Origin: a virus
Length of the DNA stretch: 18,996 nt
Reading direction: 5' to 3' (one strand)
Virus genome (UHGV): UHGV-0337515
Shown here: positions 1 to 18,996 of the stretch, one piece after another
Position numbering within the stretch: the first letter of the stretch is position 1
How the letters are laid out: each line of letters starts with the position of its first letter
Made by a program: the position numbers and the translations under genes
Notes under the pieces: model-generated
Databases searched by the model: none
What the model was told of the DNA's origin: nothing
Seen by the model: the letters and a program-made list of their open reading frames with translations, nothing else

Positions 1-134
1 AACAATGGTTTGAACCCGGAACCGCCCGCGCGCTTGATGCGTTTATTGAGGGGATGACGCTGCATTTTGTCACCGACCGTAAGCCGCTATCGCGCGAGGA
101 GATTTTGAGGATGGTTGAGAGGGTTGCAGGGTAG
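1..134 (+). CDS. 3' end of a flanking (probably host) gene, C-terminal ~44 codons; product unknown
   Basis: Frame starting at position 3 is open from the window edge to TAG at 132-134 (…[33 protein letters not shown]). Not in the ORF track because no start codon lies in the window. Lies outside the phage-like genes. Confidence 0.35.
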
Positions 135-150
135 TAGATAAGTTTTAGAT

Positions 151-179
151 AACAAAAAACCCATTTATGTAAATGGGTT
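151..179 (-). terminator. Rho-independent terminator of the leftward cI-int operon; possibly overlaps the att core
   Basis: Perfect 10-bp inverted repeat aacccattta/taaatgggtt (158-167 / 170-179) with a 2-nt loop. On the minus strand it is followed by a T-run (plus-strand A-run 151-159). Confidence 0.55.
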
Positions 180-184
180 AATGA

Positions 185-216
185 AAACAATAAGTTAGAG
201 TAAAAACAATAAGTTG
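185..216. repeat. Two 13-bp direct repeats aaaacaataagtt (185-197 and 204-216); candidate integrase arm-type or IHF sites
   Basis: Exact 13-bp direct repeat 19 bp apart, in the non-coding region between the host gene end and the int-side genes. Confidence 0.45.
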
Positions 217-284
217 GGTTGGTGGTCAGTGGTGGTTATTACGGGGTAATGCCAACCGCTGCCGCCACTTTGTCGCCACTTGTT

Positions 285-554
285 TTACCTTAGACGCCAG
301 GGGCCTCTATCTTCAATCTGTTCGACTAACCCCTCCTCTTCTAGTTCACGCAATAGTGCAACAACCCAATATTGTTGGTTCGAACTTGTTGCTTTCCGTT
401 TTTCTCCCCAATCGAGGCCGCTTAGACGAAATACCTCAGCTTGCTTAACGCCGTTGCCGTTTTTTTGGGCATCTGGGTGAGTTTTAAGTACGGATAAAGC
501 CAATTCTTTGGCTCTGTTGCGCAATTCCGCTCCCTGATGCTGAAACTTATTCAT
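285..554 (-). CDS. Hypothetical 89-aa protein, possibly winged-helix DNA-binding, downstream of int
   Basis: ORF with GGAG 8 nt upstream of the ATG at 554. C-terminal half (QQYWVVALLRELEEEGLVEQ) resembles a winged-helix recognition region. Function not recognised. Confidence 0.55.
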   Translation of the reverse strand: MNKFQHQGAELRNRAKELALSVLKTHPDAQKNGNGVKQAEVFRLSGLDWGEKRKATSSNQQYWVVALLRELEEEGLVEQIEDRGPWRLR

Positions 555-612
555 TGATAGTGCTCCATGTGAAAAAAAAGAATATTAGCTCAACAGGGCA
601 AAATACGCATTT

Positions 613-1644
613 TCAAAAACTTGCTATTGATGTTGGTAGTGTTGCCAGCGGATTAAACCGTAATGCAGTTTCCAGGTGATCCGGTGCCAGATGTGCGTAA
701 CGCATAGTCATTTTTATATCGTGATGCCCGAGAATTTTTTGTAAGGCCAGGATATTTCCACCCGACATCATGAAGTGCGCCGCAAACGTATGGCGCAGAA
801 CGTGTGTCAGTTGACCGCGAGGGAGCACGATAGACGTTTTTTCCATCACGGATAAAAATTGAAAATAGCAGTCTGTAAAGAAATTGAACCCATCAAGCGC
901 CATGATCTCTTCGTAAAGCTCTTTACTGATAGGGATGCTTCTGTTTTTCTTCCCCTTCGTTCTTACAAAGGTAATTCGGTATTTGGTCACCTGTGAGCGG
1001 GTAAGATTTACGGCTTCACGCCAACGTGCGCCTGTGCTTAAGCATATCTTAACTACCAGTGCCAGAATTGGGTCCTGACGTTTGCAATCAGCCAGCAATT
1101 CAACAATCTGCTCATGGGTAAGCCATGCCATCTCTTTTTCTGCGATGGTGAATTTTCGCATGTTCTCCAGTGGGTTCGGATACGACCATTCGCCCAGGCG
1201 GGATAGTTCGCTAAAAACACTACTTAGATAGCTTTGCTCCAGGTTAATGGTGACCGGGCTTGCTCCTTTCTTCCATTTCTCGCTGAAGTAGATCTCACCT
1301 GTCAGGCGTTTATCTCGATAGTGGGCAAACATTTTAGATGTGAGATCAGTTGCAAGGGGATTGCCCAGAGCGTCAACCATCAGCAGCAATTTGTCATAGA
1401 CATGCTGCCCAGCAGTCAGTGATTTACCATGTAGTTTGAACCATAGCTCAACCACGTCTTTCAGTGTTCGACGATCCACTGATTCACCCAGCCAGGGCTT
1501 TGCTTCGGTTTCTTCCATCGTGTGACGCTCAAAAGCCAGTGCTTCGCCTTTGGTGGCGAATTGTTTACGCACACGACGCCCACTACGTCCGGCGGGGTAA
1601 CATTCGCAAAGCCATTTTCCTGTGGTGAGTTTTCGTACAGCCAT
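613..1644 (-). CDS. int: Tyrosine integrase (P2/186 Int family)
   Basis: Translation from ATG at 1644 (MAVRKLTTGKWLCECYPAGRSGRRVRKQFATKGEALAFE…) matches the P2 Int N-terminus. C-terminus carries HxLRHT…RYAHL catalytic motifs. The ORF-track 5' extension to 1800 has no counterpart in P2 Int. Confidence 0.92.
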   Translation of the reverse strand: MAVRKLTTGKWLCECYPAGRSGRRVRKQFATKGEALAFERHTMEETEAKPWLGESVDRRTLKDVVELWFKLHGKSLTAGQHVYDKLLLMVDALGNPLATDLTSKMFAHYRDKRLTGEIYFSEKWKKGASPVTINLEQSYLSSVFSELSRLGEWSYPNPLENMRKFTIAEKEMAWLTHEQIVELLADCKRQDPILALVVKICLSTGARWREAVNLTRSQVTKYRITFVRTKGKKNRSIPISKELYEEIMALDGFNFFTDCYFQFLSVMEKTSIVLPRGQLTHVLRHTFAAHFMMSGGNILALQKILGHHDIKMTMRYAHLAPDHLETALRFNPLATLPTSIASF

Positions 1645-1832
1645 AAAAAATGCCCTCCAATAGAGAGCATTTTTACTGTATGTATAACCAGTGTCAATGT
1701 ATGAAATCCTGCGACCATACATCTCACTGAAGCCATAATGAAGTAGGCTATTCTTTTTGCTATGTGAGCATGTAACTTTTGCGGTTAACCTGTGGCTCAT
1801 TTTTATTTTAGGCGCAGATATAAAAGCAAAAG

Positions 1833-2024
1833 TTATCGTGAGTTTTTAGTACAGATTTTTTTGGATTTACTAATAGTTCCATCATTGCAAACGAATTTGC
1901 CATCAGAGGTACAGTGAGAAACACCTCCCTTTTTCCCTGAGCAGGGATAATTTCTAGCATAGGTAGCTAGTGGGTTTAATAACAAAGAACATGACAAAAC
2001 CACAAAAAATACCTTACCAAGCAT
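1833..2024 (-). CDS. Small secreted cysteine-rich basic peptide (63 aa precursor, predicted signal peptide) between cI and int
   Basis: Strong SD (GGGAGG) 5 nt upstream of the ATG at 2024. N-terminal hydrophobic segment [23 protein letters not shown], then a ~40-aa Lys-rich region with 4 Cys. Starts 16 nt after the cI stop, so it sits in the lysogenic operon. Confidence 0.55.
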
Positions 2025-2039
2025 AATTTCCTCCCGGTA

Positions 2040-2609
2040 CTATTTAACATACTTGACTGTTAAACTTATAATTTTACCAATTATTTCAATGTCTTCTATC
2101 TTGCATTCGAAGGCTCTGTTTCCACCCTCGACGAAGATTCTTCCACCGGGTAAACGAGTAATGTCACGGATCGTTATTTCGCCATCAATACTTATTACCC
2201 ATTTACCATCACGTATATCATCAAATTCCTTATCACAAATAAATTCAGAATTATTATCTGTGATTACAAAAAGATTCTTGAATGCCGACGGTAGAAATTC
2301 TCTATCGAAAATATAAAAACCGTCTTCACACAAGGCCCCATCAGATAATACATATTTAGCAACTTCCATAGTATTTGTATTACCTGAAGTTTGCTTTGAA
2401 CCATGCCCGGTTGTGAGCCAATTAAGCGAGGTGCCTGTTTCAAGGGCGCACTGGATTACCCATTCTGCTGGGAATGAGTCACGCATGTAGCGTGTGGCGA
2501 GTGTACTTTTAGAGATTCCTAAATGATCGCACAACGCCTGTCGAGTCTTGAATCCATAAGCTTCTACCATGCGCTCTATAGCGCCTCGTCCGCCTTTCTC
2601 CAAATTCAT
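2040..2609 (-). CDS. cI: 186-type CI immunity repressor (about 189 aa)
   Basis: N-terminal HTH region (…VEAYGFKTRQALCDHLGISKSTLATRYMR…CALETGTSLNWLTTGHG) resembles phage 186 CI; its ~190 aa length fits 186 CI rather than the ~99-aa P2 C. ATG at 2609 has GGAG 6 nt upstream; the track start at 2615 is GTG. Confidence 0.85.
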   Translation of the reverse strand: MNLEKGGRGAIERMVEAYGFKTRQALCDHLGISKSTLATRYMRDSFPAEWVIQCALETGTSLNWLTTGHGSKQTSGNTNTMEVAKYVLSDGALCEDGFYIFDREFLPSAFKNLFVITDNNSEFICDKEFDDIRDGKWVISIDGEITIRDITRLPGGRIFVEGGNRAFECKIEDIEIIGKIISLTVKYVK

Positions 2610-2633
2610 GGTCACTCCAAGTGAACTTTTATC

Positions 2634-2662
2634 TTGACGATTTCACTGTGCGATCGTATGTT
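2634..2662 (+). promoter_or_regulatory. Candidate early lytic promoter pR (TTGACG-17 bp-TATGTT)
   Basis: -35 TTGACG at 2634-2639, 17-bp spacer, -10 TATGTT at 2657-2662, in the cI/apl intergenic region pointing toward apl. Confidence 0.5.
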
Positions 2663-2734
2663 TATGGTGTTCACAAAATACAAACGATCCGTATTCGTCC
2701 TGATTAATCATCATTAAACGAGGAATGTTGCATC

Positions 2735-2956
2735 ATGAGACCTAACATTTCAATCACTCTTACCACGCCTCATGTGACTATTGAACGCTATAGCGAGCTG
2801 ACAGGGCTATCCATCGATACCATCAATGACATGTTGGCTGATGGACGCCTTATCCGTCACCGTCTGCGCAAAGATAAAAAACGCGAAAAAGTGATGATCA
2901 ACATAGCAGCAATGACCGTTGATGCGCTTTCAGAATGCAATCTAAACCTTAATTAG
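2735..2956 (+). CDS. apl: Apl/Cox-like excisionase and transcriptional regulator (73 aa, HTH)
   Basis: First rightward gene, divergent from cI, same position as 186 apl / P2 cox. HTH-like segment [21 protein letters not shown]. Confidence 0.65.
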
Positions 2957-2988
2957 TTCGATTCTGAGATACATCAGAGGCATTGACC

Positions 2989-3498
2989 ATGTTTGATTAC
3001 CAAGTTTCCAAACATCCACATTTTGATGAAGCCTGTCGTGCATTCGCATTGCGCCACAACCTGGTGCAACTGGCAGAACGTGCTGGCATGAATGTGCAGA
3101 TTCTGCGGAACAAGCTGAACCCAGCTCAACCTCATTTATTAACCGCACCAGAAATCTGGCTGCTTACCGATCTGACTGAAGATTCAACGCTGGTAGATGG
3201 TTTTCTGGCTCAGATTCACTGCCTGCCATGCGTACCGATTAATGAGGTGGCAAAAGAGAAACTGCCACATTACGTCATGAGTGCAACCGCAGAGATCGGG
3301 CGTGTTGCTGCAGGTGCGGTATCTGGCGATGTAAAAACCAGTGCAGGTCGTCGTGATGCTATCAGCAGCATTAACTCTGTAACACGACTGATGGCGTTGG
3401 CTGCTGTTTCATTGCAGGCCCGTTTACAGGCTAACCCTGCGATGGCGAGTGCAGTTGATACCGTGACTGGCCTCGGTGCTTCATTCGGTTTGCTGTGA
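2989..3498 (+). CDS. cII: CII lysogeny-establishment activator (186 CII family)
   Basis: [24 protein letters not shown]…[25 protein letters not shown]…[21 protein letters not shown] closely matches remembered 186 CII. ATG at 2989 has AGAGG 9 nt upstream; the track start at 2983 is TTG. Confidence 0.85.
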
Positions 3499-3505
3499 GG
3501 TGCTT

Positions 3506-3802
3506 ATGCTGACGAAAGAACCATCATTTGCATCGCTGCTGGTAAAGCAAAGTCCGGCAATGCACTACGGTCACGGCTGGATCATGGGTGAGGATGGAAA
3601 ACGCTGGCATCCATGTCATTCACAAGATGAATTGCTGTCTGAATTGACCACGAGGAAACGGAGAAAGTCAAAATGTATGCAGCGGAAAGTGAAGTGGTTT
3701 ATCAGTTTCGTTACAGAGGGGAGAGTTATTCAGTACCTGAAGATGATTTGCTCTGTTGTTATCCGTCGTTGTTGGGCGATGGCAGTTACTTTTTCACGCT
3801 AA
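3506..3802 (+). CDS. Hypothetical early protein (98 aa) at the fil-like position after cII
   Basis: First ATG at 3506 with GAGG 5 nt upstream, directly after the cII stop. The 3' third overlaps the next ORF in another frame, so the true stop is uncertain. Confidence 0.4.
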   Translation: MLTKEPSFASLLVKQSPAMHYGHGWIMGEDGKRWHPCHSQDELLSELTTRKRRKSKCMQRKVKWFISFVTEGRVIQYLKMICSVVIRRCWAMAVTFSR

Positions 3803-3897
3803 AGGATGGGACGTTTTTACGGGGAGAGCAGGTTAAAGAGACGATACGAAAAAATGTATCTCCTCTTGAACGTTACCGTAAGAACAAAGAACGATAG
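3673..3897 (+). CDS. Hypothetical early protein (74 aa)
   Basis: ATG at 3673 with GGAG upstream; protein-like composition (MYAAESEVVYQFRYRGESYSVPEDDLLC…). Confidence 0.45.
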   Translation: MYAAESEVVYQFRYRGESYSVPEDDLLCCYPSLLGDGSYFFTLKDGTFLRGEQVKETIRKNVSPLERYRKNKER

Positions 3898-3919
3898 TTG
3901 CGTTTTGGGGATATGAATT

Positions 3920-4261
3920 ATGGCAATTAATGGCGCTGCGGCGACTGTTCCATTAAGCCCCGGTGAACGCCTGAATGGACTTAATCACATTGCGGAGTTA
4001 AGGGCGAAAGTTTTTGGTCTGAATATTGAGTCAGAGCTTGAGCGGTTTATTAAAGATATGCGTGATCCACGCGATATTAATAGCGAACAAAATAAACGGG
4101 CACTGGCTGCCATATTCTTTATGGCAAAAATTCCAGCTGAACGTCATAGCATCAGCATTAATGAGCTGACCACTGACGAAAAGCGGGAGTTGATTAAAGC
4201 AATGAATCATTTTCGTGCAGTAGTGAGCTTATTTCCCAGACGGCTAACCATGCCGAATTAA
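3920..4261 (+). CDS. Hypothetical early protein (113 aa)
   Basis: ORF with GGGGA upstream of the ATG at 3920; sits among the early genes. Confidence 0.55.
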   Translation: MAINGAAATVPLSPGERLNGLNHIAELRAKVFGLNIESELERFIKDMRDPRDINSEQNKRALAAIFFMAKIPAERHSISINELTTDEKRELIKAMNHFRAVVSLFPRRLTMPN

Positions 4262-4328
4262 CCAACTAATGAAATTAATGGCGTAAACCCGCCGGGCATC
4301 CCTTTATCTAAATTCAGGAGAATTGATT

Positions 4329-4562
4329 ATGCGTAATATTGAAACCCTCTCGACCAAAACCGGACCGGATGACGCAGGGCTTAATATTTTACTGACAGAG
4401 GCTCGTCTGGAAGAACGCCGGGCAAGGGCTGAAGCAATGGCAGCTCGCCTTGATAGCCTGGCGTGTCATATCACATCCCGCCAGCTAACCCACGTCGAAG
4501 CGGCAGAACTGCTTCGTGTGACTGCTGAAGCAATCCAGAACGAAGCGCAGGAGATCCACTAA
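4329..4562 (+). CDS. Hypothetical early protein (77 aa)
   Basis: ATG at 4329 with CAGGAG 8 nt upstream; the track start at 4323 is TTG. Stop abuts the next gene's start. Confidence 0.55.
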   Translation: MRNIETLSTKTGPDDAGLNILLTEARLEERRARAEAMAARLDSLACHITSRQLTHVEAAELLRVTAEAIQNEAQEIH

Positions 4563-4789
4563 TGGCTGATGCAATGGATCTCGTACAGCAGCGCGTTGAA
4601 GAAGAACGCCAACGCCATATCCGTGCTGCCCGTGCCAAAACGCCGGGCGTGTCCCGCGTGCTTTGCATTGAGTGTGAAGCGCCAATTCCGCCAGCACGCC
4701 GCCGTGCCATTCCGGGTGTGCAGCTTTGCATTACCTGTCAGGAAATCGCAGAGCTGAAAGGCAAACATTACAACGGAGGTGCTGTATGA
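4562..4789 (+). CDS. TraR/DksA-family C4 zinc-finger protein (P2 Orf82-like)
   Basis: C-terminal CxxC-(17 aa)-CxxC (CIECEAPIPPARRRAIPGVQLCITCQ) typical of the TraR/DksA zinc finger. Same position as P2 orf82 upstream of A. Confidence 0.7.
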   Translation: MADAMDLVQQRVEEERQRHIRAARAKTPGVSRVLCIECEAPIPPARRRAIPGVQLCITCQEIAELKGKHYNGGAV

Positions 4790-5643
4790 GCACCATCCTG
4801 AAATGGGCGGGAAATAAAACCGCCATTATGTCTGAACTGAAAAAACATCTTCCTGCTGGCCCGCGACTGGTTGAACCTTTCGCGGGTTCCTGTGCAGTGA
4901 TGATGGAGACGGAGTACCCCAGCTATCTTGTCGCGGATATTAATCCTGATTTAATCAACCTCTATAAAAAGGTTGCTGCTGATTGTGAATCGTTTATATC
5001 TCGCGCCAGAGTTTTATTTGAGATCGCAAACAGGGAGGTGGCTTATTACAACATAAGGCAGGAGTTTAATTACTCAACTGAAATTACTGATTTCATGAAA
5101 GCGGTATATTTCCTGTATCTCAATCGTCACGGTTACCGTGGTTTATGTCGCTATAACAAGAGCGGGCATTTCAACATTCCCTACGGTAATTATAAAAATC
5201 CGTATTTCCCTGAAAAAGAAATTCGCGCATTTGCAGAAAGGGCCCAGCGAGCAACGTTTATCTGCGCCAGCTTTGATGAAACGCTGGCGATGTTGAAGGC
5301 GGGGGATGTGGTGTATTGCGATCCGCCGTATGACGGTACGTTTTCCGGCTATCACACTGACGGCTTCACTGAAGATGACCAGTATCACCTGGCATCTGTT
5401 CTTGAACATCGGTCATCAGAAGGACATCCGGTCATTGTTTCTAACAGTGACACATCCCTGATCCGTTCGCTGTATCGCAATTTTACTCACCACTACATCA
5501 AGGCAAAACGCAGCATCGGTGTGGCAGCTGGCGAGGGTAAATCAGCAACAGAAATCATTGCTGTTTCCGGGCCGCGCTGCTGGGTGGGATTTGATTATTC
5601 GCGTGGCGTGGACAGTTCTGCCGTGTACGAGGTGCGTGTATGA
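4786..5643 (+). CDS. dam: DNA adenine methyltransferase (Dam-like, N6-adenine)
   Basis: Starts [11 protein letters not shown] (Dam N-terminal SAM-binding signature) and contains the DPPY catalytic motif ([10 protein letters not shown]). ATG at 4786 has GGAGGTG upstream and overlaps the preceding stop. The track extension from 4726 is unsupported. Confidence 0.88.
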
Positions 5644-8054
5644 GTCATGCCGATATGAGCGACTCTAGCGGCTTTAACGAGGCCGCTGCAGCATTTTCAT
5701 GGAACGGCCCGAAAAAGGCCATAAACCCTTATCTGGACCCGGCGGAAGTTGCGCCGGTTTCTGCGCTTTCAAACCTGATCACTCTGTATGCTGCCGATAA
5801 CGAGCAGGAACAGCTGCGCCGCGAGGAATTGAGTGAACAGGTCTGGGAGCGTTATTTCTTTAATGAATCCCGTGATCCTGTCCAGCGCGAAATGGAGCAG
5901 GATAAGCTCATTAGTCGGGCAAAGCTGGCGCATGAGCAGCAGCGTTTTAACCCGGACATGGTCATTCTGGCGGACGTCAGCGCCCAGCCCACCCACATCA
6001 GCAAGCCGCTGATGCAACGTATCGAATACTTCTGCAGCCTTGGCAGGCCAAAGGCTTATTCCCGCTATTTGCGTGAGACGATTAAGCCATGTCTGGAGCG
6101 ACTGGATTGTGTACGCGACAGTCAGCTATCCACTTCTTTTCGCTTTATGGCGAGCCATGAAGGGCTGGACGGCCTGCTGATCCTGCCTGAAATGAGTCAG
6201 GATCAGGTGAAACGCCTGTCCACCCTGGTAGCTGCGCATATGAGCATGTGCCTTGATGCAGCTTGTGGCGATTTGTATGCCACCGATGACGTTAAGCCAG
6301 AAGAAATCCGCAAGACATGGGAAAGGGTGGCAGCAGAAACCCTGCGACTGGATGTTATCCCACCTGCGTTTGAGCAACTCCGCCGGAAAAGAAACCGCCG
6401 TAAACCCGTGCCCTATGAACTCATTCCGGGTTCGCTGGCGCGTATGTTGTGCGCCGACTGGTGGTATCGGAAATTATGGAAGATGCGTTGCGAATGGCGG
6501 GAAGAGCAGTTGCGCGCTGTCTGCCTGGTCAGCAAAAAAGCATCTCCCTATGTCAGCTATGAAGCCGTGATGCATAAACGTGAGCAGCGCCGTAAGTCGC
6601 TGGAGTTTTTTCGTTCTCATGAACTGGTGAACGAAGACGGCGATACGCTGGAGATGGAAGACGTGGTAAACGCCAGCAGCAGCAACCCTGCGCATCGCCG
6701 CAATGAGATGATGGCCTGTGTTAAAGGTCTGGAGCTTATCGCGGAAATGCGCGGTGACTGCGCCGTTTTCTACACCATCACCTGTCCGTCACGTTTCCAT
6801 TCCACGCTAAATAACGGCAGACCAAACCCGACCTGGACAAACGCGACGGTAAGACAAAGCAGTGATTATCTGGTCGGCATGTTTGCTGCATTTCGTAAAG
6901 CGATGCACAAAGCCGGATTGCGCTGGTATGGCGTGCGGGTGGCTGAGCCGCATCATGACGGTACAGTTCACTGGCACCTGTTGTGTTTTATGCGCAAAAA
7001 AGATCGCCGAGCCATTACTGCTTTGTTGCGTAAGTTTGCCATTCGTGAAGACCGCGAGGAGCTGGGTAATAACACGGGACCACGCTTTAAGTCTGAGCTG
7101 ATAAACCCGCGCAAAGGTACGCCAACAAGCTACATCGCGAAATACATCAGTAAGAACATTGACGGGCGTGGTCTGGCTGGTGAGATCAGCAAGGAAACGG
7201 GTAAATCCCTGCGTGATAACGCTGAATACGTTAATGCCTGGGCGTCTCTGCATCGTGTTCAGCAATTTCGCTTCTTTGGTATTCCGGGGCGTCAGGCTTA
7301 CCGTGAACTGCGATTGCTGGCTGGTCAGGCGGCAAGGCAGCAGGGGGACAAAAAAGCAGGTGCGCCGGTACTGGATAACCCACGCCTTGATGCCATCCTG
7401 GCTGCTGCTGATGCTGGCTGTTTTGCCACCTACATCATGAAGCAGGGCGGCGTGCTGGTTCCCCGCAAATATCACCTTATCAGAACAGCTTATGAAATTA
7501 ACGAAGAGCCGACCGCCTATGGCGATCACGGTATTCGTATTTATGGCATCTGGTCACCCATTGCAGAGGGCAAGATCTGCACTCATGCCGTGAAGTGGAA
7601 AATGGTTCGTAAGGCCGTTGACGTTCAGGAGGCGGCAGCCGACCAGGGCGCTTGCGCCCCTTGGACTCGTGGCAATAACTGTCCCCTTGCTGAAAATTTG
7701 AACCAACAGGAGAAAGATAAATCAGCTGATGGGGACACCAGAACGGACATTATCCGCATGGATGACAAGGAGTTGCACGATTACCTGCACAGTCTGAGCA
7801 AAAAAGAGCGCCGGGAACTGGCAGCAAGGTTACGCCTGGTTAAGCCGAAATGGCGTAAAGACTACAAACAGCGAATTACAGATCATCAGCGACAGCAGCT
7901 CGTCTATGAACTGAAGTCCAGGGGATTTGATGGCAGCGAGAAAGAGGTCGATTTACTGCTTCGCGGCGGCAGTATTCCGTCAGGAGCAGGCCTGCGTATC
8001 TTCTATCGGAACCAGCGTTTGCAGGAAGATGATAAGTGGCGAAACCTGTATTAA
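5640..8054 (+). CDS. A: Replication initiator A (rolling-circle nicking protein, P2 gpA / 186 RepA family)
   Basis: 804-aa protein with an HUH-like motif ([10 protein letters not shown]) and paired tyrosines (SYIAKYISK) as in the P2 A active site. Start overlaps the dam stop (ATGA). Confidence 0.9.
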
Positions 8055-8146
8055 TTACGCGGGTTAACAATTCGTGCTCTTAATAATACCAGGCATATCA
8101 GGCTGATGAGCGTAAAAAAACGTTTTACATCAGTAAGATTATTATA

Positions 8147-8166
8147 TACTGTAAATATAAACAGTG
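8147..8166. promoter_or_regulatory. LexA (SOS) box TACTGTAAATATAAACAGTG overlapping a probable promoter of the tum-like operon
   Basis: CTGT-N8-ACAG palindrome; matches the LexA consensus TACTGTATATATATACAGTA at 16 of 20 positions. Lies about 40 bp upstream of the ORF at 8207, with TTTACA (8124-8129) and TATACT (8145-8150) promoter-like hexamers nearby. Confidence 0.65.
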
Positions 8167-8206
8167 GTTATGTATACAGTATTGCTTTGGTGTCATAGGA
8201 GGAAAG

Positions 8207-8395
8207 ATGCAGGACTATTTTTTGGAGTCTTTGAAGCTCCAGCGCATTGATTTTTTTCTTAAGCTTGTAGCGGCTAGTGAGTGTAGTGATGAAGAGAAGG
8301 GGCTGGCTCTGCAGTGGGTTTCTGAACTGACAGATGAACTCATGGCAAAAATCAGAAGCCACGAATACAACCGCTCAATGGATGTCATCAGCTGA
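8207..8395 (+). CDS. Small LexA-regulated protein (62 aa), possibly the N-terminal part of a Tum-like antirepressor
   Basis: Excellent SD AGGAGG 4 nt upstream of the ATG at 8207, directly downstream of the LexA box. Sits where 186 has tum. Confidence 0.6.
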   Translation: MQDYFLESLKLQRIDFFLKLVAASECSDEEKGLALQWVSELTDELMAKIRSHEYNRSMDVIS

Positions 8396-8405
8396 GGTGA
8401 CTTTT

Positions 8406-8639
8406 ATGCGCATTGAAATAATGATCGATAAAGAGCAGAAGATTAGCCAGTCTACCCTGGACGCCCTTGAATCCGAGCTTTACCGCAATCTGCGCCCCCT
8501 GTATCCCAAAACGGTAATCCGTATCCGTAAAGGTAGCTCTAACGGTGTGGAACTGACCGGACTGCAACTGGACGAAGAAAGAAAACAAGTGATGAAAATT
8601 TTGCAGAAGGTGTGGGAAGACGACAGCTGGCTGCATTGA
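8406..8639 (+). CDS. DinI-family protein (77 aa), like the C-terminal domain of 186 Tum
   Basis: MRIEIMIDKEQKISQSTLDALESELYRNLRPLYP…KQVMKILQKVWEDDSWLH parallels E. coli DinI (MRIEVTIAK…ILQETWE…DDW). ATG at 8406 with GAGGTGA upstream. Confidence 0.8.
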   Translation: MRIEIMIDKEQKISQSTLDALESELYRNLRPLYPKTVIRIRKGSSNGVELTGLQLDEERKQVMKILQKVWEDDSWLH

Positions 8640-8694
8640 TTTTGTCAATAGACGCTTGTTTTTACTAATCAAAAAGGGTTACATATGAGTGAGA

Positions 8695-8727
8695 GGCGAT
8701 GTCAATCAGATATCGCCTTGTTTTTTG
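8695..8727 (+). terminator. Weak candidate terminator hairpin between the DinI-like gene and the lipoprotein gene
   Basis: Inverted repeat ggcgat/atcgcc (8695-8700 / 8712-8717) followed by ttgttttttg. Confidence 0.3.
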
Positions 8728-8752
8728 TCAAGAAAAGAATAATAGGCTAAAA

Positions 8753-9430
8753 ATGAAAATTAATAATGTAGCGTTACCAATATCTCTTGCTGTAATCCTA
8801 ACTGGTTGCGTGCCACATGCTTCTAACCGAAATATCACTGCTATTGAAGTGGTGAAGCCAGCTATTGGGCAAAGTGCTACCGCCTACATGGGCGATCCCA
8901 TTATCACATCTGCTACTGGATTTAAAACGGACGTACTAGAACTTGGTGCGGCTAATGGTGCATTGTCTTCTATCGCTGCTGGTACATATTGCAGTGAGGG
9001 GAATGGAATTTACCGCAATTATCATAACCCTCAAGCTGTTGCGTTAAAAAATCTCTATGGGCAAATCGGTAACTATGTTGATTATGTTAGTTACGATGCT
9101 GCAAAAAATGAGATATCACCGCCAAATGGCACTTCTTATACTGCATCAGAAATTTCTATCAAACGTGTTCCTGATGGGCTGTGTCGAGTGAGTAATTCAT
9201 TGGTTAAGACTATCGAATATAATGGAAATGCAGGCGGTGTAATGAAGTTCACCTATCGTGAATTTGCAAACGATATGGCTCGTGCAGCATTTACAACAGA
9301 TTTTTCTGTAGATTCTAAGGGAAGTGATGTTATCGCTTACAAAGGTGCCAAGTTCAAAGTGAACAAGGCTGATAACTCGTCTATTTCTTATACAATTATT
9401 TCTGGCTTTGACAAGGCTGTCACGTTCTAG
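8753..9430 (+). CDS. Lipoprotein of unknown function (accessory gene)
   Basis: From ATG at 8753: MKINNVALPISLAVILTGC, a canonical lipoprotein signal peptide with lipobox LTGC. GC looks lower than the phage core genes. The track start at 8699 would put 18 residues in front of the signal peptide. Confidence 0.7.
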   Translation: MKINNVALPISLAVILTGCVPHASNRNITAIEVVKPAIGQSATAYMGDPIITSATGFKTDVLELGAANGALSSIAAGTYCSEGNGIYRNYHNPQAVALKNLYGQIGNYVDYVSYDAAKNEISPPNGTSYTASEISIKRVPDGLCRVSNSLVKTIEYNGNAGGVMKFTYREFANDMARAAFTTDFSVDSKGSDVIAYKGAKFKVNKADNSSISYTIISGFDKAVTF

Positions 9431-9533
9431 GTTTCACGCTTACTGAGTATGTTACGATTTTGCACATTCTGCATAAACGCGCATGTCTATGCTGCATGAG
9501 ATCGCATGATCGTTTGAGGATCTTTTGTGTTAA

Positions 9534-9559
9534 GGCCCGCCAGTTCTGGCGGGCTTTTG
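9534..9559 (+). terminator. Rho-independent terminator after the lipoprotein gene
   Basis: GC-rich hairpin gcccgccag / ctggcgggc (9535-9543 / 9546-9554) followed by TTTT. Confidence 0.6.
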
Positions 9560-9603
9560 CGTAGATCATGCAGGTGCATGAAAACCACTACATAAAGCGG
9601 GCA

Positions 9604-9622
9604 GGCGTGGCGGGGATACGAG
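9604..9622. other. cos-like sequence (candidate cohesive-end site)
   Basis: GGCGTGGCGGGGATACGAG; the first 13 nt match the remembered 19-nt cohesive end of 186 (GGCGTGGCGGGGA…) and P2 (GGCGAGGCGGGGAAAGCAC). Located between the A-side genes and Q, as in P2/186. Assignment from memory. Confidence 0.35.
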
Positions 9623-9660
9623 CGCGCGCAACCTGATTTGATTGAGAAAGTTTGGCTAGT

Positions 9661-9717
9661 CTTCTGATAAGTCGGAGGTCATGTGATGGGTTACTGTAGT
9701 AGAGGGTAATATCAGAA
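9661..9717. repeat. 9-bp inverted repeat (cttctgata … tatcagaag) flanking a 39-bp spacer, just upstream of the cassette promoter
   Basis: Arms at 9661-9669 and 9709-9717 are exact reverse complements. Confidence 0.4.
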
Positions 9718-9724
9718 GAGGGTT

Positions 9725-9753
9725 TTGACTTGAGGTGTAGTTGCAGTATTATA
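9725..9753 (+). promoter_or_regulatory. Candidate sigma70 promoter of the two-gene cassette (TTGACT-16/17 bp-TATTAT)
   Basis: -35 TTGACT at 9725-9730 and -10 TATTAT at 9747-9752, followed by AAGGA (9761-9765) and ATG at 9775. Confidence 0.55.
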
Positions 9754-9774
9754 AAAAGAAAAAGGATCTTTCTT

Positions 9775-10506
9775 ATGTACAGATTGTGGGTTTTATGGGG
9801 TTGTATCTTTGTTCTTCTACTTATTATCATGGGGTGCATTCCGTTTTCACCGTTTGAAAAATGGTGGTTTATAGTTAATTTCATGTCAAATGTAAACATA
9901 ATTCGTGCTTTTCTATCAGTATTAATACTATTTTTAGTTGCTTATATCTTGCTGGTCGGTGCATTTCATCAAAGATATTCATTGAGATTAGAGCAACTTA
10001 GTTTTGGTGGTATTAATATTTTACTAAATAAGTCTGATCTTCTTTTTAAAAAGAGCGTAAAAAATTATCTGGATACGAAGCGAACATTATTTAAATTTGA
10101 TCCGAATTATGACTCAATTGAAGAAGTTTTAAACTCATATTATGAGTGCTATAAATTCATTAGAGATGAAATGAAATTACTAGATGTGAAGAAAAAAAGA
10201 GATAAAAAACTGTATTTACTTTCAAATGAAATTTTGAAAACGTTAAACTCTTTTTTAACAAAGCATCAAAATAATTATCGGAGATGGCATAAATATGTTT
10301 CAGATAATGATAAAGTGACCACAAAGGATAGAGACCCTAACGGCGAATTTATATCATTGCCGTATCATTTAACCCCTATAAGTACTATACAAAAGCATTA
10401 TTATCATTTTAGTCAAGTATTGGAAGGTTTTAAAGAAGTAAACGATTTCTTCAATGATAAGGTAGTCAAAGAGTTTGATATAAATGTTGATAAATGGAGT
10501 GAATAA
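9775..10506 (+). CDS. Membrane protein with two N-terminal transmembrane helices and a ~170-aa helical C-terminal domain; candidate defence effector
   Basis: From ATG at 9775: hydrophobic helices LWVLWGCIFVLLLIIMGCIPF and IIRAFLSVLILFLVAYILLVGAF. Very AT-rich compared with flanking phage genes. Stop overlaps the next gene's start (TAATG). The track start at 9730 is TTG inside the promoter. Confidence 0.75.
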   Translation: MYRLWVLWGCIFVLLLIIMGCIPFSPFEKWWFIVNFMSNVNIIRAFLSVLILFLVAYILLVGAFHQRYSLRLEQLSFGGINILLNKSDLLFKKSVKNYLDTKRTLFKFDPNYDSIEEVLNSYYECYKFIRDEMKLLDVKKKRDKKLYLLSNEILKTLNSFLTKHQNNYRRWHKYVSDNDKVTTKDRDPNGEFISLPYHLTPISTIQKHYYHFSQVLEGFKEVNDFFNDKVVKEFDINVDKWSE

Positions 10507-11123
10507 TGCATAAGACGTTTCTTAGTTATCATCATGCTAACGAACAAGATCTCAAAGATGAGATTATTGATTTATTCGGAGGAGAATCGTTTATTGATAA
10601 GTCGGTAAGTGATGGTGACATTAGTACAACTAACACTGATGAAACAATAATGAGGACTATTCGTGAGGATTTTTTAAAAGACTCAACGGTTACTGTCGTT
10701 CTTATTGGAACGGAAACCAAAAATCGTCCATTTGTAAACTCTGAAATTCAAGCATCACTCTGGGGAGAAAACTATAATGGTCTAATTGGTGTTATCAGAG
10801 ATGAAATTTACGACAGTGTGTTTACTCCTGCAGTATGTGCAGATCCATCATGCGGATGTTCTATAAGTCTAAGAACGCCAGGTTGGGGATATGATTATTA
10901 TTTGCCTTATCTGGTTAGAAAGAATCATGTTTATGAAAAAACAGTTCCCCATTATAATGACTCTGACGTATATTGTGCATTGGTAAAATACTCTGTCTTT
11001 ATTAAAAATCCTGAGTATTATATTGATCAGGCATTTAACAAGCGTAAGTTGATGGAACCAGCTGCTAAACGAAATCCATCGGATGTTCCTGCAATTCGCA
11101 GCTCATCAATTTTTAACTGGTAA
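10506..11123 (+). CDS. TIR-like domain protein (ThsB/DUF1863-like), candidate defence sensor or NADase
   Basis: N-terminus MHKTFLSYHHANEQD fits the TIR first-strand signature (compare ThsB …VFFSFHYQD… as remembered); central TVTVVLIGTETKNRPFVNSEIQ fits the TIR core strand plus conserved Glu region. Translationally coupled to the upstream membrane protein. AT-rich. Confidence 0.7.
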   Translation: MHKTFLSYHHANEQDLKDEIIDLFGGESFIDKSVSDGDISTTNTDETIMRTIREDFLKDSTVTVVLIGTETKNRPFVNSEIQASLWGENYNGLIGVIRDEIYDSVFTPAVCADPSCGCSISLRTPGWGYDYYLPYLVRKNHVYEKTVPHYNDSDVYCALVKYSVFIKNPEYYIDQAFNKRKLMEPAAKRNPSDVPAIRSSSIFNW

Positions 11124-11128
11124 TAAGA

Positions 11129-11166
11129 GGGTGCATAAACATTATGCACCCATATGCTATTTTTTA
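11129..11166. terminator. Terminator hairpin between the convergent cassette and Q
   Basis: Perfect 10-bp inverted repeat gggtgcataa / ttatgcaccc (11129-11138 / 11142-11151) with a 3-nt loop, followed by a T-run at 11160-11165. Confidence 0.5.
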
Positions 11167-12198
11167 ACTTTGGAGAGAATATGGTAAAAAATTAATAATT
11201 GTGTTTCCTATCCATTGATTTAATTGTTCTATACGTTTTTGTAAGGGGATAAGTTCGTTACGAACAAATACATTACTTGCCTTCTCCACATCCCCAAACC
11301 CCCCAACATTATTCGGCATAATACCCATCATTTGTGGCGGTACACGGTGCGCCGCCATCATGTCATCACGGCTGACGTTCTTGATATTCAAAAACTCATC
11401 CTTCGCCGCGACTTCTGACAACGGGATGATCTGAAGCCCGTCCTTTTTGCCGTTTGGCGAGTACATAAATAGGTTACGGAAGTTACCAGGACCTTTGGCA
11501 CTTTTCATCGCGTTGCGGAGGTTGTTTACATCCTCCTGGTTCTGCGCGGCGTCGGTCATATACATGATGAAGCCTGCATGACTGCCGTTAATGTAATACT
11601 TGCGGCGGAACAGCGTGGCAGACTCGTTGAGCAGGGCGGATGGAATAGCAGAAAGATAACCGGGCAGGCCGTAGATTTCCTGGTTGATGTCCGGTTCCAT
11701 CAGATGAAAGATGCTGCCTTTCGTGAACTGATATGGCTGGGTGATCATACCGTATTGCACAAACCAGTAGGTATCTAGGTCTAACCCGCGTCGGGTGTAT
11801 TTTGCCAGAGCAGGCTCAAGGGCGATAACTTCACCGAACCGGTTCGTGCGTTTCTCCAGGTAGGCGTTACCAAATACCAGATAGTCCTGCACAAAACGTG
11901 AAAAAGCCTGCTGGCTGAGCAGCGGGTGAGGGATGTAGGTGCTGGTCAGAATGTTGCATTTCACTGCAATCGGTGAACTGTGGTGTACGGCTGCGCGGAA
12001 TGTTCGTGCCAGTCCGTCAAAACTCACTGGCGGCTCATACCAGCGATCTGTCTGTACGCATTCCACATAGTCCAGCAGTTCACGGCGGTCCAGAACCGGA
12101 ACGGGATCGCCGAAGCTGAATGCTTCGGCTGAAGTCTGGTTTTTATGCTGGATCTGATTCATCGCCGCTGCGCGGTTTTTCTTACTCTTTCCCATCAA
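11164..12198 (-). CDS. Q: Portal protein (P2 gpQ family)
   Basis: 344 aa starting MMGKSKKNRAA…; strong similarity throughout to remembered P2 gpQ (…DPVPVLDRRELLDYVEC…YEPPVSF…NESATLFRRKYY…VFVRNELIPLQ…). Confidence 0.92.
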   Translation of the reverse strand: MMGKSKKNRAAAMNQIQHKNQTSAEAFSFGDPVPVLDRRELLDYVECVQTDRWYEPPVSFDGLARTFRAAVHHSSPIAVKCNILTSTYIPHPLLSQQAFSRFVQDYLVFGNAYLEKRTNRFGEVIALEPALAKYTRRGLDLDTYWFVQYGMITQPYQFTKGSIFHLMEPDINQEIYGLPGYLSAIPSALLNESATLFRRKYYINGSHAGFIMYMTDAAQNQEDVNNLRNAMKSAKGPGNFRNLFMYSPNGKKDGLQIIPLSEVAAKDEFLNIKNVSRDDMMAAHRVPPQMMGIMPNNVGGFGDVEKASNVFVRNELIPLQKRIEQLNQWIGNTIINFLPYSLQS

Positions 12199-13961
12199 AA
12201 AATCTCCACAATATTGCTGGTATTGGCGGACTCGCCCTGCAGCGGTTCGTTAAACAGTGCGTGCATTGTTGCCCAGGCCAGATCGGCATGGCTGGCTTCT
12301 TCGCTGCGGCTGGCTTCATAGGTCGGGCGGTTGCCGCTGGCGGTGGTGGCGCGACGGATCGCCATGAATGACTGCGCAATGTCGGTGTGCCCGGCGTCAA
12401 ACTCCAGACGGCGGTGGCTGATAATGTCGTAGGCCTTGAGTACTAGGGCGTTTTTAACGTTGGGGTTGTAGACAAACTCCCGGACGGCAGGAAAGAACGC
12501 TTTCACGTTCTCGTAAACCCCGTGACCAACGCCGGTTGAGTCGATGCCGATGTATGTCACGTTGTACTGTTCGGTCAGTTTTTTGATGGCGTCCGCCTGG
12601 GCGCGGAAGTCCATCCCGCGCCACTGGTGACGCTCAAGAATACGGAACTTACCGCCCGGCACAGCTGGCGGAGCCACCACCACGCACCCGGCACTGTCAC
12701 CGTTCTGCGTACCTTTTGCTGGGTCATAACCGATCCACACCTCGCGCCAGCCAAACGGGCGCAGGGCCAGTGCATGAAAGTCGGTCCAGACTTCCCAACT
12801 GTCCACCATGCACGCCTGCAGTTCGCTGAGCGGGAACACGGACGCGAGATCGTCCACAAACTCGCACATCAGCAGGTTCTGGTATTCGTCCGGGCTGTAC
12901 TCCATGCGCAGCTGGTCGAGGTCGAACAGGTTACAGCCGCCGCGCACCGCATCTTCCACGGTGACTATCTGGCGGTATTGCCCGTCTGCGCACAGCAGGC
13001 CGGGGGCCAGATTGATGTGGGACAGGTCGATGTCCACCTTGTCAGCTTTGTTGCGTCCACGGTTGAACAGCGCACCGGACCAGAACGGATAAGCACTGTG
13101 GGTCAGGCTGGATGGCGTGGAAAAATAGGTTTGTCGCCATTTCTTGTGAATAGCCATCCCGGAAGCCACTTTGCGCAGCTCCTGAAATTTCGGTATCCAG
13201 AAATATTCATCCAGATACAGGTTGCCGTGATAACTCTGGGCCGTGCGGGCATTGGTGCCGAGGAAGTAAAGCGTGGCTCCGTTAGGAAGCACCATCGGAT
13301 CGCCTTTTAGCTCCACCTCGACTTCTTTGGCGAAGTCGATGATGTATTGTTTAAAGACGTGGGCCTGAGCCTTACTGGCAGAAAGGAAAATCTGGTTACG
13401 TCCGGTAAGCAGGGCGTCAATCAGGGCTTCACGGGCAAAGTAAAAGGTCGCGCCGATCTGGCGTGACTTCAGCAGGTTGCGGATGCGGTTGGTTTTTCCG
13501 GCTTCCCACCAGTGGCGCTGGTAGTTGAACATGGAGGAATGGAAAATTTCTTCCAGCTTCTCAATCTGTTCATCGGTGAAAACATTCTTTTCCGGCTGAC
13601 GACGTGGGCCTTTGTTGCGGTTGGCAACGTTAGGGTTTAAGTCGGCTTCGTTGCCGCCATTGTTAAACTTGCCGATCCGCGCGTGGCGCTCAGACTGGCG
13701 TGCCAGCAGGTCAATTTCTTTGAAATCTTTCCCTTCTTTGTGCTCCTTCATAATGAGCTGGCAGTAGCGTGCGGCGGTGGTGAGCTGCATCTGATCCAGC
13801 GGCCCATAGTCACCCCACTTGTCGCGTTTTTTCCAGCTGTGAATGGTTGCAACTTTCTCGCCCAGCATTTCAGCAATGCGGGCGACGCGGTATCCCTGAA
13901 AGTACAGCAGCATAGCCTGCCGACGGGGATCGAGATCTGCGGGTGTCAGTGTGGTGTTCAT
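12195..13961 (-). CDS. P: Terminase large subunit (P2 gpP family)
   Basis: 588-aa ORF immediately upstream of Q on the same strand, size and position of P2 gpP; overlaps the Q start. Confidence 0.88.
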   Translation of the reverse strand: MNTTLTPADLDPRRQAMLLYFQGYRVARIAEMLGEKVATIHSWKKRDKWGDYGPLDQMQLTTAARYCQLIMKEHKEGKDFKEIDLLARQSERHARIGKFNNGGNEADLNPNVANRNKGPRRQPEKNVFTDEQIEKLEEIFHSSMFNYQRHWWEAGKTNRIRNLLKSRQIGATFYFAREALIDALLTGRNQIFLSASKAQAHVFKQYIIDFAKEVEVELKGDPMVLPNGATLYFLGTNARTAQSYHGNLYLDEYFWIPKFQELRKVASGMAIHKKWRQTYFSTPSSLTHSAYPFWSGALFNRGRNKADKVDIDLSHINLAPGLLCADGQYRQIVTVEDAVRGGCNLFDLDQLRMEYSPDEYQNLLMCEFVDDLASVFPLSELQACMVDSWEVWTDFHALALRPFGWREVWIGYDPAKGTQNGDSAGCVVVAPPAVPGGKFRILERHQWRGMDFRAQADAIKKLTEQYNVTYIGIDSTGVGHGVYENVKAFFPAVREFVYNPNVKNALVLKAYDIISHRRLEFDAGHTDIAQSFMAIRRATTASGNRPTYEASRSEEASHADLAWATMHALFNEPLQGESANTSNIVEIF

Positions 13962-14007
13962 GGCACAAACCTACAGCCTTGAATGACGGCTTTCCCCGCC
14001 TGCGGTT

Positions 14008-14025
14008 TGTGTGGTTGTCGGTACA
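14008..14025. promoter_or_regulatory. Candidate Ogr-dependent late promoter element (TGT-N12-ACA) in the divergent P/O control region
   Basis: TGTGTGGTTGTCGGTACA fits the TGT-N12-ACA dyad of P2-family late promoters; lies about 80 bp upstream of the O start codon. Confidence 0.45.
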
Positions 14026-14103
14026 AATACCGCGCATTGTTTCACTGCCCCCATCACCGCAACCATAAGGCTCCAGTAAGTTTTTTCTAACGGAGCACGG
14101 CTC

Positions 14104-14937
14104 ATGACAGTGAAAGCAAAGCGTTTTCGCATCGGGGTGGAAGGTGCCACCACCGACGGACGCGAAATCCAGCGTGAATGGCTGGAACAGATGGCAGCCA
14201 GCTACAACCCGGCGGTGTATACCGCGCTGATTAACCTTGAGCACATCAAGTCTTATCTGCCGGACAGCACCTTTAACCGCTACGGCAAGGTGACTGCGCT
14301 GTTTGCTGAAGAAATCACGGAAGGTCCGCTGGCAGGCAAGATGGCGCTGTATGCCGACGTTGAGCCAACGGAGTCCCTGGTGGAACTGGTGAAAAAAGGC
14401 CAGAAATTATTCACCTCTATGGAAGTCAGCCCGAAGTTTGCTGATACGGGCAAAGCCTACCTGGTCGGCCTGGCTGCCACTGATGACCCTGCCAGTCTGG
14501 GCACTGAAATGCTGACATTCAGCGCCAGTGCAGCACATAACCCGCTGGCAAACCGCAAGCAGAATCCCGCCAATCTTTTTACCGCTGCAGAGGAAACGGT
14601 GATCGAACTGGAAGAAATCCAGGAGGACAAGCCGTCCCTGTTTGCCCGCGTCACGGCGCTGTTCACCAAAAAAGAGCAGTCCGATGATGCCAAGTTCTCT
14701 GATGTGCATAAGGCCGTGGAACTGGTCGCCACTGAGCAGCAGAACCTGAGCACGTGCACCGAAAAATCCCTGTCTGAGCAGGAAGAACGCCTGTCTGAGC
14801 TGGAGGCTGCCCTGCAGGCACAGCAGACCGCCTTTAACGAACTGGTGGACAAGCTGAGCCATGAAGACAGCCGCCAGGACTACCGCCAGCGTGCAACAGG
14901 CGGTAACGCCCCCGCTGACACTCTGACCAATTGCTGA
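14104..14937 (+). CDS. O: Capsid scaffolding protein (P2 gpO family)
   Basis: 277 aa starting MTVKAKRFRIGVEGATTDGREI…; first rightward late gene, size close to P2 gpO (about 284 aa). Confidence 0.85.
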   Translation: MTVKAKRFRIGVEGATTDGREIQREWLEQMAASYNPAVYTALINLEHIKSYLPDSTFNRYGKVTALFAEEITEGPLAGKMALYADVEPTESLVELVKKGQKLFTSMEVSPKFADTGKAYLVGLAATDDPASLGTEMLTFSASAAHNPLANRKQNPANLFTAAEETVIELEEIQEDKPSLFARVTALFTKKEQSDDAKFSDVHKAVELVATEQQNLSTCTEKSLSEQEERLSELEAALQAQQTAFNELVDKLSHEDSRQDYRQRATGGNAPADTLTNC

Positions 14938-14953
14938 TGGAGCACAAAACCTG

Positions 14954-15334
14954 ATGAAGAAGAATACCCGCTTTGCTTTTAACGCTTACCTGCAGCAGCT
15001 GGCGCGTCTGAACGGTGTGGCAGTTGAAGAACTGTCCAGCAAGTTCACTGTGGAGCCGTCTGTGCAGCAGACGCTGGAAGACCAAATCCAGCAGTCCGCC
15101 GCTTTCCTGACGCTGATTAACGTCACGCCAGTGACTGAGCAGTCCGGTCAGCTGCTGGGGCTGGGTGTTGGCACCCGCCGCCGCTCAGTTATCGACAACC
15201 CGAAACGTGACCGGATTGAAAACTTTGAATCCGTTAACGAAGCCTATGTAGTTGAGGACTACCGCTGCGCCGCACTGGTGGAAAACATCCAGATTGGCGA
15301 CTTCAGCGCCGCCGCAGCAGAAGCCGGAGCGTAA
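14954..15334 (+). pseudogene. N: Major capsid protein gene N with a large in-frame internal deletion (126 aa instead of about 357)
   Basis: N-terminus (MKKNTRFAFNAYLQQLARLNG…FTVEPSVQQTL…) and C-terminus (…DNPKRDRIENFESVNEAYVVEDYRCAALVENIQIGDFSAAAAEAGA) both match P2 gpN ends, but the middle ~230 residues are absent. Junction near 15175-15185. Confidence 0.7.
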
Positions 15335-15337
15335 ACC

Positions 15338-15988
15338 ATGAGCCTGAGTCCCGCACGGCAGCATCGCCTGCGCGTTCAGGCTGAACAGGCCGCCCGTGAG
15401 GGCGGCAGTGTTCGCCACGCGTCGGGCTATGACCTGATGCTGCTGCAACTGGCGGAAGACCGCCGCCGTCTCAAGGGCGTTCAGTCCACGGTGAAAAAAG
15501 CGGAAATAAAGGTGGAGCTGCTGCCGAAATATGCCGCCTGGGCGGAGGGCGTCCTGGCTGCCGGAGGCGCTCAACAGGATGACGTGCTGATGTACGTGAT
15601 GCTGTGGCGCATTGATGCCGGAGATTATGCCGGGGCGCTGGAGATCGGGCGTCATGCCCTGCGTCATGGCTGGGTGATGCCGCTGGGTAACCGCAACGTG
15701 CAGACCGTGCTGGCAGAGGAAATGGCAGACGCCGCGCAGAGCGCAATGCTTGCCGCCACCGGCTTTGATGCCGATCTGTTGCTGCAGACGCTGGAGCTGA
15801 CAGACGGTCTGGATATGCCGGACCAGTCACGGGCTCGTCTGCATAAAGCGATTGGCGCGGTCCTGAGTGAAAGCAATCCGGCGTCTGCCCTTAATCATCT
15901 CAACCATGCGTTACAGCTCGATCCCCGCTGTGGCGTGAAAAAAGACAAACAGCAGCTGGAGCGCAGACTGCGCAATGACAGCCGCTGA
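15338..15988 (+). CDS. M: Terminase small subunit (P2 gpM family)
   Basis: …LLPKYAAWAEGVLAAGGAQQDDVLMYVMLWRIDAGDYAGALEIGRHAL…TLELTDGLDMPDQSRARLHK… parallels remembered P2 gpM. Confidence 0.85.
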   Translation: MSLSPARQHRLRVQAEQAAREGGSVRHASGYDLMLLQLAEDRRRLKGVQSTVKKAEIKVELLPKYAAWAEGVLAAGGAQQDDVLMYVMLWRIDAGDYAGALEIGRHALRHGWVMPLGNRNVQTVLAEEMADAAQSAMLAATGFDADLLLQTLELTDGLDMPDQSRARLHKAIGAVLSESNPASALNHLNHALQLDPRCGVKKDKQQLERRLRNDSR

Positions 15989-16083
15989 CAGAACGTGCCC
16001 CCGCGCACGGGCGGCACGGGGTGGCGAAAGGCACTGCCACATCAAAACCCCGTCCACCGCCCTCTATTTCAGGAGAAAGCAGC

Positions 16084-16548
16084 ATGAAGTTTGTTGCGCC
16101 AGAACAGGCACCGGAACAGGCGGAAATCATCAGAAATACGCCGTTCTGGCCTGATGTGGACCTGTCGGAGTTTCGCAGTGTCATGCGCACTGACGGCACG
16201 GTGACGCAGCCGCGTTTAAAGCAGGTTGCGCTGTCGGCAATTTCGGAGGTCAACGCAGAGCTGTATGAGTTTCGCAGACGCCAGCAGATGCTGGGGTATA
16301 CCTCGCTGGCAGAGGTTCCGGCGGAACAGCTGGACGGCAAAAGTGAGCGCATTCAGCACTATTTCAACGCGGTTTACTGCTGGGCACGCGCCATGCTCAA
16401 CGAACGTTACCAGGACTATGACGCCACGGCATCCGGTGTGAAGCGGGGCGAGGAACTGGCGGAAGCCAGCGGTGATTTATGGCGTGACGCCCGCTGGGCC
16501 ATCAGCCGGGTACAGGACGCGCCGCACTGCACAGTGGAGCTTATCTGA
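16084..16548 (+). CDS. L: Capsid completion protein (P2 gpL family)
   Basis: ATG at 16084 with AGGAGAAAG upstream. A GTG at 16021 would add 21 residues but lacks a good SD. Position after M as in P2. Confidence 0.75.
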   Translation: MKFVAPEQAPEQAEIIRNTPFWPDVDLSEFRSVMRTDGTVTQPRLKQVALSAISEVNAELYEFRRRQQMLGYTSLAEVPAEQLDGKSERIQHYFNAVYCWARAMLNERYQDYDATASGVKRGEELAEASGDLWRDARWAISRVQDAPHCTVELI

Positions 16549-16751
16549 TGAAAGTGCGTGCGCATCAGTATGACACGGTGGACGCGCTTTGCTGGCGTCA
16601 TTACGGGCGCACGCAGGGTGTCACGGAGCAGGTCCTGAAGGCAAATCCGGGGCTTGCCGAATATGGCCCCTTTTTACCTCACGGGCTGCAGGTGGAGCTG
16701 CCGGACATTCCGACAACCACCACCGTGCAGACCGTCCAGCTATGGGACTGA
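16548..16751 (+). CDS. X: Tail protein X (P2 gpX family)
   Basis: 67 aa MKVRAHQYDTVDALCWRHYGRTQGVTEQVLKANPGLAEYGPFLPHGLQVELPD… matches P2 gpX in length and sequence. Confidence 0.85.
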   Translation: MKVRAHQYDTVDALCWRHYGRTQGVTEQVLKANPGLAEYGPFLPHGLQVELPDIPTTTTVQTVQLWD

Positions 16752-16754
16752 ATT

Positions 16755-16970
16755 ATGACGCTTGAGCGAATCAGCGCCTTTATCACGTATTGCATCGCCG
16801 TCGTGCTGGCCTGGCTGGGCGATTTGTCCATCAAGGATGCCTCAACGCTGGGCGGCCTGATGATCGGTGTGCTGATGCTGGCTATCAACTGGTACTACAA
16901 ACACAAAGCCTACCAGCTTCTGCGCGACGGGCAGATCTCGCGGGAGGACTATGAATCCATCAATCGTTAA
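16755..16970 (+). CDS. Holin (two hydrophobic segments, charged C-terminus)
   Basis: 71 aa with two hydrophobic helices and a charged tail (…YYKHKAYQLLRDGQISREDYESINR), at the holin position before the endolysin. Confidence 0.65.
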   Translation: MTLERISAFITYCIAVVLAWLGDLSIKDASTLGGLMIGVLMLAINWYYKHKAYQLLRDGQISREDYESINR

Positions 16971-17109
16971 ACGCTGCCTTGTCGGGGCCGTGCTGGCTAT
17001 TGCTGCCACGCTGCCGGGGTTTCAGCAGCTTCACACCTCCGTGGAGGGGCTGAAACTGATTGCCGATTACGAAGGCTGTCGTCTGCAGCCGTATCAGTGC
17101 AGCGCGGGT
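16951..17109 (+). pseudogene. N-terminal stub of a SAR-type endolysin (GH24 lysozyme); remainder deleted
   Basis: MNPSIVKRCLVGAVLAIAATLPGF…EGLKLIADYEGCRLQPYQCSAG parallels the P1 Lyz N-terminus (…AGLELIGNAEGCRRDPYMCPAGVWTDGIG…). After about residue 53 the frame runs out of frame into gene U. Confidence 0.7.
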
Positions 17110-17110
17110 G

Positions 17111-17590
17111 ATGGTGCTGGGATTGTACGTGTTTATGCTGCGCACCGTTCCGTATCAGGAACTGCAGTATCAACGCAGCTGGCGACATGCGGCAAACAGT
17201 CGGGTAAACCGACGTCCGTCCACGCAGTTTCTGGGACCGGAAAACGACATGCTGACGCTTTCCGGTGTTCTTATGCCGGAGATAACAGGCGGCAGGCTGT
17301 CGTTGCTGGCACTGGAGCAGATGGCAGAACAGGGGAAAGCATGGCCCCTGATTGAAGGCAGTGGCACGATTTACGGTATGTATGTGATTGAGGGACTGAA
17401 TCAGACTAAAACGGAGTTTTTCCGCGATGGTATGCCGCGCCGGATTGAGTTTACCCTGTCGCTCAAACGGGTGGATGAATCCCTGTCCGATATGTTCGGT
17501 GATCTCAGTGCGCAGCTGAATAATTTGCAGGATACGGTAACGTCTGCCTTAAGCGATATCAGTAAAACGGTGGGAGGGCTGCTGTCGTGA
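17111..17590 (+). CDS. U: Tail protein U (P2 gpU family)
   Basis: MVLGLYVFMLRTVPYQELQYQRSWRHAANSRV…LSGVLMPEITGG…AWPLIEGSGTIYGMYVI…RVDESL matches P2 gpU. Its usual upstream context is replaced by the endolysin stub and no good SD is visible. Confidence 0.8.
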   Translation: MVLGLYVFMLRTVPYQELQYQRSWRHAANSRVNRRPSTQFLGPENDMLTLSGVLMPEITGGRLSLLALEQMAEQGKAWPLIEGSGTIYGMYVIEGLNQTKTEFFRDGMPRRIEFTLSLKRVDESLSDMFGDLSAQLNNLQDTVTSALSDISKTVGGLLS

Positions 17591-18687
17591 ATTTCAGCTC
17601 TGAACTGCTTAACAAAGGCAACAAAACTCCGGCATTTAGCATCAGTATTGAAGGCAGGGATATCACTACTGTGCTGGACAACCGCCTGATGGGGCTTACG
17701 CTGACGGATAACCGGGGCTTTGAAGCGGACCAGCTTGATCTGGAGCTGGACGACGCCGATGGAAAAATCGTGCTGCCGCGCCGTGGTGCGGTCATTACGC
17801 TGGCGCTGGGCTGGAAGGGGCAGCCGCTTTTCCCGAAAGGGGCATTCACGGTGGACGAGATTGAACACACTGGCGCACCGGACCGCCTGACTATCCGGGC
17901 GCGAAGTGCTGATTTTCGTGAAACACTGAATACCCGCCGTGAAAAGTCGTGGCACAAGACCACCGTTGGGGAAGTGGTGAAGGAAATAGCTGCGCGGCAC
18001 AAACTGAAGATGGCATTGGGTAAAGACCTGTCAGATAAACCCGTGGAACATATAGATCAGACCAATGAGAGTGACGGCAGTTTTCTGATGCGGCTGGCGC
18101 GCCAGTACGGTGCTATTGCGTCGGTGAAAAATGGCAATCTGTTATTCATCCGACAGGGGCAGGGTAAAAGCGCCAGTGGTAAACCACTACCGGTTATCAC
18201 TATCACACGTAAGGACGGCGACAGTCACCGCTTTACCCTGGCAGATCGCGGAGCTTACACGGGCGTAATTGCCAGCTGGTTGCATACCCGCGAACCCGCG
18301 AAGAAAGAAAGCACCGCGGTGAAGCGTAAGCGCAGGACTAAGAAGCAGAAGAAAGAGCCGGAAACGAAGCAGGGCGATTATCTGGTGGGTACGGATGAAA
18401 ACGTGCTGGTACTTAATCGCACCTATGCTAATCGGAGTAACGCCGAACGGGCAGCGAAAATGCAGTGGGAACGCCTGCAACGCGGCGTTGCGTCATTCTC
18501 GCTACAACTGGCGGAAGGGCGGGCAGATCTCTACACGGAAATGCCAGTGAAAGTCAGTGGCTTTAAACAGCCGATAGATGATGCGGAATGGACCATTACG
18601 ACTCTGACGCATACCGTCAGCCCCGATAACGGTTTTACAACCAGTCTGGAGCTTGAAGTGAGGATTGATGATTTCGAAATGGAATGA
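17587..18687 (+). CDS. D: Tail protein D (P2 gpD family)
   Basis: 366-aa ORF with GTG start overlapping the U stop and GGGAGGG upstream; last tail gene before ogr as in P2. Confidence 0.85.
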   Translation: MNFSSELLNKGNKTPAFSISIEGRDITTVLDNRLMGLTLTDNRGFEADQLDLELDDADGKIVLPRRGAVITLALGWKGQPLFPKGAFTVDEIEHTGAPDRLTIRARSADFRETLNTRREKSWHKTTVGEVVKEIAARHKLKMALGKDLSDKPVEHIDQTNESDGSFLMRLARQYGAIASVKNGNLLFIRQGQGKSASGKPLPVITITRKDGDSHRFTLADRGAYTGVIASWLHTREPAKKESTAVKRKRRTKKQKKEPETKQGDYLVGTDENVLVLNRTYANRSNAERAAKMQWERLQRGVASFSLQLAEGRADLYTEMPVKVSGFKQPIDDAEWTITTLTHTVSPDNGFTTSLELEVRIDDFEME

Positions 18688-18777
18688 TTCTTCGCAATGG
18701 AGAACTTTTAAGTTTGCAAAATGGAATAATGCGGTATCATTATTGTGAATTTAGCAAAAATGGGGAGAACTCGAAAA

Positions 18778-18996
18778 ATGATGATTTGCCCACTGTGTGG
18801 AAGTGCCGCCCATACTCGCAGCAGTTTTCAGGTATCTTCATTGACCAAAGAGCGTTACAACCAGTGCCAGAACATTAACTGCAGCCATACTTTTGTTACC
18901 CATGAAACTTTTGTTCGTTCGATTGCAACGCCAAAAGAGTCAAATCCGGTTCAGCCACATCCAATGAAATCAGGACAGGTGGCGCTCTCTCTTTGA
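18778..18996 (+). CDS. ogr: Late-gene transcriptional activator Ogr (zinc finger; 186 B family)
   Basis: 72 aa from ATG 18778: MMICPLCGSAAHTRSSF…KERYNQCQNINCSHTFVTHETF…PHPMKSGQ matches P2 Ogr (CPLC…CQN.NCS zinc finger). Stop codon is the last three bases of the window. Confidence 0.9.
   Translation: MMICPLCGSAAHTRSSFQVSSLTKERYNQCQNINCSHTFVTHETFVRSIATPKESNPVQPHPMKSGQVALSL

What the first reader, a model, noticed from the sequence alone, without database searches (positions are those of the whole stretch)
1833..2024. Small secreted cysteine-rich basic peptide gene inside the lysogenic cI-int operon
A 63-aa ORF with a strong SD sits between cI and int, on the transcript made in lysogens. It has a signal-peptide-like N-terminus and a ~40-aa Lys-rich region with four cysteines (two possible disulfides). 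P2 and 186 have no gene here as far as I recall. A secreted peptide expressed constitutively from a prophage could be a lysogenic-conversion factor (toxin, enzyme inhibitor, or superinfection-exclusion factor).
Basis: partly seen in the sequence, partly recalled or inferred. Interest (0 to 1): 0.5.

Follow-up and report, generated by a model that had tools for sequence, protein, structure and literature searches.

The report
Prophage-borne secreted YdcA-family mini-protein gene
The small ORF between the repressor and integrase genes of this E. coli 186-like prophage is a real, strongly conserved gene for an exported 40-residue basic mini-protein of the already named but functionally uncharacterised YdcA family, so it is an ordinary phage cargo gene with an open function.

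Summary
A 63-codon ORF (1833..2024, minus strand) starts 15 nt after the cI stop, behind a GGAGG, and ends 188 nt before int. It is a real gene. It passes the curated NCBIfam model NF007463, matches PHROG 6000, carries Pfam PF27300 (YdcA), and RefSeq calls it "YdcA family protein". Across 81 copies there are 13 synonymous and 2 conservative non-synonymous codon variants, with none non-synonymous in residues 25-63.

Phages 186 and P2 have no gene at this position. Diverged alleles sit directly after cI in E. coli and Hafnia prophages, and as an unannotated ORF in Haemophilus phages HP2 and S2. The slot also carries other cargo, such as a KAP NTPase.

The predicted product is a Sec-exported 40-residue peptide cut after Ala23, with four invariant cysteines and pI 9.7. 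The same domain forms both lobes of Legionella T4SS subunit Dis2. It is also the N-terminal module of secreted nucleases of three unrelated folds.

My best reading is a periplasmic binding module made in lysogens, most likely binding DNA or another polyanion. That function is inferred and untested. Novelty is a new member of a known family; interest is moderate.

The parts
2040..2615 (-). cI immunity repressor, 186 type. The GTG ORF runs 2040..2615. RefSeq annotates the 570-nt version of this gene, corresponding to window 2040..2609.
   Evidence: Pfam Phage_CI_repr 2.8e-33 and Phage_CI_C 2.7e-27. RefSeq annotation 'phage repressor protein CI'.
2030..2035 (-). Shine-Dalgarno GGGAGG for the small ORF, inside the 15-nt cI-ORF gap, with a 5-nt spacer to the ATG.
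   Evidence: Read directly from the sequence.
1833..2024 (-). ydcA-family gene: 63 codons plus stop. This is the finding.
   Evidence: ORF list. NCBIfam NF007463 114.6 bits, above the cut-off of 93. PHROG 6000 at 3e-34. Pfam PF27300 YdcA precomputed. 13 synonymous against 2 non-synonymous codon variants.
1956..2024 (-). Predicted Sec signal peptide, residues 1-23, with signal peptidase I cleavage after A-T-Y-A23.
   Evidence: Hydrophobic core. Across 212 family members the -1 position is Ala in 155 and the -3 position is A/T/S/V in 179. The domain follows a signal peptide in the family, median start at residue 28. Signal peptides diverge while the core stays conserved.
1836..1955 (-). Mature 40-residue peptide (4.3 kDa, pI 9.7) holding the YdcA domain [12 protein letters not shown]..[17 protein letters not shown] with four invariant Cys.
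   Evidence: Alignments A1 and A4. AF2 core pLDDT 88-91. Dis2 match.
1645..1832 (-). 188-nt non-coding spacer between the small gene and int. It holds a sigma-70-like TTGACA-17-AAAAAT at 1697..1669. Its int-proximal 60-80 nt are shared with prophages that lack the gene.
   Evidence: Promoter scan. Partial matches in CFT073 and BDSF8-3. No Rfam match.
613..1644 (-). int, a tyrosine integrase.
   Evidence: Pfam Int_N 3e-32 and Phage_integrase 6.8e-22.
285..554 (-). 89-aa ORF downstream of int, positionally equivalent to 186 Orf69. It is the last gene of the inferred lysogenic operon.
   Evidence: ORF list. 186 map. Annotated as hypothetical in RefSeq copies.
158..179 (-). Terminator-like hairpin plus T-run, the likely end of the lysogenic transcript. 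No minus-strand terminator-like site was found between cI and int.
   Evidence: Terminator scan. A terminator at the analogous position is annotated in 186.
2616..2734 (.). cI/apl divergent switch region, where pR and pL are expected by analogy with 186.
   Evidence: 186 annotation. Promoter-like TTGACG-17-TATGTT at 2634..2662 on the plus strand. The function is inferred and was not tested.

Best explanation
**What it is**
The ORF is a functional prophage cargo gene (a "moron") of the YdcA family (Pfam PF27300). It was inserted as a roughly 315-400 bp AT-rich cassette directly after cI in a 186-like prophage integrated next to the host gene rcdA.

**Expression (inferred)**
There is no terminator between cI and int, and the gene has its own strong ribosome-binding site 15 nt after the cI stop. 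It should therefore be made from the pL lysogenic transcript together with the repressor, that is, continuously in lysogens.

**Export and maturation**
- Predicted: the Sec system exports the precursor.
- Predicted: signal peptidase I cuts after Ala23.
- Inferred from the solved relative Dis2: the four invariant cysteines form disulfides in the periplasm.
- The product would be a 40-residue basic mini-protein of 4.3 kDa.

**Mechanism (inferred)**
It has no catalytic features and most likely acts as a stand-alone binding module in the cell envelope. The same domain is the N-terminal accessory module of secreted nucleases of three unrelated folds. It also forms both lobes of the outer-membrane-proximal T4SS subunit Dis2. 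I therefore think the most likely ligand is DNA or another phosphate-rich polyanion in the periplasm. Docking onto outer-membrane-associated assemblies is the alternative.

In either case, the benefit to the prophage would be to change what happens to foreign DNA or envelope machines in the lysogen.

**Rough sub-probabilities**

| Claim | Probability |
|---|---|
| Real YdcA-family gene | 0.97 |
| Exported and cleaved | 0.85 |
| Co-transcribed with cI | 0.8 |
| Binding module rather than enzyme or toxin | 0.6 |
| Ligand is nucleic acid | 0.35 |
For: **Family membership**
- NF007463 scores above its curated cut-off. PHROG 6000 matches. PF27300 is assigned. RefSeq names it a YdcA family protein.

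**Selection**
- Among 81 copies there are 13 synonymous and 2 conservative non-synonymous codon variants, with none non-synonymous in residues 25-63.

**Signal peptide**
- The AxA rule is conserved across 212 members, and the domain starts right after the signal peptide.

**Position in the operon**
- In 80 of 80 IMG/VR loci, cI ends 18 nt upstream (a gap that includes the cI stop codon) and the int match begins about 195 nt downstream. This holds although cI alleles range 86-100% identity and int alleles 69-100%.
- Diverged alleles (67% and 63% identity) sit in the same place in other E. coli and Hafnia prophages.
- In Haemophilus phage HP2, a 60-aa homologue overlaps the cI stop (ATGA).
- No terminator-like site lies between cI and int.
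- The gene is absent from 186 and P2. GC is 35%, against 45-53% in the int and early-gene flanks, although the adjacent 3' half of cI is equally AT-rich (31-37.5%).

**The slot carries other cargo**
- It holds a KAP NTPase, which matches PADLOC PDC-S20 at 569 bits.
- The integrase-primase interval is a published minor defence hotspot of P2-like phages (PMC13586616).

**Domain function**
- Fusions exist with SNase, Endonuclease_NS and PLD-type nuclease domains.
- All 120 best homologues of one fusion keep the PF27300 + PF01223 architecture.
- The only solved relative is Dis2: profile E = 1.6e-5, mature-peptide E = 2.2e-4 over both lobes, Foldseek probability 0.99.
- Dis2 is disulfide-pinned, lies near the outer membrane, and contacts DotK, DotC and DotD (PMC8486379 and PMC12716638).
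Against: - No experiment on any family member shows DNA binding. Published data on chromosomal ydcA give only a 3-hydroxypropionate sensitivity phenotype and reported acid induction (PMC7642389).
- In the one solved structure the domain contacts proteins, not DNA.
- A strongly basic character is not universal. The mean net charge of the domain across representatives is about +3, ranging from -1 to +7. Most invariant residues are Cys, Gly, Ser and Pro rather than Lys or Arg.
- Nuclease fusions could equally mean an envelope-retention module.
- Transcription from pL, export, cleavage and disulfide formation are all predictions.
- A promoter-like site upstream of int shows the operon structure may differ from that of 186.
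- E. coli is not known for natural DNA uptake into the periplasm, which weakens a "DNA trap" role in this host.
Confidence: 0.45

Rival explanations
1. It is an envelope-acting superinfection-exclusion or anti-phage factor. A periplasmic mini-protein made in lysogens would block injection, receptor function or an incoming phage's periplasmic enzymes, in the manner of T4 Spackle or the Cor/Llp lipoproteins, without any DNA binding.
For: - It is expressed from the lysogenic operon at a slot that also carries a KAP NTPase matching the PADLOC candidate system PDC-S20.
- The integrase-primase interval is a published minor defence hotspot of P2-like phages.
- In Acinetobacter prophages the gene sits among accessory genes such as HicAB and SocA_Panacea.
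Against: - There is no PADLOC match and no similarity to any known exclusion protein.
- Chromosomal, plasmid-borne and nuclease-fused copies argue for a more general molecular role.
- No phenotype data exist.
Confidence: 0.2
2. It is an envelope-homeostasis or stress-tolerance factor, as proposed for chromosomal YdcA. A small periplasmic protein would dock on outer-membrane-associated protein assemblies or on the membrane and improve lysogen fitness (for example acid or organic-acid tolerance), unrelated to foreign DNA.
For: - Deleting chromosomal ydcA sensitises E. coli W to 3-hydroxypropionate, and the gene is reported to be acid-induced via YdcI (PMC7642389).
- Dis2 is a peripheral, dispensable subunit that contacts lipoproteins near the outer membrane.
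- A Moraxellaceae cassette pairs the gene with a membrane-anchored protein.
Against: - This reading does not explain the recurrent fusion to three unrelated nuclease folds.
- The prophage copy belongs to a different NCBIfam equivalog from K-12 YdcA (NF007462 scores 68.5 against a cut-off of 118).
- E. coli already has a chromosomal copy.
Confidence: 0.2
3. It is a secreted toxin, antimicrobial peptide or protease inhibitor. This treats it as a defensin-like or Pin-II-like disulfide-rich cationic peptide.
For: - It is small, cationic and cysteine-containing.
- There are weak phmmer matches to plant Pin-II proteinase inhibitors (E 0.07-0.8).
Against: - The matches are not significant, and Pin-II domains have eight cysteines against four here.
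- Sec export stops in the periplasm, and there is no immunity or export partner.
- The domain occurs as an accessory module of enzymes.
Confidence: 0.05
4. It is not a gene. On this reading it is a chance ORF in an AT-rich intergenic spacer that is conserved for regulating int.
For: - The region is AT-rich and lies upstream of int.
- The homologous ORF is left unannotated in HP2 and S2 and in some phage records.
Against: - Curated family models are passed.
- 459 clusters at 50% identity exist across Proteobacteria.
- The synonymous-to-non-synonymous pattern is 13:2.
- The ORF is conserved where the surrounding DNA is unrelated, in Haemophilus, Moraxella and Acinetobacter.
Confidence: 0.01

Closest known systems
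E. coli K-12 YdcA (b1419, 57 aa, between trg and cybB)
   Same: It belongs to the same family (PF27300 / PRK10040). It has the same plan: a signal peptide followed by one four-cysteine domain. About 79% of positions in the core are identical by my hand count from the translations. Its function is also unknown.
   Different: It is chromosomal and not phage-borne. It belongs to a different NCBIfam equivalog: the window protein scores 68.5 against a cut-off of 118 on NF007462 but passes NF007463. The signal peptide is unrelated. It is reported to be under YdcI/acid control, not under a phage repressor promoter.
Legionella pneumophila Dis2 (Lpg0823), Dot/Icm T4SS outer-membrane-cap subunit (PDB 7MUC/7MUD)
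   Same: It is the only solved structure with this domain. The motif CS-K-GG-I-x-C..G-x-VCN-x-G-x-S is shared. It is periplasmic, disulfide-pinned and close to the outer membrane.
   Different: Dis2 has two lobes and five disulfides, is 124 aa long, and is a stoichiometric part of a T4BSS, contacting DotK, DotC and DotD. The window protein has one lobe and there is no T4SS nearby. Identity is only about 38% over 39 columns. The Dis2 papers describe it as Legionella-specific and without structural relatives.
PF27300-nuclease fusion proteins (for example Methylobacter 'endonuclease G' with PF27300 + PF01223; also SNase and PLD-Nuc fusions)
   Same: The identical domain sits directly after a signal peptide.
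   Different: In those proteins the domain is an accessory module of a catalytic protein of 200-330 aa encoded on chromosomes. Here it stands alone and has no catalytic partner in the operon.
Unannotated 60-aa ORF of Haemophilus phages HP2 and S2 (between cI and orf1(S)/int)
   Same: It is a P2-family temperate phage, with the same position immediately after cI on the same strand. The domain is the same, at 51% identity.
   Different: Its start overlaps the cI stop (ATGA). It is followed by a secreted protein with an OB-fold (tRNA_anti-like) domain. It is not annotated in GenBank.
Classical P2 and 186 accessory genes (old, tin, fun(Z) of P2; Orf69 of 186) and the defence hotspots of P2-like phages
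   Same: These are non-essential cargo carried at variable loci of P2-like prophages and expressed from the prophage. The slot described here falls in the integrase-primase interval, listed as a minor hotspot.
   Different: There is no sequence relationship. Those genes are cytoplasmic defence proteins with known phenotypes, whereas this product is exported and has no known phenotype. The names old, tin and fun come from my own knowledge of the P2 literature and were not checked here.

Membership tests
YdcA family (NCBIfam NF007463 / Pfam PF27300 / PHROG 6000) | The score reaches the curated cut-off of the family model. | tested here: met
   NF007463 scores 114.6 bits against a cut-off of 93, E = 1.3e-33. 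PHROG 6000 gives E = 3.1e-34. PF27300 is precomputed on the identical protein P0001.
YdcA family (NCBIfam NF007463 / Pfam PF27300 / PHROG 6000) | Signature P-C-S-G-x-K-G-G-[IV]-x-x-C ... F-[VI]-C-x-[DN]-G-x-x-S-x-S-x(2-4)-C with four invariant cysteines. | tested here: met
   All invariant columns are present (P27 C28 G33 G34 C38 C46 G49 S52 S54 C58) in alignments of 31 and 96 sequences.
YdcA family (NCBIfam NF007463 / Pfam PF27300 / PHROG 6000) | The domain lies directly behind a cleavable Sec signal peptide, giving a periplasmic or extracytoplasmic product. | tested here: met
   There is a hydrophobic core plus A-x-A. Across 212 members the -1 position is Ala in 155 and the -3 position is small in 179. 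The median domain start is residue 28. This is sequence prediction only; no SignalP tool was available and no experiment was done.
K-12-type YdcA equivalog (NCBIfam NF007462) | The score reaches the equivalog cut-off. | tested here: not met
   It scores 68.5 bits against a cut-off of 118. The window protein is a paralogous subtype, not the ortholog of b1419.
Dis2-type T4SS outer-membrane-cap subunit | Two tandem YdcA-like lobes pinned by five disulfides. | tested here: not met
   The window protein has a single lobe with four cysteines. Dis2 matches twice, at residues 41-72 and 89-111. The structure is described in PMC8486379.
Dis2-type T4SS outer-membrane-cap subunit | Physical association with a Dot/Icm-type secretion machine. 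| not testable with these tools
   No T4SS gene was seen among the ORFs I looked at in the window, which is a P2/186-like prophage. Binding to any envelope machine of E. coli cannot be assessed in silico.
Phage moron / lysogenic-conversion cargo | Dispensable insertion, absent from close relatives, at a locus with alternative cargo and deviant base composition. | tested here: met
   The gene is absent from 186 and P2. The same slot holds a KAP NTPase, a 323-aa protein or a 347-aa protein in relatives. GC is 35% against 45-53% in the flanks.
Phage moron / lysogenic-conversion cargo | Expression from the repressed prophage. | not testable with these tools
   Expression is inferred from the position 15 nt after cI with no terminator-like site before int. 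No transcriptome or ribosome-profiling data were examined.
Known anti-phage defence or superinfection-exclusion proteins | Homology to a catalogued defence protein. | tested here: not met
   PADLOC gave no family at E <= 0.1.
Bacterial lipoprotein | A lipobox [LVI][ASTVI][GAS]C at the end of a signal peptide of adequate length, conserved in relatives. | tested here: not met
   V-L-S-C12 resembles a lipobox, but it would leave an 11-residue signal peptide. In relatives the Cys is preceded by F, I or V (LLFC, LLIC, ILVC) or is absent. The conserved A-x-A site downstream fits signal peptidase I.
Pin-II (potato type II) proteinase inhibitors | Significant sequence match and the eight-cysteine framework. 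| tested here: not met
   E-values are 0.07-0.8, and there are only four cysteines in the mature peptide.

The most novel reading that the evidence does not exclude
PF27300 (YdcA) is a previously unrecognised periplasmic DNA-binding mini-domain. Stand-alone copies carried by prophages and by small mobilisable plasmids would act as a "periplasmic DNA trap or gatekeeper" that interferes with incoming DNA. Such copies occur in E. coli, Haemophilus, Moraxella and Acinetobacter; from my own knowledge, the last three are naturally competent. The interference could act on transformation, conjugation or superinfection, and would protect the resident element from displacement. The same module would give secreted nucleases their substrate grip, and would have been co-opted as Dis2 in the DNA- and protein-translocating Dot/Icm machine.
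Probability: 0.15. Interest if true: 0.75.

Novelty: new member of a known kind. Interest (0 to 1): 0.4.

Why it matters
- **Prevalence.** The gene is present in about 11% of complete E. coli genomes (590 of 5426), including a B-strain derivative used in the laboratory, T7Express. Its family is very common in Acinetobacter baumannii prophages. No function is known for any member.
- **A handle on the function.** A mini-protein made continuously in lysogens next to the repressor is a candidate fitness or exclusion factor.
- **New connections.** This analysis links three things that the literature treats separately: the orphan E. coli protein YdcA, the "Legionella-specific" T4SS subunit Dis2, and the N-terminal module of a large clade of secreted nucleases. 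That yields a concrete, cheap hypothesis to test, namely polyanion or DNA binding by a 40-residue peptide that can be synthesised.
- **If the hypothesis fails.** The gene remains an ordinary phage cargo gene of unknown function.

Tried and rejected
**Searches that gave nothing useful**
- The local Pfam library gave no significant hit because its copy lacks PF27300. There was only a chance match at E = 0.076.
- PADLOC gave no hit.
- Rfam gave no match over 100..3000.
- Foldseek against viral predicted structures gave nothing significant.
- The AlphaFold-database library was not available.
- The paper search found no functional study of the family.
- Megablast of the region against sequenced phages found only the 5' end of int in Klebsiella phages, so no isolated E. 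coli phage in that collection carries the gene.

**Searches that did not give what I wanted**
- The profile search of the clustered protein database listed only stand-alone proteins among its best 120, so it gave no architecture census. A first attempt failed because the query was too short.

**Ideas rejected**
- Lipoprotein: the lipobox is too early in the sequence and not conserved.
- Pin-II inhibitor: the match is sub-significant and the cysteine count is wrong.
- Chance ORF.
- A conserved two-gene cassette in this window: the Moraxellaceae partner protein has no counterpart in the 188-nt spacer.
- The UniRef name "Conjugal transfer protein" for this cluster looks like propagated annotation and was not used as evidence.

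**Lead not tested**
- A resemblance to DUF3761, recalled from memory, could not be tested. The second domain of 105-aa betaproteobacterial members does match PBCV_basic_adap weakly (best 22.6 bits against a cut-off of 20.4).
Full report
**1. The observation.**

The window starts in the 3' end of the host gene rcdA and runs into a 186-like (P2-family) prophage. The minus strand reads, in transcription order:
- cI (2040..2615; Pfam Phage_CI_repr and Phage_CI_C)
- the 63-codon ORF (1833..2024)
- a 188-nt spacer
- int (613..1644)
- an 89-codon ORF (285..554)
- a terminator-like hairpin (179..158)

The ORF's ATG is 15 nt after the cI stop and is preceded by GGGAGG with a 5-nt spacer. No terminator-like element on this strand separates cI from int.

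- The N-terminus is hydrophobic.
- The 40 residues after the predicted cleavage site hold 7 Lys and 2 Arg against 2 Asp, giving pI 9.7.
- They also hold four cysteines.

In 186, cI and int abut. In P2, C and int are separated by 115 nt with no gene.

**2. It is a real gene of a named family.**

- The protein passes the curated NCBIfam equivalog NF007463 (114.6 bits, cut-off 93). It matches PHROG 6000 (E = 3e-34) and carries the precomputed Pfam domain PF27300, named YdcA.
- Newer RefSeq annotations call it "YdcA family protein".
- It does not reach the cut-off of NF007462, which I take to be the model for the K-12 chromosomal YdcA type (68.5 against 118). It is therefore a paralogous subtype. 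The chromosomal gene sits between trg and cybB.
- An exhaustive profile search found 459 clusters at 50% identity with E <= 0.001. Most encode proteins of 55-130 residues.
- The ORF plus spacer occurs in 590 of 5426 complete E. coli genomes at 80% coverage or more. One is a B-strain derivative (T7Express), where a decayed prophage still keeps int, the small gene and cI intact.
- Among 81 copies there are seven nucleotide alleles. They carry 13 synonymous and 2 non-synonymous codon variants. Both non-synonymous changes are conservative (A20T in the signal peptide; R24K at the first mature residue). Residues 25-63 are unchanged.

That criterion is not met.

**3. Export.**

No signal-peptide predictor was available, so I used comparative evidence.
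- N-terminal regions diverge freely across the family, while the core is nearly invariant.
- The domain begins right after the hydrophobic segment, at a median of residue 28.
- Four residues before the invariant Pro, the residue is Ala in 155 of 212 members. Two residues further upstream it is A, T, S or V in 179 of 212. This is the classical -1/-3 rule for signal peptidase I.
- In the window protein this places cleavage after A-T-Y-A23.
- A lipobox-like V-L-S-C12 is too early in the sequence and is not conserved as a lipobox.

**4. Genomic behaviour: a cargo gene tied to cI.**

- In all 80 IMG/VR loci recovered, cI ends 18 nt upstream of the gene (a gap that includes the cI stop codon), and the int match begins 192-195 nt downstream wherever int lies within the fetched locus (77 of 80). 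This holds even though cI alleles range from 86 to 100% identity and int alleles from 69 to 100%.
- A 67%-identical allele follows cI in other E. coli prophages and is itself followed by a KAP-family NTPase. A 91% (nucleotide)-identical allele has the same arrangement.
- A 63%-identical allele in Hafnia follows cI and precedes a 347-aa unknown protein.
- Relatives at the same rcdA site carry only the KAP NTPase (BDSF8-3) or a 323-aa protein (CFT073).
- The KAP NTPase matches the PADLOC candidate system PDC-S20 at 569 bits.
- A 2026 survey lists the integrase-primase interval as a minor defence hotspot of P2-like phages (PMC13586616).

Haemophilus phages HP2 and S2 are distant P2-family members, and tblastn reveals a homologue in the same place. 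It is an unannotated 60-codon ORF whose ATG overlaps the cI stop. It is followed by a secreted OB-fold protein and then int.

In other hosts the gene sits at other accessory loci.
- In Moraxella and Acinetobacter siphophages it lies in the tail-gene region. In Acinetobacter prophages it lies among toxin-antitoxin and other cargo.
- It also occurs on 3.9-5.4 kb Moraxellaceae plasmids, which encode MobA/MobL family proteins. There, and in Moraxella phage Mcat15, it is paired with a homologous membrane-anchored protein.

The gene is therefore a widely travelled mobile-element cargo gene.

**5. What the domain does elsewhere.**

*Dis2.* A profile of the family searched against all PDB sequences finds one significant relative: chain AN of 7MUC/7MUD, which is Legionella Dis2 (Lpg0823), at E = 1.6e-5.
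- The mature 40-mer alone still matches at E = 2.2e-4, and it aligns to both Dis2 lobes.
- Dis2 is described as two similar lobes pinned by five disulfides. It lies next to the outer membrane and contacts DotK, DotC and DotD.
- It is dispensable for assembly and has subtle effects on translocation.
- Its authors report no structural relatives and call it Legionella-specific (PMC8486379 and PMC12716638).

The link between Dis2 and YdcA supports a periplasmic location and disulfide stabilisation for the window protein.

*Nuclease fusions.* Among the 149 representative hits, longer proteins carry the domain, always right after the signal peptide, fused to nucleases of unrelated folds.

| Nuclease domain | Representatives | Scores or E-values |
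|---|---|---|
| SNase | P0109, P0216 | 85 and 64 bits |
| Endonuclease_NS | P0172, P0180, P0202 | 85, 114 and 32 bits |
| Endonuclease_NS (fragments aligning to P0180) | P0154, P0214 | 5e-26 and 9e-40 |
| PLD-type | P0176 | 69 bits |
| HNH (possible; below cut-off) | P0209 | 16.5 bits, cut-off 21.4 |

- All 120 best homologues of P0180 keep the PF27300 + PF01223 architecture. Examples come from Methylobacter, so the architecture is old and stable.
- Other partners are a T6SS VasL domain and a small basic PBCV_basic_adap-like domain.

**6. Mechanism.**

*Shown:*
- family membership
- purifying selection
- conserved position after cI
- the nuclease fusions
- similarity to Dis2

*Predicted:* Sec export, cleavage after A23, and disulfides.

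*Inferred:* co-transcription with cI from pL, by analogy with the 186 lysogenic operon and from the absence of a terminator.

*Inferred with moderate to low confidence:* the peptide is a stand-alone binding module. I favour DNA or another phosphate-rich polyanion as the ligand. Three unrelated secreted nucleases independently use the module, and the window copy has a net charge of +7.

The caveats are real.
- In Dis2 the domain contacts proteins.
- The family-wide mean charge is only about +3.
- The invariant residues are mainly Cys, Gly, Ser and Pro.
- The fusions could reflect retention in the envelope rather than a grip on substrate.
- The only published phenotypes concern chromosomal ydcA: 3-hydroxypropionate sensitivity and reported acid induction.

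The rivals are an envelope-acting exclusion factor, an envelope or stress fitness factor, a toxin or inhibitor, and a non-gene. I rate them at 0.2, 0.2, 0.05 and 0.01.

**7. Comparison and novelty.**

The gene is a member of the YdcA family by every feature I could test. It is not a Dis2-type subunit, because it has one lobe and no T4SS is nearby. It is not the ortholog of K-12 YdcA, and it is not a catalogued defence protein.

It fits the concept of a phage moron at a variable locus, except that it uses the operon's promoter rather than one of its own.

The exact protein is already in RefSeq under a family name, and the family is in Pfam, NCBIfam and PHROGs. I therefore rate the finding as a new member of a known kind. 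The protein itself is already annotated, but its function is open.

Three points appear not to be in the papers I could search:
- the link between YdcA, Dis2 and the nuclease modules
- the conserved cI-ydcA adjacency, which reaches as far as Haemophilus phages
- the unannotated HP2/S2 ORF

**8. Verdict.**

| Item | Assessment |
|---|---|
| Observation | Confirmed |
| Interest | 0.4 |

The gene is common and clearly selected, it has a cheap testable hypothesis, and no function is known for it. A specialist would not be very surprised to find a small secreted cargo gene in a prophage lysogeny operon.

The most novel reading not excluded is a periplasmic DNA-binding "gatekeeper" carried by mobile elements. 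I give it a probability of about 0.15.

Noticed in passing
window 10506..11123 (+), with 9730..10506 (+) and 8699..9430 (+): In the interval between the replication gene (5640..8054) and the late genes there is a 205-aa ThsB-like TIR protein (Pfam ThsB_TIR 1e-14; PADLOC ThsB 6.5e-12). Two ORFs of 258 and 243 aa precede it and have no Pfam or PADLOC match. This may be a Thoeris-like or novel defence cassette in the known GpA-GpQ hotspot of P2-like phages.
   Followed up: partly
[not shown]
   Followed up: yes
L013 1642..2973 (-); L096 2582..3913 (-); L102-L105 5198..6529 (+): The same cI-int slot in sister prophages carries a 443-aa KAP-family NTPase that matches PADLOC candidate system PDC-S20 (569 bits) and, more weakly, PifA. 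It occurs with or without the ydcA-like gene. CFT073 carries a 323-aa protein there, and Hafnia a 347-aa protein.
   Followed up: partly
L006 3438..4264; L009 728..1697; L010 2932..4091: In Moraxellaceae, the ydcA-like gene is followed by a protein of 212-319 aa with an N-terminal membrane anchor. The C-terminal domains of these proteins are related to one another (blastp 2e-8 to 7e-5 in a small database). This two-gene cassette is shared between a Moraxella catarrhalis phage (Mcat15) and 3.9-5.4 kb plasmids that encode MobA/MobL family proteins.
   Followed up: partly
window 1669..1697 (-): A sigma-70-like TTGACA-17-AAAAAT (10 of 12 matches) lies about 25 nt upstream of the int start. It sits in the part of the spacer that is shared with prophages lacking the small gene. 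It may be an int-proximal promoter that phage 186 does not have annotated.
   Followed up: no
window 285..554 (-): An 89-aa ORF between int and the prophage end occupies the position of 186 Orf69 but has no significant Pfam match. It is annotated as a hypothetical protein in the E. coli prophage copies listed.
   Followed up: no
L098-L101 (Acinetobacter baumannii prophages), gene at 5001..5177: The A. baumannii YdcA homologue is extremely common: the index lists it in more than 4000 blocks. It always lies between the tail-tube/YdaY genes and the tape-measure gene and is followed by a DUF4236 protein. HicAB, SocA_Panacea or DUF4325 cargo lies alongside it, which suggests a tail-module accessory hotspot.
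   Followed up: partly
P0111, P0118, P0138, P0143, P0147, P0162 and P0056-P0062 (about 100-150 aa family members): Many members, including betaproteobacterial ones such as Herbaspirillum, carry a second small cysteine domain, C-x-C-x(5-6)-C-T-G-P-[RK]-G-G-x-[YF]-C...G-x-K-S-Y. It matches Pfam PBCV_basic_adap weakly (best 22.6 bits against a cut-off of 20.4). Its C-x-G-x-[KR]-G-G motif echoes the first half of the YdcA domain.
   Followed up: partly

Follow-up and report, generated by a model that had tools for sequence, protein, structure and literature searches.

The window, an 18,996-nucleotide stretch of the virus genome UHGV-0337515, holds a deleted P2-like prophage at the E. coli rcdA site. 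Between 8120 and 8640 lie a predicted LexA operator, promoter-like hexamers and two small open reading frames, here called ORF1 and ORF2, which are followed by a terminator-like hairpin and a predicted lipoprotein gene (Table 1). ORF1 has the genomic context of a tumA gene, namely a P2-like phage with a 186-type CI repressor and a position just downstream of replicase gene A, which ends at 8054. The region is collinear with Fels-2, KP12 and E. coli prophages.

Table 1. Features of the tumA-tumB region and of related sites elsewhere in the window.
Feature	Position	Strand	Remark
Candidate LexA-like box (plus strand TACTGTATGTATAACCAGTG)	1674-1693	-	in the spacer of a promoter-like site, ~30 nt upstream of int ATG 1644
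186-type CI repressor, presumed TumA target	2040-2612	-	
-35-like hexamer TTTACA of a p95-type SOS promoter	8124-8129	+	read from the sequence
LexA operator (predicted SOS box) TACTGTAAATATAAACAGTG	8147-8166	.	left half doubles as -10-like TACTGT, 8147-8152
Shine-Dalgarno AGGAGG for ORF1	8197-8202	+	4 nt ahead of ATG at 8207
ORF1, tumA-type gene, predicted CI antirepressor, 62 aa	8207-8395	+	
Shine-Dalgarno GAGGTG for ORF2	8394-8399	+	overlaps ORF1 stop codon, 8393-8395
ORF2, tumB-type gene, DinI family, 77 aa	8406-8639	+	
Intrinsic terminator-like hairpin and T-run after tumB	8693-8729	+	positional counterpart of 186 t95a
Predicted lipoprotein gene, 225 aa, Fels-2 STM2726 type	8753-9430	+	possible read-through operon member

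The predicted operator agrees with the consensus TACTGT(AT)4ACAGTA at 17 of 20 positions and retains intact CTGT and ACAG halves. It has the CTGT-N8-ACAG form, AT-rich spacer and promoter location of an SOS box. The spacer between TTTACA and TACTGT is 17 nt; the annotated p95 promoter of phage 186 consists of TTCACA, 18 nt and TACTGT, and its -10 also falls inside the LexA box, so that the overlap of operator and hexamers noted in a preliminary description of this DNA reproduces an annotated layout. TACTGT resembles TATAAT poorly, and a generic promoter scan of the window called no promoter at 8124-8152. CTGT-N8-ACAG occurs once in the window and at least once in 41 of 200 shuffled sequences, so the motif by itself is not significant. 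What makes the near-consensus box credible is its position and conservation: of 79 related IMG/VR loci, 77 have it 58-59 nt upstream of ORF1, Fels-2 (where the box is identical), PSP3 and 186 have it at the corresponding position, and in the 186 record that site is annotated as LexA-binding. As a possible second LexA box, ATACAGTA at 8174-8181 was rejected: it is a half-site with GTGG on the left, where CTGT is required.

Downstream of the box, the 62-aa frame and its Shine-Dalgarno sequence were confirmed. ORF1 matches phrog_698 (E = 5.9e-38), a family that the N-terminus of 186 Tum also matches (E = 2.4e-5); both match phrog_8554 as well, and cross-matches via phrog_698, phrog_8554 and phrog_1993 tie ORF1 to the Tum N-terminus. 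Pairwise BLASTP found no similarity of ORF1 to 186 Tum or to PSP3 TumA, and profile methods were therefore needed to detect its homology. An ORF1 family profile of 28 sequences aligned to 186 Tum by hhalign with a probability of 94.9% (E = 4.5e-8), residues 3-44 on residues 3-44, placing ORF1 as a homolog of the N-terminal part of Tum. The family aligned weakly to PSP3 TumA (E = 0.0039, probability 8.6%). The AlphaFold2 model of ORF1 is a two-helix hairpin (pLDDT 88), for which a Foldseek search of the PDB returned generic helical hairpins only, none at E <= 0.001. By sequence, ORF1 matched nothing in the PDB and no NCBIfam or PADLOC family, and nothing in Pfam reached the threshold. It is identical to Fels-2 STM2728 at 60 of 62 residues, and a crude dN/dS of 0.07 points to strong purifying selection. 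Nearly all of the 67 representative clusters related to ORF1 are small stand-alone proteins, and a fused DinI domain is absent from every one of them. In RefSeq the antirepressor gene still goes under 'hypothetical protein', so the practical value of these results is better annotation, with WP_001154431-type proteins as candidates for TumA-type antirepressors.

ORF2 is the DinI-family frame that had been reported 10 nt after ORF1 and in a different frame, although its start is at 8406 and not at 8407. It matches the whole of the Pfam DinI profile (PF06183, positions 1-63 of 63; E = 4.6e-23), with 81.8 bits against a gathering cut-off of 24.2. Against the NCBIfam DinI equivalog NF007893 it scores 44.1 bits, where the curated cut-off is 111; ORF2 is a phage DinI-like paralogue, not the host chromosomal DinI. 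The product is 77% identical to PSP3 TumB and 43% identical to residues 71-145 of 186 Tum, an alignment that starts at the internal GTG start of 186 tum. The 186 record supports the earlier statement that tum yields a single 146-aa product with a DinI-like C-terminal part, and the description of the present locus as a Tum-type module with predicted LexA control and a DinI-like 3' ORF is likewise upheld. The structure of E. coli DinI, 1GHH, also matches ORF2 (E = 1.4e-6), and from this homology we infer that the ORF2 product binds and modulates RecA filaments. Selection on ORF2 is strongly purifying (crude dN/dS 0.01). The overlap of its Shine-Dalgarno sequence with the ORF1 stop codon suggests coupled or re-initiated translation. 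A hairpin at the junction (8384-8401) was tried as a coupling device and rejected, as its stability does not exceed that of shuffled sequence (z = -0.85); nothing comparable exists in PSP3 or 186.

Beyond tumB, the terminator-like hairpin has a predicted stability of -16.7 kcal/mol (z = -3.8), which none of 200 shuffled sequences equalled; its counterpart t95a is annotated as a partial terminator. The lipoprotein gene can also be read as a longer ORF (243 aa, 8699-9430), but its phrog_1353 match begins at residue 19 of that frame, and the true start is most likely 8753 rather than 8699. PGAP annotates the same 678-nt gene in E. coli LT2-3, and the N-terminus MKINNVALPISLAVILTGC has a lipobox. 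The SOS operon of 186 is tum-orf97, and the 243-aa ORF equals orf97 in length; homology to orf97 was rejected, the product of 8753-9427 giving a BLASTP E of 3.8 against Orf97. A ThsB-TIR cargo gene also lies downstream.

The same arrangement of 62 aa, 10 nt and 77 aa is found in 79 of 80 IMG/VR loci, and the module occurs in 1125 of 5426 complete E. coli genomes (about 21%). The two-ORF layout is shared by the functional phages Fels-2, PSP3, RE2010 and Klebsiella 4LV2017, and an apparently intact prophage of E. coli LT2-3 carries an identical copy of the module. The GenBank record of PSP3 names the two genes tumA ('similar to 5' end 186 tum; UV induction of prophage') and tumB. A passage in Lemire et al. 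(2011; PMC3121763), citing Bunny et al. (2002), describes tum of Fels-2 and PSP3 as split by a stop codon, and the same article mentions antirepressor activity of the upstream PSP3 gene on the basis of a personal communication. By these comparisons the two-gene form is the normal state and not a broken 186 tum. The split tum operon is already known, from the PSP3 annotation and, for Fels-2, from Lemire et al. (2011; PMC3121763). It carries little weight as a discovery, since it is annotated, in the literature and present in roughly one-fifth of complete E. coli genomes.

Very probably, then, 8120-8640 is the SOS operon of a Fels-2/PSP3-type P2-like phage (Peduoviridae) in its normal two-gene form, working as follows. 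In an undamaged cell host LexA would sit on its box and, because the box overlaps the -10 of the p95-like promoter, would keep the operon off. DNA damage would activate RecA, LexA would cleave itself and the promoter would fire. The TumA-type two-helix protein would then bind the non-cleavable 186-type CI and block its binding to its operators, derepressing the early lytic promoter, while the TumB-type protein, translated from its own Shine-Dalgarno sequence, would probably modulate the RecA filament and with it the strength or duration of the SOS signal. Read-through of the terminator could extend expression to the lipoprotein gene. The binding of LexA at this site, the TumA-CI interaction and the DinI-like action on RecA are carried over from related systems. 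Shearwin et al. (1998), as cited in PMC3121763, are credited with the finding that 186 Tum binds CI and prevents operator binding, and the 186 record describes the short DinI-like tum products as modulators of SOS induction. Fels-2 STM2727, in the operon STM2726-2727-2728, was induced 5.5-, 11.1- and 14.8-fold by the mutagen MX and stands at the top of the LexA regulon list (PMC2225428, Table 4). The presumed target in the window has the Pfam domains Phage_CI_repr (E = 2.8e-33) and Phage_CI_C (E = 2.7e-27), with Peptidase_S24 below the cut-off, and is 31% identical to 186 CI.

We weighed this reading against three others that concern the operon itself. The preliminary description had offered either a frameshifted tum or a natural two-gene variant, and had suggested looking for a one-base indel relative to 186 tum. 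Decay elsewhere in the prophage, with its capsid and tail deletions, and a summed length of 139 aa, near the 146 aa of 186 Tum, would suit a 186-like tum recently broken by a frameshift or nonsense mutation and left as a pseudogene. The variant stands and the frameshift falls, since the functional phages Fels-2, PSP3, RE2010 and 4LV2017 and the apparently intact LT2-3 prophage have the same two ORFs, the very finding that the preliminary description had named as its refutation, and 79 of the 80 IMG/VR loci have them too. Purifying selection acts on both ORFs, each in its own frame, ORF2 starts with an ATG behind a Shine-Dalgarno sequence of its own, and none of the 67 ORF1-related clusters is fused. 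Nor did the nucleotide alignment with 186 contain a one-base indel: the ORF1 part is unalignable and 186 has ~40 nt of extra linker. In that alignment with 186 and PSP3 only the DinI part aligns, and MAFFT misplaced the LexA boxes. We regard the lesion as refuted by the comparative data, and its probability as negligible. Scarcely more probable is that the LexA-like palindrome is a chance or vestigial one and the operon outside SOS control in this element. One such motif in 19 kb is statistically ordinary and the promoter went uncalled, but the constant distance to ORF1, the retention of the box in the 186 and PSP3 lineages although the tumA-type DNA there cannot be aligned, and the mutagen induction of the Fels-2 operon behind an identical box all argue against it.

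It is also improbable, if less so, that induction is really due to the DinI-like ORF2, acting for instance on RecA or on CI, with ORF1 an accessory or unrelated small protein. ORF2 is the more conserved of the two and the only one with clear pairwise similarity to 186 Tum, and ORF1 is found beside very different CI proteins; against this, ORF1 corresponds by homology to the half of Tum that is not DinI-like, and the DinI-only product of 186 is recorded as a modulator, not an antirepressor. A further reading leaves the regulation unchanged and alters its consequence. The prophage has lost most of the capsid gene through an in-frame 678-bp deletion, and all tail and lysis-accessory genes through a deletion of roughly 13 kb, which bears out the earlier claim that it is unable to complete a lytic cycle; int, CI, replicase A, tumA and tumB are intact. 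With those structural and lysis genes missing, induction here can at most yield derepression, excision, replication and possibly killing or action in trans, and no virions. That DNA damage could drive replication or cargo expression instead of phage production, as had been suggested, is a reasonable conjecture. The operon might accordingly be thought to serve the induction of co-resident P2-like prophages in trans, or an abortive derepression comprising excision, replication, holin-mediated killing and cargo expression, which we consider possible but somewhat unlikely. The survival of the five regulatory and replicative genes fits such a role, as do the near-invariance of TumA over three CI immunity types and the antirepressor crosstalk in trans documented for Gifsy and Fels-1 prophages (PMC3121763). 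The deletions, however, seem to be recent or unique: they recur in no complete E. coli genome, and the GTDB representative genomes, searched for exact matches to the capsid-deletion junction, contained none. An apparently intact copy, in E. coli LT2-3, is 100% identical over the module and the stretches compared. With the deletions unshared and an identical copy intact, there has probably been no selection for a new role.

Returning to the two-gene SOS operon, two observations touch on its reach. Prophages whose CI proteins share only 42-52% identity overall have TumA proteins that are 97-100% identical, a constancy beside diverged repressors that is unexpected for a specific repressor/antirepressor pair. 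The N-terminal DNA-binding domains of these repressors are 63-73% identical; because they are more alike than the whole proteins, TumA may dock on the conserved HTH domain. One TumA for several CI immunity types would make cross-induction between prophages possible, and if TumA is indeed broad, a dead prophage could act in trans as an SOS-triggered inducer of co-resident Fels-2-like prophages. The other observation is the site ahead of int, a possible LexA operator at the int promoter. Its CTGG and ACAGT halves and the -35 TTGA are invariant in five diverged prophages in which spacer and flanks vary, and an int homologue begins ~30 nt downstream of the site in 93 of 120 IMG/VR pattern matches. 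Transcripts initiated at the int promoter may begin within a terminator hairpin (1668-1652) that otherwise prevents int from being expressed on the cI transcript; if the operator is real, integrase synthesis would be damage-inducible. Taken jointly, a broad-specificity TumA and int as a second SOS-tied point of the element form a reading that we put forward tentatively and consider unlikely.

Among the closest known systems is Fels-2 of Salmonella LT2, with 97.7% DNA identity over 8060-8700 and the same LexA box, 62-aa and 77-aa ORFs. Its operon, STM2728 / STM2727 (STM2726.1) / STM2726, includes a third gene of the type found in the window, and the annotation of its DinI family protein notes similarity to PsP3 TumB. 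The Fels-2 phage is complete, unlike the deleted prophage that carries the copy in the window, and the two CI proteins are only 42% identical. PSP3 likewise has two separate genes after the replicase gene with a LexA box ahead, and a tumB of 77 aa; it differs in a tumA-tumB gap of 3 nt instead of 10 nt and in its TumA (60 aa), which belongs to phrog_1993, ORF1 belonging to phrog_698. Phage 186 shares the LexA box over the promoter -10, the place of tum after gene A and the terminator after tum. There, a linker of about 25 residues joins the two parts into a single 146-aa protein, whose N-terminal 44 residues are homologous to ORF1. Nested starts in 186 tum mean that a DinI-like 77-aa product is also made from the internal GTG, where ORF2 aligns. 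Past tum, the 186 SOS operon has in common with the window only the position of a downstream gene and the intervening terminator. The dinI-gfoA/gftA operons of Gifsy-1, -2 and -3 are analogous, in that they are LexA-repressed and pair a DinI homologue with a small antirepressor against a non-cleavable repressor (PMC3121763), but they place dinI first, belong to lambdoid phages and use antirepressors and repressors of unrelated families (PMC3121763). Chromosomal DinI of E. coli (1GHH) and ORF2 belong to the same Pfam family, align over their full length and share the C-terminal W-E-acidic helix.

The window is a P2-like (Peduoviridae) prophage adjoining the E. coli gene rcdA, and over its first 700 bases it matches many E. 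coli chromosomes at 100% identity. Its predicted SOS module consists of a LexA box and two genes, tumA-type ORF1 (product TumA, a predicted CI antirepressor) and tumB-type ORF2 (product TumB). The preliminary description had placed a 77-aa DinI-family ORF in another frame 10 nt after ORF1; this stands, save that its start had been set one base away from 8406.

Features of the prophage and its SOS module
Feature	Position	Strand	Details
int	613-1644	minus	first gene in order, followed by a small ORF
cI	2040-2612	minus	after the small ORF
apl/cox-like gene, cII, fil-like gene, several small genes, DNA methylase	between cI and replicase A		
replicase A	5640-8054		directly before the tum region
-35-like TTTACA	8124-8129		17 nt, then TACTGT (8147-8152); layout as 186 p95
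LexA-box palindrome	8147-8166		TACTGTAAATATAAACAGTG, read in sequence
Shine-Dalgarno AGGAGG	8197-8202		upstream of ORF1
ORF1	8207-8395	plus	62 aa, then 10-nt gap
Shine-Dalgarno GAGGTG of ORF2	8394-8399		overlaps ORF1 stop codon
ORF2	8406-8639	plus	77 aa, frame differs from ORF1
Terminator-like hairpin, strong	8693-8729		z = -3.8; at position of 186 t95a
Predicted lipoprotein gene	8753-9430		after hairpin; lipobox LTGC; N-terminus MKINNVALPISLAVILTGC
ThsB-like TIR protein	10506-11123		Pfam PF08937, E = 1e-14; PADLOC ThsB, E = 6.5e-12
Cargo genes, then portal, terminase, head genes	after the tum region		gene order

The predicted product of ORF2 is clearly a DinI-family protein, as had been proposed: it scores 81.8 bits against Pfam DinI (cut-off 24.2) and matches the E. 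coli DinI structure 1GHH (E = 1.4e-6). It is 43% identical to residues 71-145 of 186 Tum, and the alignment starts at an internal GTG from which the 186 record annotates a 77-aa 'truncated Tum - modulates SOS induction', so 186, too, produces its DinI part separately. Pairwise BLASTP found no similarity between ORF1 and either 186 Tum or PSP3 TumA; it is by profile methods that ORF1 is detectably related to the 186 Tum N-terminus. ORF1 matched phrog_698 (E = 5.9e-38), phrog_8554 (1.1e-8) and phrog_1993 (0.002), while the Tum N-terminus matched phrog_1993 (1e-22), phrog_8554 (1.4e-11) and phrog_698 (2.4e-5, residues 7-44 on profile positions 7-44), and PSP3 TumA matched phrog_1993 (2.7e-32). 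A profile of 28 ORF1-family sequences likewise reached residues 3-44 of 186 Tum (probability 94.9%, E = 4.5e-8) and, weakly, PSP3 TumA (E = 0.0039). The AlphaFold2 model of ORF1 is a two-helix hairpin (pLDDT 88) for which no informative structural neighbour was found. PGAP calls the tumA-type gene of RefSeq relatives (WP_001154431.1; 20088-20276 in the E. coli LT2-3 record, L211, and 28207-28395 in a second record, L087) a 'hypothetical protein', and in some sources its name is 'levan regulatory protein'. This TumA-type antirepressor candidate, not annotated as such, is present in about 21% of complete E. coli genomes.

Two readings of the paired ORFs had been offered, a frameshifted tum and a natural two-gene variant, and comparative sequence evidence indicates that the split is the natural state rather than a broken gene. 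Fels-2 is annotated with both ORFs (STM2728 and a DinI family protein 'similar to PsP3 TumB'), as is PSP3, whose tumA is 'similar to 5' end 186 tum; UV induction of prophage' and whose tumB is 'similar to dinI and 3' end of 186 tum'. At 93-98% identity the layout recurs in many further relatives, including phages RE2010 (Salmonella), 4LV2017 and KP12 (both Klebsiella). Among 80 IMG/VR loci fetched by the DinI part, 79 have exactly 62 aa, 10 nt and 77 aa in different frames. Distinct substitutions counted at these loci were, for ORF1, 21 synonymous and 6 non-synonymous and, for ORF2, 39 and 1; the resulting crude dN/dS values (0.07 and 0.01) argue that each frame is translated and under constraint. 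When all 1.84 billion representative proteins were scanned with HMMER, ORF1 relatives fell into 67 clusters, nearly all stand-alone proteins of 50-100 aa and none with a DinI domain; the best 120 matches in a 5.8-billion-protein collection are about 62 aa, some lengthened upstream by gene callers. The module is carried by 1125 of 5426 complete E. coli genomes (~21%). The one-base indel relative to 186 tum that a frameshift would predict was not visible in a nucleotide alignment: the DinI part aligns among the window, Fels-2, PSP3 and 186, the ORF1 part has no match to 186 or PSP3, and 186 carries an extra linker of about 40 nt.

The LexA box reported upstream of ORF1 is present. By sequence alone it is not above chance (CTGT-N8-ACAG occurs once in the 19-kb window, which 41 of 200 shuffles matched), and its credibility comes from position and conservation. 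It lies 58-59 nt upstream of ORF1 in 77 of 79 related viral contigs, and it also occurs in PSP3 and 186, though their upstream gene shows no DNA-level alignment to ORF1. As annotated, 186 p95 consists of TTCACA, 18 nt and TACTGT, and its -10 coincides with the left half of the LexA site, 18 nt ahead of tum. A generic scan called no promoter at the corresponding hexamers here, because TACTGT is a weak -10. In Salmonella exposed to the mutagen MX, STM2727 of the Fels-2 operon STM2726-2727-2728 tops the LexA-regulon table, with 5.5-, 11.1- and 14.8-fold induction (PMC2225428); this region of Fels-2 and the window share 97.7% identity, and from locus-tag order we take STM2727 to be the DinI-like gene. 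A half-site, ATACAGTA (8174-8181), lies 8 nt past the main box, and in a MAFFT alignment it fell opposite the LexA boxes of 186 and PSP3; the partner to its left, GTGG, departs from the required CTGT, so the half-site is probably not a second operator.

Anatomy, homology to both Tum halves, conservation and purifying selection are all seen in the module, and DNA-damage induction is known for the Fels-2 operon (PMC2225428). By analogy with phage 186 (Shearwin et al., 1998, as cited by Lemire et al.), and given the statement of Lemire et al. that in PSP3 the antirepressor activity belongs to the upstream gene, LexA cleavage would open the SOS promoter, TumA would bind CI and block its operator binding, and TumB would tune RecA. 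The window CI is of the 186 type (Phage_CI_repr and Phage_CI_C), with no S24 peptidase above threshold. TumA is 97-100% and TumB 99% identical among the window, two E. coli prophages, KP12 and Fels-2, whereas CI identity across the same prophages is 100, 90, 52 and 42%, so that one antirepressor sequence is paired with at least three immunity types. CI N-terminal DNA-binding domains are 63-73% identical and C-terminal domains 26-41%, which suggests that TumA acts on the N-terminal domain or that its specificity is broad.

The prophage was described as unable to complete a lytic cycle, and two deletions, defined relative to KP12 and E. coli relatives, bear this out. The major capsid gene (14954-15334) has an in-frame internal 678-bp deletion (junction 15171/15172) leaving 126 of the normal 352 aa, and a second deletion of ~13 kb joins the interior of the endolysin gene (about 17110) directly to gpU, gpD and ogr; the rest of the lysis genes are lost with it, together with those for baseplate, fibre, sheath, tube and tape measure. 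Intact-looking genes include int, cI, cII, A, tumA and tumB, as well as portal, terminase, scaffold, small terminase, head-completion, gpX and holin genes. The E. coli LT2-3 prophage, which is integrated at this site too and carries the same cargo genes, is apparently intact and identical over the module and the other stretches compared. Neither deletion was found among complete E. coli genomes or GTDB representatives, which makes the defective state look recent or private. The window holds no sign that the SOS module was retained for a new purpose.

Cargo occupies a variable slot (9730-11123) between operon and portal gene. The ThsB-like ORF is preceded by that of an unannotated protein, about 243-258 aa long, which matched no family, and the pair may be a two-gene defence system resembling Thoeris in which one partner has gone unrecognised. 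In relatives the slot contains other cargo: SIR2 with ParA, a retron reverse transcriptase or a KAP NTPase.

A second good LexA-like candidate, TACTGTATGTATAACCAGTG (1674-1693), lies about 30 nt upstream of the int ATG (1644), in the spacer of a minus-strand promoter-like site (TTGACA at 1697-1692, 16-17 nt, TAAAAA/AAAAAT). Five diverged prophages share its CTGG and ACAGT halves and the -35 without change but differ in spacer and flanks. An int homologue starts ~30 nt downstream in 93 of 120 IMG/VR matches, a figure biased by conditioning the search on the motif. Between box and ATG is a covarying terminator-like hairpin (1668-1652 plus T-run) that includes the int Shine-Dalgarno and ends just upstream of the ATG. 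Such a box is not found in Fels-2 or 186, where int abuts cI. The candidate could make int SOS-inducible.

By every sequence-level membership test applied, the module groups with the 186-type SOS operon save in two respects: ORF2 is not the chromosomal DinI equivalog, and the window operon lacks an orf97 homologue. The lipoprotein gene, of the Fels-2 STM2726/phrog_1353 type, was rejected as one (BLASTP E = 3.8); a mechanical ORF list makes it 243 aa long, which happens to equal the length of 186 orf97. The two-gene arrangement is already known, since it stands in GenBank annotation and the literature, and these comparisons identify the module as the 186 SOS operon in its Fels-2/PSP3 form.

Follow-up and report, generated by a model that had tools for sequence, protein, structure and literature searches.

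The virus genome UHGV-0337515 carries, at positions 8753-9430 on the (+) strand, a lipoprotein gene that sits among the exchangeable cargo of a P2-like prophage. The question raised by this locus is what such a gene is for: whether its product guards the cell envelope against incoming phages, serves the host in some other way, counters an enzyme or toxin acting at the envelope, takes part in the lytic cycle of the phage itself, or belongs to a neighbouring defence system. The whole stretch of DNA that was analysed, 18,996 nucleotides in length, is called the window below.

An accessory gene in the dinI-proximal slot of the A-Q hotspot

The window represents a prophage of the Fels-2/P2-like (Felsduovirus) type, with an integrase gene at 613-1800 (-), the gene for replication endonuclease A at 5640-8054 (+), and the genes for portal Q and terminase P at 11164-12198 (-) and 12195-13961 (-), respectively. 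The lipoprotein gene lies between A and Q, in agreement with the initial annotation, which had placed it at the site where P2 carries old and tin; this A-Q hotspot of P2-like phages is presented as an experimentally established defence site in PMC9122126 and PMC9519451. The same annotation had put the gene next to the cos-proximal hotspot, which is not supported: the cos-proximal cargo is a pair of genes, on the same strand as the lipoprotein gene, for a membrane protein (TM; 9775-10506) and a ThsB-like TIR protein (10506-11123), and the lipoprotein gene occupies the slot next to dinI. On that side, a perfect LexA box (CTGTAAATATAAACAG; 8149-8164, (+)) stands in front of the dinI/tum-like operon, of which a 62-aa ORF (8207-8395) is the first ORF; the DinI/Tum-like gene itself (8406-8639, (+); Pfam DinI, 8.7e-23; PGAP annotation) belongs to the backbone and not to the exchangeable cassette.

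The limits of the cassette with the lipoprotein gene (8638-9480, (+)) were drawn from blastn breakpoints against two E. coli prophages with the same flanks. In L002, 82 bp separate dinI from the backbone and the lipoprotein gene is absent; in L003, a different insert of 1.3 kb with two ORFs takes the position of the cassette. The GC content of the gene is, as had been noted, visibly lower than that of the core phage genes (0.406, GC3 0.31, against 0.53 for A, 0.49 for Q, and 0.56 for P; core genes 0.49-0.56, GC3 ~0.57). Among the features that define a moron, both presence or absence between collinear phages and a deviant base composition (GC 0.41 for the gene) were thus found, and for a promoter and terminator of its own the gene has a weak candidate promoter at 8642-8669 and, downstream, a terminator that is shared backbone. 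This terminator is a GC-rich hairpin followed by UUUU (9534-9560, (+); dG -22 kcal/mol, z -3.9), located 104 nt past the lipoprotein stop codon. The terminator of the initial annotation exists, but it had been assigned to the gene, and the backbone segment in which it lies (9481-9631) is kept in every inspected locus, with or without the lipoprotein gene. Because it falls outside the cassette and is present in loci that lack the gene, it is the resident terminator of the hotspot, serving whatever gene precedes it.

Of 5,426 complete E. coli genomes, the hotspot region (8000-11200) has a full or partial match in about 1,281, and the cassette occurs in 50, always in single copy and on the chromosome, which is the pattern of an accessory gene and not of a structural core gene; a scan with one genome per species gave one locus. 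The TM+TIR module is present in 42 of the 5,426 genomes, and both the lipoprotein gene and the module in 8. In 46 viral (IMG/VR) loci and the window, the distance from the lipoprotein stop to the portal gene is 0.4-3.6 kb, and the downstream cargo of these 47 loci forms 25 unrelated clusters; at four loci the portal gene is only 0.4-0.6 kb away, which leaves little space for more cargo. Downstream partners in sampled genomes include AIPR, DUF4145, a STAS-like set, a 463-aa hypothetical protein, and three hypotheticals, and the partner in Fels-2 is a 565-aa protein. This patchy carriage and varied cargo identify the gene as an independent optional module in the inner slot, neither a component of the TIR system nor part of the core.

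Identical or nearly identical copies are found across genera. The protein shares 99% identity with STM2726 of Fels-2 and is 100% identical in about 24 Klebsiella phage records (~33-kb genomes, P2-like in appearance, with the lipoprotein gene in common) and in E. coli prophage copies; the Klebsiella prophages with the identical protein include ones named for ST11, ST258, ST437, and ST512 hosts. Fels-2 has the same gene, likewise located behind dinI and ahead of the portal-proximal cargo, and differs from the window in that cargo (the 565-aa protein instead of TM+TIR). More remote relatives, with 24-27% identity, are encoded by temperate phages of Acinetobacter and Moraxella. The match to PHROG 1353 ('unknown function') spans residues 1-223 of the protein and positions 1-230 of the 230-position profile (E 3.1e-105), so the sequence is already in databases (Fels-2 STM2726, PHROG 1353), without an attached function. 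In the hotspot tables of Rousset et al. (PMC9122126), WP_000700647 appears only as 'hypothetical', and it was not found among the systems cloned in that study, as far as section 10 and the supplements report them. A three-gene '2TM + 1TM + TIR' system of the P2-like phage AC1 was validated according to the same source (PMC9122126); identity with the arrangement in the window was rejected, as the start of the AC1 insert is unlike the window and its first ORF encodes another protein. Under the names and accessions of the gene, the literature reports no phenotype for any homologue, and the only mention is a microarray study with the mutagen MX.

When compared with 94%-identical E. coli alleles, the gene has a dS of 0.26 and a dN of 0.014-0.018; the resulting dN/dS of 0.05-0.07 indicates that it is functional and under strong purifying selection. 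The lipoprotein gene is a functional, stand-alone accessory gene of the 'moron' type in the dinI-proximal slot of the A-Q hotspot.

The lipoprotein and its family

The ORF at 8753-9430 (+) translates to 225 aa plus stop, as had been annotated, and begins MKINNVALPISLAVILTGC; the same start was chosen by PGAP in identical E. coli loci (WP_000700647.1). A longer reading of 243 aa from the ATG at 8699, the start used in the Fels-2 record, was rejected: homologues align from the MK start at 8753, and two of the three changes in the 18-codon extension are non-synonymous, against a dN/dS of ~0.05 in the gene body. The LTGC lipobox recognised earlier was recovered as L16-T17-G18-C19, after a charged and then hydrophobic N-terminus, with G18 and C19 invariant in 22 homologues. 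It conforms to the pattern used for the lipoprotein class, [LVI][ASTVI][GAS]C at the end of an N-terminal signal peptide: the signal peptide MKINNVALPISLAVILTG is followed by Cys, and lipidation is predicted. Residues 1-19 form signal peptide and lipobox, which leaves a mature part of ~206 aa. Position +2 after Cys19 is Val and not Asp, as expected from sequence for a lipoprotein sorted by Lol to the outer membrane. Two cysteines, Cys80 and Cys144, never vary within the closer subfamily and probably form a periplasmic disulfide.

No specific family had been recognised in the initial annotation, and the homology and structure searches that it proposed lead to the same result. The protein has no Pfam or PADLOC match, and its NCBIfam score (14 bits against a cut-off of 366 bits) is at chance level. 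PHROG 1353 was the only family found; other PHROG matches were to 'unknown' families only, at E>0.03. At E<=1, Pfam gave nothing for the protein, including the models PF05818 (TraT) and PF06291 (lambda Bor); nothing was found at E<=0.01 for 64 diverse relatives, and nothing for eight longer relatives except a trypsin domain in one. Sequence searches of the PDB, both single-sequence and profile based, returned chance-level matches only. An AlphaFold2 model built with 22 homologues is all-beta and of fairly high confidence, with 17 predicted strands, a mean pLDDT of 80, and 103 residues at >=90. There was no significant fold neighbour: compared with the PDB and BFVD by Foldseek, the full-length model had no match at E<=0.001 (best TM-scores 0.2-0.4, to short hairpins), and the C-terminal domain, modelled separately (pLDDT 81), reached a best E of 0.6 against the PDB. 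The modelled fold may be new, or merely beyond the reach of Foldseek. An identification as the outer-membrane subunit of a spanin (Rz1/LysC type) was discarded in view of the length of 225 aa, the location in the A-Q hotspot and not in the lysis cassette, and the absence from most related prophages; the protein is also different from the lipoprotein among the defence systems of Vassallo et al., as far as the PADLOC models show.

A profile search of 1.84 billion representative proteins, clustered at 50% identity, recovered 2,434 family clusters at E<=1e-3; the count falls to 1,256 at E<=1e-10, and almost all of the proteins are 210-240 aa long. The lipobox is present in 237 of 268 near-full-length members (~88%), others having ordinary signal peptides, and Asp at +2 occurs in none of the 237. 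Named members are 'hypothetical' or 'putative lipoprotein' in Vibrio, Pseudoalteromonas, Methylotuvimicrobium, and Neptunomonas, and further in Paraglaciecola, Ferrimonas, Rheinheimera, and Flavobacterium. Conservation is highest in the C-terminal 80 residues (Y-x-G ... (F/Y)-YRE-F ... AR-x-AFT-x-D ... YKGA), where two residues never vary (Y168, E170) and three hardly do (R177, D187, K197).

Family members occur in diverse genomic settings. In an Acinetobacter siphophage the gene lies between tail genes and adjoins a toxin-antitoxin pair; a Moraxella phage carries a solitary member; in a Klebsiella island the gene is found with serine recombinases and putAbiC, and in Pantoea and Citrobacter-type prophages with OLD-like nucleases. 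One member adjoins an integrase and an HTH gene, another a group II intron and an OLD-like gene, some have IS110 neighbours, and others are located on IncFIB plasmids that are probably phage-plasmids. In one member (P0208) the whole module is fused to a trypsin-like protease. Three members stand in ordinary chromosomal neighbourhoods without marks of mobile elements, and from such chromosomal contexts of distant members the ancestral role of the family was probably a housekeeping function in the envelope.

Expression and its probable link to the SOS operon

The cassette contains few signals for transcription. Its candidate promoter (TTGTCA-N16-ACTAAT; 8642-8669, (+)), read from the sequence, is weak and uncertain: the second hexamer is ACTAAT here and AATACT in the divergent allele, and the candidate is absent from the output of the consensus scan. 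Between dinI and the lipoprotein start codon, an 11-bp hairpin followed by a U-run (8693-8719, (+); dG -16.9, z -4.0) lies inside the cassette. In the 94%-identical allele, one C-G pair of its stem is replaced by U-A, a compensatory change, and one G-U pair by G-C, a pattern that speaks for the importance of the structure. The hairpin would serve either as a leader or, for the SOS operon, as a partial terminator or insulator. No acceptable sigma-70 promoter was found between this hairpin and the ATG by sequence inspection and consensus scan, and transcription therefore most likely comes from upstream, through the hairpin. A dinI-like gene lies directly upstream of the lipoprotein gene in 41 of the 46 viral (IMG/VR) loci, and the LexA-controlled dinI/tum operon would be the likely source of read-through, with the hairpin as a putative attenuator and perhaps a contribution from the weak cassette promoter. 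We infer that at least some of the transcription of the lipoprotein gene begins in the SOS-controlled operon and reads through; with a LexA-controlled supply, the level of the lipoprotein should rise on DNA damage. In Salmonella carrying Fels-2, STM2726-STM2727-STM2728 form a predicted operon that was induced by the mutagen MX in a microarray experiment, with fold changes of 2.6 to 14.8, all three genes being significant (PMC2225428).

Possible envelope exclusion and competing functions

The reading that we favour, already raised in the initial annotation and drawn by analogy with known exclusion lipoproteins, is that this accessory, SOS-linked lipoprotein acts as an envelope exclusion factor, to which we assign a probability of about 0.35. 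By established rules, Lgt, LspA, and Lnt would lipidate Cys19, and with Val instead of Asp at +2 the lipoprotein would be delivered to the outer membrane by the Lol pathway. It would then act at the envelope of the lysogen or of the induced cell, where it may bind an outer-membrane or periplasmic component needed by incoming phages, so that their adsorption, the opening of the receptor, or the passage of DNA would be blocked. What points to exclusion, besides the site in a validated defence hotspot, the low GC, and the SOS link, is that solitary members of the family recur on unrelated mobile elements, often beside defence genes.

The closest parallels in kind are Cor (phi80/N15/T1) and Llp (T5), which are likewise phage-encoded, Sec/Lsp-exported outer-membrane lipoproteins specified by single accessory genes, and which bind an envelope component needed for phage entry, the mode proposed here. 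T5 produces Llp during lytic growth, a parallel to the SOS link of the present gene; an SOS-boosted supply would fit an Llp-like role, in which progeny are not wasted on induced cells and debris. Cor and Llp measure ~60-80 aa, and the mature protein described here (~206 aa) has about three times their length; searches of Pfam, NCBIfam, PADLOC, PHROG, PDB, and BFVD detected no relationship to them in sequence or fold, as far as these libraries cover Cor and Llp. More generally, no similarity in sequence or fold was found to whatever exclusion proteins Pfam, PADLOC, PDB, and BFVD include; Cor, Llp, and TraT themselves exclude by unrelated folds. P2 old and tin and the hotspot systems of Rousset 2022 and Vassallo 2022 share the A-Q site and its patchy, exchangeable cargo with the lipoprotein gene, but are mostly cytoplasmic nucleases, NTPases, TIR, or retron systems, whereas the gene discussed here encodes an exported lipoprotein without a PADLOC match and occupies the inner, dinI-proximal slot.

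LPS is the presumed receptor of P2-type phages, and a lipoprotein on the periplasmic face could not mask LPS; exclusion of the phage's own kind is therefore unlikely unless the lipoprotein is surface-exposed. Selection that is strongly purifying, together with 99-100% identity between the copies of Klebsiella, Salmonella, and E. coli, is not the signature of an arms race and counts against exclusion. So do the chromosomal settings of distant family members and the housekeeping origin that these suggest. We are more doubtful still about a wider form of the exclusion reading, in which a large family of envelope lipoproteins, its members repeatedly captured singly by temperate phages, phage-plasmids, and islands for entry exclusion or envelope protection, would constitute a new exclusion class, with the present protein as its phage-borne representative in enterobacteria; the C-terminal core (Y-x-G ... 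YRE ... AR.AFT.D) would recognise a target in the periplasm or outer membrane that is itself conserved.

A function directed at the host would fit the purifying selection and the identity across genera: the lipoprotein may help the cell to resist serum or complement, to adhere, or to tolerate bile, antimicrobial peptides, or stress. Host-fitness or virulence conversion of this kind, through changes in the envelope, is exemplified by lambda Bor and plasmid TraT; both (TraT on F-like plasmids) are outer-membrane lipoproteins on mobile elements that alter the surface, and TraT, at ~240 aa, is similar in length to the protein described here. The latter is an outer-membrane-type lipoprotein in prophages of pathogens (Klebsiella ST11/ST258/ST437/ST512 hosts, Salmonella Fels-2), an 80%-identical homologue adjoins a CS1-type fimbrial operon, and the cargo of the hotspot is, according to the material of Rousset et al. 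(PMC9122126), not all defensive, with toxins and partition systems as examples. This conversion unrelated to phages nevertheless appears rather unlikely: there is no similarity to Bor, TraT, or adhesin models (for TraT and Bor no Pfam match, and an all-beta prediction without a neighbour in the PDB), many family members belong to marine and free-living bacteria, and defence genes recur as neighbours. Another proposal is that of an orphan inhibitor or immunity protein against an enzyme or toxin acting at the envelope, such as a periplasmic protease, a lysozyme or muramidase, a bacteriocin, or a T6SS effector. The invariant polar residues of the C-terminal core (Y168, E170, R177, D187, K197) would suit a specific binding site, the P0208 member joins the module to a trypsin-like protease, a PDZ protein is encoded ~1 kb away in small metagenomic contigs, and MliC and the immunity proteins of the Tsi/Tai type are exported lipoproteins too. 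An effector or toxin gene was adjacent in none of ~20 inspected contexts, however, and no fold match to known inhibitor families was obtained, which makes this proposal an unlikely one.

The position directly behind the LexA-controlled dinI/tum operon, without a clear promoter of its own, and the induction of the Fels-2 counterpart by a DNA-damaging mutagen (PMC2225428) would also suit a role in lytic growth of the phage itself once the SOS response is induced, as an aid to lysis or release or in remodelling of the envelope. We consider such a role improbable, given that most P2-like prophages do without the gene (50 carriers against ~1,281 hotspot-matching E. coli genomes), that it lies far from the lysis cassette, and that homologues are found at non-phage chromosomal sites. 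Close to refuted is the idea that the lipoprotein is a third component of the neighbouring, Thoeris-like TM+TIR system, as the consecutive lipoprotein, TM, and TIR genes on one strand and the validated three-gene system of AC1 (as described in PMC9122126) might suggest: TIR accompanies the lipoprotein gene at only 8 of its 50 loci, and the lipoprotein gene TIR at only 8 of 42, the downstream cargo is of 25 different kinds, and the backbone terminator stands between the lipoprotein and TM genes.

For the P2 hotspot, these results refine the existing map to at least two independently exchanged slots with a resident terminator between them, the inner slot being probably wired to the SOS-controlled dinI/tum operon. 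A lipoprotein moron in a prophage is ordinary in kind; what deserves attention here is the large family without annotation or structural neighbour, the spread of the gene in identical form through Klebsiella, Salmonella, and E. coli prophages, and the link to an SOS-controlled operon. Should exclusion prove false, the protein would still be an unusually well-conserved, dark envelope lipoprotein. Should it prove true, a new and widespread family would join the short list of envelope-level phage defences, in the form of a single, easily tested gene, and since this gene is identical in P2-like prophages of Klebsiella (with ST11, ST258, ST437, and ST512 labels), Salmonella, and E. coli, it would be relevant to host range in phage therapy.

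Slots of the A-Q hotspot

Two independently exchanged slots are found in the A-Q hotspot, the region between replication gene A and portal gene Q: the inner one follows dinI, and the outer one adjoins the portal gene. They are parted by a conserved backbone segment (window 9481-9631, + strand; terminator at 9534-9560), and in the comparison with Fels-2 homology stops at position 9631. An alternative inner-slot cassette is carried by a prophage of E. coli A14 (locus L003, 1412-2082), in which the lipoprotein is replaced by a pair of small hypothetical proteins, of 71 and 151 aa.

The outer slot and a second low-GC stretch

The true cos-proximal defence cargo of the prophage is the two-gene module at window 9775-11123 (+ strand), encoding a membrane protein and a ThsB-like TIR protein (Pfam PF08937, 1e-14; PADLOC ThsB, 6.5e-12). 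GC content is very low in both genes (membrane protein, 0.29; TIR, 0.36). Of the 5,426 complete genomes of E. coli, 42 contain the module. No family match was obtained for the membrane protein, and no ThsA-type partner was recognised. The module is alike in concept to the validated AC1 '2TM+1TM+TIR' system of Rousset et al. 2022, but differs from it in the stretch of sequence compared.

A second low-GC stretch (window 1601-2400; GC 0.34-0.38, strong negative GC skew) falls in the area of a 191-aa ORF at 2040-2615 (- strand) adjoining the integrase; presumably it spans the immunity repressor region.

SOS control upstream of the lipoprotein gene

A perfect LexA box (CTGTAAATATAAACAG; window 8149-8164, + strand) lies upstream of 8207-8639 and is followed by a 62-aa ORF (PHROG 698) and the DinI/Tum-like gene, an SOS-inducible antirepressor arrangement of the 186 type. 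The mutagen MX induces the Fels-2 counterparts (PMC2225428). Within the cassette, in the gap that separates dinI from the lipoprotein gene, a hairpin with U-run is present at window 8693-8719 (+ strand). Its stem stays paired in an allele of 94% identity, where one base pair has undergone a compensatory change and another has turned from G-U into G-C. The hairpin may be an attenuator, setting the amount of SOS-driven transcription that reaches the lipoprotein gene.

Relatives of the lipoprotein

Homologues with 37-38% identity and lipobox LAGC are encoded by two IncFIB plasmids from E. coli, 95-108 kb in size (L097, 3956-4633; L098, 3926-4603); both are solitary, on the strand opposite to the neighbouring genes, and have lost the YRE...AR.AFT.D motif of the conserved C-terminal part. 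These plasmids are probably phage-plasmids, since they are non-mobilizable and encode a DnaB-like helicase, a Doc toxin, and a GNAT toxin-antitoxin pair. A metagenomic family member of 455 aa (P0208) contains the entire lipoprotein module (residues 1 to ~235; lipobox ITGC), followed in the same chain by a serine protease domain of the trypsin-like type at the C-terminus (PF13365, 1.2e-26). This fusion is a possible hint that the lipoprotein family acts together with periplasmic proteases.

Follow-up and report, generated by a model that had tools for sequence, protein, structure and literature searches.

A cassette of membrane protein and TIR genes in an Escherichia coli P2/186-like prophage is very probably a type VI Thoeris operon

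Organization of the two-gene cassette

The DNA analysed here, referred to as the window, is the whole 18,996-nucleotide stretch of virus genome UHGV-0337515. Positions 9725-11166 of the window hold a cassette of two open reading frames on the same strand, the first encoding a protein of 243 amino acids (9775-10506) and the second a protein of 205 amino acids (10506-11123). The genes are designated thsG and thsB, after the published anti-phage system to which they very probably belong. The list of open reading frames contains no third gene inside the cassette. A preliminary description of the locus, made from the DNA letters, regarded the two genes as coupled, and the stop codon of thsG and the start codon of thsB indeed share one base in the sequence TAATG at positions 10504-10508. 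The motif GGAG is located 6 nt upstream of this overlap. In the mechanical list of open reading frames thsG starts at a TTG codon at position 9730, whereas in RefSeq and in all 27 aligned homologues the start corresponds to the ATG at position 9775. The identical E. coli locus in RefSeq has the same gene coordinates, and its products are labelled "hypothetical protein" and "TIR domain-containing protein". The GC content of the cassette (9725-11166) is 0.319, compared to 0.492 for the whole window and approximately 0.53 for genes A and Q/P on either side, which agrees with the low GC content relative to the neighbouring phage genes pointed out in the preliminary description.

The cassette was also proposed to have its own promoter and terminator. 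A candidate sigma-70-like promoter is positioned at 9725-9752 on the plus strand, where the hexamers TTGACT and TATTAT are separated by 16 nt and match 10 of the 12 consensus positions. The site is the best plus-strand match of a promoter scan of the region, and its function as a promoter is predicted. The scan alone constitutes weak evidence, because it identified 13 promoter-like sites across the region, compared to 8.1 expected. Downstream of the cassette, where thsB and portal gene Q converge, there is a GC-rich hairpin with a 10-bp stem and a 3-nt loop (11129-11151). The hairpin is strong, with calculated folding energies of -15.3 kcal/mol for the plus strand (z = -3.9) and -15.5 kcal/mol for the minus strand (z = -3.4). 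Nevertheless, it is scored as a terminator on the minus strand only, because the run of T on the plus strand begins 7 nt past the stem. The position of the hairpin after the portal gene matches that of tQ of P2 and tW of 186. Since the better T-tract is on the minus strand and the hairpin is located at the place of tQ and tW, it probably functions as a shared, bidirectional terminator of the two convergent units, thsB and Q.

Position of the cassette in the prophage

The segment of the window between positions 9600 and 11200 is 100% identical to the corresponding DNA of E. coli strain 401651. The genes of strain 401651 are arranged in the order integrase, CI, CII, Fil, Dam, replication endonuclease A, a small open reading frame, DinI, and a hypothetical protein, followed by the "hypothetical protein" and "TIR domain-containing protein" of the cassette, and then by the convergent portal and terminase genes. 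The cassette is thus part of a P2/186-like prophage and is located there in the interval from replication gene A to portal gene Q, the accessory position named in the preliminary description.

The left edge of the cargo is marked by a cos-like cohesive-end site, GGCGTGGCGGGGATACGAG, at positions 9604-9622 of the plus strand. The site aligns with the 19-nt cosL of P2 and 186, and its first 13 nucleotides are identical to those of 186. The motif GGCGWGGCGGGG occurs once in the window, where 0.01 matches are expected by chance. The same motif is also present just upstream of thsG in the loci of E. coli ACN001 and Serratia, which are described below. Matches from the phage database to the segment 9600-11200 cover only positions 9600-9636. 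The cos-like site represents the context of the cassette and is outside the defence operon.

The cassette is bounded by cos on one side and by the 3' end of portal gene Q on the other. The interval from cos to the stop codon of the portal gene is 1,541 bp long in the window, compared to about 165-175 bp in P2 and 186, and it is filled by the cassette. The cargo therefore occupies the far left terminus of the packaged chromosome, on the same side of cos as gene Q. On the other side of cos, P2 carries the genes old and tin, and the window carries DinI and a gene for a lipoprotein-like protein. The association with the old and tin region put forward in the preliminary description has to be corrected accordingly, since the alignment of cos at 9604-9622 places the cassette on the opposite side.

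Properties of the encoded proteins

The product of the first gene has two hydrophobic segments in its hydropathy profile, formed by residues 1-29 and 33-68. The AlphaFold2 model of the monomer (pLDDT 85) contains transmembrane helices 2-21 and 40-64, followed by a helical C-terminal domain of approximately residues 83-240. The hydropathy profile and the model agree on the two N-terminal transmembrane helices and the helical domain that had been recognized previously. The linker between the two parts (residues 69-83) is modelled with low confidence and bears an FGGxN motif that is invariant in the homologues. Arginines follow the second transmembrane helix, and the loop between the helices is neutral; according to the positive-inside rule, this suggests that both termini of the protein, and with them the C-terminal domain, are in the cytoplasm.

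Searches of Pfam, NCBIfam, PHROGs, and PADLOC provided no meaningful family match for the first gene product, and a fold search of its model against the PDB identified only generic helical bundles. The protein contains no SIR2 or SLOG domain detectable with Pfam or PADLOC, and the cassette does not contain any other gene; type I Thoeris was rejected on these grounds. Type II Thoeris was rejected for the lack of a Macro domain, for which there was no Pfam match at E <= 1 and no match to the PADLOC ThsA models, and the model of the protein is a helical bundle. A SLATT domain was also not matched in Pfam or PADLOC, which led to the rejection of type VII Thoeris and of a SLATT effector of CBASS. 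The earlier statement that the protein lacks Macro and SIR2 motifs is therefore borne out by the profile scans. The "2TM + 1TM + TIR" system of phage AC1 was rejected because the sequence of its insert, given in Table S2 of Rousset et al. 2022 (PMC9122126), is different from that of the window.

The product of the second gene belongs to the ThsB family, as had been anticipated from its motifs KTFLSYHH and TVTVVLIGTE...NSEIQ, both of which are present. Residues 5-96 match the Pfam family PF08937 (ThsB_TIR) with E = 1e-14 and a score of 55.2 bits, above the cut-off of 21.2 bits, and seven ThsB-type models of PADLOC match the protein with E-values down to 6.5e-12. The TIR core spans approximately residues 3-100, and the C-terminal extension beyond it contains a CxxxxCxC cluster. 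Glu80, in the sequence VNSEIQ, aligns to the glutamate of VRYEI in chains A of B. cereus ThsB structures 6LHY and 9B7D and to that of VKYEIE in 8wcf_A. Since the glutamate at this position is the catalytic one according to the literature, Glu80 is a candidate catalytic residue. The protein is 44% identical over 100 residues to the TIR protein of a system from a Gammaproteobacteria scaffold, whereas the C-terminal halves of the two proteins differ. The Cys-rich C-terminal half is also present in ThsB of E. coli S1, at 71% identity. The ThsB proteins of ACN001, S1, and the Gammaproteobacteria scaffold are members of one TIR cluster, 2741407742, and ThsB from the window belongs to it as well.

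Identity with the type VI Thoeris system of E. coli ACN001

The DNA of the cassette is 99.1% identical to a locus of E. coli ACN001, and the encoded proteins are identical to those of ACN001 in 238 of 243 residues (98%, ThsG) and 203 of 205 residues (99%, ThsB). One of the differences in ThsB adjoins Glu80: residue 79 is Ser in the window and Thr in ACN001, and Ser is also present in the validated ThsB of E. coli S1. The ACN001 locus was cloned by Yirmiya et al. (bioRxiv 10.64898/2025.12.03.692087), who demonstrated its anti-phage defence and introduced the name type VI Thoeris for it, with the components ThsB and ThsG. Table S2 of that study lists the ACN001 TIR protein 2638504641 and the effector 2638504642, the latter annotated as "DUF6650 and TM", as type VI with Defense = Yes in E. 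coli MG1655, and gives T7 as the trigger of ACN001 ThsB. The system was cloned and is active under its native promoter, and the sequence of ACN001 ThsB printed in Table S1 is that of the second gene of the cassette save for two substitutions (Yirmiya et al.).

The same two proteins had been catalogued earlier as P2-hotspot system #35 by Rousset et al. 2022 (PMC9122126, Table S5B), under the label "DUF1863", with 107 occurrences and the remark "2 TM in protein 1". The link to the anti-phage hotspot of P2-family phages suggested in the preliminary description is thus correct. The system is already known: the catalogue entry of 2022 was followed by validation and naming in 2025, and further work made use of the system in 2026.

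The assignment of the 243-residue effector gene (9775-10506, plus strand) as thsG is based on its 98% identity to the ACN001 effector, the AlphaFold2 model, hydropathy, homologues, and a transitive HMM comparison, and that of the 205-residue gene (10506-11123, plus strand) as thsB, encoding the TIR-domain, signal-producing sensor, on Pfam, PADLOC, and 99% identity to ACN001 ThsB. The cassette is therefore very probably (with a probability of about 0.92) a type VI Thoeris operon thsG-thsB, carried as cargo by an E. coli P2/186-like prophage and allelic to the ACN001 system. The Thoeris-like anti-phage module of a TIR sensor and a two-helix membrane effector, as first proposed for this DNA, accords with the published defence of E. 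coli by the nearly identical ACN001 locus. In contrast, the suggestion that the membrane protein could be an uncharacterised type of effector is superseded, since its family is the ThsG of type VI Thoeris, described in December 2025, and the catalogue entry for the pair dates from 2022.

Family of ThsG proteins

A search of 5.8 billion proteins identified 39 relatives of the first gene product, mostly from Enterobacterales but reaching as far as Priestia, and an exhaustive profile search identified 213 relatives at E <= 0.001. Most of the distant relatives have one or zero hydrophobic segments. Four homologues with 36-58% identity, from Serratia, a JGI metagenome contig, another metagenome contig, and Priestia (Bacillota), are each followed immediately 3' by a gene for a ThsB_TIR protein. 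The Serratia pair is also carried by a P2-like prophage and occupies the same position in it, between gene A and the portal gene. The pairs of Priestia and of one of the metagenome contigs (L006) are inside islands rich in other TIR genes. The pairing of thsG and thsB is conserved as a unit across phyla.

The ThsG of the type VI system from a Bacillus scaffold was recovered as a soluble protein of 170 amino acids, whose gene adjoins that of a ThsB 100% identical to ga0102589_100169733. An intermediate profile, constructed from the distant relatives with the protein from the window left out, matches both ThsG from the window (99.4 bits) and, over its whole length, the soluble Bacillus-scaffold ThsG (67.6 bits). 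Direct comparisons did not bridge the two proteins: hhalign of the alignment of close homologues with the single Bacillus sequence yielded a probability of 0.8%, and the A1 HMM yielded 4 bits. Because the intermediate profile matches both, the transmembrane form from E. coli and the soluble, 2'cADPR-responsive form are assigned to one family. As judged from this profile comparison, ThsG is a single family with a variable N-terminal membrane anchor.

The label "DUF6650" given to ThsG by Yirmiya et al. was not reproduced with HMMER. Searches with hmmscan detected no match to PF20355 (DUF6650) at E <= 10 for the first gene product and its 27 aligned homologues, no match at E <= 1 among 57 distant relatives, and also none for the validated Bacillus ThsG. 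In total, 85 relatives and two Bacillus ThsG proteins were without a match. Because the validated protein is unmatched too, hmmscan with PF20355 cannot discriminate ThsG. One homologue, P0026, has a precomputed PF20355 match that is absent on hmmscan.

Of the 5,426 E. coli genomes in the complete-genome set, 42 contain the cassette. Standard pipelines will under-call type VI Thoeris in these roughly 0.8% of complete E. coli genomes, because RefSeq carries only the two labels quoted above, PADLOC-DB 2.0 has no model of the effector, and Pfam DUF6650 misses ThsG. The identification of the locus in the window has limited value as a discovery, and is useful as an annotation of the RefSeq "hypothetical protein" and "TIR domain-containing protein".

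Proposed mechanism and alternative explanations

It is likely, by analogy with the published systems, that this allele confers anti-phage defence through a signal from ThsB to ThsG. The prophage would express thsG and thsB from their own promoter, as we infer in agreement with the activity of the ACN001 clone from its native promoter. Infection by another phage would activate ThsB to convert NAD+ to a cyclic ADP-ribose signal, as published for other type VI TIR proteins. The signal would bind to the cytoplasmic helical domain of ThsG, which would be held in the inner membrane by its two transmembrane helices. Activated ThsG would then halt the growth of the cell, presumably by breaching the membrane, and the phage cycle would be left incomplete. 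The killing of the cell by the membrane protein, as envisaged in the preliminary description, is in part consistent with the published model: the effector role of ThsG stands, whereas the published outcome is growth arrest, and the breach of the membrane is a hypothesis of the authors (Yirmiya et al.).

The proposed mechanism is modelled on the type VI systems characterized in the preprint (bioRxiv 10.64898/2025.12.03.692087). [quoted passage not shown] The growth of cells carrying a type VI system is arrested by the addition of 2'cADPR, whereas 3'cADPR and cADPR have no such effect. The defence is cancelled by the sponges Tad1 and MoTad2 and by the 2'cADPR hydrolase XopQ (Yirmiya et al.). In AlphaFold 3 predictions from the same study, ThsG forms a homo-hexameric tube with basic pockets between the protomers. 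Conserved residues of ThsG that are candidates for contacts in such a pocket are K102/R103, R130, Q165, R169/R170/W171, and Q206.

It is conceivable, although doubtful, that the operon and its defence role are as described above, but that the signal used by the clade of ACN001 and S1 is a TIR product different from 2'cADPR, and that the pocket of ThsG is tuned to this product. [quoted passage not shown] The response to 2'cADPR, including its toxicity, was demonstrated with two ThsG systems, the transmembrane-containing one from the Gammaproteobacteria scaffold and the one from the Bacillus scaffold, and not with ACN001 or S1 (Yirmiya et al.). The difference in the Cys-rich C-terminal half of ThsB, next to 44% identity over 100 residues with the Gammaproteobacteria-scaffold TIR, points in the same direction, and ACN001 and S1 are likely to behave alike because they are close relatives. 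However, the ThsB proteins of ACN001, S1, and the Gammaproteobacteria scaffold share one TIR cluster, and the effector domain is homologous to a 2'cADPR-responsive ThsG. Furthermore, the authors first of all explain the negative results by production too weak to be detected, and the ThsB proteins of ACN001 and S1 were on native promoters. That the P2-borne E. coli clade of ACN001, S1, and the window is among the 2'cADPR-negative variants, with a different TIR-derived signal and a diverged ThsG pocket, is a tentative proposal that we regard as unlikely.

The TIR protein could itself be the killing effector, acting by depletion of NAD+, with the membrane protein as a sensor or regulator and no diffusible signal to ThsG. 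NADase effectors are common among bacterial TIR proteins. The preprint raises this possibility for unverified configurations, but its caveat concerns the non-verified types, and type VI is a verified one (Yirmiya et al.). Since 2'cADPR alone arrests cells with the transmembrane ThsG, and the sponges and XopQ abolish the defence, ThsG acts downstream of a diffusible signal; the second gene also belongs to the ThsB family of signalling TIR proteins, and a directly killing TIR protein is thus very improbable for the cassette. AT-rich cargo with its own putative promoter at the end of a prophage also resembles many morons, and the cassette could in principle encode a non-defence function, such as a membrane factor of lysogenic conversion or a toxin-antitoxin pair with a TIR fold. 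The published defence phenotype of a 98-99% identical locus, the strict pairing with ThsB_TIR across phyla, and the location of the pairs from Priestia and contig L006 in TIR-rich islands make such a function extremely improbable. The preferred reading remains a type VI Thoeris operon in which ThsB would signal to ThsG.

Comparison with known systems

The "2TM + 1TM + TIR" system of P2-like phage AC1, which defends a lysogen (Rousset et al. 2022, PMC9122126), is similar to the cassette from the window in combining TIR and membrane proteins in the same cos-proximal hotspot of P2. However, the AC1 system consists of three genes of unrelated sequence. Type VII Thoeris, with a SLATT effector and canonical cADPR, shares with the cassette the principle of a TIR signal that targets an oligomerising effector in the membrane, but both the fold family of the effector and the published signal are different.

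Type II Thoeris is composed of a TIR protein and an effector that combines two transmembrane helices with a Macro domain, and its signal is His-ADPR. The cassette from the window resembles it in that the partner of the TIR protein is an effector with a pair of N-terminal transmembrane helices and a cytoplasmic sensor domain, the latter predicted for ThsG. In contrast to the type II effector, the first gene product from the window has no Macro domain. The TIR proteins of types V-XI also differ from type II in that they produced no detectable His-ADPR (Yirmiya et al., bioRxiv 10.64898/2025.12.03.692087).

Within type VI, the Bacillus-scaffold system is, like that from the window, a two-gene operon with a TIR gene, and the helical domain of its ThsG is homologous to that from the window (67.6 bits). 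In contrast to the cassette from the window, thsB is the first gene of the Bacillus-scaffold operon and its ThsG lacks transmembrane helices. The Bacillus-scaffold ThsB belongs to another TIR cluster and has no significant pairwise similarity to that from the window. The system from the Gammaproteobacteria scaffold, which is the model for the response to 2'cADPR and the inhibition by XopQ, shares with the window a transmembrane-containing ThsG and a ThsB of the same TIR cluster, 44% identical over the TIR core. The ACN001 system has the same genes in the same order, with the TAATG-type coupling, and is carried by a P2-like prophage, where it adjoins the portal gene. This prophage of ACN001 is a remnant whose portal gene is truncated, and the gene for the 225-aa lipoprotein-like protein, which precedes cos in the window, is missing from it. 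The two alleles differ in five residues of ThsG and two residues of ThsB.

Properties of ThsG and ThsB

The ThsG protein (gene 1) contains an invariant FGGxN motif, formed by residues G78, G79 and N81, which lies within residues 69–83 (positions 9979–10023). In the model of the ThsG monomer, residues 69–83 are the only segment with pLDDT below 50. Such low confidence would be expected if this part of the protein were disordered in the monomer and took on its structure upon oligomerisation.

The Pfam family PF20355 (DUF6650), used as a label for ThsG, was matched by a single homologue of gene 1 (P0026) in the precomputed annotation of the database, and this match was not reproduced by hmmscan at E ≤ 10. 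The DUF6650 model appears to be too narrow for the detection of ThsG proteins, some of them validated.

The C-terminal extension of ThsB comprises about 100 amino acids (gene 2 residues about 100–205; positions 10803–11123). The extension contains a conserved C-x4-C-x-C cluster, which reads CADPSCGCS in the window and CTDFRCNCG in E. coli S1, whereas the cluster is absent from the ThsB of the Gammaproteobacteria scaffold, which was used for the 2'cADPR work. Metal binding or the sensing of phage may be the role of the extension with the cysteine cluster.

Genomic surroundings of the Thoeris genes

In two loci with Bacillota-type contexts that encode homologues of gene 1, L003 from Priestia (positions 1–6432) and L006 from a metagenome (1–5376), the thsG–thsB pair is surrounded by several other TIR genes: TIR_2, LD_cluster2-TIR, and additional ThsB_TIR genes. 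These surroundings look like TIR-rich defence islands. In E. coli 13TMH22, the cassette is present both in the chromosome and on the 36-kb circular record NZ_CP019257.1 ("plasmid", 36,172 bp), where the match H71 spans positions 365–1702 with 98.3% identity. The size of the record fits either a P2-like phage genome in circular form that the assembly presents as a plasmid, or another, related phage.

Another AT-rich stretch of the window, with a GC content of 0.34–0.37, is located near the integrase/repressor end at about 1600–2400. When its coordinates are shifted onto the identical, annotated locus of E. coli strain 401651, it overlaps the genes for a "YdcA family protein" and the CI repressor.

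Between DinI and cos, the window encodes a protein of unknown function of 225–243 amino acids (8699–9430, with the RefSeq start at about 8753). Its N-terminus is lipoprotein-like (…LAVILTGC). The protein matches phrog_1353 (E = 4e-105) and has no match in Pfam or PADLOC. Because the gene is missing from the ACN001 prophage, it is a variable cargo gene in its own right, located on the side of cos that faces A.

Upstream of the cassette, at 9604–9622 (region 9600–9636), the window contains a sequence resembling the cohesive ends of cos, GGCGTGGCGGGGATACGAG, with CGCGCGC after it. Therefore, the Thoeris genes are flanked by cos and the portal gene and occupy the left end of the genome as packaged, rather than the side of cos on which old and tin are found. 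The ACN001 and Serratia loci share this cos–Thoeris–portal layout.

Follow-up and report, generated by a model that had tools for sequence, protein, structure and literature searches.

An in-frame internal deletion of the major capsid gene in a P2-like prophage remnant of Escherichia coli

The late operon of a P2-like prophage carries, in the slot between the scaffold gene O and the terminase gene M, a reading frame of only 126 codons that the initial annotation took for the two ends of the major capsid gene N joined together. This locus raises the question of whether the short gene (N') is an assembly artefact, a member of a short capsid family or the relic of a full-length gene, and, if it is a relic, whether its product is kept for a purpose. 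The DNA in question is a stretch of 18,996 nucleotides (UHGV-0337515), which we call the window. Very probably it holds an ~18.9-kb P2-like prophage remnant in which the centre of N was lost in frame and a second deletion occurred downstream, an instance of ordinary and recent prophage decay.

Map of the remnant and its second deletion

The window extends from the left attachment site of the prophage to the stop codon of ogr, and its gene order and homology are those of P2. The left part reads int, repressor and early genes, a DNA adenine methylase gene, replication gene A and cargo genes. In the right part, portal gene Q and terminase gene P lie on the minus strand, followed on the plus strand by O, N', M, L, X, holin, a lysozyme fragment, U, D and ogr. 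The features outside N' that are used below are:

151 to 164, plus strand: attL core AACAAAAAACCCAT, the left end of the remnant, on the rcdA side
9604 to 9622, plus strand: cos-like 19-mer GGCGTGGCGGGGATACGAG, matching P2 cos at 14 of 19 positions, with a flank homologous to the P2 cos region
14008 to 14025, plus strand: TGT-N12-ACA dyad between P and O, in the form of the P2 late-promoter activator site
14104 to 14937, plus strand: intact gpO scaffold/protease gene, 277 aa, upstream of N' in the same late operon
15338 to 15988, plus strand: intact gpM terminase small subunit gene, 216 aa, starting 3 nt past the N' stop
16951 to 17110, plus strand: K', the first ~53 lysozyme codons, then out of frame, by comparison with GPEC1189
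17109 to 17110, plus strand: deletion junction 2, with TG common to both sides, running from lysozyme codon ~54 to gpU codon 2
17111 to 17590, plus strand: gpU gene lacking its first codon only, 159 aa, PF06995
18778 to 18996, plus strand: intact ogr late-gene activator gene, 72 aa, at whose stop codon the window ends

The dyad is a putative late-promoter activator site, since P2 has such a site annotated between P and O. The attL core is repeated past ogr in a contig that carries the same allele (L003, 14121-14134), and that contig runs on into ybjL, ybjM, grxA and nfsA, placing the element at an att site with host genes on both sides. A 22-nt repeat, CGCTGCCGCCA(C/T)TTTGTCGCCA, flanks the att core (window 257-278; L003 14044-14065) and may be an arm-type integrase binding site.

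The prophage of GPEC1189 (NZ_CM142788.1) sits at the same att site (rcdA/ybjL), carries the same cargo (225-aa, 243-aa and TIR genes) and has collinear shared prophage blocks at 98.0-99.8% DNA identity, but it is complete, with a full 1059-bp N and the whole lysis and tail region. The same contrast holds for Escherichia phage 500465-1 and Klebsiella phage 4LV2017 (Peduoviridae), which have the O-N-M order of the window together with a full 1059-bp N and a complete lysis/tail region. FDAARGOS_1248 was considered as a shorter relative and rejected, as it proved to be two tandem prophages.

Apart from two lesions, the reading frames of the window have the lengths found in the intact prophage. Compared with GPEC1189, junction 2 marks the loss of ~15.5 kb of lysis and tail genes, comprising the rest of K, lysA/B/C, R, S, V, W, J, I, H, G, FI, FII, E and T. 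The initial annotation had described the capsid fusion as a second, independent inactivating lesion, and the map agrees: the downstream loss is a separate deletion with its own junction, 1.9 kb beyond the one in N. With N cut down and lysis and tail genes absent, the window shows the loss of virion genes expected of a defective P2-like prophage.

Several smaller differences and cargo genes were also recorded. The 3' end of int carries 350 bp (window 283-632), including an 89-aa reading frame, that are absent in GPEC1189 and alter the C-terminal tail of Int; as 209 complete E. coli genomes have this arrangement in full, it counts as a widespread natural variant and not as damage. In the early region, 258 bp (window 3662-3919) stand in place of 8 bp of the GPEC1189 prophage, a mosaic difference. 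A 225-aa reading frame between a DinI-like gene and cos (window 8753-9430), present in the GPEC1189 prophage too, matched nothing in Pfam or PADLOC. A two-gene cargo (window 9775-11123), located between the cos-like site and Q, the portal gene, encodes a 243-aa protein without a family match and a 205-aa ThsB-like TIR protein (PF08937; PADLOC ThsB). This pair is a candidate anti-phage module, though one that lacks a ThsA-type partner.

Structure of N' and of its product

N' starts 16 nt past the stop of O, with GGAG 11 nt upstream of its start. Its break was mapped against the 1059-bp N of Escherichia phage 500465-1, base by base, and against the GPEC1189 prophage by BLAST, which resolves the gene as follows:

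14954 to 15334, plus strand: N', the truncated major capsid gene, 126 codons, ATG at 14954, TAA at 15332-15334
14954 to 15173, plus strand: 5' segment, N nt 1-220, residues 1-73, from the base-by-base comparison
15172 to 15173, plus strand: deletion junction 1, a CA common to both parents, from the base-by-base comparison
15174 to 15334, plus strand: 3' segment, N nt 899-1059, residues 300-352, opening with the recurrent break-point motif (A)CCCGCCGCCGC

With the overlapping CA counted on both sides, window 15172-15334 corresponds to N nt 897-1059 of the intact 1059-bp gene. The overlap would be GGCA instead of CA had the ancestor carried the natural GAAGGC variant. What is missing is 678 bp, or 3 x 226 codons, encoding residues 74-299 of 352, so that the frame is kept, as had been proposed, and residues 1-73 are joined directly to 300-352 of the 352-residue protein. 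The initial annotation had put the junction at about 15175-15185; the near edge of that interval lies 2-3 nt too far right of the true position, 15172-15173.

When the O-N'-M segment was searched against phage genomes by megablast, each of the 54 records aligned in two pieces, with 1885 query bases covering 2563 subject bases, a difference of 678. Phages and ~1000 complete E. coli genomes contain intact 1059-bp homologues of N that are 97.4-100% identical. The pairwise alignment with P2 gpN that had been proposed as a check showed the expected central gap: taking PDB 7jw1, whose 357 aa agree with the length given in the initial annotation, product residues 1-73 align to gpN 1-73 and 74-122 to gpN 302-350, while gpN residues 74-301 have no counterpart. 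The reading of N' as an N-terminus plus C-terminus fusion of gpN is thus upheld by two-stretch alignments to P2 gpN and to intact N alike. A second solved capsid protein of the P2 family, PDB 7oz4 (339 aa), matches intact N at E = 2e-127.

Pfam profile PF05125 matched an intact relative over positions 1-327, the whole profile, whereas the N' product matched it at positions 1-66 and over a second short C-terminal stretch only. The cryo-EM structure of P2 gpN (PMC7552001) gives these limits a structural meaning: the N-arm contains helices alpha0 (residues 1-14) and alpha1, gpO cuts between residues 31 and 32, E-loop contacts involve Lys64 and Glu102, and other parts of the protein include spine helix alpha3, a sir loop at residues 183-224 and the A-domain. 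The 5' segment of N', colinear with gpN over residues 1-73, retains the N-arm with alpha0/alpha1 and the gpO cleavage region (P2 residues 1-31/32), together with the first E-loop strand, and the 3' segment adds 53 residues from the C-terminus. A complete E-loop, spine helix alpha3, the P-domain sheet and an A-domain with its sir loop are all lacking; by the positions in that structure, the lost residues 74-299 include the distal E-loop around Glu102, alpha3, the sir loop and the A-domain helices. Because most of the E-loop, the spine helix and the A-domain are gone, we infer from the alignment that the N' product would be unable to form capsomers or build a shell, in line with the earlier view that so short a protein could not make an HK97-type shell. 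N' thus shares with P2 gpN its operon slot between O and M, but its product is a fragment and not a capsid protein. Database annotation is affected, since the name 'P2 family phage major capsid protein' is attached to this fragment at NCBI.

Distribution of the allele and competing explanations

A gene this short could also arise from assembly collapse or belong to a genuinely short capsid family, and its length, though nothing more, would suit either idea. Thirteen contigs, drawn from ENA, Logan and NCBI samples, encode the exact 126-aa protein; all have the same two-deletion architecture, and these independent assemblies agree on the sequence. The four places listed for the protein are ENA metagenome assemblies of three BioSamples and one Logan run, and NCBI lists the sequence under two accessions, ENE5305602.1 and EOM9376133.1, with the capsid protein name. 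Over 14,043 bases, both deletions included, two of the carrier contigs match the window at every position. The sides of junction 1 share 2 nt, an overlap too short for an assembler to collapse; there is no k-mer-length repeat at the junction, and the allele is not confined to one assembly. A short family is contradicted by the ends of N', which are 100% identical to full-length N genes, and by the restriction of the Pfam match to those two ends. Nor is the fusion a chance resemblance, since the flanking DNA is 98-99.8% identical to that of the intact prophage at the same chromosomal site. Collapse or a short family is therefore barely credible as an account of N'. When 40/50-mers spanning the junctions of both deletions were compared with 5,426 complete RefSeq E. 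coli genomes, no carrier of either was found, which indicates that the allele is rare and so far present only in draft and metagenome assemblies.

By the preferred account, a P2-like (Peduoviridae) prophage between rcdA and ybjL of E. coli lost the central 678 bp of N, probably by illegitimate, microhomology-type joining at 2 nt. That the loss is a multiple of three would be due to chance or to a filter, and residues 1-73 are now fused to 300-352. Without most of the HK97 fold, heads would no longer be made, and the second deletion, 1.9 kb downstream, took the lysis and tail genes. Both lesions appear to be recent and clonally inherited, because the other genes are full-length and the carriers are identical over 14 kb. 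A remnant of this kind could not make particles, which bears on whether such a prophage is predicted to be inducible.

Related remnants argue that decay of this type is routine. With the 126-aa product as seed, 138 short proteins derived from N were retrieved. Among them are fusions of N-terminal fragments to M, L, lysozyme, R, I, U, D, tail-fibre or tape-measure sequences, as well as frameshift variants and C-terminal fragments. Several were traced to their loci, which are P2-like remnants, mostly at the ybjL site, with 2-4 internal deletions or inversions each, and one remnant allele (P0006; L126/L127) is very widespread, in 446 index blocks of the collection. Because so many remnants have N fragments or multiple deletions, internal-deletion decay is routine in this phage family. 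In some of them, such as L010 (Salmonella GCA_010901555.1), L028 and L126/L127, the O-P-Q block or the early region is inverted next to the N fragment. Defective ('grounded') enterobacterial prophages are described in two reviews as internally deleted, non-inducible remnants that keep some intact genes (PMC6379469, PMC2669165). The window remnant resembles the prophages described there in being internally deleted with some genes intact, but differs from that description in being very fresh, with two lesions and the rest full-length, and in having a break point that recurs elsewhere.

The kept reading frame could instead reflect selection for a product that poisons the capsid assembly of a superinfecting relative, or that binds gpO or the portal. 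The Ogr protein of the superinfecting phage would turn on the resident late operon, and the N' fragment would then be made. Consistent with such a role, N' has kept its frame, its ribosome-binding site and its 3-nt spacing to M, the late-promoter dyad and ogr are preserved too, and the N-arm helices that it still encodes contact other subunits in the P2/P4 procapsid (PMC7552001). Fusions of an N-terminus to a C-terminus account for 4 among the 120 proteins listed, and three further in-frame alleles are known: P0002 (Salmonella, 181 aa), P0017 (84 aa) and P0003 (118 aa). These are independent events, as they differ from the window in left break point, host, cargo genes and secondary lesions. 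However, one third of deletions are in frame by chance, the protein search that yielded the other alleles favours in-frame products, and an out-of-frame deletion is known at the same break point (P0116/L025). The carriers are all identical, so no signal of selection can be read from them. We consider selection for the product very improbable, and its expression and its binding to scaffold or portal, as the initial annotation had suggested, stay putative.

A different role would be that of a hitch-hiker, packaged in the capsids and tails of a co-resident intact P2-like phage. The remnant has kept int, early-region (immunity/regulatory) genes, A, the cos-like site, the terminase genes (P, M), portal, scaffold and ogr, and tandem or multiple P2-like prophages do occur in E. 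coli. Yet it has no size-redirecting gene and no satellite hallmark, and at ~19 kb it lies far under the full P2-type genome size. Nor does it fit the pattern of a P4-like satellite, which has capsid-size or helper-exploiting genes of its own (sid, psu, delta, alpha primase) and no helper-type structural operon; it carries the genes of a full P2-like phage apart from what two deletions removed. Being collinear with and 97-99.8% identical to a full phage, it looks like fresh damage and not like a designed reduction, and it gives no sign of mobility, since the carrier contig that passes the prophage end (L003) has the same neighbouring host genes as GPEC1189. Packaging as a hitch-hiker is accordingly a highly improbable explanation. 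On the reading of recent decay, N' is the capsid pseudogene of one more defective prophage, its frame kept by happenstance, and nothing points to a function of the fragment.

Recurrent break points and the Y|ACCC motif

The position of the break in N is itself shared with other prophages. In four of them (the window, L010, L011 and L025), the right ends of the N deletions are compatible with one bond, GA(C/T)|ACCCGCCGCCG, at N nt 897/898 (window 15172-15184; L010 10385-10389; L011 7748-7750; L025 10110/10111). In the window, L010 and L011 the retained right part begins within the same 1-3 nt, directly before CCCGCCGCCG. The left ends differ, at N nt ~97, 110, 220 and 385. L010 is a rearranged Salmonella prophage beside ssrA, and L011 is another E. 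coli remnant, with cargo and secondary deletions unlike those of the window. L025 (P0116) is an otherwise complete prophage whose sole lesion is a 787-bp out-of-frame deletion in N. The four alleles differ in cargo, two of them integrate at different sites, and they are ~3% apart in the 700 nt right of the site, a mutual difference that marks them as separate lineages. Of the in-frame fusions, P0002 and P0017 have this right break point in common with the window, which makes three of the four fusions among the proteins listed. N-internal deletions with other right ends were seen only in L012 and P0033 among the matches listed.

When IMG/VR, JGI metagenomes and GTDB genomes were scanned by pattern, no additional junctions turned up at N nt 897/898; the matches at the site were the natural variants GAGGAC, GAGGAT, GAAGGC and GACGGC only. 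A protein search with the out-of-frame tail returned only L025 and two frameshift variants.

Junctions elsewhere in these prophages resemble the one in N. Among the 20 mapped junctions, which are those that could be placed on an intact reference, half (10/20) show Y|ACCC on one of the two strands; they fall at 7 different sites (N898, K, A, T, FI and two in H), and in every case the ACCC side is the retained DNA. From the 177 occurrences of ACCC on both strands of a 33-kb prophage, we estimate that chance would give Y|ACCC at ~2-3% of junctions. Read from the bottom strand, junction 2 of the window is one of these (ATCA|CCCGCGC). The two deletions of the window arose at parental sites that have the 10-mer AGACACCCGC in common in inverted orientation (window 15165-15184 and, on the bottom strand, 17095-17115; L009 31238-31258 and 33180-33200), so that the retained M-L-X-holin-K' block is bounded by ACCC ends.

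Together, the recurrent end, the Y|ACCC junctions and the inverted AGACACCCGC copies suggest, at the level of sequence pattern, that breakage was sequence-directed. The deletion in the window would then stem from a break just 5' of ACCC(G) and not at a random position: a nuclease, topoisomerase or recombinase would cut there, the ACCC side would be protected or enzyme-bound, and the other side would be resected and joined where 0-3 nt match. Such an origin of the lesion is compatible with decay as its explanation; because the break point is not random, random decay would not be the whole story of how the deletion arose. The single right-end bond paired with differing left ends, the scarcity of other right ends among the matches listed, the excess of Y|ACCC over the chance estimate and the inverted 10-mer at both deletion sites all favour a directed break. 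Against it, the motif was noticed post hoc, Y|ACCC was present in 0/3 further unselected junctions (two 10-11-nt homology events and one inversion), the IMG/VR, JGI metagenome and GTDB scans gave no further junctions at the site, the break has no hairpin and no likeness to the phage ori nick site or cos, and any enzyme is a candidate only. On balance we give a directed break in the window somewhat less than even weight. The wider proposal, that P2-like enterobacterial prophages are inactivated also by directed break-and-join 5' of ACCC(G), with N nt 897/898 as the hottest site and both deletions of the window included, is more tentative, and we hold it with distinctly more doubt than belief.

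The putative agent could be a type II topoisomerase/gyrase cleavage complex, the prophage integrase acting on pseudo-core sites, or some other nuclease. Reading the junction as Y|RNNY|R would fit the stagger of a type II topoisomerase. The integrase idea stays alive because att cores contain ACCC, namely the AACAAAAAACCCAT core of this prophage and the ssrA-type core of L010.

Several other candidates were rejected. The hot site does not form a hairpin (z = 0.5), and as a pseudo-ori for the A nickase its similarity to the window's own ori was no better than that of shuffles. A pseudo-cos at the break was dismissed with GGCGGG alone in common, and for a Hin/Gin-type crossover site the half-site-like sequence TTATCGACAACC lies ~30 nt off the break. 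Chi-like protection, a type IIS GAAGAC site and a type I-E PAM (AAG) have the wrong geometry, and GAAGAC/AAG are not conserved among the parental variants.

If prophage-killing deletions do recur at defined nucleotides, the domestication of E. coli and Salmonella prophages would be partly sequence-directed, and genetics could uncover the activity behind it. Of all the features of this remnant, only the recurrent break point merits follow-up, and we make no claim for it ahead of a census of junctions.

A second recurrent end lies at N nt 197 (GGTC|A) and is joined to at least 3 different downstream ACCC sites, in T, FI and H (L027 6195-6197; L028 2586; L029/L030 6196-6197). A scan of IMG/VR for N197::CCC junctions gave chance 14-mer matches only. 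L029 and L030 share a left end at FI 44156 and have different right partners, an arrangement that resembles nested deletions from fixed points.

Follow-up and report, generated by a model that had tools for sequence, protein, structure and literature searches.

Genes and chromosomal site of the element

The window, a stretch of 18,996 nucleotides, is a P2-like prophage (Peduoviridae) that has become defective; it sits in the E. coli chromosome between rcdA and ybjL. Its gene order is P2-like, running from int and the repressor through an early operon with the rolling-circle initiator A to cos, Q and P, then O, N, M, L and X, lysis, tail, D and ogr. The phages 4LV2017 and KP12 are collinear with the window at 95–98% nucleotide identity, except for two deletions and the cargo. 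The rcdA side covers window positions 1–150, and the ybjL side is present in a 131-kb scaffold (L003). The host flank is 100% identical to E. coli ybjL-nfsA, and the 14-bp att core AACAAAAAACCCAT occurs on both sides, so that host genes and the core repeat flank the element at the phage att site, as in an integrated prophage. This prophage lineage is present in about one-fifth of complete E. coli genomes.

The 19-nt cohesive-end sequence of cos, GGCGTGGCGGGGATACGAG, lies at positions 9604–9622 on the plus strand. It was located by alignment with P2 cos and 20 related loci; it is conserved in all 20 and similar to P2 cos, as expected of the P2/186 type. Homology to other loci ends 7 nt past cos, where variable cargo (9630–11163, plus strand) is inserted before the portal gene Q. 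The cargo contains a plus-strand ORF of 243 codons (9775–10506), whose product has no match in Pfam or PADLOC, and a ThsB-like TIR protein of 205 residues (10506–11123, plus strand; Pfam PF08937, 1e-14; PADLOC ThsB, 6.5e-12).

The holin is intact, a gpY-type protein of the HP1 family with 71 residues (16755–16970, plus strand; PF16080 in identical copies); the collection has this very protein in 71,517 blocks. The reading frame that starts at 16951 overlaps the holin by 20 nt and begins as endolysin K. Its first 53 codons and one further nucleotide (16951–17110, plus strand) are identical to residues 1–53 of the 170-residue PF00959 lysozyme of intact relatives. The stub holds the catalytic Glu of the YEG motif and a SAR-type N terminus, read from the sequence as a weakly hydrophobic Gly/Ala-rich segment at residues 9–24 (CLVGAVLAIAATLPGF) with KR before it. 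The K-derived part ends at residue 53, before the Thr of VWT, and the Glu-Asp/Cys-Thr triad of the lysozyme domain is thus incomplete, the downstream Thr and the remaining fold being gone; an intact relative matches PF00959 over residues 39–161. The initial annotation had considered that the stub might be a complete small gene in related phages. It is not, because all 10 intact relatives sampled have a lysozyme of 170–171 residues after the same holin.

The stub is followed directly by the tail gene U (17111–17590, plus strand; 159 residues), which matches PF06995 over model positions 1–120 of 120. In intact relatives gpU has 161 residues. The U gene of the reference phage starts with ATGATGATGG, preceded by GGGGGGAT, the start overlapping the stop codon of T. 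In the window copy the first two Met codons are gone and the third ATG is the only one left. The ribosome-binding context of the reference is gone too, both its Shine-Dalgarno sequence and its coupling to T, which bears out the earlier remark that U has no recognizable Shine-Dalgarno sequence. The frame opened by K continues as a chimeric ORF of 134 codons (16951–17355, plus strand), in which translation joins K residues 1–53 to 81 residues read out of frame through U. This ORF has no Pfam match and has never been called as a gene in the collection; it is probably not a functional gene. Downstream lie the full-length tail/late gene D (17587–18687, plus strand; 366 residues; PF05954 in identical copies; 95–97% nucleotide identity to L001 and L002) and the late-gene activator ogr (18778–18996, plus strand; 72 residues), for which PF04606 was matched in L003 at 13825–14043, equivalent to window 18778–18996. 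The window ends with the stop codon of ogr.

Two deletions in the capsid, lysis and tail genes

The initial annotation described a deletion that fuses the endolysin stub to U near 17108–17110 and put the missing lysis and tail block at about 10 kb or more. Each of these features is present, and the position given for the junction was correct to the nucleotide. By blastn and a base-level view, K codon 53 is joined to the third ATG of U at 17110|17111. Compared with the intact Klebsiella phage 4LV2017, 11,921 bp is missing; the left parent extends to L001 position 19542 and the right parent begins at L001 31464, and base-level comparison at these two positions shows a microhomology TG (17109–17110), common to both parents. 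The deleted block contains K codons 54–170, lysA/B/C, R, S, V, W, J, I, H, G, FI, FII, E, E' and T, all absent on alignment with intact phages, and no part of L001 19543–31461 was found elsewhere in the window. The flanks of the deletion are 95–98% identical to intact phages.

The window is one sequence only, and its joint has a 2-nt overlap, as might arise from an assembly error or chimera whose true genome carries the lysis and tail genes. The chance of this is practically negligible. The 126-residue deleted capsid protein of the element occurs on 13 contigs from separate ENA and Logan samples, and identical junctions appear in independent assemblies of several samples. One sample that carries the element is SAMN27113891. 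Mis-assembly is contradicted by two other contigs, L003 and L004, because both are 100.000% identical to window 4954–18996, across 14 kb that include both junctions. Analogous junctions are found in three finished genomes, and in one of them, 22F46, the query matches one place only in the whole genome. The window junction itself is absent from 5,426 complete E. coli genomes, and the exact junction 24-mer has no match among GTDB species representatives. A search of JGI metagenome contigs and GTDB for the left flank followed by a non-T base after GGGTG likewise gave no match.

The second deletion lies in the major capsid gene N (14954–15334, plus strand), which has lost 678 bp (226 codons) in frame and matches PF05125 in two stretches. 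Its 126-residue product joins N residues 1–73 to 300–352. The junction is at 15173|15174 with a 2-nt overlap CA, and L001 16928–17605 is missing. The packaging genes had been described as intact; this holds for Q, P, O, M and L, which are full length, but not for N. Because of the 226 lost codons, heads are predicted not to be made.

The genes kept are int, the repressor, the replication genes, cos, portal, terminase, scaffold, holin, U, D, ogr and the TIR-domain cargo. Judged by the genes that are missing, the element would no longer be able to build heads or tails or to degrade the cell wall. A pattern search found only one remaining late-promoter activator dyad, TGT-N12-ACA, in the pP/pO region (14008–14025, plus strand). 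The P2 annotation places activator sites at pO/pP, pV and pF; because pV and pF were removed with the deletion, U and D would now lie downstream of the O operon. The initial annotation read the element as a domesticated remnant, a reading that is not supported: all copies of the element that were found are 100% or 99.98% identical, which indicates recent clonal spread and not long-term selection. The TIR cargo is no more than suggestive of a benefit to the host through which the remaining genes might be retained.

Like P4-like satellites, the element is small and integrated and has int, a repressor-like function, replication genes and cos, with no capsid, tail or lysis genes of its own. Unlike them, it is 95–98% identical to full phage on both sides of plain deletion scars and retains the useless fragments N' and K'. 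Every window gene is either a full-phage orthologue or cargo, and genes for capsid-size redirection or helper activation are absent. By its gene content we therefore class it as a broken phage and not an evolved satellite. It is closer to the cryptic P2-like remnants of E. coli K-12 (ogrK/D') and B/BL21, in which morphogenesis genes were lost by internal deletion and ogr-proximal genes kept. The BL21 remnant has a scaffold|lysozyme junction, but elsewhere in K (query position 537, not 350). In contrast to these remnants, the window element still has int, the repressor, replication genes and cos, and it is much younger, being 95–98% identical to active phages and identical between samples.

Recurrent breaks at endolysin codon 53 and at a second site

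The breakpoint in K had been treated as an arbitrary accident of the deletion. Instead, K codon 53 (K53) is a strongly recurrent, nucleotide-precise break site that has been used in at least two dozen independent deletions. The window retains its left half, GCGGGTG (17104–17110, plus strand), the intact site being GCGGGT^GTCTGG. The same K endpoint occurs in at least 21 protein clusters and three complete genomes with different partners, about 100-fold over neighboring codons. The 21 clusters leave K exactly after residue 53 and enter differing downstream phage genes: lysB, S, V (three times), J (three), tail-fibre assembly, an invertase (two), the sheath gene, U (three) and D (two). Other true K fusions number about 15 and are spread over codons 36–104. 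The complete genomes are 22F46 (K53|sheath), F829 (K53|invertase) and Survcare253 (terminase|K54), the last of which has kept the other flank of the break.

Breaks also recur at the right edge of the N deletion; this second site, N2, carries the same 10-mer, GCGGGTGTCT, as K53 in inverse orientation. The window retains half of it as CACCCGC at 15172–15178, that is, GCGGGTG on the minus strand, where the intact sequence is GGCGGCGGGT^GTCTTCC. The N2 endpoint has been used in the window, in F829 (P|N2), in L024 (CII|N2) and in P0048 (N31|N2). Between N2 and K53 lies a block of 1.94 kb, N'-M-L-X-Y-K' (15172–17110, plus strand), with break sites in inverse orientation at both ends. This block has also been kept, with both flanks deleted, in F829 (L019) and L024.

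All carriers of the K53 endpoint that were looked at share one att site, and the N2-K53 block is 97–99.7% identical among them. Since defective prophages recombine with related phages (PMC3945230), the K53 junctions might descend from one ancestral deletion whose right side was later changed by rearrangement or by homologous recombination with incoming phages, with no special break involved. We regard this as very improbable. The partner at a junction cannot be changed by homologous exchange, and more than 20 separate second deletions would need to start exactly at the old junction. The same logic would be needed independently for N2, and Survcare253 retains the other side of the K53 site. Moreover, the stub alleles differ (A13/T13/G13, A18/T18, V38, E31), the cargo genes differ and host flanks differ by 0.7% (43 of 6,338 nt in one flank), which indicates that the events were independent. 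These differences already suggest that K53 carriers are scattered among intact relatives.

At K our surveys detect only events that keep the left side, and at N only those that keep the right. A polarity rule, by which the deletion always lies 3' of the motif strand, was set aside as largely an ascertainment effect of the protein queries. No K53 fusion was traced to Klebsiella or Salmonella, though the motif is present in their phages, and every context looked up was E. coli. The GCGGGTGTCT motif is not enriched in the genome, and intact phages show no abrupt change of diversity at N2 or K53. A mobile element at K53 was considered because hundreds of contigs end in ...GCGGG; it was rejected, the cause being a synonymous GGT/GGC polymorphism. 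The sequence GCAGGAGTATGG is one example of a synonymous change to the GCGGGT^GTCT core. No report of a hot spot at K53 was found in the literature searched.

Break position and likeness to the Mu gyrase site

All ten junctions available at the DNA level fit one break, GCGGGT^GTCT, and the position is fixed by L026, which has no overlap. The extra K-derived bases at the junctions are none, G, GTC or GTCTGGA; the L023 junction carries a 24-nt templated insert. This break position was deduced from the ten junctions before it was compared with the gyrase site of Mu. The strong gyrase site (SGS) of Mu is the most familiar of the gyrase cut sites; as cloned, it has GCGGGT^GATT at the center of a 133-bp fragment, and its cut is in register with the palindromic Topo-Seq consensus ...GGTAT^GGGG^ATACC.... 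In the GenBank Mu sequence (AF083977), the annotated gyrase cut is at T^G in GCGGCT^GATT. Gyrase cuts with a stagger of 4 bp, and scission before G is favored by quinolones (PMC6379681). In the same register, Mu GCGG[C/G]T^GATT^T is matched by GCGGGT^GTCT^G at K53 and GCGGGT^GTCT^T at N2, and between -6 and +11 N2 has the bases of the Mu core at 13 of 17 positions. All three sites are also roughly central in a prophage of about 35 kb (Mu 49%, N2 52%, K53 58%).

Mu activity needs a phased right arm, whereas the flanks of K53 have no clear resemblance to the 130-bp gyrase motif. In a crude comparison of whole 133-bp flanks with the consensus, K53 was average (35 identities against a mean of 33.5), and N2 came no higher than the top 5% or so by its G+C pattern. 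The Mu site is intergenic with a known role in Mu replication, but K53 and N2 lie inside coding sequence and their cleavage is deduced from deletion scars. The reverse-strand cut would precede A, not G, and other GCGGGTG heptamers are present in the phage, at the 5' end of P (window 13939), in gene I and at FI codon 61. Of 14 partner sites, 12 have T at -1 and 9 have G at +1, and several are similar to the core; overlap at these sites is explained equally well by microhomology annealing.

The deletions, their recurrence, the common break position and the sequence match to Mu are shown; the explanation as a whole, in which two illegitimate deletions with a 2-nt overlap each arose at recurrent GCGGGTGTCT sites proposed to be cleaved by gyrase or another type IIA enzyme, we consider fairly probable. 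To the specific cause, breakage at a gyrase site followed by illegitimate joining, we assign slightly less than an even chance. In this mechanism DNA gyrase or another type IIA topoisomerase would cleave strongly at the GCGGGTGTCT sites. A cleavage complex trapped there, spontaneously or by quinolones, would expose ...GCGGGT as the 3' end, with the four nucleotides GTCT as a 5' overhang. The broken end would then be linked with another break or cleavage complex elsewhere in dispensable prophage DNA, through an exchange of subunits or interfaces or through end joining over 0–8 nt of overlap, and the intervening DNA would be deleted upon joining. Both gyrase as the breaker and the manner of end joining are what we infer from these scars.

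Illegitimate recombination through exchange of gyrase subunits is an established proposal, made in 1981 and still described as unproven in vivo (PMC11164529). Like the present cases, the classical ones join unrelated sequences independently of recA over little or no homology, have T^G endpoints and junction ambiguity within the 4-nt stagger, and can use either side of the site. The classical evidence, however, comes from cell extracts and the selection of lambda transducing phages, usually with oxolinic acid, whereas the junctions here are natural genome variation and their partners are known as deletion endpoints, not as gyrase sites. Nor do the two 4-nt overhang sequences segregate 1:1 as expected: GTCT from the K side is kept in about 1 of 24 products, compared with about half predicted by simple subunit exchange.

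Alternative end joining (A-EJ) and microhomology-mediated deletion, reportedly described in E. coli by Chayot et al. in 2010, likewise involve ligase-dependent joining of broken ends at overlaps of 1–9 nt; the DNA between the ends is deleted and templated insertions occur now and then. In A-EJ, RecBCD resects both ends and the endpoints therefore scatter; here, in contrast, every event has one end that is exact to the nucleotide. Protection from RecBCD by a Chi-like sequence was rejected, as the phage has no Chi, and because 71 sites in the phage match Chi at seven of eight positions, a six-of-eight match cannot be special.

The 3' end might instead be made by some other activity that nicks or cuts at a sequence of about 10 bp, for example terminase at a pseudo-cos half-site, gpA at a pseudo-origin or a host or defense nuclease, and then be healed by microhomology-mediated joining. 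This is unlikely, but it accounts for a 10-mer common to both hot sites, which is longer than a degenerate topoisomerase preference needs, and the templated insertion and 0–8 nt overlaps suit a free 3' end. Both cos nicks also have on their 5' side a heptamer that resembles GCGGGTG^ (GCGGGCA^ and GCGCGCG^; in P2 GCGGGCG^ and GCGCGCA^). Terminase at such a half-site (GCGGGYR before both nicks) was nevertheless dropped as the leading explanation. The exact cos octamer AGCGGGCA occurs in K at codons 88–90, 110 bp downstream, and was used at most once, as against at least 24 times for K53; furthermore, a cos-like nick would give G^T, whereas the best single break position is T^G. A gpA pseudo-origin was rejected as both the P2 origin nick (GCGCCTCG^GAGTCC, annotated at 29892) and its window homologue (about 7660–7670) are unlike the hot site; a motif-like match at 6935 in gene A is the HUH-coding region. 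Secondary-site integration was rejected since the att core is unrelated to the hot site. No known nuclease of such specificity was identified and, to our knowledge, none of the similarities to restriction, Gabija, relaxase, group II intron or transposon-end sequences fits both the sequence and the cut position.

Stalling of replication at a structure or bound protein, followed by template switching to a downstream microhomology, would need no enzyme-made break. The templated insert in L023 points in this direction, as do overlaps that include imperfect 7–8-nt matches to the nascent end (GCGGAT, GCGAGT, GGGGGT). We judge it improbable nonetheless. Single-strand folding around both sites is no better than that of shuffled sequence (z -1.4 to +0.4), and hairpins or cruciforms at K53 and N2 are not significant. 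Deletions of 1–14 kb far exceed the single-stranded region of a fork, and the far side of the site is retained in Survcare253.

To return to gyrase, a further-reaching suggestion, which we hold as doubtful, is that both GCGGGTGTCT sites are genuine strong gyrase sites and that, in wild E. coli, gyrase-mediated illegitimate recombination leaves at them natural traces that can be counted, possibly with quinolone exposure as the driver. They might also organize the 33-kb prophage into a supercoiled loop that pairs attL and attR for excision, as the central Mu site does. A deleted prophage alone is routine; what is new is the non-random decay of a very common E. coli prophage lineage from one phosphodiester bond. 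If gyrase is the cause, the scars would be field evidence for topoisomerase-mediated illegitimate recombination, and the locus would offer a simple PCR-scale assay of quinolone-driven genome rearrangement. If the cause is otherwise, an unknown enzyme with a specificity of about 10 bp would act on these prophages. Genome annotation should also change if gyrase is responsible, several in-frame K53 fusions having been deposited as ordinary proteins. The in-frame K53 fusion P0125 is deposited as "phage baseplate assembly protein V".

A P2-like prophage of E. coli

The element in the window is a P2-like prophage. By blastn, it is collinear, at 95–98% identity, with the Klebsiella phages 4LV2017 (NC_047818; L001, the intact reference) and KP12 (L002). 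The matches span int, the CI-type repressor, the early operon (encoding a Dam-like methylase and the rolling-circle initiator A), Q, P, O, N, M, L, X and the holin, and then U, D and ogr. The host is E. coli: the 3' end of rcdA forms the left end of the window, and the right flank of an identical contig carries ybjL, ybjM, grxA, ybjC and nfsA, with 100% identity to many E. coli chromosomes. Roughly one in five complete E. coli genomes carries this prophage lineage. Its att core is AACAAAAAACCCAT. Window 151–282 (L001 14–145) comprises attL and a duplicated fragment of the 3' end of int, and is separated from int by a 350-bp insert (283–632) containing an 89-aa ORF on the minus strand (285–554). 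The same int/insert/remnant arrangement is found in the prophage of the complete genome F829, whose annotation lists the ORF as a hypothetical protein.

Conservation across all related prophages (window 9604–9640; L001–L022) ends exactly 7 nt past the right cos nick (...GATACGAG^CGCGCGC). A variable cargo/defence hotspot that differs in every locus begins right after this point, which puts the cargo at the far left of the packaged genome. In the window it includes a ThsB-like TIR protein of 205 aa (10506–11123; Pfam 1e-14, PADLOC 6.5e-12) and, upstream of it, a gene for a 243-aa protein (9775–10506), with a 225-aa predicted lipoprotein-like ORF on the opposite side of cos (8753–9430). The 243-aa and 225-aa proteins have no match in Pfam or PADLOC, and the TIR gene is not accompanied by a recognizable ThsA.

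Deletions in the lysis, tail and capsid genes

The ORF at 16951 overlaps the holin gene by 20 nt, as does the lysozyme gene in 10 intact relatives encoding an identical holin, and its residues 1–53 are those of the 170-aa PF00959 lysozyme of intact relatives. The N terminus, KR-CLVGAVLAIAATLPGF, reads as a typical signal-arrest-release (SAR) sequence. At the base level, the left parent reaches L001 19542 (...CAGCGCGGGTG) and the right parent begins at L001 31464 (ATGGTGCTGGG...), with TG common to both. These end points and the shared TG place the junction at 17110|17111 and the loss at 11,921 bp, no part of which was found elsewhere in the window. The lost genes are the remainder of the endolysin gene K, a lysA-like gene, lysB/lysC, R, S, V, W, J, I, H, G, FI, FII, E, E' and T. 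The initial annotation had proposed a deletion fusing an endolysin stub to U that left a tail-less, lysis-defective remnant, and the comparison with 4LV2017 bears out both the junction and the core of this interpretation. Its claim that the packaging genes are intact holds only in part: the capsid gene N (14954–15334, 126-aa product) has lost 226 codons (678 bp) in frame at 15173|15174, where the two sides share the dinucleotide CA. The element is unable to make heads either.

The reference U starts ATGATGATGG and is preceded by GGGGGGAT, overlapping the T stop. The third ATG (17111) is the sole U start ATG kept in the window, and U is otherwise complete over its Pfam model. The only late-promoter dyad left is in the pP/pO region (14008–14025); U and D now probably rely on read-through from the O operon.

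The 126-aa N product turns up on 13 contigs, which come from separate ENA and Logan samples. Two of these, one of them a 131-kb scaffold, match window 4954–18996 at 100.000% identity across both junctions, and another differs from the window by one base. The junctions are real, and an artefact is scarcely credible. The K|U junction is absent from 5,426 complete E. coli genomes, the GTDB species representatives and the JGI metagenome contigs, and therefore represents one lineage. As the copies are identical, they carry no signal of selection either way, and the initial annotation went too far in calling the element domesticated.

Recurrent breakage at codon 53 of K

As a mere deleted prophage, the K–U deletion is ordinary, but its breakpoint is not: it is one case of a nucleotide-precise, highly recurrent break in this prophage lineage. 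A screen of complete genomes revealed three more defective prophages at the same att site, with the same K position (K53) and differing partners. K53 is joined to about codon 24 of the sheath gene in 22F46 (overlap GGTG) and to the invertase gene in F829 (overlap TGTCTGGA). Survcare253 shows the opposite side of the site, K resuming at codon 54 after a terminase fragment (overlap about 5 nt). The host flanks of 22F46 and the window differ at 43 of 6,338 positions.

A protein collection was queried with the 53-aa stub and with K residues 1–90; such protein queries detect only events keeping the left side at K, or the right side at N. Exactly past residue 53, 21 clusters turn to unrelated sequence. 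The mappable partners are downstream phage genes: lysB, S, V (three positions), J (three), tail-fibre assembly, invertase (two), the sheath C terminus, U (three) and D (two). Genuine fusions elsewhere numbered only about 15 over codons 36–104 in the same searches, the remaining hits being frameshifts or small internal deletions; the excess at codon 53 is roughly hundred-fold. For seven of the clusters the contigs were looked up, and all are E. coli rcdA/ybjL prophages with differing cargo genes, and stub alleles vary between K53 carriers. Common descent of the K53 junctions is very improbable, since homologous exchange is unable to swap a junction's partner.

Several K53 deletions are in frame (P0125, P0126, P0127, P0128 and P0129; loci L026–L028 for P0127), giving SAR-anchor fusions to gpV, the tail-fibre assembly protein, gpU, the sheath C terminus and gpS. 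NCBI and UniRef list P0125 under the name 'phage baseplate assembly protein V'. The gpV site (L007 13025 region, Apex domain) recurs as a partner of K53 (P0013, P0023) and of K72 (P0101), and at the gpJ C terminus (L007 14266–14306) three different K53 junctions lie within 40 nt, at GGGGGTG / GGGTGTG. Another K53-deleted prophage carries a partial duplicate of the terminase large subunit (L022 3844–6335; 241 aa, Terminase_6N), flanked by the portal gene and the complete terminase gene. The known defective prophage of E. coli B, a P2-like element present in the BL21 / NEBExpress chromosomes (H151, H152), joins the scaffold gene (gpO) to the lysozyme gene at about K codon 115, so not every K truncation uses K53.

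A 52-aa stub ending at the contig end (...CAGCGCGGG) occurs in 317 collection blocks (L030–L035 ends; L036–L050) owing to a synonymous polymorphism, GGT/GGC, that is common at K codon 53; the GGC allele turns the hot-spot core into GCGGGCGTCT. A mobile element inserted at K53 was rejected: hundreds of contigs end ...GCGGG, yet the polymorphism explains them.

Position of the break and its possible cause

DNA sequence covered ten junctions, and for each of them the possible K-derived ends, given the overlap with the partner, were computed. The single position compatible with all ten is GCGGGT^G, which L026 pins without overlap; GCGGGTG^ is ruled out by four junctions and GCGGG^ by one. The K-derived bases past the T are none (four junctions), G (four), GTC (one) and GTCTGGA (one, in an 8-nt overlap). 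In L023, 24 nt copied from U are inserted between K53 and D.

The right edge of the window's N deletion (...GGAAGACA|CCCGCCGCC), termed N2, is also recurrent: it bounds, on the right, a terminase|N junction in F829, a CII|N junction (L024) and another in-frame N deletion (P0048). The 1.94-kb block between N2 and K53 is kept exactly, with both flanks deleted, in the window, F829 and L024. On the minus strand, N2 reads GGCGGCGGGTGTCTTCC; the K53 sequence is GCGCGGGTGTCTGGACC. Allowing at most two mismatches, the 10-mer GCGGGTGTCT occurs elsewhere in the phage only as a coding-region match in gene A.

A gyrase cut falls between -1 and 0 on the forward strand and between 3 and 4 on the reverse strand, and with quinolones scission occurs preferentially before G (PMC6379681). 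Table S2 of that paper gives, in register, the cloned strong gyrase site of phage Mu, ...ATCTGTGCGGGT^GATT^TTATGCC..., and a consensus that is palindromic, ...GGCGGTAT^GGGG^ATACCGCC.... The strongest gyrase site known therefore has GCGGGTG in its middle, cut past the T. The GenBank entry for Mu (AF083977) independently annotates a 'gyrase cut site' at 17879..17880, GCGGCT^GATT in this orientation. K53 (GCGGGT^GTCT^G) and N2 (GCGGGT^GTCT^T) have the six pre-cut bases, +1 and +4 in common with Mu, and between -6 and +11 N2 agrees with Mu at 13 of the 17 positions. T^G plus a 4-nt variably retained stretch is the expected trace of a type IIA topoisomerase cut.

Gyrase is the leading, if tentative, candidate for the cause of the recurrent break. 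Illegitimate recombination by gyrase through subunit/interface exchange is a long-standing proposal, its reality in vivo still being called unknown (PMC11164529). Several points weaken this reading: the reverse-strand cut would fall before A, and GTCT is kept in only about 1/24 of the products, versus the half predicted by simple exchange; in a crude comparison, the full 133 bp at K53 are unremarkable against the gyrase consensus, and further GCGGGTG heptamers are present. Partner sites are often core-like (GCGGAT^G, GCGAGT^G, GCGCT^G, GGGGGT^G, ACGGT^G, GGTGCT^G), which is compatible with a second gyrase site and with plain microhomology annealing alike. That some other sequence-specific nick or break makes the recurrent ends is unlikely, and replication stalling is more doubtful still.

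Several specific candidates were rejected. Terminase might act at a pseudo-cos half-site, since the heptamers on the 5' side of the cos nicks resemble the break site, but an exact cos octamer at K codons 88–90 is used at most once. For gpA at a pseudo-origin, the site is unlike both the annotated P2 nick and its homologue in the window. Canonical Chi (GCTGGTGG) is missing on both strands of the whole L001 genome (33.5 kb) and of the window, several copies lying in flanking E. coli DNA, and 71 sequences are better Chi-like matches. Hairpins at the break sites are no better than in shuffles, and the integrase att core is unrelated.

As far as literature searches show, a recurrent break matching the Mu gyrase site core is new, and it is directly testable. 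N2 and K53 (L001 17605 and 19542 of 33,540) lie at 52% and 58% of the prophage length, recalling the strong gyrase site of Mu, which is likewise central (49% of Mu).
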